This document shows, piece by piece, positions 1-64,000 of a stretch of DNA of 64,000 nt; the first letter of the stretch is position 1; each line of letters starts with the position of its first letter. A program made the position numbers and the translations under genes. The notes beneath the pieces were generated by a model. The model did not search any database. It was not told the DNA's origin and was given only the letters and a program-made list of their open reading frames with translations. Origin of the DNA: Ancylonema sp. (Eukaryota); NCBI GenBank assembly GCA_050230475.1, contig JBFLGF010000076.1, positions 1 through 64,000 of the forward strand, given 5' to 3'.

Positions 1-249
1 ACTGTCCGGCATGTTCCGGTGACATGATCTGACTGTTGTTGTGTTATGATAGGCCGACGGTCCGCAAATCCGACCGTCGGCACACTTTGTTGATTCTCGT
101 TTTGTACGAGGCATCGTGGTATACCTACACGATGCCGACTATTCAATAATTATTCTTCCGAAATAATACTTGTCATTGATCATCTGTGAGAGACGTAGTT
201 CCTTGTACGGAAAGAACCACACGATCTCGCACACCTATCACGTACCAAC

Positions 250-1778
250 GATAAAACTCGACCCCCTTCCGTTAGCCAAGCTTCCCCCCGAATATCACGA
301 CTATGCAGACGTGTTTTATGAGTCACCAACCAATATCCTACCCCCCAACAGGCCCTATGACCTGCAAATCCCCCTCCTACCTGACAGGGACCCTCCTTGG
401 GGTCCGATCTACTCTCTTTCCGAACCTGAGCAGGCAACCCTAAAGACTTACATCAAGGAAAACTTGGCAAACGGCTTCATACGGCCGTCTACCAGTCCGG
501 GGGGGGGGGGCAGTCATGTTTATCAAGAAGCCGGATGGAAAGCTGAGGCTCTATGTGGACTACAAAGCACTCAACGCGGTCACGGCAAAAAACCGCTGCC
601 CCCTACCCCTCATACCTGAGTTGCTGGATCGCCTCCACCGCGCCAACATATTCACCAAGATCGATCTGCGCAATGCGTACCATCAGTTGCGGATAAAAGA
701 GGGGGATGAGTACAAAACAGCGTTCCGCTGTCGCTATGGGCACTTTTAATACTAGGTATTCCCTTTCGATCCTACCAACGCCCCCGCAGCCTTCCAGTCA
801 TTCATTTCGGACGTCTTTCGGGAGTACCTCGATGTCTTCCTAGCGGGGATGCTAGACGACATGATCATCTATTCAGGCACCGAAAAGGAACACGTCCCCC
901 ACGTCTGTGCAGTCATGGCAGTCCTACGCAAGCACAAGCTCTACGCTAAACTAGAGAAGTGCGAGTTCCACGTGGACAACATCGCCTTCCTAAACTACAG
1001 GATCTCACCAGCCGGAGTGGAGATGGACCTAGCCAAGGTGGCCTCCCTCCTTGACTAGCCAAGTCCCCAGTCAGTCAAGGAGGTGCAGTCGTTCCTTGGC
1101 TTTGCCAACTTCTACAAGAAGTTCATCATGGGCTACTCTACCCTGGTCTGTCCCTTCACCTCTTTGACCCGCAAGGGGGCCAAGTTTCAGTGGACTCCCA
1201 AAGCGGAGGCAGCCTTCCAATCCCTCAAGATTGCCTTCACCTCGGCCCCCGTCCTGCAGCACTTCCAGCTAGACTTACCTCTGACCATAGAAGCTGATGC
1301 CTCCGACTTTGGACCGGGTTGCGTCCTCTCCTAGAGAGACGCGGCAGGCGAGCTCCACCCCATCGCTTATTACTCGAGGAAATTTTGTACTCCGGAGCTC
1401 AACTACCCTATCTACGACAAAGAGTTGTTGGCGATTTTAATTGCCTTCCGCCAATGGCGGGTCTATCTAGAGGGAGTTGCCCACCCCATCGTCGTTTATA
1501 CGGACCACAAAAACCTGGAATACTTCTAAGCAACTCGCACGACCTCTAGACGACATGCTCGGCGGGCCGAGACGTTGGCAGCGTACGACTTTTCCATCGT
1601 CTATTTGAAGGGCGCCAGCAATGGCAAGCTAGACGCCCTATCCCGCAGACTTAACTACCTGCCGCCAACACTATCCCCCCACCCTATCCTTCCCCAGCCC
1701 GCTATCCTTCCCTCCCCCTCCCTACGCGCTGCAGCTATTCTTCTAAGCACTTCCGACCCCCTTCTCCCGGACATTCGC
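250..1778 (+). pseudogene. Ty3/Gypsy (Tf2/Tcn1-like) retrotransposon pol remnant: reverse transcriptase + RNase H, disrupted
   Basis: Consecutive ORF pieces give [73 protein letters not shown], (Y>M)[41 protein letters not shown]. Frameshift in the G-run at ~499-510 and several in-frame TAG/TAA stops. Truncated before integrase by the LTR at 1779. Confidence 0.95.
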
Positions 1779-2240
1779 TATTAGGACCCTCGCTTCAGTC
1801 ACTAGGGCTCCCTAGCGAGGTCCCCACACTTAGCGCTAGAGCGCTAATAGCTCAGTTATCCCTATAGCGAGTTCTGTCCCTATATAATGAGAGTTGTGTC
1901 CCTAGTGGCCGCCTGGCCCCTAGGGAGTATTCTGATGTGTCTTTAGCTCAGGCTGTTGTGCCTTTAGCCAGACTTGATGTGTCATTAGCATATTCAGAGT
2001 GAGTTGTCCCACATTGATCCTAGAGTCGCCTAGGGCCGATTTTCCTATGTCTAGCCCATAGGAATGCCTTTAGAGCATTCTTATCAACTCATGTATTGCA
2101 CTCTCCGAGTTTACCATTATTGCCAAAACCAAACTATCCTTTCCGGCTTCGGCCACCATTGTCATTCCGGCCTTTCGCCATCATAGCTATTGTGCATTGC
2201 AATTAGCTTGTTAGGGACGTCTTTGCATCCGCCCCTAACA
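1779..2240 (+). mobile_element. Probable 5' LTR of a second Gypsy element nested into the pol remnant
   Basis: Begins TATTAGG (TGTTAGG with one change) and ends CCTAACA, giving inverted termini. Pol homology stops abruptly at 1778 and a gag ORF starts 105 bp after the end. No partner LTR is visible in the window. Confidence 0.65.
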
Positions 2241-2344
2241 CTTTGATAGGAATTGACATTTTTTGAGGTTTTTTTATATATAGAATATTCTGGATCAGAA
2301 CCTCATTCAGCCGCCTTCATTTTTCATCTTCTTTTCATTCCACC

Positions 2345-2735
2345 ATGTCTTCTCCCAATTTACAAGAAATCATGGAGGCCTTGCGCCGGATGCAAATATC
2401 ACAATATGAAAAGTTTAAAATATTGGCGGAAGAAAATCAAGATATTAAGAGCAAGTTTATAGAGCTCTCCGAGCAGGTGGCTTATGAATCTAACTACCTG
2501 GCTTCTACCCCTGAACAAGCCACTTTAGCACCCCAGCCTACACCCCCTCTCCAGGATCTGGTTCCAGCTGACCCCCCTAAGTTTGATGGCAAACCTCAGC
2601 ATCTAAACTCCTTTTGCAACTAGGTCCGATCCATGATCAGGTTGGCACCTAAACGGTTCAGCAACCCTATCCAGACTATCCACTAGGTCGGCAACCTCCT
2701 AAGTGGGCCAGCCTACGATTGGATTTCTAACTACC
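2345..2735 (+). pseudogene. Ty3/Gypsy gag N-terminal fragment (Retrotrans_gag type), truncated
   Basis: MSSPNLQE...PADPPKFDGKPQHLNSFCN*VRSMIRLAPKRFSNPIQTIH*VGNLLSGPAYDWI matches the P.KF.G...F...LL.G.A..W gag pattern. Two TAG stops; interrupted at ~2735 by an opposite-strand element. Confidence 0.8.
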
Positions 2736-4336
2736 TCGACGACAATGGGGACCTCCCGGCAGGTTTTGGTGCTGCAAAGCTGCTAGTTGAGCTCCAAGAG
2801 ATGCTCGAGATGCCAACCCATGTCGTGGGCGCTTAGCATCTGAGGCTTCCGCTAGGTTATAGTTCTTTGGGCGACGCTCAGGGTGCTTCGCCCAACACTG
2901 AGACTCATTGTGGTTTTGCTTATCGCAAAAGCTGCATGTTGCCCCCTCTGTCATATGTACTCGCGGCATGGTCGTGGCGGCTCCCCTTGCCGTCCCAAAC
3001 CGAGCGGCGAAGGGTGCTTTCACATCCTTCCCACGTCATGCTGGTGGAGTCTTAAGTGATTTCCGCAACCTCCCAGTGGTCTCGTCCCGTTTTGCCGTGG
3101 GGAAATTCACGGCCCTGTACCCTAGCCTGTCACAAGTGAAGCACTTGATGGGAGGTTTCCGCCCCATCCCTCGTCCTCTATTCTCAACTCCTCTTCCCCC
3201 TCCATTCCCAATTCCCTCCCCTCCTCCATTCCCAGATTCCCCTCCTCCTACCCCTTCCCCAGGTTTCCCCTTTCCCTCCTTTTTTCCCCCTCCTTCCTTC
3301 TTCCCCTCCTTCTGACTTGGTTGCAAGCCAAATATCCGTAGTTTAGCGTCACGGGATATCTGCGCCTTCTCCTGAGCTACTGCAATGACCCTGGCATTTG
3401 TTATGCTCATCTTTGGCAACCCTGCCCCATCCCGCCTCTGTTCTTTTGCCCTCAACTTCGGGGTGATAACACGCCTCAACCCTTTTGGTAGGCATTCCTC
3501 ATAAAAATATGTTGCTTGGCGTGGACTGACCATGTGAGGAACCAAGTTGACCGTGATCCGGGAGAGGTCCTTATAAATTGAGTTAGCGGTTGCTCGTGGT
3601 GCTGGAGTGGAGTTATGGAACTCCACCTACCATTCAAACCCCACAGTAGCAAAGCGTGTCCTCAATCTTAGGAAAAAACCCTCGAGATCCGCCGGCTCTG
3701 CTTGCAACGGTGTTGCTGGAGGCCCTTGAAGTCCTGAAGTGGGTCGCATTAGCCCCAACTCGCCTTCTGATCATAGTAAATGCGCGAGATCACCCTCTCC
3801 GCTTCCATCACTTGCGCTATTGCTAGAGTCGGGTTGTCAGGGTCATTCGGGTCCAAAGACCGGCGGTAATCATCCAACACCAATCTGGCCTGCCCCTCCA
3901 CGTAGGCACAAAACCTCTTGACAAACTCAAACTGCCCACACTCCCCACTAAGGAGTTTTTGAAGATTTCTCTTCTCCGCCTCCCACACATCTTTCATATT
4001 TTGTATAAATTTACGCTGGGCCACTCCCCCTCCTCGCGAATACTTGGGCACAACCAAGGTACTGTCCATCTCTGTCTCGACTTCTAAAACCGCAAAATGC
4101 ACTACAAAATAAGCCGCAAACACAAGTATCGGAGGTACAAAAGCCAGTGGCTGATATACGACAAGTTGGAGATTCGGCACTCCGGCCTTTCCCTCTGAGT
4201 TTACAGAACCTTGAGAGTCAACCGATCTTGCCCTCGAATCAAATGTATCGCTCGACGATTTACTACCACCACCTCTTCTCCCACTATCCACTCTCCGCAC
4301 CAAACGTATGTTCTTGTCGAGATACCAGGCAGTCAT
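2735..4336 (-). pseudogene. Retroelement gag with two CCHC zinc knuckles (decayed; same family as the gag at 11103-12743)
   Basis: ORF pieces 3749-4336, 3036-3626 and 2727-3023. Knuckles CFTCDRLGYRAVNF (degenerate) and CSFCDKQNHNESQC. Motifs AYVEGQAR, EPADLEGFFLRLRTRF and ATANSIY align by eye with AYCKGEAQ, EPHELVEFIQRIKERF and DTVASIY of the second gag. Confidence 0.75.
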
Positions 4337-5812
4337 GAACTGCCTGACTCACTTGAGTCCGAAAACTACCACCTCAGTTTATCAGATCTCAACCATGCGC
4401 TGAAAATACTGTTCAAAATCAGATTTTGAAAATTTTGCTAGCGTAGCATTACGCCGGAGTGAACGTACTAGGCAAGATATCAAGCCCCGTCCCTTAACGC
4501 GTCGGACGCACAATCGTACGCAGAAAATGATCACCGCTACGACATATCGCATTCGTTCAACGATATCAGCCTTTAACATCGCCATAGCCAAAGCTCAACG
4601 CAATCACAAAACGACACGTCAACGCTCTTGCTAAAGCTTAGTCGGTATGCACTCTAGTGTAATGCAACCAGATGCTCATGAATCAAGTACATAGTCCGAA
4701 ATTCCAACAAAACACTTCCGACTCACTTGTGCCTTTCGTATGCTAGGATGTAATCTACGCCGTACGCATGCGTCCAATCGAACGCAATTAATACAAAGGT
4801 ATTCCACCCAAAGCCGCAATCGATTGCGATCATAATCGGCCAATCACATACCTGCCAGCGTGTCACTATCTGACCCCACAACCCAGGAGCTCTGCCCGAC
4901 ACCGTTTTGTTGGAACGTTCCGTGGCCTGGCGATCGCTATACCGTACACAAACAATTTCCTATTACAGCGATTGCTAGAAATCGCGACGGCCTCGCCTCA
5001 AATCGCGACAGCATCGAACATCAATCGTTCTATCGAACAACTAATAATTATGCGGGCTCCCGCCCGGTGCCGCTCTAAGTTATCTAGATTCTTAAGATTG
5101 TTTGCCCTGTGCCCTGTGCCCTGTGCCCTGTGCCCTGTCGCCGGGTTTAAAGTGCTGTGAATTGCTACCGGTCGGCGGACGGGCGGCGTCGGCCGTTAGC
5201 GGTAGACGCCGTCAATTCTGCCGGCCAATGTCGCCATTCTTGCCTCGAGTCGAAAGTCTCGACTCGAGATTCTCGACTGCAGCTCATCACCACTACCATG
5301 TCCGAGGCCTCTGCGCGATGTCGAAGATGGCTACCCAGTATCGCAGCACGTTTTAATGTAATTCTACTGTAATTCAAACGAAAATCAATATTTCGACTGC
5401 GACTGTGACCTACGCCTGCGACTGCAATTGCGACTACAATTTTCGACTCCGACCAAAAGGAAGCCGACCATCATCAGCCAGCCAGCCTACTTTTCTGCCA
5501 GCCAGCCAGCGGTAACACTTCATCACTTCTCTCTGTCTCTTTCTCTCCTTCATCAACTCAATCTCTGCCTCGCAATCACTATCTCGATTTCTCACAAAAG
5601 TCAAGAGCTTCCTAGACAAGCAGCGCCCAGCCGTTAGCGGTAGGCGCAGCCAATTTTGCCGGCCGATTTTGCCACCTAATTCTGGCGGCCAGCCAGTCAG
5701 CCAGCTATCCAGCCAGCCAGCAAATTGTTGCTCTCTCTCTCTCTCTCTCTAACTCTTACTCGTCCTTTCTATGTTTCGCGCTCTCGCGCTCTTGACTTGT
5801 CTCGGTTGTCGC

Positions 5813-5984
5813 GCTCTATTTGGGTCTGCTATTTTCTCCTCCAAAAAGCATTCCCGCTGCTCTATATCTCGCCTCCTATGCAACATCTTTGCTGTCTGCT
5901 CTATTTGGGTCTGCTATTTTCTCCTCCAAAAAGCATTCCCGCTGCTCTATATCTCTCCTCCTATGCAACATCTTTGCTGTCTGC
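5813..5984. repeat. Tandem duplication, 2 x ~86 bp, within GCCA-microsatellite-rich DNA
   Basis: gctctatttgggtctgctattttctcctccaaaaagcattcccgctgctctatatctc.cctcctatgcaacatctttgctgtct occurs twice head-to-tail, nearly identical. Confidence 0.9.
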
Positions 5985-6229
5985 ATAAGATTGCGAAAGA
6001 CCATAATTATACAGACCAAGTTCATTCTGATTCTAACGGCAACAAAATTTATACTGCAGATGTAAGTACCAGCCGGCCAGCCAGCCAACCAACGAGCGAG
6101 TCAGCCAACCAGCAAGCCAGCCAGCCAGCCAACCAGACAGCTAGCCAACCAGACAACTAGCCTACTAGTCAAAATTGAAATGCTGTAAAATAAAACATAA
6201 GTATAGTAGTATAATAATTCTCTTTTCAT

Positions 6230-6720
6230 ACAAAAAACTTCAGCTAAATCGCCTCCAAAAGCGCTCGCTGCCTCATGTAAGTAATTAAAAAAATATACTA
6301 TGTGTTGGAAAGAAAATGGGGGAAGGAGTTCTGATCGCCCTCTATTCTCCTTCCAGCACATAATCACACATCCCACCGGAATGAGGGTGGAATCAGAATA
6401 ATAGAAACTCTTGAAGGGTTGTAGTAGGGGTTTTTGAAATTGTGTAAAATAGAAATAATAAAATATAATTGTATGAGAAAATATTAGAACAAAAACATTT
6501 TTTTCTTTTATGTTTTCTTTCAAAATCTGCACCTAGAGCGCCCACAGAGACGCTCGCTGGGTCACTAAATAAATAATACATCTGTACTATGTGCCGCAAG
6601 GTGAATGGGGGGAGAGTGCACACTAAACTCCAAACCCCTTACGGCACAGAATCGCACATCCCACAAGGATGAAGGTAGAAGCAGAATAATACAAATCATG
6701 GAGGGTTGTAGTAGGGGGCC
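6230..6720. repeat. Old diverged tandem duplication (~290 bp period)
   Basis: Shared blocks cgctcgctg, tactatgtg, aatggggga, cacatcccac and agggttgtagtagggg recur about 290 bp apart. Confidence 0.7.
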
Positions 6721-7344
6721 TAGCACACATAAAATAGCATGTTGAAACGAACGCGATTTTTTAATACGGGTGGAGTATGTGGTGGCCCCCCACTTACACC
6801 AACCTCCAACCCCCGAAATGGTGAGAGGATCTTACGCAAAATTTTCCGACGCGAAAACGCGAAAACGTGAAAATTAGCCAATCACAGCACGACAAATCAG
6901 CGCTGACATGTCATTCTGACTAAAGAAAATACCGAAATCGTCAAACCAGGCGGAATAAACCAATCACAGACCCCGAACCGACCTAACGTGGACAGACTCG
7001 TACAAGTGTACGGTCCATGTCATATTATTTCAACCAGCCGAAAGGAACTGATGAAACTTAGGTCTCTTGAAAGACCTAAGAAATAACTATGTTGCGGATG
7101 AAGCATCCCCAAGACGGGACTGCACATAGATGCGTGCCGACCCTGCCTGCAAGGGCTGCAGAAGTGAGGGGGCCATAAATTTCTGACTTGTGGCCCAGAA
7201 GTCCTGACCCAGAAGCACCTCCATACAGCGAGCTCTCAATTCTGTCATATATTCCATACAGTCATCAAATCGTCGCTGCTTTCCGCCACCCGCCAAAATT
7301 ACCCTTGATATAGTACCATGTTGAAGTCATTTCCGATTGTATTA

Positions 7345-7895
7345 CAGTGCAGTCTCGATATAGTGTCAATTTTATAGACATGGGGATTTGATGTCACTAT
7401 ATCGAATGCTAGGGCTGTCACTATACACTGTATCGTGACATTTGATAGGGCGACAATAGGCAAATGTCACTATATCGAGAGAAAGTGAAATGCAGATCAA
7501 TATTTTTAACAGAGGTGGCTCATTCAAACGGCGTTTGTTGTAACATCCTCTCGCTACAGTAAAACCTGTCTACATGACTCATGTTGGAACCATTTAAAAA
7601 ATTGTAATTATATTGGTTAATAATTTACGCGTCACATTTTGGGTCAAAATAATTGGGGCAGAATACTTTGCATTAAAAAACGCAGGTTATTAATTTTCAC
7701 AGTATAAAGTTAGACAGGTTTCACCGTACAGTGACATCCCAATATTAGAATCTGAGATATTTTGGTCACTATAACGTGTGTCACTATAACGATTGTCACT
7801 ATATAGAGTGGGTTTTCATACAAGATTAGAAAAAGGGCAGAAAAAATGTCATTATATCGAGATTGTCACTGTAGAGTGTGTCACTATATCAAGAT
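7345..7895. mobile_element. pogo/Tc1-mariner-like MITE whose right TIR is split by the 7897-15251 insertion (remainder at 15252-15259)
   Basis: TA + CAGTGCAGTCTCGATATAG left TIR. The right TIR reads ctatatcaaga..., resumes as ttgcagtg + TA at 15252-15261. Internal (gatatagtgaca) subrepeats. Same family as 17185-17732 and 36699-38704. Confidence 0.85.
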
Positions 7896-9409
7896 TGTTG
7901 ACGTGCCAGATAGGATCGATAGGGTAAAGGGTCGTTGATGACGTAATCAGTTGATATATGACGTCATAACGCAGTCCATCGACATGAATTGGTGAATATC
8001 GATATCGATGACTTTGTAAATGTAACGGGGCATCTGCCTTAATTAAGGAGTTTGGTACGCTTGAATCATAAACGCAGTGATCGTAAACGATCACCGAAAC
8101 GTCGGCAGGAACGGTAACTTGACTCGTTACTCTCTCGCTGCGGGCAAGCAGACAGTGCTATCGACACTCTGAGGATTATAAAAGAGTGTGAAGCAATACA
8201 ATAACTAGGTAAGAACACTATACCTATCGGTCGGCGATCAGCTATATATGTGTAAGTCTTAATTGCTTGTAATTTGCAGCAAAGGACTTTGAGTCTGCAA
8301 ACTGAGCGTAGCTTTGACTTGCATCGTGTAAATGAGCACAAAGGGTAATTCGCGTAAGCGAAGTAAACAGACTGAATCACGGTGAGCGACATCTCGGATG
8401 TGCAAGCAACAATGACAAGAAATCACACTATGCAAGCAAGCAAATCGCAAGGCAAAGTACAATAGACAGAGATACAGATTACACGAGAGGCAAGCTGGAA
8501 TGCAAGTCTCTTCAGTGTTAGATTCAGCGAAAGCTTAATTCGGAGTTCGAAGTACAAAAAAATGTTCTATTCAAACTCTAGAGACGACGCTAGACGCGTG
8601 TCGATCTACAATTCAATCTCACAAAATATGTCTCGCGCGCAAATGTCTTATCTACAATCTCTATCGTCAGATATTCATCGACGGCTAACAATTATGACAA
8701 GTCATCACAAGTTGATTGCTGACTAGTACAAAGGTGCCACGTCCGATCGACGGATAATAAATGCTAAGAAAATATAATTCAAATATTGAGCGGGGGCGCA
8801 GGCTAACAGCTGGAGCTCGGGAGCGGGGCCGGCGAGCGGGGCGGAAGTTGTAGTGCGGCACAACTCTTGATTTGGCGCGGCGCAGACGTGATTTATTCAA
8901 GGCAGAGATTTAGTAGATATTAGGAGTAAAATAGCTAACGATCTCATACGTCGTGACAGCTAACGTGCCAAATATGATCGATACGGTAAAGGGTCGTTGA
9001 TGACGTAATCAATTATTGTATGACGTCATAACGTAGTCCATCGACATGAATTGGTGAATGCCGATATCGATGACTTTGTAAGTGTAACGGGGCATCTGCC
9101 CTAACTCCCCCCCCACGACTCGTAAGTCATGCGTCCACGTTCGGGTCGATGAGGCAGATGTAGGATCGCAGTCGCACAGTAGAGCGTGCAGGCGAGCAGA
9201 AAATAAGTTGGAGTTGTCAGGGTAACGTCGACAACTTGTGCTTGAATATCGAAAATCGGTGGTAAGTGGATTGTGAAAAAAAGTGTGATGATGATGTCGA
9301 CACAACCAGGTGAAAAGGGGTAGAGTATGATGTTTTGATGCATACAACACCCAGTGAAACAGTAATGTGTAGATGTAGCATCTCCCCCCCCATATTGGTA
9401 AGTCTATGT

Positions 9410-10260
9410 ACCTATCGACGATTTGACGGCTTGAGATGGCTGACAGGTCCAGATAGTGCAGGCCTGTTGTTGTAGAGTGCTGGATGTCGCGCAGCGAGTA
9501 GAGAAGCGAGAAAGGTAACGATGTTTTGATCCATCGCTCGGGCTGCAGCCTGATGGCGCGGAGCGTCCGTAAGATGCTCAGACACCGTCTCACCTAGAAG
9601 GAGTTGTTTGGCTTTCTCCTTAACCTAGACTGATGGCACCTCCCATCTCTGGCTGGTGTCATTCAACACCATGCCTGCTCCAGGATGTCCAGACTTGAAC
9701 TTGTAGTCCGGGGTGTTGGTGTAATTTGTAAAAGGGGGAATGGTTCGTCGTGGCTCATGAGGAGTGTTGAGTCTCATAGGGAACGTGTCTGTTCGGTACA
9801 CGTTGGTGGGGCTGTATCCCGGTTCCAGGATGGTTGCAAGGGGTCTGGTTTTTGATTTGGGTGGCAAGCATGTGTGCATCACCTTGGGACTCATGAAGTT
9901 TGTCCAGACATGGATCGGGCCATGCACGTTACTGGAGAACTGAGCGCCATCGAGGATGAGAGAGGGTCCAAGGAATGCGTGGATAAAAGGCAGCATCTCG
10001 CGGATCCACTCGGGGGTGTGCTCTGTGATGGCCTGAGTCCAGAAAGTGTAAAGAGGGTGGTATCGTTGGATCCCTCGCAGCTCCTGGAGTAAATGCACCA
10101 TGGTAATAAAGGGCAGCACCCGATGATCGAAAATGCCGCGGCAGGGGGACTGCGTCTGCTCCATTTCCTGGTTCTAGTTTCCAACGACCAGATCGATGCT
10201 ACCGTGGGCGAGCACCAATTTTTCCAAGTCCTCTTTCTTTGTGCAGTGGCGACACCGCTG
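9410..10260 (-). pseudogene. C5 cytosine DNA methyltransferase-like domain (degenerate; catalytic Cys absent)
   Basis: One frame with two TAG stops reads EDLEKLVLAHGSIDLVVGN*NQE...RGIFDHRVLPF...LGPSLILDGAQFSSNVHGPIHVWTNF...TILEPG...NTPHEPRRTIPPF...GAGMVLNDTSQRWEVPSV*VKEKA...RHQAAARAMDQNIVTFL. This follows the motif IV, VIII, TRD, IX, X order of retrotransposon-borne algal DNMTs (DLVVAGW.CQ, LDAA.FGS.AHR.R..WTN, EP...ERE.AMG, R...LG.AMD). Confidence 0.72.
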
Positions 10261-11102
10261 CTTGCGGAACCGAGGAATGTGTATTCCTCGGTTGGGGGAG
10301 TATCTTCCGCAGGAGGAGTGTCAAAACGCATGTTTCTCGCCCTTTTCTCAAACCACTTGAAGACACGCCAGTGTACGTTAAACTCTGAAAATTCTTCGTC
10401 GTCGGATTCGAGTTTGGCGAGGAATGCGTGGAAGAATGAAGGTTCGAAGGGTTCTGTCATTTCTCCCAACATTAGTGATGTTGTCGCTTGATCGCGTGAC
10501 AGCTCCATGTAAGTGTCGATGAAGACTTGAGCCTCTGCGCGAGTTGTTGGTGCAGGTGCGTTGTCGAAATGTAATCCCTGTGTCGGTGGTGCTGGAACCA
10601 GAGGTTGAGGATCAGGCTCGACGATCTCTATCGGTGTGTCGGCCGGAGGAAGTTGTGTGGCTACTAGTAGTGTAGTCAAAGCCTGGGGTAAAGTTGTTAA
10701 ACACGCAGTAGTAAAATGGATGTCAGCATCCGTCATTTGTGTATCTTCCTGAGTGTGGATATTGTTTGATATCATCCACGGGGGTGTCACGGTTGGAGAT
10801 GTTGTAAAATTTCCCCACACAATGTATGCCTTGTCTCGATCAGGTAAATTGTAATGCACAAGTGACGAAAAAACGGTATATTGCGGTACCGCGTTATGCA
10901 CCTGATCTGCAACTTGTGCGGCTTCATTGGCACGGCGCTGTTGTTCCTCGAGCTCCATGATTCGCTGGTCGCTGCAGTCGAGAATTGAAAACGTGGGAGC
11001 AGTGTCGATACATTCATTCCACTTAATCTGTGGGAATGAATCACCTCCAAGTAACGATTGTAAAGAGGGCAAAGGAATGGGTGGTGTAAGATGTTGCCCC
11101 GT

Positions 11103-12743
11103 TTAAAATTTACGACACTGTTCGATGGTGTGTCCTCCCGCGCCACAGTGTTGGCAGCGAGCACCTTTAGTGTATTCAGTGAGTCCGTACTGTCGTTGAT
11201 TCATTTGGTTCGGAGTTTTGGGTTGACCATAGGAATTTCCTTTGAATTGTCCTTGAGTTTGTCGTTGTCCGCCAATTTGTAAGTGCGGTGGTCGGTAAGG
11301 TGTTGACTGAGGTTGACCCGTCGATGTTTTCGATGTTTGGGTGCAGTCCTTTTTGTACTGACCCGGTTGGTTACATCCGTAACACACAATGCCGGATTTG
11401 TCGATGTCTTTTCCCGTTGTACGATCAACTTGTCGTGGTGTGTAAGTTGATGTCGATTCGGTGGAAAGTTTGTGGACGGTGTAAAAGATGGAGAGGGATT
11501 TTGTCGATTTTGATACCGAGGAGTTTGCGCTCGATCCGCCCGCGGCGCGAATATCCGCCTCTTGTTTCGCAAGGTATAGTTCGCTTTGGTTCGCCTCCTC
11601 CATTATTTCTTTCCTTGTAAGTGAATTCCTTCTTGGTGCAGAGAAAAATATTTATTTGTTCTCTTTAAAATAACAATCGTTGACATGCGATTGTAGATTC
11701 ACCGGAATTAATTGAAAGAAGCGGAGCGCCAATTGTTCGGGCGTCATGGCTCTCGCTTTTTTACGACGGTGGCTGCATCATTGTACCGAGGGTAAATCGA
11801 TGCCACGGTGTCTATTGGTGTAATTGTTACATTATCCAATTTGTTGAGGTATTCCGCCGAAGATGTACGGAATCTTTCCTTGATGCGTTGAATGAATTCC
11901 ACAAGTTCATGTGGTTCATCGAACGTCGGTTTCACCGGGGGCGTTAGCTTCTCATGCCGTCCTTGCATGCGATGGTAAAACGTGTCCGCGTAATAATCTC
12001 TCCATGAGTCCAGAATGTCGGACGTTTGAGATTCACCTGTGTTTTCTTCCATAAATTGTTGCCATTCACGTTGTGCTTCACCCTTGCAATAAGCGCCGAG
12101 ACTTTGAACGAGGTCCACGAGCTCCATGGTAGGGTGTAATAGGGGGGAAGCTCGCCATACCGTCACCACACCCTACAATACGATTGCGAGGGTTAGGTAC
12201 GGAAGTGCCAGCCGGCGGATCGGGACTTGCCGGTGGTGGTGAGTCGTGCGGAGTTTGTTTGTAAGGATTCGGTGATAAATTTGGTGACCCTGGAGGTGAC
12301 GCTCTAGGTGACGATCCCCAAGATGATAACGGAGGTGGAGGTGGTGTGGCTACTCGTGATGGTGAGCCAACTACTCGTGGTGATCGCGGTGGTGATACGG
12401 AACGGCTTCGTGGAGATGTTATCCGTGTGCACGGCGCACTATGTCTCCGTGGTAGTTCCACTACCGGTGGTAAGTTTTCACTTTGATTGTTGACTGGTGG
12501 AGGTAGCTCCAAGTCTATAGGTCGAAAGTCTGCTACTTCCGGTGAAATGTTTCAAAAAATATATAAGTTGATATCTGCGACGTCCGAGTTGATGTTGCTG
12601 AAACTGTCGGAGTCACTATCGCCAAAGATGTCCTTAGGTAATATAAAATCTTGTGTAGGAAGTCGGTCTGACGTTCCTACTGCTCCTTGGCTCTCCAGAT
12701 TCGCCGCTTTTTCGAGTCGACCTTCTATTCTATACGAGGGCAT
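11103..12743 (-). pseudogene. Gag-like region of the polyprotein (Pro/Ser-rich N-terminus, capsid-like core, two CCHC knuckles)
   Basis: ORFs 12552-12743 and 12078-12512 are in one frame, separated by a stop. Frameshifts near 12150 and 11755 link to 11744-12169 and 11103-11603. Knuckles CYGCNQPGQYKKDC and CQHCGAGGHTIEQC. The TAA at 11103-11105 is in frame with the next ORF (9891-11072). Confidence 0.8.
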
Positions 12744-15319
12744 ATACTTGGGGAGCGATCAGCACTGCCACCAAGTTGGCTATAGCGAGGTAGTGAAGAT
12801 TAGCAGGGTCAAATGAACGTTGTAGAACCGTGGTACGCTGCTGAAGTTGATAGCTTGTATGCAGAATTTGTTTTGAAGCGCAGCTTCACTATATGTGTCG
12901 ATGATTTTGAGTCGATCGCGGTGTCTTGTACTTCCCCTCCTAATTTGATGTAGACAGGTTCCAATAGTTTGTATCAAGGAGTTTGTAATGTAAATTGTTC
13001 GTAGCAAGAATCGACGAGTCCGATACAGAAGTTGTACTCCTCCACTCGTTGATGTCGCGCTCCTTGTAAATGTTTTTGAATTAACAATTTCAGTTAAACT
13101 GCAAAAATGCTTATTCAAAACACCAAGTGCAATGTTTCAACTCAAGTGTAAATTAGATGAGTTGATTTTGCAAGCAAAAATCTTGTGTAGAAGCGTGTAA
13201 GACACCTGTGAACAAGGGGTGGGGTAACAAGCCCACGCGTTCGATACGTAGTAAGTAAGGGTTCTGGCACCACGTGGTACCCCCAGATAGGCGTGGTAAG
13301 TCTCTGAGCCGTGGGGCTATCTCAGAGGGGGGAAGAGATGACATCTCAGGTGTAACCTTTATAGGAAGATCAAGTGGGCACTAGGTCCACACAGGGGATA
13401 GAGACGAAGCTCACTGTAAGCGAACCATTGGTAACTATATAAAAAATCTCTGACAGGGAGTAGTCAATGCAGTCGAGAAATGTATTTTGCAAGAGCGCTT
13501 TCCAAATTACAAAGATTGGTGTAAGGCAGCTTCCAAGTGAACGGGTCACTTGAGGGGGGTGTGATAAATCACGGGGTAAAGTTAACAGCCTCTCAAACGT
13601 TAAGAGATTGGTGAGAGTGCAACCCGAAGGTGGTACACAAGGTAAGATTTATACCGGATAGAAGCGTCTGAAACCGGCCTCACTGCTGCAATAACACTCC
13701 GTGGAGTGGTCAGACAAGTTAACAAGGTTTGACCCTCCTTGGTTTGCAAGTTACGGACTTTGTATACCGCCTGCGCAATCCCAAGGAGCTCGCAAGTCTC
13801 AATGTTACTACTCTAAGGCACAGCTTTTCCTTCGGACTGTCGAACTTGCTGATCCGATGAGACAAGTTTTTGATATGGTATGTAATAGTTGCTTGACCGC
13901 TGAATGGTCGTGCCGTGTAAAATATGTTGTTTGACCATTTAAAGGATCGTGCCGTGTAAGATATTGGGTGTCGCTGTGGACGTGACAACGGTAAAAGTGA
14001 CTTGCCAGTTGCCAGATGCCAAAAATCGATAGAGGCTCTCTAAGATGCCAGATAAGAGCGACACACAACTTTTTAAAAAAACAAACTAAATTTTGTACCT
14101 GGCAATTTGACAAGTTTGCAAATTTCAGTGAGTTCCCAAAATTCACAGAAATTTGAAAGATGACAAGTAGATCGAAGCAAGATTCACAGAAAATGCTCAC
14201 GAACAATTTCTACCTCTGTTGTTGATACACACAAGATTGATGGCTGGATTTTTTTTTCTTGAGAAATTGAAGCTACTTACCCTGAAATTGACGTCGGCGC
14301 AGAATTTCCAGTCGCCTTGTAAGAGTAGAATATTCGGAAAGTTGATGGCTTGAGGCCCTTTCGCTGAATCTAAGGAGTTGGTGCACGCTTGACTCGCGGC
14401 GGTGATCGTAAACGATCACTTGAACGACAACACGAACGTCGCCTTGGCTCGGCAACTCTCTCACTGCGGGAAAGTTGACAACGCGATAGCTCTATAGAGG
14501 ATTCGGGTATAGAGTATGCGTACAATAGCAGAGTAAGAATAGCGATAGCTCTCGGTCAACGAGGAGCTATTTGTGTGCAAGTCTCCACTGTAATCAGTTG
14601 CAAAGAAACAGTGAGTCTGCACACCGACTTGCGTCGTTGTAAATGTGTGAGTCACGAAGTTGCGTAGCAGGTAACGATAGTAAAGTGCTGAGAGCGACAG
14701 CTCGATCAGGCAAACAATAATATTGGCAAGCAAGACTGCGAAAGTACAGATTGCAAGCAAAACACGAGGATACACGAGATACAAAAGACACGAGAGGCAA
14801 GATCGGAAATGAAAGTCTCTTAAGCGTTAGATTCAGCGAAAGCTGAATTATGAGTTCGAGTCCAAAGGTTTTATTCAAACTTCTACAGACGACGCTAGAC
14901 GCGTGTCGATCTACAAGTCAATCTCAAAAATATGCCTCGCGTGTAAATTTCTTTTCTACAATCTCTATCGTCGGATATTTATCGATGGCTAACATTTATC
15001 ACAAGTTGATTGCTGACTAGTACAAAGTGCCACGTCGGATTGACGGATAATAGATGCTAAGCAAATCTAATTCAAATATTGAGCGGGGGCGCAGGCTGAC
15101 AACTCGAGCTCGGGAGCGGGGCCGGCGAGCGGGGCGGAAGTTGTAGTGCGGCATAACTCTTGATTTGGCGCGGCGCAGACGTGATTTATTCAAGGGAGAG
15201 ATTTGGTAGATAGTAGGAGTAAAACATCTAACGATCTCATTCGTCGTGACATTGCAGTGTATAGCGAGGATTCCTCTCGTCATTTACTTCGGATTGATTG
15301 ATGAAATCCGTCATCAATA

Positions 15320-15863
15320 CCGTAGTGGTCAAAGATCATGACCCAGGTAAAAACAAAATGAATTAGTTTATTCAAGACCCAAAAGTTGACCCGGGCAAAT
15401 CAAGAATTAATTTACAGTGACCCATTAACTTGACCCGGGCAATTGGGACTTAATATGTTGTGAGTCACAACATATTAAGTTCCAATTGCCCGGGTGGGTC
15501 ACAACTTGTGACCCACCCAATAATAATGAAGTATTCTTCCGGTCATCATTATTCATGACCAATACCGTAAGTTACGCATGCCGTATCGCACAGTGCGGTC
15601 CGAACCAATCTTATCTACCATACGAATACAATTGTACGATATGGTCGTTTGGAATTAATCCGTTCGATCTAGTCAATCCGGTCGCTGCTAGACCACAAAG
15701 GGAAAACAAAAACGTAGGAAACTCCCAAAACCGCATTTATGATCATAAGCCAATTTGTGAAAATACTAGTTTAATGCATGGCCCAGTGGGCAATAATTTA
15801 AATTAAACAAATGACCCGACCCACCCCTTCAGAAATTATTTGCATTATGTATGACCACTACGG
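15320..15863. mobile_element. Non-autonomous TIR element containing a 63-bp near-perfect palindrome
   Basis: 12-bp TIR CCGTAGTGGTCA / TGACCACTACGG. Palindrome 15433-15495 centred on TGAGTCA. Multiple TGACCC subterminal motifs. Confidence 0.7.
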
Positions 15864-16009
15864 GTAATATTCATTTGCACGTGGAGGGTAGAATCATCAA
15901 CTAGAATCATTGATGTAGAGAAATCATTTTTTTTTTTTTTTTTAAACATTTGTAGGTTTTCCACCAAAAAAAAAAAATATATATCGATATTAACTACCGG
16001 TTTCCCCTT

Positions 16010-16041
<32 letters not shown>

Positions 16042-16489
16042 CATCACTGTTTTATTGATTGAATTTTTCGTTAAGAAAAAAAAAAGAATGTTTTATGGTG
16101 CCTAACAACTACCTTACACGGTATGGTTTGTATCATTATCGTCAACACGCAATACGTGGATTCACACGTTTTTTCTCCCTGGACGTGCTTAAACTATTTC
16201 ATATGGTCATGTTGCGAGGCCTCGTACCGGTTAAGCGCGTGTTCCGCATTGTTATACCGAGGTAAATATGTTTATGTGTGAGTTAGCCTCTGTAAAGAGT
16301 GGGTAAGAGTGGGTACTTCTATGACGTTAAATTGAGAAGACCACGCAGCTTCCGAGGCTCTTTCGTGCAGGTGCAATGATATTTGTACACTCAGAATTTT
16401 GGTTTACCCCAAGTCCCAAGTCGATAACACTAGGATCTAGCGAACGGGGTGCCGCGGGATTTTTACGCTTGCAGCCCGTTGGGTGAGAC

Positions 16490-17896
16490 CTGGGTTAAAT
16501 AATACGCAATACGCTATCAATACGCTAGGGTCACAATGCGCCGTATTTCGCGTATTGAAAATTTTCGCGATTTGAAGATACACGTGTTGTCAATAAGTAT
16601 GCGTTTTTTCACGATTTTATACCCCACACATATCCGGAAGTAGGATCCCTAACCTCAGGTGCCTAACCTGAATGAATTTGGCCATCAAATACGGAGGCAT
16701 TTATATATGAATTACATGATAGGCGAATGTTTCACCAATACATGTGCAATTGTTTTATTTATTTTGATCGTGCGAGAGTGGGGCGTTCATTAATAGACCC
16801 ACTCTTCTCATCTTCTCTCTTCTCTAAATTTGATTGAATTTGCACAAGTTTTATCAATCTTAACTCCTATTTCATTTTTACCGGTTCCAAAAATAAATCG
16901 ACCGGGGCTTCCGTATTTACTCGAGTAAGGTAATAAAAAAAGTGGAATGTTATAATATAATAAAGAATGCAATATTTAAATCCAAGAGACAATGATTCAC
17001 AATAACAATTCAATGAGCCTTATATTTACTTCGACTCATAGTTTTATTGATCCTACTCCTAATTTGAACTTGGACGGTCGGAAGAGGATTACTAGCGAGA
17101 GTGAAAATGGTTTTTGCCGTGCGATGTAACATCGAATAAATCTCACTTTCGCTATTTCACTTTCAAACGACGTGGACCTCGCTAAAGTAAACCCTTGATA
17201 TAGTGAAACTCGATATAGTGACAATCACGATATAGTGACATTTTTATAATCCTATATAAAAACCCACTCGATATAATGACAATCGCTATAGTGACACACG
17301 TTATAGTGACCAAATTTTCCCAGGTTTTACTATTGAGATGTCACTATAGAGTGAAACTTGTCTATAATAACGTTGTGAAAATTAGTAACCTCCCAAATCT
17401 AATAGAAAACAATTAATTATAAATTAATAACCTCTCTGAATTAATATTGTATACATGTCCTGGTATTATTACTTTGAAGAGGTTTTATTGCAGCGAGTGG
17501 ATATTAGAACATACGCCATAAATATGACATACCTTCTTCAATAAAAACCTCTCCGTATCCGATTTGGTTTCTCAAAATAACCCAAAATTCACTTTCCTTC
17601 GATATAGTGACATTGGCTCAATGTAGCCCTATTTAATGTCACTATATAGTGTATAGTGACACCTCTCGCATTCGATATAGTGACATTATTATCCACTGTC
17701 TATAATTTAGTCACTACATCAAGGGTTTACTGTATGTTGTTTGCCTCCGAAAAATCAGCCATACGTGCAGTTTCATACCGGAATTTAATACAAGTTCAAA
17801 ATTTTGCGTATTTTTAAGCGTACTAATACGGTGGGAGCACAATACGCGTATTAAGCGTATGATAACACAGCGTATTGTGCGTATTGTGCAACCCAG
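16490..17896. mobile_element. hAT-like non-autonomous element (hosts a pogo-like MITE)
   Basis: Inverted ends ctgggtt..aatacgcaatacgc / gcgtattgtgcgtattgtgcaacccag. Flanking 8-mers ggtgagac / gttgaaac match 6/8, consistent with an aged 8-bp TSD. Confidence 0.65.
17185..17732. mobile_element. pogo/Tc1-mariner-like MITE
   Basis: TA-flanked TIRs (a)agtaaacccttgatatagtga / tcactacatcaagggtttactg. Colinear with 36699-38704 once the nested inserts there are removed. Confidence 0.9.
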
Positions 17897-18846
17897 GTTG
17901 AAACTTTTGATCCATTTTTATATTTGCGTGTTCGTTGGTGCTCTTCCGCTTAGCGTCAAATATGGGTGGACGTATTGTACTCACCTTTCTCACACAATTC
18001 CCAAAATCCCCACTTCCGTTTCACGCCATTTTTAAACCCCAATATACGTCATTTCGCTTTTCTGTACCATATTTTAAATCTCGTTTTGAGTAATCGCCCG
18101 GTAGTTTCCCTAGATGGAAGCGTAAGAAACCATGTTATCATTTCATTTTAATTTTACGTTTTAAAAAAAAAAACAAAAAAAAAACATGAGGATTCTTATA
18201 TAGATAAACACCTCTGTATTTTTATTTTATATAGATAAATATTTTGCATTCATCAGAAAATTGACACCCTACTTCTCATAATTTAATGTTAGGATTACTT
18301 TACGTTGATAACGTGAGTACAAATTTCGCTCGGAGAGTTCTTGAAGTGCTCCAATAAAGGCCTTTCACTTTCACATTGAATACAACATGTTCAAAGTTGT
18401 TGAGATTGTAAATGCAATTTTAGCTTTTCATTAGTTAATTTTAGGGGATGAATTTGAATCTCTTTTGGGTTAGTAACATTCATTTAGTACGGGCTATTTT
18501 CACGTACGGAAATTTTAGCGGGGAGCATAATATCGATAGGAAGTACTTTCATTGGCCCGCTAACGAGATCTAGTCACTTTAGAGAGATCGGTGGGGACCA
18601 CACTCGGGATGACTAGATGGGACGATAAGTTGACTAGGACTAGCGGCGCCGCAACCTTATCCGGTGCGCTAGAATATTCTAGGAGCTTTGTACTCACAAG
18701 GGATATAGCCTACGCGGCGACAATCTCTAAATCAATAACTCTAAACATATTTACATCCTTGCATAAACCTGCACTCGTGTTGAATGTTTCTTGTAGTTCC
18801 CCTATGCTTCCCTAGCATCGATAGCTCGGGATCATAGAGTGTAAGT

Positions 18847-18965
18847 CCTGCCCACAAAGAGGCAGAAGCGCGATGCCTGTTCACAGAGAGACAGAAGTAG
18901 AGTTCCTGCCCACAGAGAGGCAGAAGTGCGAGAGAGAGATTCCTGTCCACAGAGAGACAGTAGTG
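18847..18965. repeat. Four ~30-bp tandem units (cctg..cacaRagagRcagaag) in a CTAG-rich, TE-like tract
   Basis: Units start near 18847, 18876, 18905 and 18942, with alternating variants. Confidence 0.75.
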
Positions 18966-19403
18966 CGGGAGATAAAAAGCAAAGTTCAACAAAAGCTTTG
19001 ACGGTTTGACTGTTGTGTCCGTACTTTGTATACCAAACAAGTTCGCGAGGTCTCCCTACTAGATGTGCTTGTACAAAATGTATAAATTGTACGTTGAAAG
19101 AAACATTTTTGCCAGCATAATTTTGAATTCTTATATTGGAGTTAGGGTGAAAGATTTGTTTTGGCCTTGGACTCTGGCGTACTTTATAGTGCACATTCAT
19201 TAGCGAAGTATTTCTCTAATCGCTTTGTGGATTATATTTGACTGATAGTTATTGATAACTGTCGACAAATTGACATACGAAAACATCTTTGGCCAACCAA
19301 GCTTTCATTCAGCTAGCCGGGTATTCGTTCAACCATCCAAGATACCTCAACCGGTGCATGACCATGCATCAGTCTCTTCACATCAACGTTTCTCACAAAC
19401 ATA

Positions 19404-20125
19404 TGACGTGCTGGATTGGATCGATAGCGTACATGGGCATCAATGATGAAGTTAAGCGATGCAAAGACTTCAATCTTTTAGATGATCGATATGAGGTGAT
19501 GAATGTCGGTATGGTAGTAGTTGTAAAATGGGGCTTATCGGCGGTGATTGAGGAGTTTCGGTCGCTTAAATCGCGGCCCTAATTGTAAGCGATCCCGGTA
19601 CGACGGCTAGAATGGTAAATTAACTCGCTTCTCTCTCATTGCGGGCAAGCAAACAATGTTGGCGCCGCGCTGGGGATTTTAGCAACACATGAAGCAGTAC
19701 AATATCACAGTAAGTACGGGGATAGCTATCGATCGGAGATCAATTATTCATGTGTGGGTGTCCAATGCTTGTAATCCGTAGCAAAGGGACTTCGAATCTG
19801 TACGGATGAGCGAGAACTCATACTTGCGTGTGTCATACGTGAAGGCACATATTTGCAAAAGCAACAAGCAATTACTGTCACGGAGAAGGACACCTCGATT
19901 GTGCAATAGTAACTATCGACAAATGCAAGAGTGTTGATGCACCCAATACCAAAACACCCTTACTACACAGAATGGCAAAAAAGAAAAAAAACGAAAGGTT
20001 AAGAACGCAAGTCTAAACCGATGTGTGGGATTGAGCGGAAGTTGAATTATGAGTTCAGTCACCATATCTTATCAAAACTCTTGAGACGATGCTAGTTGCG
20101 TGTTGACGTACAAATCAAATTTGAA
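19404..20125 (-). repeat. Diverged solo copy of the B+A terminal repeat of the 7897-15251 element family
   Basis: tgacgtgctggattggatcgatagcgtac resembles the B start. ctctctcattgcgggcaagcaaacaatg and gagacgatgctagttgcgtgttgacgtaca resemble A-repeat blocks, in the same order. Confidence 0.75.
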
Positions 20126-20566
20126 AGCTATCGAGTGATAGGATGAGAAAATAAAGCGTAGAGAACCTCAAGACCGCCAATGTACCGGCAAAAGACGGTT
20201 GCTCAATTAGCAAGAGTGTGTTGTTGTTGCCCCACACTTTGCATATTGTAAATTGCACAATGTGAAAAATGACAAACGAAATCACATTCATTTGATTCGA
20301 CAACATTGAACTTGCCAAACACAATCGTAGTTCATGATTACAATTTTGAGGCATACACACCACAATCATCGTATTTCATTTTGTATGAATGTTGGAGTTT
20401 GGCACTTTCTCTCCTCACACCACACAAACACATTAGTGAAGAAGGCCGCCCACTACCCAAAATAGACACAAATCAAGAGTGCCCTTCCAATGCCTAGGAC
20501 AAAAAAGGGACCCTAAAAGACGAAACACTCTCTACAATGGACACCTCGTGGACTACATCAGGGCGT

Positions 20567-23500
20567 CTACATACCCCCTCCACCTACTTTTGACATGAGT
20601 TTTGTGAGGATCGGGCCAAGTTTGGGATCCGACGTGTATTTCCCAATCTTGCTCGGGTCACTCATCACTGCGCAAAATTCAATAAAAAATTAGAAAATAC
20701 AAAAAAAATGTAAAAAATATATGCAATATGAAGTACAAAATTCAAGTACTCAAGAAATTAGTGTTGGGAGGGACGGGGAGACAAATGGGGGGCACGTGTC
20801 ACAAGCTCACACTTACACCGCAACGTGCAACAATTTCACTTCTATATATCATAAGAAACCCTTGCACACTCACAAGACCTTGTTTGCATCGTTGGGTGTT
20901 TGAGATCTGGTATTGGAGATACTAGTATAAAATATTCCAAATCCAAGACACCCAATACCAGCTTTTACGAGAAAGGCATCTTTTGTTCGCGGTAAGGCTA
21001 CGATTTTTTTTTTTTGGGTAAAAAATGTTTATAAGGACCTACGCGAAATAATCCTGTTTTCTTTTTTTTTAGGGGAGAGAGGGTTTGGGGGGTGGGAATT
21101 TTGTAGCACGTCATCTGAGAAAGGTACAAGTACATCCCAGATTTCTTCCAGCCAAATCCCCTTAACTAGAGGAAAACCAACCTCCCTCCCTCCCTCCCCT
21201 CCCTCACCTTCTTGTAGTGCTGCCATCACCTCCGGGTCTTGGAAGGCAGCCATCATCTCCGGATCCTGCATACCCAAAATAAAGATAAATAAATAAATAA
21301 TAGATAAATTTTAAATTTTAAATTCCACGCAAACAAACAATGAGGACACTCAGAGGCTTGGGCCCAATGTGCAATCTGCCAATACCCCATTTTTCCCGCG
21401 TTTGGTCTCCTCCAAGTGAAACCAGGGGCCGCATACGAATGCACACACACATACATACGGCCGCATACGTACAGCCACGGGTCTGTATGCATTTGTACAT
21501 AACATACATACGCATATGTGCATAACATAACTATGCATATGAACATATGTACATACTTATATGTACATTAACATACATACGTAAATAAATGTGTCTGGTA
21601 CAACCAGGGAGGGAGGACCTCAAATTTTGTACACGCAGTGTGCCATTTCATACATCATAGCTTCGCAATTGAATCATGCTATTTCCCACTCCCTCCCCCT
21701 AGGATTTACGTTTCACAATTCCACGGTTTCACAGTTCACAGTTCACGGTTATCGGATACAGAGGCGAGTCGACTCACACTAAAAATGTTGCTCATGTCCG
21801 GACCTCCTCCCATTCCAGGCATCCCCCCCATGCCACCTGGCATACCCCCCATGCCACCTGGCATGCCACCTGGCATGCCACCCATGCCGCCTGGCATGCC
21901 CCCCATGCCCCCCATGCCAGCTGGCATGCCTCCAGGGAAGCCCCGTGGCTTGGCCTTCTCCGACGCCCTGTTGGCGGCATCGTAGGCAGCCTGAAGGTGT
22001 ACCCAACCCCCGACCCCCAGCACCCAACCCCCCCCAATGTGAAATGGGAGCATGGAAGCGTACGTACCCACCCCTCTGCCCTTTGGGGTGTTCTGGAACA
22101 CCATTCCCTAGGCCAACTGCCCCCCCCCCCTCATTCATTTCTGCCCCCCCCCCACCTGTGCGGCCGCCTTCCGTTTCACTCGATCCTTCTCCGCCTTCGC
22201 GTCCGCCTTCTCCTTGCGCAGCCGATCATACTTGCGACGATGCTCCTCCAGCTTCTTCGCGTTCGGTTCCACCTGGTACGTACCACACACACACCCCAGG
22301 AGAAATAAACAGCACTTCAGTTCGTGTGCCCGGCCAGGGTCCTCCCAAACATGCACTTAGGGTACACAGTGGGAGGGGGGGAATAACCCCTCTGAATGCA
22401 TACTTTCTTGAGAGGTGGAGAACTGCAGTGAGTTGAAGGGGTGACGAGGTCATGACATTTTCCATACACACATACAGATAGTAGATACACCAAAACCAAG
22501 ACCTCGTTTCTCCGGGCTCACGGATATTTTAAGAACTCAAAACAGGAGCCGCACTGTACACCCCCCACCCCCTGCGACCCCCCCAGTCCCCGCCTCTTAC
22601 CGCCCCCCCCCCCCCCCCCGTACCTTCTTCAGAAACGCTGCTGTTTCCTCGTCATAGTCCAGCCTGGCCGCCAGCCTGAGGTCTGCGGCAGACTCCTCCC
22701 ACTGCCCCAGCAGCGCCTTGGCTTCGCCGCGGGATTTGTAGGCGCGGGCGGAGTCGGGGTTGATCTGGAAATAGGTACAGGGTACAGGGTACAGGGTACA
22801 GGGTACAGGGTTCAGGGTACAGGGTGCGTAGTCAAGCCTCTGTATATGCCCGGTGTTGTTTGGGGATGGTTTGGGTGCCTCGTTGGAGGGGTGAGTATGC
22901 ACAGAGAAGAGACGGGGGAGAAAGGACATATTCCCGTTTTCCAGAGGTAGGTGTCTGTTGTGTCTGTTTCGAGGGTGCCCTTATACAGAATGTGCCTAAG
23001 TAGAGGTGTGTCTTCTGTACCTTTAGCGCAGCATCACAGTCTCGAATCGCGGCGTTGGGCTTCTTCAACTTCACATAGATGCCAGCTGGCACAGAGGGAA
23101 CGAGGGTTCCGATATCAGTGAAATCCACCTTTCTTGTCCTCCGTTTTCGTTCGAAACTGATGAACAACAACTAGGAGCCATGTAGAGGGAGACATGGGAG
23201 AGGAAAGATGACTTTGATAATATAGTATATATACACACACGTGTGTGTATATATATACACATTTATATACACAGAACAATGACGACTATTTTGATAAACA
23301 TTTCAGTTGTAATAACCATATTAAAAGAACAATTTCACTGACAAGAGGCCTTGAAAAGACCCAAAACTCAAAGAAAATAAAACGAAAACGAGAAAAGATA
23401 TACTACGGAGTGGAAACAAAGATAGTGTTGCGATCCGTCCATCGTATCCCCATTTTCCCCACTCACCTCGGTTTCCGTAGTGCAGTGCGGAACACGGATT

Positions 23501-24741
23501 GCTGGTGATGGCTTCCGTCAGAAATCCTACCGCGTCCTCCAGTTTGTCTGCCAAAAACAGAATCGGAATGGTAAGAAACAGGGTGGACAGAAGGGCGGAA
23601 TATACACGTCTGTTTCTTTGCGGGAGCCGCAGTGTGTGGTCAAACCTCTCTATAAGCAATGACACGTTTCGGTTGGAGATGTTTTGGTGCCTGTGCAGAG
23701 CATGTGTCCTAATAAAAGAGCAAACGAGTTTCCGGTATTGACGAACTCCATTTGCCACTTTTGGTCCCCTTTTAGTTTTGAGAGGGTGTGATTTCCCTTC
23801 AATCGGATTCTACATCGAAATCAGATTGAAGGACTTCCTCCACAAAACCAGTGTGCTGGATTCCCTGGGTTGATTCGAAACTGCCTGCTTCCGTGATCAA
23901 GTCCCGATGTACACTCAAACCTCGATATAAGAAACTTCGTTGTAAGAAACTCTTCGCTGTAAGAAACCATCTTCATATTTTTTTTCCGCGGTTTTACACT
24001 CGAAATGTGATGTATATAAGAAACATTCGCTATAAAGAACTTTTTTTACGTTTTTTTTAGGTTTCTCATATCGAAGTTTGAGAGTATGTATCAATAACCC
24101 GCCATCTTGTCTAACCATCGCCCACCACTGCAATCCTCGCCTCAAACAACTTGGAAAAGAACCTACTCCCTGCCTTTACTACCCTCTCCACAAGTTGTAT
24201 TTCTCAGTATCCGACACCAAAGGTGATTTTTATCGTCGTCATACCCCCCCCCCCTTCTGACTTTACTCACTCTCTCCCAGAGCTTCCATGGCTTTCCCCT
24301 TGGCAATCTGAGAAGCATCCCTGTCCTCCTCAGTCACCTCTTTGCTCGAGTCGCCCATCTGAGAAGGGCACACACGTAGGTATGGGTTTCTATGTGTCTA
24401 TGTGGGAGGAAGGTGGCTGTATCAGGACCTGTCTGAAGTGATTCTGAGTGAGTCCATATCCATGTGGCAGAACGGCTGTACTGCTATTTCGTTACTAGGG
24501 AGTGCAGACATCGGCCATCTCACATTTTTATGTGTTTTAATGTACCCTACATGAAATTGTATTATTTGCGTCCCAATAACATTGATTTAGACACATATTG
24601 TCGAATTGCCAAACCCGAAGAAACATCGTACTGTTTGATGTGTAGGATGTTGTAATGATTGCCATCCCCATATGACTTCATAGTCCATCGCGTGTTGGCA
24701 CCCCAGCACATAATGTGTACATGACAACCTAGAAAGTAAAC

Positions 24742-24775
<34 letters not shown>

Positions 24776-26342
24776 TTTATCGAAGTATCTTATACCCGGT
24801 TACTTTATGTCCGGTAATGACCCTACCCTCCCTCAACCACCCCCTCCTCCTTCCTCCCCCTCTCTCCACAGTCCCACTAACTGTGCCTCTAACCTGCTGT
24901 GGCTCCCCATCATCTGGCGCCACCACGTCCTCCTCCTCAATCTCCACCTCCGATTCTACAATCTCCTCCTCCTCCTCCTCAGGCACCTCCACTTCGGGAT
25001 CTTCAAGGTCGGGAGGCCCGTCGTCTTCCTCATCCTCCATACCTTCGGGCTCATGCGAATGAGAACAGTTGGGCTGCGGTTGGGGCAGGAGTCATGGGTT
25101 GGAGATGGTGAACGCAGCAGCAGGACTTGCGTAGATGTGGTTCCGGTGACGGTTTTCCTTTGGGTTACGGTAGTGGTTACGTGTACGGTTATGGTTACGG
25201 TTACGGTTACGGTGTCGGTTGCAGTTACGATTATGAACTCGGTTTCTGTTAAGGCTACAGTTACAATTACGGTTATGGTTCTGATGAATGATCATCGTTA
25301 CACTATGGGACACCTCACATGTGATTCATTCTAGTGACTGTGCTGGGGAGTTTGGGTTTCAATAATGTTGGTTGAACAAAGGAGGCTGACAGGATAGATG
25401 TCGTTTACAGAAACTCCCTGGCTTCACTTGGTCTCTTCATTAACAACAGTGATTTTCCTGCTGAAACAAGGCTGTGAGTTTGCTGGAAGTTTCTCAGTGA
25501 TCGTACTGAACAGGGACTGGTAACATGATATCCTCCATAGATATATTGAGTGAAGAGAGTTCAATATGGCGAGGCCCAGGCGCCAGAGTAGGCTGGTACT
25601 GTCACCCCTCGTTATATCGAGGGTTGACTGTTACAACATTTGTGAATGCAGAACTCACGACTGCAGGTAAAGAGTGTCACTGAAGTTCGAGAATGAACGG
25701 CAACAAAAAACGATTCACAGTCCGATTTAAAAATGCTTTGACCAGTATGGACCAGTCTTAGGAGAGTAGATTCGCTGTAAAGTTGCTCGGACGTGAAGGT
25801 TCACTTACGCCATGAGCATGTTCGTGACTATGAGAGTGAGATTGTTTCGACCCGTACGCAGTCTGCGGCAACTTGGCACTGAGGCTGCACATTGAAAGTA
25901 CAGAACATAGAAAACGTTAGAACGTTGAAGCCACGTTAACGTACGAACATTTTTCAATATTGGGTATCGGCACAATTCACACAAAATTGGGTTTTTCAGA
26001 ATATAAAAACAACAGGAGTGCTGAAATGGAAAGGAAGCTGACTCACTGTCATGTGCACGACACTCCCGGCTCTGCACTGCATTTCCTTCACGAGAAAGTG
26101 GTGCAGCACGTGAAAGAGACGAGCAACCAGAAGTTGAAAAATATGGGGGCTAGCGTCATTCGCACATTTTTCGTAACGCAGTTACAGCAAAAGGAAAGTT
26201 CACGGTGAGAGAAAGCAGGTGTTTACCTCTCAAGATACTCCCTAAAAAAGAGCAGAGATGGTTCCGCTAGAATTGAAGGCGTTGCCCGCACCATCTGTAC
26301 AAATAACTTCAGCTCCTGCAATTTCCTCGGGTCCATGGCCAT
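20567..26342 (-). CDS. HIP: Hsp70-interacting protein (HIP/ST13/FAM10 family; dimerisation domain, TPRs, GGMP repeats, STI1/DP domain)
   Basis: 11 GT-AG exons with compatible phases: 26342-26227, 25884-25809, 25073-24894, 24358-24271, 23547-23467, 23085-23021, 22764-22624, 22272-22156, 21990-21778, 21265-21208, 20667-20567. Peptides [61 protein letters not shown] repeats, [18 protein letters not shown]. Confidence 0.95.
23912..24084. mobile_element. Short Tc1/mariner-like MITE in HIP intron 4
   Basis: TA-flanked TIRs cactcaaacctcgatat / atatcgaagtttgagag. Confidence 0.75.
25160..25280. repeat. Degenerate (GTTACG)n hexamer array in HIP intron 2
   Basis: Directly visible ggttacggttacggttacgg. 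Confidence 0.85.
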
Positions 26343-27139
26343 GATTTGATTCAATTCTTATACCTCACTTCCCACAGAGGACTGCCGGGTACGATTGAGC
26401 GTGCTTAGTGGCTCCCAGCTCAGAGCGTAATGCAAAGCCAGAGCGTGTAAGACTACGTTTCTAAAGTATTTTCTGCTGGAATTTGTTTTCCCTTCGTCGT
26501 CTGCACTTGCTGTATCACGGGTTTCAGCTGAAGAATCCTGAGTTTTAGGGTGGCATTTCGGGAGGTGTCCCGAAACTAGCTCTGCTAATTAATAACCTGT
26601 CTTATCTGATAGAAAATATTCCAGAATCTGACGTGTTAATTGATAACCTGTCTGAAGAAACACTTTCTCCCGACACTTCTTAACCGTTTTATTGTCAGGG
26701 ACGATAACCGGCGATACACAGGCACGCTTTATCGGCGATAACCGTACAGTACCGTACATACCGTACATGTATGCAACTTCCTTACTTCCTTACTTCAAGC
26801 GAATGTTTGCTGTACTTTTTCAAGTGACCCCGTCGTACTTAACGGTGGTCGCGGTAATAACGACGACACTCTTCGAAGGCCATTCCGGATTTGTAAAAGG
26901 CCGTAGAAGAATGTTTTTTCTTCGTAAGACTCCATGGAAAGAAAGAAGCTCCAGACAACGGCCCACTCGCTGCGCTCTCCACCTTTCTTCCGTGCTGGCT
27001 GGGCGAGAGACTGAGGTTCACACTTTGTTTTTAATCAACCGACCAGGAATGGTTAGTATGCAGCTCGATAAATTTCATACTATTTTCTCCGGGTCCTCGG
27101 AAATGATGATGTACTTGGGATACCTCTAGAAATTAAAAC

Positions 27140-30100
27140 ATGGCGCCCAGTGATCATAGCAATGGAACATTCCGAATTCCGACCGTGCCGGTTACATTCA
27201 AGGCGTTCCAGATGATGACTGGAGTGGGAATTGGCTGCGGAGTTGGCATTGGCATTGGCCGCGCCATGGAATTCAGTATGTATTCCAAACTTGAAAACTT
27301 CTTTCATTGCAACTGAGACAGGGTTTCGGGCGATATCGTGCAACTAATGTCGCTGGAAAGGGAACGCAATGCACACTGCGTAAATGGACATCATCAAATT
27401 TGCGAAGAAAAGCTAGAGCTACTCTGAAAAAGCCTAGTCTCGGCACGTTCTAATACGTAATTGCATTCGCCAATGGTGTCTGCGCAGGAAGTCTGCCCAT
27501 TGTTGGCCCGGCTCTAGGAGGGTCTGGGGAGCTTAGCCGAACATTCGAGAGCATCCGAGGCCCTGTCCGGAGAGCAGTACGCTTTCTGTGCCATTTTCAG
27601 AGGTTTCTACCTCCGTTCTCACGTACATCGACTGGTGTTGCGGGCACCGTCACTGGCATTCTCCTCTCCCTCATGAATACACGAACTCTGTTTGGACATT
27701 TATGCACTGTTCTACGAGACTTGACATAAATTGTTCTCCCAGTGGTTGTGATGTTATGGTTGTCTTCGAGGACCCCTCGTCAATGATTGCAATCTTATAC
27801 CTGTACTGCGGGGGAGAGTTTGTGTTTTAAGCTGATGATGGCAGAAATTGACCGTTCAGAACTAGTATTGGTGGCAGAATGGTGGCAGAAGTGTCGTCCT
27901 CACTGGATGCTCCTTGGAATCAAACTGTTCGTTATACAGATGAAATTCACACATACTCCCTCTGAAGACTTGTACCACTCTCTGGTGACTTCCCTTCTCC
28001 TCTCTCTTTCTCTCCTGTCTTTCCTGAACAGATACTTCGCTTTGGCCTTCGGCGACTGGACGCAGGCATCGGGTGCGGTGCAGTTCTAGACTCAAATTCA
28101 CTGCCATGACTACACGTGGACATATATAAAACCAATATCTCGTGACCTTTCGCCTCCCCATAATTTTCCCTCCAACCACACTACTACAACTGTGTATACA
28201 CTTAGGTTGTTGGGACGCATCGAATGAAATCGTTTCTACAGATGTCTGTGACCTCAGTTCGACTATTGCTGAAATCTCCTGAGAGGATTTGAGCAGAAGA
28301 GGATCGGTCTGTGGTCTGTGGTGTGTGGTCTGTGGTCTGTGGTCTGTGGTCTGTGGTCGCCCTCTAATTCGCACCCCTACCCGAAATTTCCCTCCATTAT
28401 TATTGCGCAGGGGTGGGGATCGGTCACGGATTTGGAGTTGGTAGGTACCCCTTTCTTTTTTTCTTTTTTCTTTCTTATAATGGGGGGGGTAAGTTGATGG
28501 GAATGCCAAACAAATTGGAAGTTAGTGCTTCCACCACCTTGGGATTGCGCCAATCCCTTCATGTGAAAGCGGAATGTGAAGTATCGAATCCAGTTCTTGC
28601 TACCTTTAGAGATTGACACAATGAGAAACGCTAGTCCCATTTGCCACCTGGCACACCTGGCCTATCCGATTCCAGTGAAACACATGTGACATGCCCGATC
28701 CCGTATCCGTGTCCGAATCCGTATCCGATTCCGTATTCGATTCCGATTCGCGCAGGTTTGGCCCTGAAGCCTGGAGTAGCAACTCGAATTGGTGACGTTA
28801 TCAAGGTGAAATTTCTTCCCACAATTCTTGCGCCCTCTAGTTATTCATTCCGCTCGCACATTGCAGTCCATTTCCGATATTATAAACTTTTGTTGTGATA
28901 AACTTTCCGATATAAGAAACTTTGTTACAAAAGGACCTTCGTTATGAGATGTTTTGTTGTCATTAGGAACTTTTCAATGCAGCAATAGTATCGTCTTACT
29001 AAGATTTCGTTAAGATGAGAGTGTGTGCACATACTGACTTCTAGGGCAGGGTAAGTGAGATACGTTTCAACCACACATCATGTGTGCTATGTGGGGTGGA
29101 AGTCAGTAGCGCGCATGGGCTCATGGGCTCATGGAATCGGATGATGTTGAACACGAAAGAGACCACGTGGAGCTGTTATGAATGTCCATTATGAAAGACT
29201 GAACATTCACGCTTCAGCTATAAAAAAATAAAAAAAAATAAAAAAAGTCTCCCGTTTTTCGTGGTATACAGAATACCGCTTCCAAATGGTTGGCCCGATT
29301 TGAATTAAGAATGAGTATTCCGCAAGCCGACGCCACGTCACCAACATATTTTGGCCCGGAACTGCTTCCCCACACACCTCCAAAAACCTCCGAGGCGGAA
29401 GTCTCCCGACCACAGTTGTCGTCGTCAGCAAAAATTAAACATAAATTGACGGCGAAGGACTTCCTCGATTCTGAGGTACACAGGAAAAAGAAAAGACAAA
29501 AAGAAAGAAAAAAAAAGGGAAACTGGTTGGGGGAGGGGAGGGGGGGGTAGGGAGGTGGCGGTTACATATGTGATTGCCTGTATAAAAAGGGTGGAGGAGG
29601 GGGGGGGGACAAAACAAAATGGGGGGGTCGTGGATGGTTTGGCTACCCCTCTTTGTTCTCAAAATCAAAAACTATCGGAGAAGTGGAGACGAACCTGAGA
29701 AAGTAGTGTGTGTGGAAAATGCACTTCTTGGAATACCACTTGTGAAGTAGAAAATGAAGAGTAGCGAATATATCATCGGAACGACATGCACCGGGACTTA
29801 GAACGAGTGGAATCATATGAGAATGCGTCATATTTATTGCTTCATGGACAATCGATATTGCTATGATTGTGATGATCTTGATAATAATTTCGTCACTTCT
29901 TCATGTCATCGTCATGGTTAGCGATGATCACATCAAATCACCAAGTCATACTTATGTTAGTAGCATCACCTTGCCATATGTAAACGTCTTACTGTCATCA
30001 CTATTAGTTAGTGTCGTCCACTGATAATGATTAACGTTAATATGTGAAACGAATCCTGATTTTAAACTTGCTCTTATCGCAGATTGCGGATGCAGACATT

Positions 30101-30646
30101 TTGAAACTCGTATTAATCAAGGTGAGTCTTCGCATCTATCAAATCTCGCAATGTAGATATACATCTTTAGGATTGATGGTGCTTGTGTGCTATTCTCATA
30201 AACCGCGTCATCATCATCATCATCGTCATCATCATCGTCATCATCATCATCACCATCATCACCATCATCGTCACCATTATCATCATCATCATCATCATCA
30301 CCGTCATCATCATCATCACCATCACAATTGTCATCATCATCATCATCATCACTATTATCACCATCATCATCACCATCATCATTGTTGAAGTCCTCGTTAT
30401 CACTCTTATGTTATATTGTCACTCTCATGGACCATCCACACTGACAGTGTCCACAAGTCAACTGTATTGCAGCTTCTTCAACAAGAGGCGGTCAACGAGG
30501 CTTTGAAGCAAATACTAATCGACGATGTAGTACCAGATGTTGCATTTCATAGGCAAGGAATAGATTTGCCAAGTGCTTCTACCATAGACACGAGAAGTAG
30601 CAGACGGAAATGTTTCAATTGCCGAAGGAAGGGGAGGTTGAAGTAA
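27140..30646 (+). CDS. Conserved uncharacterised plant protein with Gly-rich GxGxGCGxG repeats and C-terminal CxxC-RRK
   Basis: 8 phase-compatible GT-AG exons: 27140-27275, 27488-27576, 28032-28077, 28411-28440, 28756-28805, 29272-29475, 30083-30121, 30473-30646. Gives MAPSD..TGVGIGCGVGIGIGR..LDAGIGCGVGIGHGFGVGLALKPGV..EALKQILIDD..CFNCRRKGRLK*, resembling a land-plant family of unknown function. Confidence 0.85.
30207..30385. repeat. (CAT)n-type trinucleotide microsatellite in intron 7 of the Gly-rich gene
   Basis: ~180 bp of imperfect CAT/CAC/CGT repeats between the donor at 30122 and the acceptor at 30472. Confidence 0.95.
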
Positions 30647-30882
30647 ATGGGCACTATGGGTGACGTCAAGACCATGACTGGAAAATGGTTTTTTTACATA
30701 GTCACCACTCAAATTTCACTCAAGCGTCACTTTTTGTTTACATTTTGTACATACATTGAGCCATGTGTCTTTGAATGTTTTAGGGAACTCCTCATATATG
30801 GTATGTGTTCATGTGAAGTAAAGTCACGTCATTCAAACGAAAGTGGTTCTCTATCACTTGTGAATGTGAGGAACCATCAAAT

Positions 30883-31785
30883 CAAAGTTGCACGGATCGG
30901 CGGACCGGGTCCCGATGTCCCAACTCCGGACCGAGGTCCATCCTTTTGGGTCAAACATCCGGACCGGCCGTTGAGGGTGATATCGATTTTTGGGGGTTTA
31001 GAGGTGTTTTTCCATGGAGAAAAAACTCCGGATTTTTTTTCCCTCGAATAATATTTTATTTCACATCTTATAAAAATGTCAAGAAAATGTTGGACCTATC
31101 AAATAAGTAATAGAAACCTGCATTGCATCATTGTAGGTAGCGTTTTCCACCACTCGGGTGGAAGATATCACTCGGGAAAATGCACTAGGTCATTTAGAAT
31201 GGTTATAAGTACTCCATGTTTTTTTCATTTCTATAGGGTACAATGTAATGCTGAAATGATGCTCATGTGAGGCTCAAAAAAATGTGACGAAGGGTCACCG
31301 TATCATGAAATTAATTAAAATTAGAAACACTTATATCAAACATCATCTTTGATTTTTTTCCACGCTCACAACCATGTATTCAAACTTCATTCCACCTTAA
31401 AAATACATTCCTCACTTCTCAATGTCCTATTCAACGGTCACTCCCCAAAGATCCTTCCTCACTCCAAATAACACACGTCCAAGTACCAACTTACACCAAA
31501 ATTTCAGCAATTTTGTCAATTTTTAATTTCACCATCTCAATCAATAGACGGTATTTTATTTTAATTATTTATTTAATTTTGCTACAACTTCGCAAGCCAC
31601 AAATGACACATGTATATCACACGTGTAAGTTACAGAAAAAATAATAAAGCTTCACGCCCTTTTTTCCCCCGTGAAAATTGCCTTAGAAAAAAACCCAAAA
31701 AGTTCCCTGGTCTGACCGTGTCCCGACTCGGGACCCGGTCCGACCGCGTTCCAAAAATCCAATGTTGCCGGTCCGTGTAACTATG
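30883..31785. mobile_element. hAT-like MITE
   Basis: TIRs caaagttgcacggatcggc / gccggtccgtgtaactatg. Flanks catcaaat / catcaatc approximate an 8-bp TSD. Subterminal cggacc motifs. Confidence 0.75.
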
Positions 31786-33209
31786 CATCAATCCAACCTC
31801 AGTTCAAGAACTTATGAAAAGAAGTAGAGATCCTATTCACCTCAACCGCGGAAGGAGCTCGGCCAGGGCCCAACTCTGGGCCGAAGTCCGTCCCTCGAGG
31901 CTGAAAATGCGGAAGCGGCGCTTTGATTTCGACTTTTGTTTTACTTTCCGTCTTTTTTCATCCCTTGTATATTATGTTTTCGTTTACACTTCTGCTTTGG
32001 TGATTGCAAAAAAATGTAGGGGAGGGGGGGGCACACATTCATACACATTGGGCATTCCAAGTACAATTTTGGACCTAAGGGTGATGCCGGACGTCCGCGT
32101 TTGGCAAACGCCGTTTGGGCCGATTTTTGCAATTTGCATGCTATTATGCGAGCCATTCTCAAATACGAACCCATCCCGCGCGCGTTAATTACGGCTGCAA
32201 AGTTACCCTAGAATGTGTGGAACTTAGGTTTCGTATTAGTTGCCCTCCTATGTGGTTTTAGGTTTCTGATATTCTTTGTTGTACTCAAATGGAGTTCCCA
32301 TTGTGCTTCCTTCATGATTATTTCTCTTCTAGAATACAAATTTTAGATGCAGGTGATGAATGCGCAAGTGATGACAACGAGAACATGGAAGGCGATGTGG
32401 CGGAACGGTGGTCAAAGTCAAAGGGGATTGCGGCACACATTGGGAGTTGGTCCATACTGGCAACGTTAACGTTACGGTTATTAGTGTGGCACAGTAGAAA
32501 CCTCTCGTGTTCCTCGATTGGAGATAATAATCATGGATATATTCATAAAATAACGGGTACCCCATGGGTACAATGACTACAACGAGTACAATGAGTACAA
32601 AAAAGACAATAATCGGAAAGCGTGTAGGAACAAAACAAGGAACTATACCCCAACATATAACACCATAGCAACATTTAGGGGTCATTATCATGGGTTTCAG
32701 AGGTGGAAATATAATTTGTATGCCAACTTACTAATCAACTATATTGACGGTATTGACATTCGAATATGATATTTGGAGCACGATAAAAGTTATTCATACG
32801 TGTTATTCCACATCCACTGAGCTTCCGCCCTCCCCCTCCACACTCCCGTAAGAGCCCGATAAGATCTCGTTGGGCTCGAGAAGCCCATTGAGCCCGTTGA
32901 GCCCGTCCGGGCTTGTAAACAGGAGCCCGTTTTGGGAGCCCATCGGGCTTGCGAGCCCAGATCCGGAGCCCCGGGGTTTTGGAGCGGCTTCCCGATCACT
33001 ACCATAAGATCACATAGACACCCGAGGGAACTCAAACAAACTTACTAAGGAGCTCCCAACCATTCCACGTTCTACTTGTCTAGATTTTCCACAACACCCA
33101 CCCCACATTACTTTCGATAATATACACACTTCAGTCCCACCTGAACTTCCTACCAAAGGTTTGCGCGGGGAGAACCACTGTGTGAATTTTCCCACAAATT
33201 ATTTACATA

Positions 33210-33380
33210 CAGTATAACCTGTCTAAAGGAATATTGTCTAAAGGAATAACATCTCTAAAGGAATAGAAAATTCCGGTCAAAACCGAATTTGTTAGGAGCC
33301 GTCCATGTCTAAGTGAATAACCCGTGTAAAGGAATATTGTTTCCAGGTCCCGACAATATTCTTTTAGACTGGTTTTACGG
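33210..33380. mobile_element. Short pogo-like MITE
   Basis: TA-flanked TIRs cagtataacctgtctaaag / ttttagactggttttacgg. Internal tctaaaggaata repeats; related remnant at ~36345-36425. Confidence 0.75.
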
Positions 33381-33736
33381 TACTAACGAATTCGGCATGT
33401 ACTCCACGTCAAAGATGAAAATGATAAAGGTCTATCCACCGAGTAAAAACTCCCGGTCCTTTGTTAAATTTTCGTTCCTGAAAACAGCAAACAAACGGAA
33501 ACATCACAAGCTGGGTCGAACGCAATCCGGCGATCACAGAGATAGCAGTGCAAAAGAAATTGGTGTACACGACATCAATTTTGAGTGGTATCGTGTATGT
33601 ATGTATGTGAGGAGTGCGATCAAGCAGACAAACACGAAATAACACACATAGAGCGAAACTTACTTCGAATGACGCTTCAGCCACCTGGGACAAGAACTGA
33701 AGCACGTCAATCTGCTACCCCCTCGAGTCACAAATA

Positions 33737-35700
33737 TTAGATCGAATGTCCTCCTACCTCCATTTCGTTCTCCGCCTTCGACTTTTGGTCAAGTATGCTG
33801 GACATCATCTTCACGTACGCTTTAGCGCTCTCTTTGTGAAGGATTTCGTCATCTGCAAAAGCTTCCGCGAATCTTTGGTCAAAAAATTTCATGGAGGTGG
33901 AAAGGTAAAGGTAATCCAGAATAGCATCATCCATAATGACACACCTCAAGTGGCTCAATCCTATATAGGCGCCTTTTGTGCACCCATACCGACATGAAGT
34001 TACCCACATGGCGCCTTCTGTGCATTCATGCGTGGGCACAAGTGGACCGATACCAGGATCTACCAGCCAGCACGAGATATTTTGGAGTGACCAAAACAGA
34101 AGGATGATGCCGAGGTGATGCTGCATTGAGCCATCACTTCCACCACCTCTACAACTCTGATGCATCTATGGGATGTCCATGGAAACACACGGAGGAGCAT
34201 GCACTTAGTTACAGAGAGGTGGGGAAAGAAAGTACCTCTACGTGGCTCCATGTCTGAACCACAAGCAAGTCCACCACACAGCCCATCCCGAATCAGCGTC
34301 GGAGTATACACCACAAACTATCTGCAGCTGTGTGCACGGTGGTCCATATGGTTGCATCCCACATCACATCAAATGTTTTTTTCCAACACAAATAGCCTGA
34401 GAGCAAGCTACAACGCACAGGCGGTCGTGTGCAACGTACCCCGTGGTGCATAGCGAGCAGCCAAAAGGTAACACAGCAGGTGGTGGGCCGTCATGCCATC
34501 AGGTAACATATGCTGCGTCTCTCTCACTAGGTCCATGACGATCCCGTCCCACGGGACCGATCTCGCCCACACGTCCCACATACTCAGGTCCCAGAAGAGA
34601 TCCGCCACCTTCTTTTCCCAATGGTTGCGCACAAAAGGTCTGAGGTACTCCTCAACGCCTAGACAACAGTTACACACGGTGGGAGTTGTGAGCTCCGAGC
34701 AGCAAGAAGCTGATCCCAAAAAACCGTGGTATTCTCCGACTCGTCCACCACGTCATACGTATCCCGTGCCTCGTTTCATAAACCTGACCCGTGGATCAAC
34801 GACATCAGTCTGTGCAACCAATTGAACTTCCCTAGCACAAATACCACCATCGCGGCAACCACTTGGTTGCACGTCTCCGACATATGTTCCAACGCAGAGA
34901 TTAACAAAACCTATCCCGATTACTGGATTACATTCAACTTCGTGACCCGATGACTCCCGGACAAAGTTTATGCTGGCATGCTTACTTGTCGGCCGCCATG
35001 GTAGAAGGAACTTCTTAGCTGCCAGGAAAGAAAACAGAGGGCAGGTCATGGCAGGCGTTCCCTATGAGCTCCCTTTTCTGACGAGAAACCAAGCATTTGA
35101 ACAAGTGATTCATTTAACCACTGAGCTCCAGCCACACCAACCTTCCGTCGCGCCCAACGATTCGGCGAAGTAGACAGCGTCCATCATCCGCGATTTCGTC
35201 ATTGTCGTTGTCTCTGGCAACACTTCGATCTTTTCCCAAAACCGTTTTTCAAAACAGACGGGGAGATAGACGAGAGTCGGCACGGGAAAGCGACGAAAAG
35301 TGTGGCAAAACACGTCAACCTCATTTTCGTCTGCCAAATAGGGACGAAAAAACACTTCAAACTGTTCATGCTTGTCTAATTTAGTCAGGAACTTTGTCAT
35401 TTTCATGGCGCAGTTCGTGCTCACTTATTCCGGCCACCTGCCCTACATGACATCTCTCGAAACGATATCCTCGTCGTCGCAGTCGTCCAAGAGCGTAGTG
35501 TTGTGCACTTCGTGGTATAGATGTACCCTGTAGGAGATGTACACGCCCGTCAAAATCTCCGCCGACCAGTGCCCGCGTGCGAAACCGCCCGCAAAAGGAA
35601 TGCGGGCGGGGATGTCCACGTGGCGTGCGTGTATATACGTGCCGTGTGTGTAACGTCAAAAAAGTACGTTCGTGGACCTCGAATATCTCCCAGGTTGTAG
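33737..35700 (-). pseudogene. Decayed, apparently intronless ORF of unrecognised family
   Basis: A chain of overlapping protein-like minus-strand ORFs (35381-35659, 35110-35424, 34753-35049, 34408-34719, 33737-34165) covers ~2 kb. No motif recognised. Confidence 0.4.
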
Positions 35701-35745
35701 GAAATCAGACTGGAACTGGCTAAACGACAAACTATTGTCGTGCAA

Positions 35746-36233
35746 CATAGTTGGCCCCGCCCCGCTTTTCGCCCCGGGCGAGACCGCCCCGGGCGGAAAA
35801 TTCCCCGCCCGGGGCGAGGCCATAGAGGTTTTTTAGGTTTTTCCGTAAAAGGACCCCAAGACCACTTAGATCATGTACATCTTTTTAAATGTCAAATCCG
35901 AAAAGTATTCAAGATTTTATAACACTAAGTACGCCTGCCATCTTTACTAGTGTAATATTCTTTTGTATATCTCAAGTTTTATTTTTTTGATTTTTATTTT
36001 TATCGCATTATACCACACCACGCCACGGAGTCGGACTCGTGGGTGACATTAGATGATGTTGGAATTGTGGCGTATGGTGCACATTGTGCAAGACATAAAT
36101 TTTTTACAAAACGAACGATATCTCCGCATGGCGGCATTTTTTTATTTTTGGTATTTTGGCCTATGGCCTCGCCCCGCAAATCCCGCCCCAATTTCCGCCC
36201 CGGGCGGGCCCGCCCCGGACGGCGCCAACTATT
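35746..36233. mobile_element. hAT-like MITE with perfect 8-bp TSD
   Basis: TIR atagttggc / gccaactat. TCGTGCAA at 35738-35745 and 36234-36241. GC-rich cgcccc subterminal repeats. Confidence 0.92.
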
Positions 36234-36781
36234 TCGTGCAAGCCATAGGGAAGCTGTAAACACGTTCGAACGGTTTCTAAGCTCGAAACTCGCTTGTTTC
36301 ACGTCATATGCACATAGGAACGGGTTTTAAGACACTTGGAGTCGAAACTCTCTAAGTGAATAACCTGTCTAAAGGAATGTAAAATCCCGGTCTCGAGAGT
36401 ATACCTTCACACAGGGAGCTTACTGTAGAGCTTTTTTAGGGTTCTGGTGTTTTCAGTTTTTTACTCCACATTAATCCGGGGGGGGAAGGTTTTAATATCA
36501 ACTACAATCATAGATGGGTCAGCACCATGCGCAAGATTTGCGCACGCATGCGGCACAGCACACGTGTGCCGCACCGGGACAATTCCTGTAATCGACTTTC
36601 AGACGTCGAAATTTGGAAGTAGTGAACACTGACCATTTTTCACTGTAAGTTATTCGATATAACGTCTTAGGCCCTAAATTTGATGCGGCCACGTTGTACA
36701 GTAAACCCTTGATATAGTGATACTTGATATAGTGACAATTACGATATGGTGACATTTTTCCTGCCCTTTTTCTAATCCTAT

Positions 36782-37514
36782 CATAGTGGGTCCCCCGAGC
36801 CCGAAAATATGCGCGCCGGCTCGGAGCCAGGCTCGCAAAATCCACGAGCGGAGCGGGACCCACTGGAAAAAAAACAAAAAAACAAATGGTAGCCCCATCC
36901 CCCGCTAAGCGGTGGACTATTATGTTTGCGTAATACTGTTTCATAACATCTTGTATCCCGTCATTTTCCCGTCCCCGTTCACAATTCCCTTGTCGTTTGC
37001 AAGCTACAATTTGGTCGTTTATCGCGTCTCCCGTTCATCGTAATTTTCCGTACCATCGTTGTCCTCACGTTCCATCGTAATGTGTGACACTCATAGAGTC
37101 AGTTTGTCGTTTGCGCCACAGAATCTGTCAGTTTTTGAAGAAATCCCGCATCTGACGATCGAGCGTTGTTCACCGCCCCGTCCCTCTCCCAGATGTCGTC
37201 TGATTCCCGGAATGTCAGAAGATCTTCAAGATTCGGTACATAATCTTTCAGTTGCCAAAACAAATACCGGATCCGACGAACACAATATCTCCAGTAACCA
37301 TCAGAATATGGTTACTATGTTCGGGATGTACTGCCCGAAGTATCGGTAACTAGTAACTACCGGCTTGGCAGAGAAGGATTTTTACTTTGTCGCATTTCTA
37401 TGTTTCGTTTTTGCCAGGCGGCTCGCGGAAGCGCGCCGGTTCGAAGCTGGAGCGCGCGCGCGCCGGTTCGAAGCCGGGCTCGCAAATTCCACGAGCGGAG
37501 CGCGACCCACTATG
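36782..37514. mobile_element. hAT-like MITE, copy 1
   Basis: TIR catagtgggtc / gacccactatg. Perfect TSD AATCCTAT (36774-36781, 37515-37522). Confidence 0.95.
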
Positions 37515-37927
37515 AATCCTATATAAAAACCCACTCGATACAGTGACAATCGCTATAGTGACACACGTTATAGTGACCAAATTTTCCCAGATATTACTAT
37601 TGAGATGTCACTGTAGAGTGAAACCTGTCTAAATAATTGTAGTGAAAATTAATAACCTCCCAAATATAATAGAAAATAAATTAATATAAATTAATAACCT
37701 GTCTGAATTAATATTTTATACCTGTCGCAGCATTGTTACTTCAAAGAGGTTTTATTGTAGCGAGTGGATATTTGAACGAACGCCATATAGATGGCTTTAC
37801 TTCTTCAATAAAAACCTCTGCGCACCCGATCTGGTTGCTCACAATAACCTAAATTTCACTTTCCTTCGATATAGTGACTTTGGCTCAATGTCGCCCTATC
37901 AAATGTCACTACATTGTGTATAGTGAC

Positions 37928-38624
37928 CATAGTGGGTCCCCGAGCCGGAAAATATGCGCGCCGGCTCGGAGCCGGGCTCGTAAAATCCACGAGCGGAGCG
38001 GGGCGCACAGGAAAAAATAAAAAAACAAATGGTAGCCCCGTCCCCCGCAGAGCGGTTGACTATTATCCTTGCGTAGTACTGTTTCATTACACTTCGTATT
38101 CCGTCATTATCCCGTCCCCGTTCGCAATTCCCCCTTGTCGTTTGCAAGCTACAATTTCTGTCGTTTAGCATGTCTCCCGTTCATCGTATTTTTCCGTACC
38201 ATCGTTGTCCTCCCATTCCTTCGTAATGTGTAACTATCATAGATTCAGTTTGTCCTACAGAATCTATCCGTTTTTTGAAGAAATTCCGCATCTGACGGCT
38301 GAGCATTGTTCAGTGCCCCGTCCCTCCCCCAGATGTCGTCCGATTCCCGTAATGTCAGAAGATCTTTAAGATTCGGATTCGCTACAGAATCTTTCAGGTG
38401 CCAAAAAAAAAAACGGATCAAACTGACCGAGTAACCTTCAGAATATGGTTACTAAGTTCCGGACGTACTGCCCGAAGTACCGGTAACTAGTAACTACCTG
38501 CTTCGCAGAGGAGGATTTTTACTTCGTCGCATTTCGATGTTTCGTTTTTGCCAGGCGGCTCGCGGACGCGCGCCAGCTCGGAGCCGGGCTCGCAAATTCC
38601 GCGAGCGGAGCGCGACCCACTATG
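37928..38624. mobile_element. hAT-like MITE, copy 2 (same family and orientation)
   Basis: Same TIR. Perfect TSD ATAGTGAC (37920-37927, 38625-38632). Confidence 0.95.
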
Positions 38625-39572
38625 ATAGTGACACCCCTGACATTCGATATAGTGACATTATTTTCCATTTTCTATAAAATTGTCACTATGTCAAGGGTTT
38701 ACTGTAACCGGTTCACCAAATACATTTCATGATTTTGGAAACACCCCGGCACCCCTGGGGTGTAGGAGGTACCCCCCCCCCCCCCCCGGGAGATAATAAT
38801 ATAATTTTAGCGCCTATTTCCGCGCACCGTGCGCGAGATTTGCGCACGCGTGCAGCACGCGTGCGCGAGCGCACACTTGCCATACACGTGCGGGACGCGC
38901 ACTTCAATATCTCATTTATGACTACAATTATAGATGGGCGCGCAACGTGCGCAAGATTTGCGCACGCGTGCGGTAAGCTTGCGCTAGCACACGCTTGCGG
39001 CACACGTGCAGCCCCGGGACAATTTTAGTAATCGAATTCGGACGTCGAAATTTGACAAAGTAGTGAGTACAAACCATTTTGCGTTGTTAGTAGTTCGATA
39101 TAACGTCTTAGGTCCTAATTGAATACTGCCACGTTGTAACCGGTTCACCAAATCCATTTCATGATTTTGGATACATCGTGGCACCCCTGGGGTGTAGGAA
39201 GTACCATTTGTGAGAAGATATATTTGTGAAATTGGAGGTCAAGACGAAGTCTAAGGTCCTCGCTTTATTTGTACAAAAACTTGAAAGTAACTAAGGAAAA
39301 TAACACCCGACCCCATGAGGCTACTCAGTCTCGACCCTAAAGACAATCAATCGGTGATTCTCGAGCCTCACTCCCTACCTTAAATGCTATGTCAACATCG
39401 TCTGACAAATTTATGAACAAATGAATACATCAAACGTGCATTCTACTGAAAATAAAACTCGGACCTTCTGCCAACTCCACGCAACGAGACCAAAAACCAG
39501 CAATAAAAGCATAAGTCACAGTTACATCCATCCCGAACAATACGATTGTCTCCACATAGTCCCAAAACAAAA

Positions 39573-42500
39573 CTACAAAACTTGTTGGAGGAAAGTGACT
39601 AGAAGGTACAACAGCGCGAGAACAAGCCCAATCTGATAAATCTCGGAGTTCGGATTCGAGTCTTTGAAGAACTGCACAAGACAAAGTACGCAAAGTATAT
39701 GAATCAAAGTTGTCATACATTGCCGCACGGCTAGCCCCCTAAACCGCACAACTACTCTTGTATCACAAGGAAGAGGGTGGCGTGGTGTAGGCATCCTCGC
39801 AAGAGAATTAAAAGAACGCTCATTCATTGGTCTCACCACTTGGCATGCACAACAACGGTCAAAAATGTAAACCCTTCCTTCTTAGATGGAACGCCAAGAA
39901 GACGGGAGGGTGGGGGTGGGGGAGAAAAACAAAAAAAGAAACAAGCCAACGGAATGGGAAACCATAAAAAAATTGCACCCAATCAGGGGTCACGCCAATC
40001 CAGAACCCACAAAACACTCTCCCCCCCCAACCCCTTCCCACCCAAACAAACCCTCCCCACTCTCCCCCAACCTTGCGCGGGTCGGAGGGGTCCGCATAAA
40101 TGTTCCCCATTCCCCCCCCCTCCTTCCCAGAATCCAAAAACCTCCTCACTCCCTCCATAGCCTCCTTGGCGTCCCTCCCACTCTCAGCAACCGTCCACGC
40201 GAGGCGGGAGGTCCATAAATAAGCGGCGGCAGCGGGGTTCGAACCCGCGAGCTCCCATTCGTCGACTTGGTCGGTGACTTGGCCCGAGATTGTGTTTAGG
40301 TCGTAGGTGGAGGTGACCGTTAAGGTTAGGGGGCCGCCGATTTGCGAGGCCCCGGGGAGGAGGAAGTTTCCTCGAAGGCGCCAGCGGATGGTGAGTTGAG
40401 AGGTGGTGCGCATGACCATTTGGAGGAGGACCTGGGGGAGAGAGGGGGGGGGAGGGAGGGGGAGAAAAAAATGGGTTTTTCTAGTTGTTTTTTTTTTTTT
40501 TTTTTTTTTCAACTCTCAGTAAGTCACTTTTTTTTTTTTACTTTTTTTTTTTTTTTTTTTTTGGGAATGTCACCCCCGTATGCTTTTGTTTTAAGTGGCT
40601 TTTGATTCTGGGAAATAGATTGATCCCAGCGCTCAGCCAAAGACACAGATGGTGTCATAAGTATTACATTATATTAGTATATTATTATTATATATATGTC
40701 AGTTTATATGTAACATCAACAATCTCGTATTTATTATATAAATTATCTTTCTACAGAGAATCAGATGATACAATGAAAGTCAGAAACTGAAGCCCAAACC
40801 AGGCGGGGTGATTGAGTAGACACCCCAGGATTGTTTTTTTTTTTTATGTATTTAGGCGCTCAGGGTTCAGAAAATGCGGTCAGAACTCAGTGGTAACGTT
40901 GAATTTTCTTCAATGGAAGCTTCTCGGGGATCAGGTGGGACTTTCACTGTTTAGAATCCCAGTATCCGGTTCAAGGTTTCGAGTTGATGGGGACGAGGGA
41001 TAGGGGAGGAATGGGTGAGGGTTCGAGTCCGAGTCTGGGTTCATGTCTACGTTTTTTTTACCACTTTCGGTTTGCTCAGCGCGTTGAGGAACCACGATGG
41101 CCGTTTGTACTTTTCACGCCCGGTGAAGGACCGGAGAGGGTCCTGAAAAAACACACACAAAACGAGAAATTCGGGAGAAAAAAAAAAGGGGGCGGGGGGG
41201 GAGGACAACGATTTTCTTTGTTCCTCTTTTAAAAAAAAAAAACACTTTTTTAGGGGGAAAGTTGGAGAATGGGTGGCTCACAGTCATAGGTATGCATTGT
41301 TGGTTTTCAACAAATGAACTACTACTCCTTCTTTGAGGCAGGGAGCAGGGGGGTGGGAATGGCAAAATATCGCCTGTAGGGCTTATTATGATGATTCCCA
41401 AACTTGCTGCGGAGCCCTAGCTGTTGTGAGCAATATTTATAAAATAAAATAAGAAAATTAAAGAAAATGTACAATCCCTTCACTTTACTACCCCATCCCA
41501 ACCCCCCTCCTTTCTTCCCGACCACATCCTAACCCACGAAGCTGACAGCACCTCCTCCCTCTCTCCCCTCCCTTTATCCCCACCCCTTCTCCCAACCCCC
41601 CAAACGTCCTTCCTCTCCCCCCATTCTACCATTCTTATCCTTTTCCCCCCCACCTTATATTTGCAGTACACCCCATAGCAACTCAGTAACCTCTTCTCCT
41701 CCTTCACTTCCAGGATATCTTTTGCCAGCTGGCGCGCCGTACGCTCGACAGCTGGACTGCTGATGCACTCGAAATCGTTGCACAATTCGCTGAAAGTCAC
41801 CCCCTCCATAAGAACATCTACCTCCCCCTCTTCCTCCTCCTCCTCCTCCTCCTCCTTTTCCTCCTGCCCCTCGTCCTTTTTCTCCTGAACCTTCTCGTTC
41901 TGGTTCGGAACCTTTTCGGAACCTTCCACCTCGGCAGCTGTCTGCTTTACCTGAGCCCACGTGGGCCCACTCCGCCTTCGCCTGCTGCTACCGATGCTAA
42001 TTCCTGCACGAATTCGCGATCTACGAAAATTAATGTCTATAATTCATGGTCGCAACCTGGACTAAACCCTGAGGTTTCCAGCGACAATCCCAAAAGCAAA
42101 GAGCAGACCATCATGCAGAACATGACATGTAGTGCTGTGCAGAACAACCGACCAACCAACCAACCAACTAATGGTAATGTAGGGAAAAAATCATCGGAAT
42201 GATGTCCTTACTCAGAGGAGTCAGAATCATGTTCCGCACACCCATGATTCTTGCTGTAACAATATTCATCCCAGATGGCAATCAGAAGTCAAGTGGAGAT
42301 AAAAAGAAAGGAAGGCGATTCCTCACTAGTGCTGATACTACTCGACAAATTGTTGGGATCCAGGCAGCGACTCCCCCGAGATCGCCATGCGCCCTGTCTC
42401 TCCCGGAATACTCCTCCTCCATGGCCAGCTGCATTGCTGGCACGTGTTAAGTAGGCTACATCTGTCCTGCCACTGAACCCTGGTCGCGACGCTGCCCCAC

Positions 42501-42573
42501 TGGCGTTCCGAGAATCTAAATAAGGATCGGAAATGGCGTTCGCAAGTTTCGTTAAGTCAACGGAGAACGCCAT
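39573..42573 (-). CDS. Plastid-targeted DUF2358/SnoaL-like protein with C-terminal transmembrane helix
   Basis: 5 phase-compatible exons: 42573-42327, 42003-41654, 41142-41062, 40431-40072, 39671-39573. Ser/Arg-rich transit-peptide-like N-terminus, then FECISSPAVERTARQL, YKDPLRSFTGREKYKRP, LNTISGQV..WEL, IYADPSDPRKFF and IYQIGLVLALLYLLVTFLQQVL*. Confidence 0.88.
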
Positions 42574-43199
42574 TGTCTTCACTTCGCGAGACACTGCTGA
42601 CAACACTCCGGAATCTAAGTAATGACGTAACCCCTAGATGATAAAGAGGAAACGATGATAGTAAACGATGAGCTTTGACAGAAGACGTCCCGCACGAAGG
42701 CACCCCGCCAATTCGCAGTCTTCAGCACTAATTGGCAGCCAATATTAAAATCGCTTCCCTCCGACAAATTCCTCTCATGTGCAAAGTAAAACTGCAAGCA
42801 CCGAGACGATAAGCCACAGGAGGTAAAGACTTCCCACAGTAAAGCGTGTGGACTTTCAGCGCTTGCAATATCTCATGTGAGCGCAGTTTACTTGTTGCCG
42901 ACACATGTTGCGGCAGACGCTGTCCTCCGCCTTCTAGCTTCACTCCCCTTCTTTTTCGTGCCTGGATTATATTATATGATATCGTGGTCATCTGGCGAGG
43001 GCACACGTTCGGTACCACACGTGTGTATACGGAAATCCAATTCGCTACCCGGCTGGTGACGTGTCATCCGGGTTCTACGGACGCACGGACGAGCGGACGG
43101 GTCGGGAAAAATCACGATTCCGTCGAATCTTTTTAATAGAGAGACGCATTTTATGAAAGCACGATGGGAACCCCATCTGAGTACAACACCAACGTTATT

Positions 43200-44745
43200 G
43201 TACCAACCTAACGGAAGAGAAGAAGGAAAACAACCCCAGCCCTAAAACAACCGAGCAACAATCCTTAACTCTGCTGACGACAATAACACCCGCGGAGGGG
43301 GGGGGGTAAGAGAGCCATACCCTCTTCCAATCGCAACGTCCTAGCATGAATTGCATGTGCTAGAGAACGTTGTAAAGCAACAGAAACTCTCTGCCGAAAA
43401 CCAAGTAACTAACAAACTGAACATTCTGCCCCGATCGCCCATTCAGTTGCGCCGCACGGTGAGCACAATCCACCAACAACCGATTGCTTGCATCGGAAAG
43501 CGCACCGTACGTCTGTCTCTAACGCAAACTGGATAAATTTGGTCCCTGTCGCGCGATCACGATAGTGAGTTTTGAGTTTTTTTGCGCCGTTCTGCATCTT
43601 CTGCGGCCACCAACCCTTGACAAGCCCGCGCGAGCGATCCACCAAAGTCACGCCGCGTGGGGTCAGCAATGACCATATCCACCAAAATATGCCCCTCCAC
43701 CAAATCCGAAATAACAATATCCACTCGGCCCCCACGACCGCCAGGAGCGGAAGACGGAAGAAACCCCGTACGTTCACGTTGAACATGTTGACCCGACTCG
43801 CGGAGGATGTGATATACGGAATCTCGCACCGAGTCATGAGATGAAGTGCGCCTCCACCCCTCGACTGCAGCGCATAAGATGCGTACCCAGGGCGTCCATA
43901 GAGTTGCCGCACGTGCACGTATCATAGGTAGCAAGGCAAGGGTGGGGAAACCCGAGGCGCACGCGCACGGCAGTGGATACGAAGGGAGGGAATGATAGGG
44001 GACGCCTGTAGCCAATGACCCGCACCGGATCCACTAGCGGACCGAAGCCTCGCCCTGGATGTCGCGAGATCGGTGCTCGTCTAAAGGAATACTGTCCCAC
44101 AAGCACCTCAAACGCAGCAGCGTGGGTAGCATCAAGAAGTGTCGCCTGCAAGTGAGGAACACAAGCCACGGCCAAGGTGGCATATGGAGGGACCGCCGCG
44201 CGTGCTGTTGTGTGAAGAAGCTCTCGCGCTTCTCAAAGCACGATGTGTGTTCGTAGACCTCCCTCGTCCACAGTGCTCTAAAACGGGCCGAATGATAAAC
44301 CGTGCTGCTGGAAAGCTGATGCGAGTGCAGGCACGGCGAGAGCATAAGAGCCAATAAAAGCAACTAGGGCAAGAACCCGAGTACGAACCAAACCCACGCC
44401 CCCCCGGGCGATCGGCAAACAAGCTTGGTCACGCGACAGACCAACATGGTCCGAAGTGCAACCAACCACCCCGCCCAATAGATCTGCTTCTACAACCCTC
44501 CATAGCGTGGCATCGTACTCCCCGAGCTGGTCGAGGAAGGAAAGGTAGGGTGGCAAGTACGCAGCAGATATTGATGGTCGAGCAGCAAACACCTGCGTAA
44601 GTAGGCGGAGGGCCACCTGCGGATCCTCAAGGAGGCATAATTGTTGAAAACCCCGCGTATCTTCCTCCAACGCAGCTGCCAGGAAGCCTCGCAAAATCGA
44701 CGACGATTTGCAAATCGTCTCGCGTGAAAAGACGATGACGGGACC
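43200..44745 (-). mobile_element. 5'-truncated non-LTR retrotransposon with restriction-like endonuclease (CRE-like clade), decayed
   Basis: Frameshifted ORF pieces: EDPQVALRLL, QACLPIARGGVGL, knuckle CTCGNSMDALGTHLMRC, HDSVRD, RVDIVI..ILVDMVIADP, AERRKKTHY, FIQFALETYGAL. Boundaries are approximate. Confidence 0.85.
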
Positions 44746-46772
44746 CTGACATATTTGGATCTGAGAGTACCACTAATGTATTTGTTGCCCTCAGCACGAT
44801 TCGTTTGTGAGGATGCAAGTGAAATGCAAATAGTTGCTTATACTTTCCCGTATAATTTTCTCGACAAATCTGTTGCTGTGTTTTTCGAAGACAGTGACGA
44901 CTTTTCTCTGATTCTTGACGGTGATGCCAGACTCATGTTCCTTCTAATTTTGATACTGGCGATGCTTGCTTGAATTTGGTGCTCGTTTGCTGCTTCGACC
45001 TTGTGTCCCTCAGTACGTTTTTTCCCGCTAACACCACCGCATGTGAGCCGGAGGTCGTTCGCCATTCCCACTTGCGAAGCTATGTTACCAACTGAAAGTA
45101 GCAAGTTCGTTGGTTAAATAGAGGTTCATTGGTTTAAGAGAGAAAGGATATCAGTTTCTCTGAGGTCGGCCTTTTCCGTTACAATATTATCTACTGAAAA
45201 GGCATACTCACTGGACGGACGACGTATTACTTAAATATCATGTGTGTGGAAAGTACATAGATGTTTGAGTCGTATTGAATGTATAGACTGGTACCTTTCA
45301 GACTCTTAGTCACTCGTAACTTGTGCGAGATGGAGATTGTTCATTTTGTTATAATTTACACATTTGAAGTATGTTATCTCTCACACACTTGGACAATTGT
45401 ATCGAACCTGGTCGCATACAAAGTTGCATGGCCATTGTATGCCTCCAGTTTGTGTTAGCACTCCATCCCGTAAGGCTATATACATTATAGTCGCAATTGG
45501 TATCCTGGTCCGTTTATCCGTGTTGTTGTCCGTCCACTATAATGTGTGACCATATGTCCGTCCGTTATATTGTGTGGCCATCAGTACGTCCATTCGTTTA
45601 TTTATATCCGTCTCTAAGATGACTTGAGGGGTCTTATAGATCCCCTCACATGTGACGGATCAGGAGCTCTACAAAGCACATTACATTCATCATGCCCTTC
45701 CCTCGTCTATACTTCTCGACATATTCTAGAGTTGGATGGTTCCGGTCTTCAGATGTTAACCTAGAGGTCTCTAATACACAATGTTTATCGAATTTCACGC
45801 GCCCGTTGTATACATTTTTACATTGTGTTCGGTATTTACGTAGTTATGTATAACATTTGTGCAGATTGGGCCACCACCTTCACTTGTGAGACTGACATTG
45901 GCACCTCCGTCCGACATTGAACAGTGGGTGACGGAAAATCGAAGAGTTAGTGTAGATAGGGTGACGAGAAGGACTATTGATTGACAAACATAAATGTGAA
46001 GAAACATCGTTTGAATCTTCACACCTTCAGTTATGATTACAAATGCTCGAAATATCTCACTTTCATGTTTTTCACTCCATTTAAACCATGTGTTGTCCAC
46101 CGTATCAAACAATAAAGTATACAAGAATAGAGGTAACAAGTATTGAATGAGAGTATCACATGATGTATATTGCAACCTTACTTTTCTTTTCTCTTGGGTG
46201 GGCCAAGGTGGGAGGAGGGGCATTCATGAAGAAGAAAGACGTGGTAAGACTGGGAGTAGGTCATAAATTCGAGGAAAGGAGAAGGTAGAAAATTAAATTC
46301 AGAGTGGTGTAAAAGTGCAAGTTTGCAACTCTGGCTAGGCACGCTATAGACGACCATTTGCGCCATTCACACCATTTGCGCCTCCTCGGAAACATTTGAT
46401 TCTTAAATGGATGCCTACGATGTAAAGAATAGGTAGACATTCATAGACTAAGATGGTCCTTTGGACCTTTTAACGAATGTAAACAATAATTGAAGCACAG
46501 TAGCGTTTTTGTGTGTGGTCTACATGCTTTGCACATGTTGTTATTTGCGTCTTTATCTCGTATTTTTCGACCGAGTACATGATTTGTATATGTGTCATGT
46601 TCGAGCAGCTTTCTATGGTATTTGTATCCTCTATATGTATTCATTTTTGTTAGTCTTTAAGGTGATATCACCCGTTTTTTGGACACTCTCTGTCCTCTTT
46701 CTTCCCTATATCAAGGAGGATGGAGGGGCGACAGTGGGAGCTCCACGTCACCATGACCCCCCCACCAACTCG

Positions 46773-49258
46773 ATGACCACATTCTTGGAGAACGGCAATT
46801 TGGTGCTTCATATGCTCAAATTCATCAAGGTGAGGACTCATGTACGGTCAATCATTGGTGAACACAAGGAGAAGGGGGCGGACCGAATGAGCGCCACTTT
46901 GGTATGCAAGGCGTGGAACGAGTCATCCTTCTCCATTCCCACGTGGAGAAAGGCTCGTTTCTTCATCAAGAATGTGGACGGACCCTACTTGGAGATGAGT
47001 GACTACCCGCAAGGGTGGAGACGTCACGAGATATCCGTGACAACCCTCAAGGACTTTCTTACCCACAGGAGACATGTTGTGCGATTCGAGTTTTATATTA
47101 ACGTCGAACGTAGAGGGTGGGATCGTTGGGCTGCTCTCGAATCTTTCATGACGCACGTTCACTGGCTCTCTCTCAAAATACTAAAAGATCCATCGATCGA
47201 GCGGGAGAAGAGTGTGTTGACATTGACCGGTCTTCCGAACCTCTCCTACCTTGAAGTCTGAGATGAAAAGCATGAGCTCTCTTCTTTGGCCCTACAAACT
47301 CGGCCCAGGCCCCCAACTCCCAACCCTCGATTCGGAACCCAAAAACAGTGTCGTTGAGATTTGTGAATGCTCAAAGATGGTGACACTCTGCATGCAATAC
47401 TGCAACATGGCGATACCACCATCCTTGATGCCTCAACTGAGGGACCTCTGTTTGAGCTTTCACGATGTAAGTACAAAGTTGATAAAGAGATTGGAGTTCT
47501 AGATTGTCGTCGTTCTTCAATGAACCTCAATAGTGCGCATCGTCCACAAAAAACGAAACAAGAAGTTATAAATTTCGCCCCTCACCAATAAACCCACCCA
47601 ATTGTTGATGCTTTAATGACCTCAAAGGTCTAATCCTAGTAACTTTCCTAGATGGCCATCTCTATAATCCAAAGTGAGTACTATTTACAACCAACGTGCA
47701 CTCACTTTTTGTTCAATTTCCGCACGCCTTATTACGCAACGCAAGTGGAGAGGCTGTGTTCTCCGGAGTCCTCCGTTTGGCATCTTTGAAGTTGTTCATA
47801 TCTTATGTGGAGGGTTTCGAAGTCATGGCCATTGAGCTGCCTTCCTTGGAAAAGCTAAGTCTCAATGCTGGAAACGTCAAGGCATGGAGATTCATCTGCC
47901 CCAAGTTGATAGAGTTCGAATGTTGGCGTTCGTGGATGCCTTCATCCGTGGTAACGCAGTTGAGGAGCTACAAATGTCTTGTAAGCCCCCTTGATGTCCA
48001 TGTGCGTTGCATGCGTGAATATCCGCTGAATTCTGGCCGACCATCCGCTGAATTTCGGCATGAGTTCTAGTATCACTTGACAAGAATCTTCGTAGTTTTC
48101 GAATACGAGGGTTGTGGAATTTGAACTCCACATAACTGTGCTTTCTTCCTACTTTGTTTATTTGTTTCCTATGTGGTCACAATCGGAGTCATAGGGTTAT
48201 GGCAGCCAACCTTGTCTATATAATAACAAAAGGATAGTGTGTCTTACTGGCATTTCGTTTTGTGCCCTCCTCGACATCTTCGGGGGACAGCCTAAAGATG
48301 TGGAGCATGAGTTACAAGTCATCCAAGCTCCGGTACTCGAGAACTTGGTATTGTGCGGGGGACACTTTTTGAGGCCTCTCTCTCTCGACTGCCCGAAACT
48401 CCGCAAATTGCTAATGGAAAACACGGAAGTGGAAACCTGCTTTCTTACCGCCCCTCACTTGACCGAGCTCCACGTCATATGCTGCTCGGCCCTCGATGTT
48501 TCATCGATGATCCTCCCAACTCTCAACAATGTCAAGTTATTTGATTGCCAGGTGAGTGTTTGCGTTCCCGCTTTCTCCAACTTGTAAATATGGTAGACGG
48601 TGCTATCATTTTGATGGCGGTGGTTCTACGGACTGCAATCATCTTGGTTTGCATCATTACTTGTTGTGTACGATGAAACTTGTCCAATATTTGTTGTGAG
48701 GTAGCGGACTTGAGTGGCCAACTGATCGACATTTTTTTAGTGTGGGAGTAGGTGGACCAAAGCAAGAACTGGAGATTGCCATCACTGAGACACCTTCATT
48801 TGGGGCGGTTGAGGACGATACCGACGGAGGTAGAAAGCGGTTTGAAGACAAAGTCCACTCTCCCGCATGCGCAGAGTTTTAAGATCACGGGGACGGCTTG
48901 CCTCCAACAAGTCTCCATTGAGTGGAGTGGGCAGTACAACGGTTGTCTCGAACAAGTAGCTTTGTCGACCAGCGACGGGAGGACTCTGAGCATCGTGACC
49001 AATAGTGCTCTATCAAAACTGCGCATAGTTGCATCTTGTGCAACCGAAGTAATATTGGGTGGTCGTGAAGTTTGTATTCACCCGAGGGAGCTCCAACTCG
49101 AGTGTCCGCTCATGTCTAGCTTGACGATGAGGGGGTGGGCTAAAGGAGGCATAGAGTGGCGGGAAATGATCGAGGGACTGGCACACATGTCCTGTCCGTT
49201 GCTTGAGGAGGTGAAGTGGGACGTGTTAGGTTCCGAATTCGGATCGTACACTTGGTAG
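46773..49258 (+). pseudogene. F-box/LRR-repeat protein gene with apparent frameshifts
   Basis: F-box-like end ATLVCKAWN, then LxxPxL repeats (IELPSLEKLSL, FICPKLIEF, LDCPKLRKL, LTAPHLTEL, LECPLMSSL). Donors gtaagt (47467) and gtgagt (48552). The frame breaks near 47258 and probably 47770. Confidence 0.7.
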
Positions 49259-51067
49259 AACGGTTACCATCTCTGCTAGAAGGAGATTTATGTCTTGGTG
49301 ATATGAGGCGATAATAAGCCGAGTTGGAGTTGGGGCAAAGTTCATGTTCAGTGCGTCATGAAGGCAATGCTTTCTTTTCAAAAACAACAAGTAAATGGGA
49401 TATGGGGTGTTGTAGTCAGAATTTCAAACTTTTTGTGAGGGTTTACATTTCTTATATATTCCAAATTTTCTTCACTCATTGTGTTACCATAGTTGGGAGT
49501 TTTGGTATTTGCGTGACCAGATTGTTGGTCCCCGTTCACGTACCCGCCATATTTAATGTCCCAACAAAATCCAACTGGAAATAATACATTGATGCCCCGG
49601 CAATCCACCCACCCCCTTGGGAATTAATATTCGCGCCCCAACATTCCGCCCACCCCTTTCCCGTCGATATGTTGCCCCACCCTATACAGTGAAACATATC
49701 CTTAAAAATACTCTTCTAATGAATAACCTATCTAATCTGATATATAACTTCCCCTCTAAATCTGACGTGTAAATTGATTTACACAAATGCGGAAATCAAG
49801 TTGCACGAATATCCAAACCGGGATGCATACTAATCTAGCTACACTCGTCAAGAGCTATACGAAACTAATATTATAACACCACCCTTTGGATAGCTTGCCG
49901 TGATTGCACTCGTGGAGGCCCCTCAAGTTGCACATCCAACCCCAAACGAACCATCCAGCCAAGGGGGAATAGGGGCCACGGAAACCCCGCCTTAGGATCA
50001 CTCCAAGGCAAAAGAGCCAAGAAGATCCCCATTGAGTGGGTGGCGCGCTGGGTTTGGGAGCTCAACCACTTCCTTAGAGTATCTCTTAGTGACGCCCGGC
50101 CCGACACAGGGATCATTAGCGCCGCACTGATTTGAAACGACCACTCCAACAAAAAAAATCCCTCTACCTTAGCGACTCTCCTACCGCCAACCGCCAACCT
50201 CCGGTTCGTTAACCGGTTACCTTCGTCCAACCGTGCAATTGCACTCAAATCTTCCAACTGTTGGTTCAACTGTCCCACCGAGTGGGGCGGTGGATGGTGT
50301 GTGAAAACGGTAAAGTTTAAAATATTTGAGGAATGATTGTATAAACTTTAGAGGAGATGCCAAGATAATGTAGTCATGAATAATAGATTACGTAAATTAT
50401 ATATCACGTAATCTCAAATCGAAAACCATAGAAGTTGCTAGCTCTTGTTCCGTTGCTATAACTGAACAAACACATATTTTTGTGGTAGGGTTCACTTGAG
50501 GATATGTGGTGTCCACGAAAGGCGCCGATTTTTAGAAACGATAACATAAATTATGAAGGACCACATTTTTTGGGCCCTTTTTCCTTTTCCTTTTTTTCCA
50601 TCCGTTCCCCGACCGTTGCGCCTCAATCCAACTGCCCAGCTGCCATGGGGACGGTCGGACGGTTGGATAGCGGCTGGACCGGTAAAGGGCGGTTCGCGGT
50701 CGACCGACCGCCGACCGTCAACCCTTTAATCGCCGCCATTTGACCCACCGCTGAACGTTGACATTTTGGAATGGACGGTCCGATTATCGCTAGACGTCCG
50801 ATCGGTCACCTTCTCACGGGTCGCGCCCGCCAATCGTTATTTGGTCATAAGAAATTCCGTTCTACAGGGGCGCCTCTGTACAGCCGCTCATGCCCGCAAG
50901 TCTCAGCGCCGGTTTCTGTCAACTTGACAAGGAACTCCGCCTACCCTCCTGACTTTGAGAATGCTGAGGTGTGACGACTGTTCAGCTCCTTCAGTCTAGC
51001 AACGGATCATCGGTGGCATTGCATGTCAGGTCCTGCATAGGACCTGTCTTGTACAGCTACTCCTGAA

Positions 51068-54000
51068 ATGGATCAGGCTACCTTGGCTTCGGTTCTCCAG
51101 CTAGCGCTTAGTGCGGATCCAGGAGATCGCCGGGCTGGGGAGGAGCGCCTGAACTCGTTTCAGTATGTGCCGGGGCACCTTGTAGGATTGATGCAGATTG
51201 TTGTGCGGACAGACTGTGATTTGCCGATCCGTCAGATTGCGAGTATCTACTTTAAAAACCTTGTCAGCAAGGACTGGAGACCAGCGGACGGCACACCCGG
51301 TTAGTAACTCCCGAGCTTCACATGATGTAAAATAACGTATAACCGGATCCCGAATAACCGGATCCCGAATGCGCCAAAACTGGATCTCGTCCCCTGGGCG
51401 GTTTTTCAAATCTTTCATGGCGTCCTGCTCGTTATTGAAATATGTCCACAAACGCATCATGATTTCTAGTGCAGCCATATATACTTACACCGATGTTTTT
51501 CTGGTGTTCAGAAAAATTCTCACAGGACGACAAGGTGACGGTACGGACTAATATTTTGGAAGCGATCATCTGCGCCCCCACTCAAATCCGGTATGGATAC
51601 TTCACAGGCGTACCTACTTCACAAAAAATGCAAAATAAAACCACTAACAAAATATACAGCAATAAAAAATAATACAAAAATAAAAAATAAAATAAAAAAG
51701 GATCCGGTCCATTTTTCGATCAGGTCCCCAGATGACACAGCTGAATTACGAAGGAGCTCGACATCTTCCTAGATAGAATTATTATTGAAGTTCTCATAAA
51801 ACTTCCAGACCCTGAACCTGAACCCTGAAACTGAACCCTGAACCCTGAACCCGGAATCTGTGCTCTGATGCCTTTTATCTGAAGCTGAGTCTGAGTCAGG
51901 TCGGGTAGAGGAAGCATATTGGATCGGTCCATCTGTAGTTCGTCTTGTCATATTTTAGGGAGGGGAGGGTGTGTGTTTTCATCTGTCATGCCGCTCTGGT
52001 GCATGTGCGGCCTGTGATTAGCAAGGACGTCATCATTGCATCTCCAAATACTGTTGTGACACGTCAGCATACGAGCTTCGCATGTTTGATACATGACTCT
52101 GAACGTGATGAATACTGGGGGGGGGGGGGGGTGTTGCACATCGGCTCTCCTAGAACTCCGGTTTTCCAAATAACTTTTTGGTCTGTACAGTAGGATACAT
52201 ACACAATCCCCTAGGCACATAAATGCCTTATCATGCCAAAACCAGGACTTCACTCATGATTGGACCTGAACCCGAAATTTGAACCCGGAAGCACGAAAAC
52301 CCAGAACCCGAACCCCTGCACCCCGAAACCCGAAACCCCAATACTCCAGTGCCCAGTTGGTGGAGGTCCTTCGCACAGTCGTGGTGGTGGACTACCCTCT
52401 CAATTGGCCCTCGCTGCTGGCTGCCGTGGACGCAAATCTCAAGGCACGCGACGAGCAGAGGACACATGGCGCACTCTTAGCCCTCCGCCTCATCAGCAGG
52501 AAATACGAGTGAGCACAATGACACGTCACTCTATACTCCTCTATGCGTCCAAGCGCTAGCAGCATCACCTTCTAGGGAGGGGGGGGGGAGGTCGGTCTAA
52601 TCCTAAAACCCCAAAATCCTATCACCCCAAAACCCAGAACCCGACACCCGACACCTCAAAACCTCGGAACCCGTAAACCCTGGAACGTCCGAGCCCCAAA
52701 CCCCTTCCAATCCGTGCGCCCTGTCGAGTATCGTTTTTTTGGGGTTGAAGGTTTAAGGACACCGACGAGCGTGAGCCCCTGAACGCGGTGGTGGATCACA
52801 TGTTCCCAATCCTGCTCGACATCTTCAAGTACCTCGTGGCCCTCCCCACTCCCACGCTGGAAATCGCGATCCTCCTCAAACTAGTCTGCAAAATATTTTG
52901 GTCGTGCTCCTATGTAAGGCCCCGATTTTGAACCTCTTGAACCTTTTTAACCTCTTTGTGTTCACAGTTTCGGGTTGGCGAGCTTTGGGTTCCTTGAGTC
53001 TTTGGTACACAGGATGAAGTGTCTACGGGGTAGGGTTTCAGGATTCAGAAATCCCTACTTCCGAAACTGCACAAAGAAACCCTAAATATTCAACCCTCTG
53101 AACCCCAGCCCTCCAACCCGACACCCCAACCCCCAAACGGTAGACTTCAAAGTTATAAAGGAATGTCAGGGTACACTCACCCTAAAACCCTCTAAACCCT
53201 CCCAACCACAGCACGAGTAATCATTAGATTGCATTGAAGTACCCAAACTTTCCCGCTCACCGGATCGCCAAAACCCAACCCTGAACCCCAACCCCTTATT
53301 CCCCCGTCCAGCTTCAAATCCCCAAACCCCTCCGCGACGACCGCGTTTTCCTCGAGTGGATGGCGTGCTTCTTCGCCCTGCTAGAGCGCCCTGTGCCTAT
53401 AGAGGGGCAGCCCCTGGACCCGGAAGTGAGGAAGAACTGGGCGTGGTGGAAACTGAGGAAGTGGCTGCTCACCATTATCAACAGACTGTTCACCAGGTTT
53501 GGGGGGGGGGGGGGGATACAAGGCCACCCTTTTTAGGAGAAGTACTCTACAGGGTACCCGTGTATTGACACACCTTCTATAAAGATACCAAAACCTGAGA
53601 ATGGAGTAAACCTTATGGGAATAAACCCTACAGTAAACCCTATGGAATCTACTTTTTGTAAAGAAATCCCCCCTTGGATGTGCACCGACATATCACCAAC
53701 CAAGAGGGTGCCTATAAAGAGGGTTGGCTGGATGCGGGAGGCGGTGTTCTGAAGGTAGGTCGTAGGCTTTTGGGTTCAGGTTTGGTGACCCCAAGCACGA
53801 GAAGGGGGAGAACAAGCCGGGGGCCCTCATGTTCCAGACGCACTGCTCCTGCAAGTTCCTGGAAACTTACATGCGCCAGCTGTCCTCGATACGGGGGGGG
53901 GGGTATGTGCCGGACCGGATCGTGAACCTCACCCTGCAGTACATCACATCCAGGTAGGGGGGGGGGGGACGGCTGTAGCTGGAGTTGGGGCTGTAGCCAT

Positions 54001-57000
54001 AGCGTAGCTGTAGCTGAGAGGGAGGTGGGGAGCTTGATTTTGCATGCGAGTGGGATAATGTACACTCGCTTGCTTACTTGTGTACGTACATGTATGCACA
54101 TACACATAGCTGTATGTGTATATGTACACATGTACACATACATGTATGTGTATAGTCATACATGTATGTGTTTATTCATACATGTATGTGTATAGTCATA
54201 CATGTAACTTTGCATGCATGCATGCATGTATGTATGCGTGTACGTATGTATGCGTGTACGTATGTATGCATGTATGGATATATGTAGGTCTGTATGCTTG
54301 TTTGTATGCATGTCTCATTGAATATATGCATGCTCGTATCACTGTCTCCACGTTTACATGGAGTCAAGAATGGCAGATACATTCTCGAACACAATCCCGT
54401 AGGATTTATACACACCCCTTCCCTCAAAACACTACAAAAAACGTGGAAAGATTACAAATAAAGCCCCCTCCCACTCACCCCCCACCCCTCCCCACCCTCC
54501 CCACCCTCCCCCCCCTCCCCCCCCCCCCAGCATCGTCCTGAAAGACACCTACCAAGTCCTAAAACCCCACCTTGGTGTCCTCCTCTCCGAGATCATCTTC
54601 CCCCTCATGTGCTTCAACACCGAGGATGATGCGCTGTGGAAAGAGGACCCCCACGAGTATGTCCGTAAAGGGTACGACATCATGGAGGACATGTACAGCG
54701 GAAGGACGGCGGCCATTAATTTCGTGACGGAGCTTGTGTCCAAGAGGGCCAAAGACAACCTGGCGGCGTATTTGCAGAGCATTGTGACTGTGTTCAACAA
54801 GTGAGGAGAGGGGGGGGGGAAGGGGGAGCGGGAGGGGAGGGGGGTTTATTTTTTTTCTTGTTTTTGTACTGATTCTGGGATAGGCGGAGAGAGGTAGAGC
54901 ATGCTGGCCTCTCCTTCCTTTCCCTTCTTTACGTACTTCTCTGGTGGGAACTTCAGGATTCTACCCTTCAACCCGTTCTATATTCCTTCCTTCGTTTGCA
55001 CAAAAGTAAAACAAATCACGGGCTCGCCTCATCGCTCCGTCCCCAAAACATTATATATATATATATATATATATGTATACATATATACCCACATATATAC
55101 ATAAAACATATATATTTCTCAAACAAAGCTTGCCCTCCCCCCCCCTCCTCTCCCGCCCCCTCCCCCAGGCCGCCTGGGTGTCCGGTCAATACGCTGACAT
55201 CGAGTTCAAGGACGACTCCGCCTTCACCCATGCCATGAGCGCTACCGTTGGCATCTCCCCCCCCCCCCCCCTCTCCCCCCCCCCCCCCCCCCCCCCCCCC
55301 AGTTTTGAAGCCGCCCCCCCCACCAACAAACCGTACCGTGAGAAGGACGGCGCCCTTTTGGCAGTGGGTTCCCTGAGCGAGAAGCTGAAGCGCACCCAGC
55401 CGTATGCTGGTCAGCTGGAACACATGTTGAAGCAGTACGTTTATCCGGAGTTCAGCAGCCCGGCGGGGCACCTGAGGGCGAAGGTGGGAGGAATCGCCTG
55501 ATATGCACGTCTCCCACTGCCCAACCCCGACCCTGAAGCCTGTACTGTAAATCAGCAGGGCACCAACTCCATACCCAGAGAAACATATTCCAAACCCTAA
55601 GACCCCAAATTCTATGTTCTGGAACTTTAAAACCGGAACCAAACGCCAACCCCAAAACTCCCCCTCACAACAAACCCATAACCCTCCATAACCCTCCTCG
55701 ACGCCCCCCCGCCCCCCCCCAACCCGCAACCCCCCCCCACCCCCAGGCCGCCAGGGTGTCCCGTCAATACGCTGACATCGAGTTCAAGGACGACTCCGCC
55801 TTCACCCATGCCATGAGCGCTACCGTTGGCATGCTTCGCGACCCTGACCTCCCCTGCAGAGTGGACGCGGTGGTGGCGCTAAGGACGTTTGTGGAGGCGG
55901 TGGAGGAGCTCACGGAGCTGAGGAGGATACTGCCGCAGCTGCTGGATGGTAAGGGGGGGGGTGGGGAGGGGGGGGGGGGGGGGGGGGGGAGTGTTTGAGG
56001 GGGGGTTTGGGGGGGGGGGGGGGTGGGGAGGGGAGTTGGTGGGGGAGTGTGGGGGGAGGGGGTTTGGGAAGGGGGGTTTGGGGGTTGAGGGGGAAGGAGA
56101 GGTGGTGGTGGGGGGGGGGACAGAAGGTTGGGGGGGGGAGGGGGGAGGGGAGGGGAGGACGAGGGTTTGGGTGGGGTTCTAGGGTCCAGGTGTTCAGGAG
56201 TTTTGGGGTTCTGGGTGTTGAGGTTGCTGAGTCTTGACTTTTTTTTGTTGTTGTTTGTGCTAAATATTATTCCTTTCCCCCCCCCCAGAGCTTTTCAAGT
56301 TGATGTCCGAGGTGGAGAGCGAGGACATGGTGTTCACTCTAGAGACCATTGTGGACAAGTTTGGGGAGGAGATGGCGCCCTACGCAATGGGGCTGGTCAC
56401 CAATCTGGTAGGGGGTCTGGGGTATGAGAAGGATATGGGGGGAAGAGGGCCAGGTCTTGCACCCGCGGGTAGACAAGGGGATTTCAGTGATGCATTCAGT
56501 GCTGCATGCGAGGCATTTTGGGAGGTGGATTATGAAAAGGGAGATGGGAGCGGCAGGACAGGCAGGCAGATGGAGGATGAAATATTTGCAAATACCCCCC
56601 CTCCTCTCTCTCCCTCCTCCAAAATAAGCCATAAAAAAAGCATTCCCCTCCGGAATAATAATAAAAGTAAAAAATAACTATAATAATATATATAAAAATT
56701 ACCAAAAAAATACAACAACAAAACAAAACAAAACAAAAAAACAAAAAAAAACAAAAAAACAAAAAAAAAACTCCAAAAAAAACATCCAAAATTATCTCCC
56801 CTCCCAGACCCAAACCTTTTGGAAGTGCATCGAGTTAGCGGAAGCAGAAGACGACGAGGACGACACAGGAGCGTTGGCCGCTGTGGGATGCCTCCGCGCA
56901 ATTGCCACCATCCTCGAATCCATCTCCTCCCTCCCCCACCTCTACCCCCAACTTGAGCCCACGCTGCTCCCCCTCATGACCAAAATGCTGACCAGCGACG

Positions 57001-59786
57001 GTCAGGACGTGTACGAAGAAATATTGGAGATCTGCAGCTACTACACCTACTTCTCCCCCACCATCACTCCCCAGATGTGGGCTGTGTGGCCGCTCATTAT
57101 GGCGGCTATGGACGACTGGGCGCTGGATTACTTCAACGGTAGGGGGGGGGGGGGGGGGAACCCTGTTTTGAGTAAAATGCAGGAGGGAACGGACCCGAAA
57201 AATCAGTGTGTACTCACTGCTCTTCTTTTAGATCGTTCTATAAACATCTGTAAAATGTGGAAGGAACAAAACATCCAGAAGATGTGTAATCACGGTACAT
57301 ATTTTAGGTCCTGAGTAACACACACACGCACAGAAAACAGATAGGAGAGAAGGAGGAGGAGAGGGAGGGGGGTTGGTTGGTTGGCGGGGTGGTTGGGTGA
57401 CTTTGGTTGGGGGATTGGGGGCATGCTCTCCTTTCCAGATATCATCAGCCCCCTGGACAACTTCATCGCCAGGGGAACAGAAACCTTTTTAGGCAGCGAG
57501 AACCCGAACTACCCCGAATCCCTCTACAGACTCATTGCAAAGGTAGGGCGGAGGGGAGAAGGGTGGAGGGGGCGGGTGGGGGGGGGAAACAAAAGTGGAA
57601 GAAAACTGCCAGATCTGACTCCATTTTTTTATTTTATTTTTTTTGTTCCCAGGTATTGAGTGACGAGGAGTCCCAGGACGAGGACGTGGAAGCTGCCCCG
57701 AAGCTTCTGGAGTCCGTGCTCCAGAACTGCCGTGGGCGGGTGGACCAGTGGGTGGCCCCCTACCTCCAGCTGGCGGTGGCAAGACTGAGGGTGGCGAAAA
57801 CGAGCTATGCCAAGGACCTGCTCAGGGGGGTGGTGAGGAGGGAGGGAGGGAATGGGCGGGGAAAAGGGTGGCAGAAAGGGTGGCAAAAAGGGCGGCAATA
57901 AGGGTGGCAATGAGAGTGGCAATGAGAGTGGCAAAATGAGTGGCAAAATGAGTGGCAAGTAGAGTGGCAGAATTGGTGGCAATAAGAGTGGCAATAATGG
58001 TGGCAAGAAGGGCAGTCAGAAGGGTGGCAAAAAGTCCAGAAGAGGAAGTGGGAGTATGGGGTGGAAAGGGGCCTGGAGGGGGTTGCTTCCGTGTTTTGAT
58101 ATTGGGATTTTTGGGGTGTTGGGTTTGTTTTCCCCCCCTTGCCACGTGTCAGGTGGGTAACGCTCTCTACTACAACGCCCGTCTGACGCTGGATTCGCTT
58201 CAGAAGCTGGGGTGTCTTGGGGAGGTGTTTCGTCTGTGGCTCACCATGCTGTACGCGGAAAAGAAGGGGAAGGGGAAGCACTTCAAGAGGTGGGGGGGGG
58301 GGGGGGGGGGTTGGGGGTAGGTGGGTTGGGGGGGGGGAAAGGACGGGGAAACTTCTGGAACGCTGGAAAGCCTGGGAACACCGAACCGATTCCGGTCCCG
58401 GTTTTTAGATTCCCGAAAATGGAAACATGTATTCTTGGAAATCCATGATTTTTGGAAAACCTAGGAACCTGGAACCCGGGAAATCCGGAAAACCCTTGAA
58501 ATCCTAAAAACCTGAAAACCTGGAAACCTGAAAACCTGAAAACCTGAAAACCTGAAATCCTGAACACTAAGGTGGCAGGTGGGGCGCCAGGACATGATTA
58601 AATTCTGGATCCGTTTTCTTTTTTTCTTTTCTTTTCAGGGAGCACTTGAAGAAGGTTTGCATCCTTGCCCTCCTCTCCCTCCTCTCTGTTCCCGCCAAGG
58701 ACCTCCCAGGGGAGGTGCAGGCCATGCTGGGGGAGGTGCTCAAGGCAGCACTCAGGCTGTTAGCAGGGTATAAGGAACAGGTGGCATGTGAGTGCGGGGG
58801 GAGGGGGAGGGGGGTTGGGTGGCGGGGGGGGGAGGGGATCGGGAAACCTGTTCTCTTTAAAGGAAGGTTGTGCTGTTTTTTTTGTTGTTGCTTTTCTTTT
58901 GGGTGAAATGATGGAGTGGAGGTCTGTCGGACTGTTTTATTTTATATGTTGTTTTTTGTGGCCTTTCTTGTGAAACTGAGCTGGCTTTCCCGCCCCCCCC
59001 CCCCTTGTCAGTGCGTGAGAAGATGGAAGAGGAGGAGGAGGCGAATGAGGACGTGGAGGACAGCGATGGGGATGATGACGATGGGGAGGAGATAGAGGAG
59101 GTGGAGGAGGAGGAGGAGGGGATCGAGAAGGGCACGGAAATAAAAACGACGAAAAAGGTGCTTACTCCGGGCAGCCTCCTCTTTTTTTTCCCCTTTTTTT
59201 TTTTTTTTTTTGGTTGTTTTGCCGTATCCTAACAGTGCCACGTTCTTTCAGCACCCCCGCTGGCTGGAGGCGGAGGAGGATGGTCACCTGGAGAGCGACA
59301 GCGAAGATGAGGATGATTTGTGGGACGAGGAGGAGTACCAGTGCCCCATGGACGAAGTGGACCCCTACATATTCTTCCAAGACGTCATGAAGGGTAGGGA
59401 GGGAGGGAGGAGGGAGTCGGGGTTGGGGTTGGGCTCGGGTCCGGGTTGGGGTCGGAGGTGAGGTTGGGGTAGGCGTTGGGATTGGGAAAACAATATTTGG
59501 TGTGTAGTCTGCACATTTCGGCGAATGGAGAAGGTACACGTGGCATCCGTATGTGTGATCCCATTTTTCGGCATTCCGTTATTGACGACCCCCTTGACTT
59601 CGACGGTTTTTTGTTTTTTTTCTCTCGGCAGGATTGTCGACTTCCGACCCGCAAACGTTTGATTTCCTGACGAAGAGTCTCGACTTCCATCACCAAGCGT
59701 TGGCCCACGGGCTCGCCACCCATGCGGATGCGGTTCGGAAACAGCATTCGGAGCTGACAGAGGCCGCGAAATTACTGTCGGCTTGA
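51068..59786 (+). CDS. SAD2: Importin-7/8 family karyopherin beta (SAD2-like)
   Basis: 18 exons: 51068-51299, 51512-51590, 52350-52508, 52751-52913, 53312-53496, 53780-53952, 54531-54800, 55303-55483, 55747-55948, 56289-56407, 56808-57138, 57439-57542, 57653-57832, 58153-58289, 58639-58787, 59012-59157, 59252-59393, 59632-59786. Motifs [73 protein letters not shown], acidic tail, [11 protein letters not shown]. Confidence 0.95.
54080..54335. repeat. Alternating purine-pyrimidine (TATG/TGCA/TACA) low-complexity tract in importin intron 6
   Basis: Directly visible. A similar tract lies at ~21435-21585 in HIP intron 9. Confidence 0.85.
55169..55254 (+). repeat. Partial duplicate of importin exon 9 lying upstream of exon 8
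   Basis: 86 bp matching 55747-55832 with 2 substitutions, preceded by its own poly-C + CAG acceptor. Confidence 0.9.
57865..58032. repeat. 12-bp period minisatellite (gtggcaa core) in importin intron 13
   Basis: gtggcaatgaga / gtggcaaaatga / gtggcagaaagg units repeated in tandem. Confidence 0.9.
58455..58565. repeat. (AAAACCTG)n-like 8-mer array in importin intron 14
   Basis: aaacctgaaaacctgaaaacctgaaaacctg with diverged flanking units. Confidence 0.85.
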
Positions 59787-62700
59787 GGGGGGGACAGAAA
59801 GGGTCTCGGACGCAGTCTTGGGTTTGTATGGTGTAAGGTTTAAGGTTTATGGTTCAAGTTTCGAGGTTTTTTTTGGGATTGGGGTTCTAAGTGTGGATCG
59901 TCATGTTGCATTGAGGAAGGAGGGGATGGGTAGGGGTGGGTTGGAGGTATAAAGAGGCTTGGGAAGTGATTGAAAGAGCGAGATGCATGCGAGTATGGGC
60001 TCTTCGTACGATTTCATGACTTGTTTGTCTGAATGAGGGCTCGAAAGAAGCCAACTCGCATGCACACAACAACATTTTTGAGATGGAAATTGAACTAGAA
60101 GATTGAGTTTGGACTCTTTGAACGTTCCGCACTAGTAATTGGACATCAACTGTGTCACAATAGGTATCATGCACATAGGAAAATAGAGCGTTGTAAAATT
60201 CTATTGTATGCCAACCGTGGTTGGAATTATTGCACAATTTTTTTCTGACAATTTGATTCTTGGCACAAGCAATTGTCTTGCAATAGTGCGTGGCATGCGT
60301 GAATGTTTGGTGAGACGCCTTATCGCCACAAAATGGTGTGTGAATTGCACTGCCCAAGTAGCACGCGGACGCCCAAACCTTTTACCGAGGTCTGGGGAGG
60401 CTTGACTGTGGTCCTCTCGTAGTTTGAATGTTTTTTGAAAGCTTGCAAGAGTTGTCGCGGCGAATCAATTTGAATAGTTTGGGGAACTTCTTCTCTTGGC
60501 CTTCATTTTATGAATGAGCCGTTGCACCACACGGTCCACATTGCATGACTCAACATCGATAACTAAGCGTGCAACTTATCCGGTGTGTTGGTTTGTGTGT
60601 GGATCGAATGCCTATGACGAAGTTGATCAACCTCATCCGCCTCAAGTTTAATCGGTTGTTGTCTCACTCGTTATAACGGGTAACGTTGACTTGATGTACG
60701 GGAGGTGAATAATTTGATCGTATCCAATGACTTGTAAGTTGAACGATTGGCTCAAACTACTAATTAACACAAAATTACGATTCTTGATCTGAGATGTTTA
60801 GTGTGGCACCATTGGTTAACAACAGTGAACGTCTAGTTATATGCATTGTACATATCACTAGAAAACGGGATCGGTACCTCTGTCTATCATGGTTGATGGT
60901 CAACTAGTGTGTAACGAGCAGATTCTATCGGTGAGCTTATGACAGTCAACACTTCTACAAGTTTAAAAAAAACACTTGACGAATGATAACCATATTTGTT
61001 ATGTTGTTTTCACAATGATATTTACAACATTCTAATTACACTCGATTGCGAGATTTTTTGGCTTTCCAAAAGCACGTGAATTTTATATTTGCTAGTCTTT
61101 CTAGAAAAAGAAAAAATACTCACCATCCGGGTCTAAAGATTTTTTTCACGTGTCCGGCGGGCCTTGAAACCACTCGTCCTACATTATGTCGACACTCTTC
61201 CGATCGAGAACATTGATAAACGGCAAAAAAGTCCGGATACATCAAATCTCCCATCCAAACGGCCCTCAAATTAAGTAACCCATCTCTCAGTACAACGAAC
61301 AACACAAAATGTACGACATGGCTCTTGGATGTTGTAATATTGGAGTTGTAGCATGTTAGCATACAAAGATCATTGCAACCACAAGGTTGGATGTTTGGAA
61401 ACCATAATAAAAGTATCCTCTTGTCATAGATTTTGCCTTCGCAGCCAAGATAGCTTGTACGCACAATACGCTCCACGACCATACGCAATTTACGCACGCG
61501 TACATTTACAAAAAACGGAAAACATGCAAATGTACGTGACGTCATCAAATAAGTGAGAATTCTAGTTTTGCGGTCTTAAACGTTCGAGTCTATTCTTCCG
61601 AATATATTGAGCATCATTTATTCAAGTGTTCGGTTTCACGTCACTCCGACTTCACAATGTCGTCGCGGACGTGGTGTTCTTGGATCGAAACTTCTACCGA
61701 CTTGAATGCAACGCTAACCCACATTTTGCATTCAAAAATTATTTGACTAGAGTTCATAATCTAATTTGCCAGCATATTGAGAGTGTGCTTTTGTGACACA
61801 TGACGGCGTCGGGTTGCCATGAGAAACTTGCACAATGTTTTAAGGTTGTTCTAAAGCACGTCAAAACAACCTTTTTAACGAAAAGTTCAAGCGTTTGGGA
61901 AAATATTTGATCTTGTTTTAGGATTTTTGATAAATGAGAATGAGGTTTCGCTACTTTATATAATTCGAAGTTACAAACTGCCAACATGCTCAATATTTAC
62001 TTTTTTTGGTATGAGTCGATGTCATCGATGGGTTTTCGAGTGCAAGATGACAAGTTGCTCGCGTATACTGGATTTCGTGGCAATAATGTTTATCGATTCG
62101 ATGGCCAATTTAATAAGATACATGTGTGTGGTCGCGTGGTTGAATATATTCGATGGACGTGAGGCGACCTTGTTTGGAGTCACATGCTTCGAAAATGCCT
62201 TCAACGTTGCCGAGCGCATTGATGTGTAGGTTTGACATTAAACACCAAATCAGCTTCATTTGTGACATGGCGGAATAATGCACAAGGAACAATTTCGGAT
62301 AACGGCGAACATTCCGGAAAATATCCAGGATAACAAGTCGACAGGTGGGATGTTTTTAACATAAAACGTGTTTAATTTCGGTTCGCGTGTTTTCGTTCGT
62401 TTACAACATTTGGGTTCAATTTTGCAACGGATCGACAATTTGACAGAAAAAAATGTGTGTTTTGCGCAGTCGTTTCGCACAATCGGCATTTCTGAAGTAC
62501 GTGAATTTGGCCCGGCATCTATTCGGGTTATACATATTGTTTGGGTATCGTATTGTGACATTACAATGATTGGGTCGACACGTATTTGGCCATGAAAATG
62601 ATAAAAAATACTACATGCTTTCTGGAGATGATTGTTCTTGCTCGGTCATTACGGTTGCGAGTGAGAAGGGGCCAAATACTTGACGGTGACTCATTAGAAG

Positions 62701-64000
62701 CCTACATATATGTCATCCGTGGCATCTTGAATAGTCTGCGGTTTATTTATCATATCCTTATGACTAAGTCAATCATGATTTCGATTTGTTTGAGCGCTGA
62801 ATCATGTTCGATTCTTAAGACGTGTGAGGGGAGGGTCAAAAAAATGCTACATGCGATTATGGCTAAATCTTTGCTACGTCAGATTCGCTGAATATAAGGA
62901 CGGACGTTCGCCACCGATATGCAAGTGACGGTATTGTATTCGGAGCCAAAATGGTTCATGGCTATACATCGTTCAGATAAGCCGTCTATTTCATGCTAGA
63001 TAAGTCAATTTTCTTAATGCACGTCGTAGGCTTTGTAAATAAGCTAAAAACGAACAAAAAATGCTATAAATATATGGCACGGGGGGTCATTTCATTCAAT
63101 CGTTACATGTTTTGGAGACCATGGTGCTAATTTTCGTGATAACAAACTGAGTGACGCAAACGATATAATAGGCCACATGGCTGTCACTGGATGCGTTTGA
63201 CTGGCTGCTGAAGCTGAGCTCGTACTAATACCACGTGGAGAGTGTATCGCTATTTATTTGCCGCGGCTCGTTTCAGATGTCGTGCTTCTCGTAAAAATAT
63301 ATCAACTCGTAAAGTGCGAGCCGTCAATGTGTATCTCTGGTGTCGGGAAGCTGTCAATCCCATCCATTGGTATCAAGATACCGTCGTCGACGACGAACTA
63401 TGAACCACTTACGGCTTTGTGAAAGTCGACCATCCCCATCGGACACATGGCTCGAAGGAATCACTGTCCACGTCAGCATCTTGTACTTAAATATCTGTGC
63501 AGGAACAGGTGTTGGCCGTCGAGAAGGTTGATTGCGCATACCAGCTCGTTGACCGTCCCCAGGCGTGCCGCCATGCCAGATGGCGACGTGGCGAAGTGGA
63601 GACACAGTCTGGTCATCTGCCAGCGAAGAGGAAGGGAAGATCGATTATCGGAAGCCCACTTCTGCAGACATAAGAATTCTGGACGCCACCATATCATTCA
63701 TTTCTGCCCAGAGCTCTTTGACCTACGCCTGATTCCATCTATATCTTTTCAACCCTCGGAACTTTCTTAGCCATGGATTGGTGGACTGTTGGTCTCTCTG
63801 TTCTGCTCTTCATCCTTCTCTCGCCGGGTCTGCTGCTGCAGGTGAGAATTTGTTTCCGTACAGTATTCTGAACTTCTGTACTGGTCGACCTCAGTATTGT
63901 CAACGGGTTTAGGTGTTGTTTGTACGTCGCGCTTCAGCATTTCAGTAAATCTGTCTGGTCCTTCGAACATTTGTGCAGCTCGTCTATGATCGACGGAGAG

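What the first reader, a model, noticed from the sequence alone, without database searches (positions are those of the whole stretch)
9410..12743. Retroelement Gag polyprotein ending in a catalytically dead-looking cytosine methyltransferase domain, with no RT/RH/IN
Seen: reading through a few stops and frameshifts gives one polyprotein: Pro-rich region, capsid-like core, two CCHC knuckles, ~280 aa linker, then a DNMT-like domain. The C5-MTase scaffold is recognisable (IDLVVG, LDGAQFSS..H....WTNF, TRD, ..AMD). The chemistry positions have been replaced: motif IV reads GN(W)NQE instead of GW(P/E)CQ, there is no clear ENV, motif VIII RxR reads GPIH, motif X G.AMD reads ARAMD, and the SAM-binding FxGxG is not recognisable (at best FLGSASSG in the upstream frame). 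Known: DNMT capture by retrotransposons has been reported in dinoflagellates and charophyte algae. Inference: so many non-conservative active-site changes against only ~10% terminal-repeat divergence suggests catalysis was lost long before this copy decayed while the fold was kept. That would make it a pseudo-methyltransferase (possible DNA-binding or anti-silencing decoy) carried by a Gag-only parasite of an autonomous element.
Basis: partly seen in the sequence, partly recalled or inferred. Interest (0 to 1): 0.88.

Follow-up and report, generated by a model that had tools for sequence, protein, structure and literature searches.

The report
Retrotransposon lineage carrying dead DNA methyltransferase
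This is a broken copy of a jumping gene whose DNA-methyltransferase-like domain lacks the catalytic residues, as do its relatives across a deep lineage, so the domain was likely kept for a non-enzymatic job such as binding DNA.

Summary
The core claim holds; two parts do not. Its last domain is homologous to Gypsy-borne DNMT3 (170 hits; DNMT3A/B fold match). The catalytic Cys, Glu and second Arg are missing here and in every lineage fragment that covers them (6 of 6, 7 of 7, 4 of 4). These fragments are 29-88% identical to the window and form one clade (95/90), sister to intact enzymes. A new motif, N-[WY]-[NH]-[QT]-E, replaces GW(E/P)CQ. So catalysis was lost long before this copy decayed. 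Corrections: (1) 'FLGSASSG' is an off-frame reading, not motif I; (2) the break at about 10245 is an internal deletion of at least about 200 codons. This copy therefore cannot show that the family is Gag-only. No protease, RT, RNase H or integrase remains in it, and a second copy shares its 3' UTR. All close relatives are short unnamed fragments; no genome, DNA context or expression data were available. Function is inferred. New variant of a known kind.

The parts
7899..15251 (-). Whole element, 7353 bp, TG...CA ends, repeats arranged A-coding-B-A-B
   Evidence: a third diverged copy ends at the same GCACGTCA
15252..15255 (-). Left copy of a probable 4-bp target duplication (GCAA; 3 of 4 match to the right copy)
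   Evidence: removing the element and one copy restores a 24-nt MITE end at the same length as the copies at 17183 and 36697
14371..15251 (-). Repeat A1 (5' terminal)
   Evidence: against A2: first 410 nt 92.2% (K2P 0.083), rest 78.9% (K2P 0.25)
14827..14842 (-). Predicted RNA 5' end, complementary to the self-priming site; also present in A2 at 8533
   Evidence: lies near the drop in A1/A2 identity; transcription start inferred
14358..14373 (-). Tf1-type self-priming site at the 3' edge of A1 (16-nt perfect complement)
   Evidence: 1 of 2000 shuffles reached 16 nt
12744..14357 (-). Long 5' leader, no Pfam domain in the frames scanned; may hold an antisense Copia-like fragment
   Evidence: 0 families in 6 translations; the Copia likeness is recalled
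12078..12743 (-). Gag N-terminus and Pro-rich region, with a premature stop at 12552-12554
11655..12172 (-). Capsid-like region in two frames (lead only)
11343..11384 (-). Zinc knuckle 1, with Gln in place of His
   Evidence: sequence; Pfam zf-CCHC E 0.073
11115..11156 (-). Zinc knuckle 2 (CX2CX4HX4C)
10248..11099 (-). Linker of about 285 codons; its last 125 residues are 69% identical to P0156; small indel near 10272
10243..10247 (-). Internal deletion junction: at least about 200 codons missing (rest of linker and DNMT motifs I-III); upper bound unknown
9412..10242 (-). DNMT3-derived pseudo-methyltransferase domain (motif IV region to C-terminus), premature stops at 10174-10176 and 9625-9627
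9105..9411 (-). Short 3' UTR ending in a polypurine tract (9113-9105)
   Evidence: P0006 matches through to 9220; tract located
8961..9104 (-). Repeat B1 (internal), followed by GC and the TG start of A2
   Evidence: 90.9% to B2, K2P 0.098
8044..8958 (-). Repeat A2 (internal)
7899..8043 (-). Repeat B2 (3' terminal); palindrome CCTTAATTAAGG across the A2/B2 junction (8048-8037)
7895..7898 (-). Right copy of the probable target duplication (ACAA)

Best explanation
This is a decayed, internally deleted copy of a Gypsy-type retroelement whose Gag reading frame ends in a DNMT3-derived domain lacking the catalytic Cys, Glu and Arg residues, a loss shared by its whole lineage; the domain likely serves as a non-catalytic DNA-binding module, and this subfamily is likely mobilised by another element's enzymes. 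Shown: the homology, the shared motif loss, the single clade, the repeat layout, the self-complementary priming site, and the absence of pol domains in this copy. Inferred steps: (1) transcription would start about 410 nt into repeat A; (2) the RNA 5' end would fold back on the site behind A1 and self-prime as in Tf1; (3) the element's own Gag would package the RNA together with a helper's reverse transcriptase and integrase; (4) the internal B-A junction would serve as template for both ends, which explains why only the junction-side parts of the repeats stay alike; (5) integrase would join the TG...CA ends with a 4-bp duplication; (6) the dead domain, delivered on Gag, would bind the cDNA or target DNA without methylating it, shielding it or guiding insertion.
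For: Motif IV Cys is present in 88 of 95 aligned relatives, motif VI Glu in 106 of 115, and the motif VIII Args in 125 and 120 of 131. In the window's clade, Cys is absent in 6 of 6 sequences covering it, Glu in 7 of 7 and the second Arg in 4 of 4 in frame. Off-frame read-out also excludes the second Arg in P0016, P0038 and P0004 and the first Arg in P0016 and P0038. Asn at the motif IV Gly position occurs in 5 of 95 relatives, all in this clade, and all 5 also have Glu after the Cys position. The 13 rows form one branch, 95/90; tying the window's 6 closest rows to the intact sister group is rejected, p-AU 0.004. Identity to the window is higher at family-conserved columns in 11 of 11 comparisons, 5 of them p<0.05 against a neutral simulation. 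The model matches DNMT3A/B (Foldseek E 5e-6; Z 9.6, rmsd 5.0, 202 aligned). The frame ends within 40 residues of motif X in 13 of 16 rows of this clade and its sister, against 14 of 111 others. P0006 shares the 3' UTR. Among 43 relatives with an integrase, the DNMT precedes it in 42.
Against: No binding, expression or activity was measured. All close relatives are 86-266 aa fragments from short unnamed contigs, so no intact copy and no Gag-to-DNMT fusion was seen. The deletion is unbridged. Protease sits 126-596 residues after the last knuckle in 6 relatives, and the window plus P0156 cover only about 430, so protease is not excluded. The 11 constraint comparisons all share the window sequence, include near-copies, and use hits selected by similarity; 6 of 11 are not significant. 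The window keeps only 27 of 55 strongly conserved columns. The clade has long branches and gappy rows, was named after the first tree, and 5 of its 13 rows do not cover motifs IV-VIII. The good model used an alignment with 5 intact-type relatives; with lineage members alone pLDDT was 41.9. The first Arg is kept in P0023 and P0025.
Confidence: 0.5

Rival explanations
1. The pseudo-DNMT is real, but the family is autonomous. Protease, RT, RNase H and integrase lay in the deleted stretch, and the dead domain caps the polyprotein as a chromodomain-like targeting module.
For: The deletion has no known upper size. The domain is C-terminal in the intact sister clade too (7 of 7 rows end within 36 residues). 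P0099 has a DNMT-like stretch after an integrase and P0075 has one after a PHD finger.
Against: 42 of 43 integrase-bearing relatives have the DNMT before the integrase. About 430 residues after the knuckles show no protease. No clade fragment joins a pol domain to the DNMT.
Confidence: 0.25
2. The dead domain works through protein contact, like DNMT3L or DRM3. It pairs with an active DNMT3 (the helper element's or the host's) and stimulates or blocks it.
For: A catalytically intact sister clade exists. Host pseudo-DNMTs act this way (PMC2965745, passages). The helix after motif IV stays hydrophobic and is modelled with pLDDT 80-84; that this helix forms the DNMT3A-3L interface is recalled.
Against: No interaction was tested. 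The target-recognition region is retained here, while the DNMT3L matches cover only about 111 residues, which fits DNA contact better. Co-occurrence of active and dead elements in one genome is unknown.
Confidence: 0.12
3. The domain is a repurposed enzyme. The conserved N-[WY]-[NH]-[QT]-E loop supports a Cys-independent reaction on DNA or RNA, possibly still using SAM.
For: The new Asn and Glu are kept over 29-88% identity. Motif X Gly is kept in P0005, P0019 and P0062, and acidic residues at motif II in P0016.
Against: The replacements at motif VI vary (W, S, Y, H), motif X Gly is lost in the window's subfamily, and motif I was not seen in any member.
Confidence: 0.07
4. The domain is a functionless relic that drifts as a passenger in an element needing only Gag and its cis signals.
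For: Half of the conserved columns are changed, several fragments are frameshifted, and each single constraint test is weak.
Against: Branches up to 1.5 substitutions per site with alignable full-domain architecture, a conserved new motif, and 11 of 11 comparisons in the direction of constraint.
Confidence: 0.06

Closest known systems
KnitGypsy-Dnmt3 of Klebsormidium nitens (de Mendoza et al. 2018, PMC5890265; sections read)
   Same: Gypsy-type element carrying a non-permuted Dnmt3-like domain; repeats described as having the DIRS structure, which the paper spells out as A-coding-B-A-B. The window has that layout.
   Different: There the DNMT lies inside Pol and keeps its key residues. Here it ends the Gag frame, lacks the catalytic residues lineage-wide, and no RT, RH or IN follows. 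Self-priming did not appear in the parts I read.
Gypsy-borne DNMT3 polyproteins in the hit list, e.g. Closterium sp. NIES-53 CAI7911866.1 (P0009), P0059, P0043
   Same: 23-35% identity over the domain; Gag with zinc knuckles upstream.
   Different: Intact GW(E/P)CQ, EN and RxR; architectures Gag-PR-DNMT-RT-RH-IN or RT-RH-DNMT-IN-PHD.
Host pseudo-methyltransferases DNMT3L and DRM3 (PMC2965745, passages)
   Same: DNMT3-family fold kept after loss of the motif IV Pro-Cys.
   Different: Host genes with PHD or UBA domains that aid silencing. This one is element-borne, Gag-linked, of separate origin, and keeps the target-recognition region.
Self-priming LTR elements Tf1/Sushi, Tcn1, TAR (PMC6317226, passages)
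   Same: Priming site complementary to a site inside the upstream repeat instead of a tRNA.
   Different: Those have ordinary paired LTRs and a full pol; no RT is available here to test lineage.
PAT/Ngaro-type tyrosine-recombinase elements and TOC1 (recalled; search listing only)
   Same: Split direct repeats; TOC1 is recalled as non-autonomous.
   Different: TG...CA ends and a probable 4-bp duplication point to a DDE integrase; no recombinase domain appeared in the relatives scanned.

Membership tests
C5 cytosine methyltransferase, DNMT3-like (structural family) | Sequence and fold homology to C5-MTases | tested here: met
   170 hits; 18 of 30 scanned with PF00145; DNMT3A E 5e-6; Z 9.6. The query itself has no Pfam hit, and the model relied on intact relatives.
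Active C5 methyltransferase | Catalytic Cys in motif IV | tested here: not met
   Gln in the window; absent in 6 of 6 clade sequences; present in 88 of 95 relatives
Active C5 methyltransferase | Motif VI Glu (ENV) | tested here: not met
   Trp in the window; absent in 7 of 7; present in 106 of 115
Active C5 methyltransferase | Motif VIII RxR | tested here: not met
   G-P-I in the window; second Arg absent in 4 of 4 in frame, first Arg absent in 2 of 4; off-frame read-out
Active C5 methyltransferase | SAM-binding motif I (FxGxG) | tested here: inconclusive
   Deleted in this copy; no clade fragment covers it
Active C5 methyltransferase | Methyl transfer activity | not testable with these tools
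   needs an assay
KnitGypsy-Dnmt3-type element | A-coding-B-A-B repeats | tested here: met
KnitGypsy-Dnmt3-type element | DNMT inside a Pol frame with RT, RH and IN | tested here: not met
   none in this copy, with a positive control; the deleted stretch is unknown
KnitGypsy-Dnmt3-type element | Conserved catalytic residues in the DNMT | tested here: not met
Ty3/Gypsy superfamily | RT phylogeny and domain order | not testable with these tools
   no RT in the copy; affiliation rests on the DNMT's relatives
Ty3/Gypsy superfamily | TG...CA ends, target duplication, priming site, polypurine tract | tested here: met
   ends and tract; 16-nt priming site; duplication only 3 of 4 but in register with the MITE end
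Ty3/Gypsy superfamily | Gag with capsid and zinc knuckle | tested here: inconclusive
   one full knuckle; capsid a lead only
Non-autonomous Gag-only family | Full-length copies lack pol | tested here: inconclusive
   3' side shared with P0006; 5' side hidden by the deletion
DIRS-order (tyrosine recombinase) element | Tyrosine recombinase; no target duplication | tested here: inconclusive
   no recombinase Pfam hit in window frames or relatives scanned; the ends look integrase-made

The most novel reading that the evidence does not exclude
An ancient clade of self-priming, split-repeat Gypsy derivatives in green plants has turned a captured DNMT3 into a pseudo-enzyme with its own conserved active-site loop, fused it to Gag and discarded pol. 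The result is a parasite of methylase-bearing retrotransposons that uses a dead methyltransferase to read, shield or subvert DNA methylation: a transposon-borne counterpart of DNMT3L.
Probability: 0.35. Interest if true: 0.85.

Novelty: new variant of a known kind. Interest (0 to 1): 0.7.

Why it matters
The role of retrotransposon-borne DNMTs is stated as unclear in the paper that found them, and the main idea there is self-methylation of cDNA (PMC5890265, discussion). A lineage that kept the domain for a long time without its catalytic residues shows that the domain can be worth carrying without methyl transfer. It also gives a natural dead-versus-active pair (this clade and its intact sister) for testing binding, shielding or targeting. 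Pfam misses the domain, so such elements are invisible to routine annotation. The copy also suggests how A-coding-B-A-B Gypsy elements replicate: self-priming, with both ends rebuilt from the internal junction.

Tried and rejected
Pfam on window frames and the domain: no PF00145. PDB sequence search: 2 chance hits. Word-based protein search with the domain, near and longer lengths: 0 hits among 1698 and 3543 candidates, although relatives exist, so that tool is insensitive here. No whole genome is held, and no sequencing-run data were obtained, so copy number and expression are open. Locus searches: viral contigs gave no relative; prokaryote genomes 0; metagenome contigs 1 locus, L001, an unrelated bacterial gene. 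Alignment queries were too diverse for that tool. The second structure prediction, from lineage members only, failed (pLDDT 41.9). Rfam: 0 matches. Rejected: FLGSASSG as motif I; the P0156 C-terminus as motif I (no score); a degenerate protease at 'CIDTA' (no score). The third repeat copy is only slightly nearer A2 than A1 (68 against 45 sites, with 93 uniting A1 and A2), so it does not date their split. CpG observed/expected is 0.72 in the domain and 1.0-1.4 elsewhere in the element: uninformative. Rows dropped: P0129 (repeat protein). P0099, P0100, P0146 (misaligned or false), P0131 and the clade members were left out of the 131-row intact set. The trees used 70 and 40 selected rows of 162 proteins; the first was a quick tree. 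Earlier-findings look-ups by sequence, long word list and place returned nothing. Eight paper searches listed no report of a catalytically dead retrotransposon DNMT lineage. The supplementary figures of PMC5890265 that show its motif alignments could not be seen and may bear on this.
Full report
Observation. The last 275 codons, read with X at two stops (P0001), have no Pfam or PDB sequence hit. A full HMMER scan of 1.84 billion representatives gave 170 relatives at E<=0.001. Of 30 scanned, 18 carry PF00145, and the long ones are Gypsy polyproteins; the one with an organism name among the 30 looked up is from Closterium. An AlphaFold model from an 18-row alignment (pLDDT 70.7) matches DNMT3A/B best (E 5e-6; Z 9.6, rmsd 5.0 over 202 residues, with C5-MTase-family chains in the top 18 rows). 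That alignment held five intact-type relatives; without them the prediction failed. The homology rests on sequence, and the fold is supporting evidence only.

Is the loss of catalysis a family trait? Among aligned relatives, motif IV Cys occurs in 88 of 95, motif VI Glu in 106 of 115, and the motif VIII Args in 125 and 120 of 131. The closest fragments read NWNQE (P0003 88%, P0004 66%, P0016 52%), NWHTE (P0023, 29%) and NYHTE (P0057, 30%). With the window, 6 of 6 lack Cys, 7 of 7 lack Glu, and 4 of 4 in-frame sequences lack the second Arg; two of these four keep the first Arg. Three frameshifted fragments, read from their off-frame translation, also exclude the second Arg. The Asn of the new motif appears in 5 of 95 relatives, all in this group. 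Trees place these sequences in one clade (SH-aLRT 96 in a 70-row quick tree; 95/90 in a 40-row tree), sister to fragments with intact motifs. Forcing the window's six closest rows with the intact sister group is rejected (p-AU 0.004). Caveats: long branches, gappy rows, a group named after the first tree, and 5 of 13 rows that cover only the C-terminal half. One further dead-looking family (P0131, P0157, P0158) falls outside this clade on a very long branch.

Was the domain kept under constraint? Identity to the window is higher at family-conserved columns in 11 of 11 comparisons (differences 0.03-0.22), 5 with p<0.05 against simulated neutral decay. These tests share one sequence and use hits found by similarity, so they are suggestive only. 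The window keeps 27 of 55 strongly conserved columns, mainly Gly, Pro, Trp and hydrophobic positions. No dN/dS was possible without DNA of the relatives.

P0156, the only hit to the linker's end (1 of 152 candidates), is 69% identical and then continues in what is another frame of the window. 'FLGSASSG' is thus an off-frame reading. P0156 runs about 139 residues beyond the point where the window jumps to TKKEDL, and P0003 and P0016 carry DNMT sequence upstream of that point which aligns to the intact family. So about 10245 is a deletion junction removing at least about 200 codons, and no fragment bridges it. The first zinc knuckle has Gln for His, and the capsid assignment is a lead only.

Is the family Gag-only? 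Profiles for PR, RT, RH, IN and PHD find nothing in six frames of the element but find RT and RH in a neighbouring Gypsy. Downstream of the domain, only about 310 nt precede repeat B, and P0006 shares about 190 nt of it. The frame ends soon after motif X in 13 of 16 rows of the clade and its sister, against 14 of 111 others; some of these ends may be contig ends. Upstream, the deletion hides the answer. In six relatives protease lies 126-596 residues after the last knuckle, and about 430 are covered here. The DNMT precedes integrase in 42 of 43 relatives that have both, which argues against a whole pol in the gap but does not exclude it. I put helper dependence of this subfamily at about 60%.

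Element anatomy. Repeats run A1 (15251-14371), coding region, polypurine tract, B1 (9104-8961), GC, A2 (8958-8044), B2 (8043-7899). This is the layout reported for KnitGypsy-Dnmt3 (PMC5890265, legends of Figs 1e and 4c). The ends are TG...CA, and a 70%-identical remnant at about 19404-20118 ends at the same GCACGTCA. Removing the element and a 4-bp duplication (3 of 4 match) restores a MITE end at its normal length. Sixteen bases at the 3' edge of A1 pair perfectly with position 411 of A (1 of 2000 shuffles), the signature of Tf1-type self-priming (PMC6317226, passages). A1 and A2 are 92% alike before that position and 79% after it; B1 and B2 are 91% alike. Ordinary paired-LTR replication would not give this split. 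I infer that the internal B-A junction templates both ends each cycle, while the distal parts of A are inherited separately; a chimeric copy is an alternative I could not exclude. Only the 8-10% figure can serve as an age.

Mechanism and rivals. Most likely the dead domain, carried on Gag into the particle, binds cDNA or target DNA without methylating it (0.5, including helper dependence). Rivals: the same module on an autonomous element (0.25); a DNMT3L/DRM3-like partner or inhibitor of an active DNMT3 (0.12; PMC2965745 passages); a repurposed enzyme (0.07); a relic (0.06). None was tested experimentally. The host is unidentified. A non-vascular green plant or charophyte alga is inferred from the Closterium relative and from the statement that methylase-bearing transposons are absent from tracheophytes (PMC6338049, passage).

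Novelty. DNMT3 capture by Gypsy elements is known, and host pseudo-DNMTs are known. Eight searches listed no element-borne dead DNMT lineage; PMC12344493 (passages) only repeats the known cases. An unchecked AI note from this scan (e1-7618310) reports a dead C5-MTase-like domain between RNase H and integrase in another genome; I did not test it. Verdict: new variant of a known kind, interest 0.7.

Noticed in passing
window 170-1763 (+): A separate decayed Gypsy pol with RT and RNase H; 29-35% identical to the RT-RH of DNMT-bearing relatives, so not evidently the helper.
   Followed up: partly
window about 19404-20118 (opposite strand to the main element): Remnant of distal A plus B, 70% identical to A2-B2, ending at the same terminal octamer; may be a solo A-B left by recombination in a related family.
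   Followed up: partly
window about 13300-13900 (+): Inside the element's leader, a purine run followed by TG at about 13550 and translated scraps resembling the end of a Copia RNase H (recalled); no Pfam support.
   Followed up: partly
window about 7340-7895, 17183-17735, 36697-38700, 33208, 49685: A MITE family with TACAGT-type ends and long inverted copies; the retroelement sits inside the end of one copy.
   Followed up: partly
proteins P0131, P0157, P0158: A second dead-looking DNMT family (motif IV PPTPST, VI WNS, VIII RNT) on a very long branch outside the window's clade: possibly an independent loss of catalysis.
   Followed up: partly
proteins P0075 and P0014: P0075 joins PHD, a PCIF1-like domain (Pfam E 5e-18) and a C5 DNMT; P0014 ends in a second methyltransferase-like stretch after its PHD (by eye). 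Some of these elements may carry two methylases.
   Followed up: no
protein P0099: Integrase plus retroviral SH3 (Copia-like) with a DNMT3-like C-terminal stretch behind it.
   Followed up: no
window 43400-44800 (-), 3036-4348 (-), 46494-49258 (+), 55000-57900 (+): Fragments resembling a CRE-type non-LTR element, another Gag-like frame, an F-box/LRR gene (F-box-like E 0.01) and an importin-beta-like gene with poly-G/C introns; names other than F-box are recalled from the translations.
   Followed up: no
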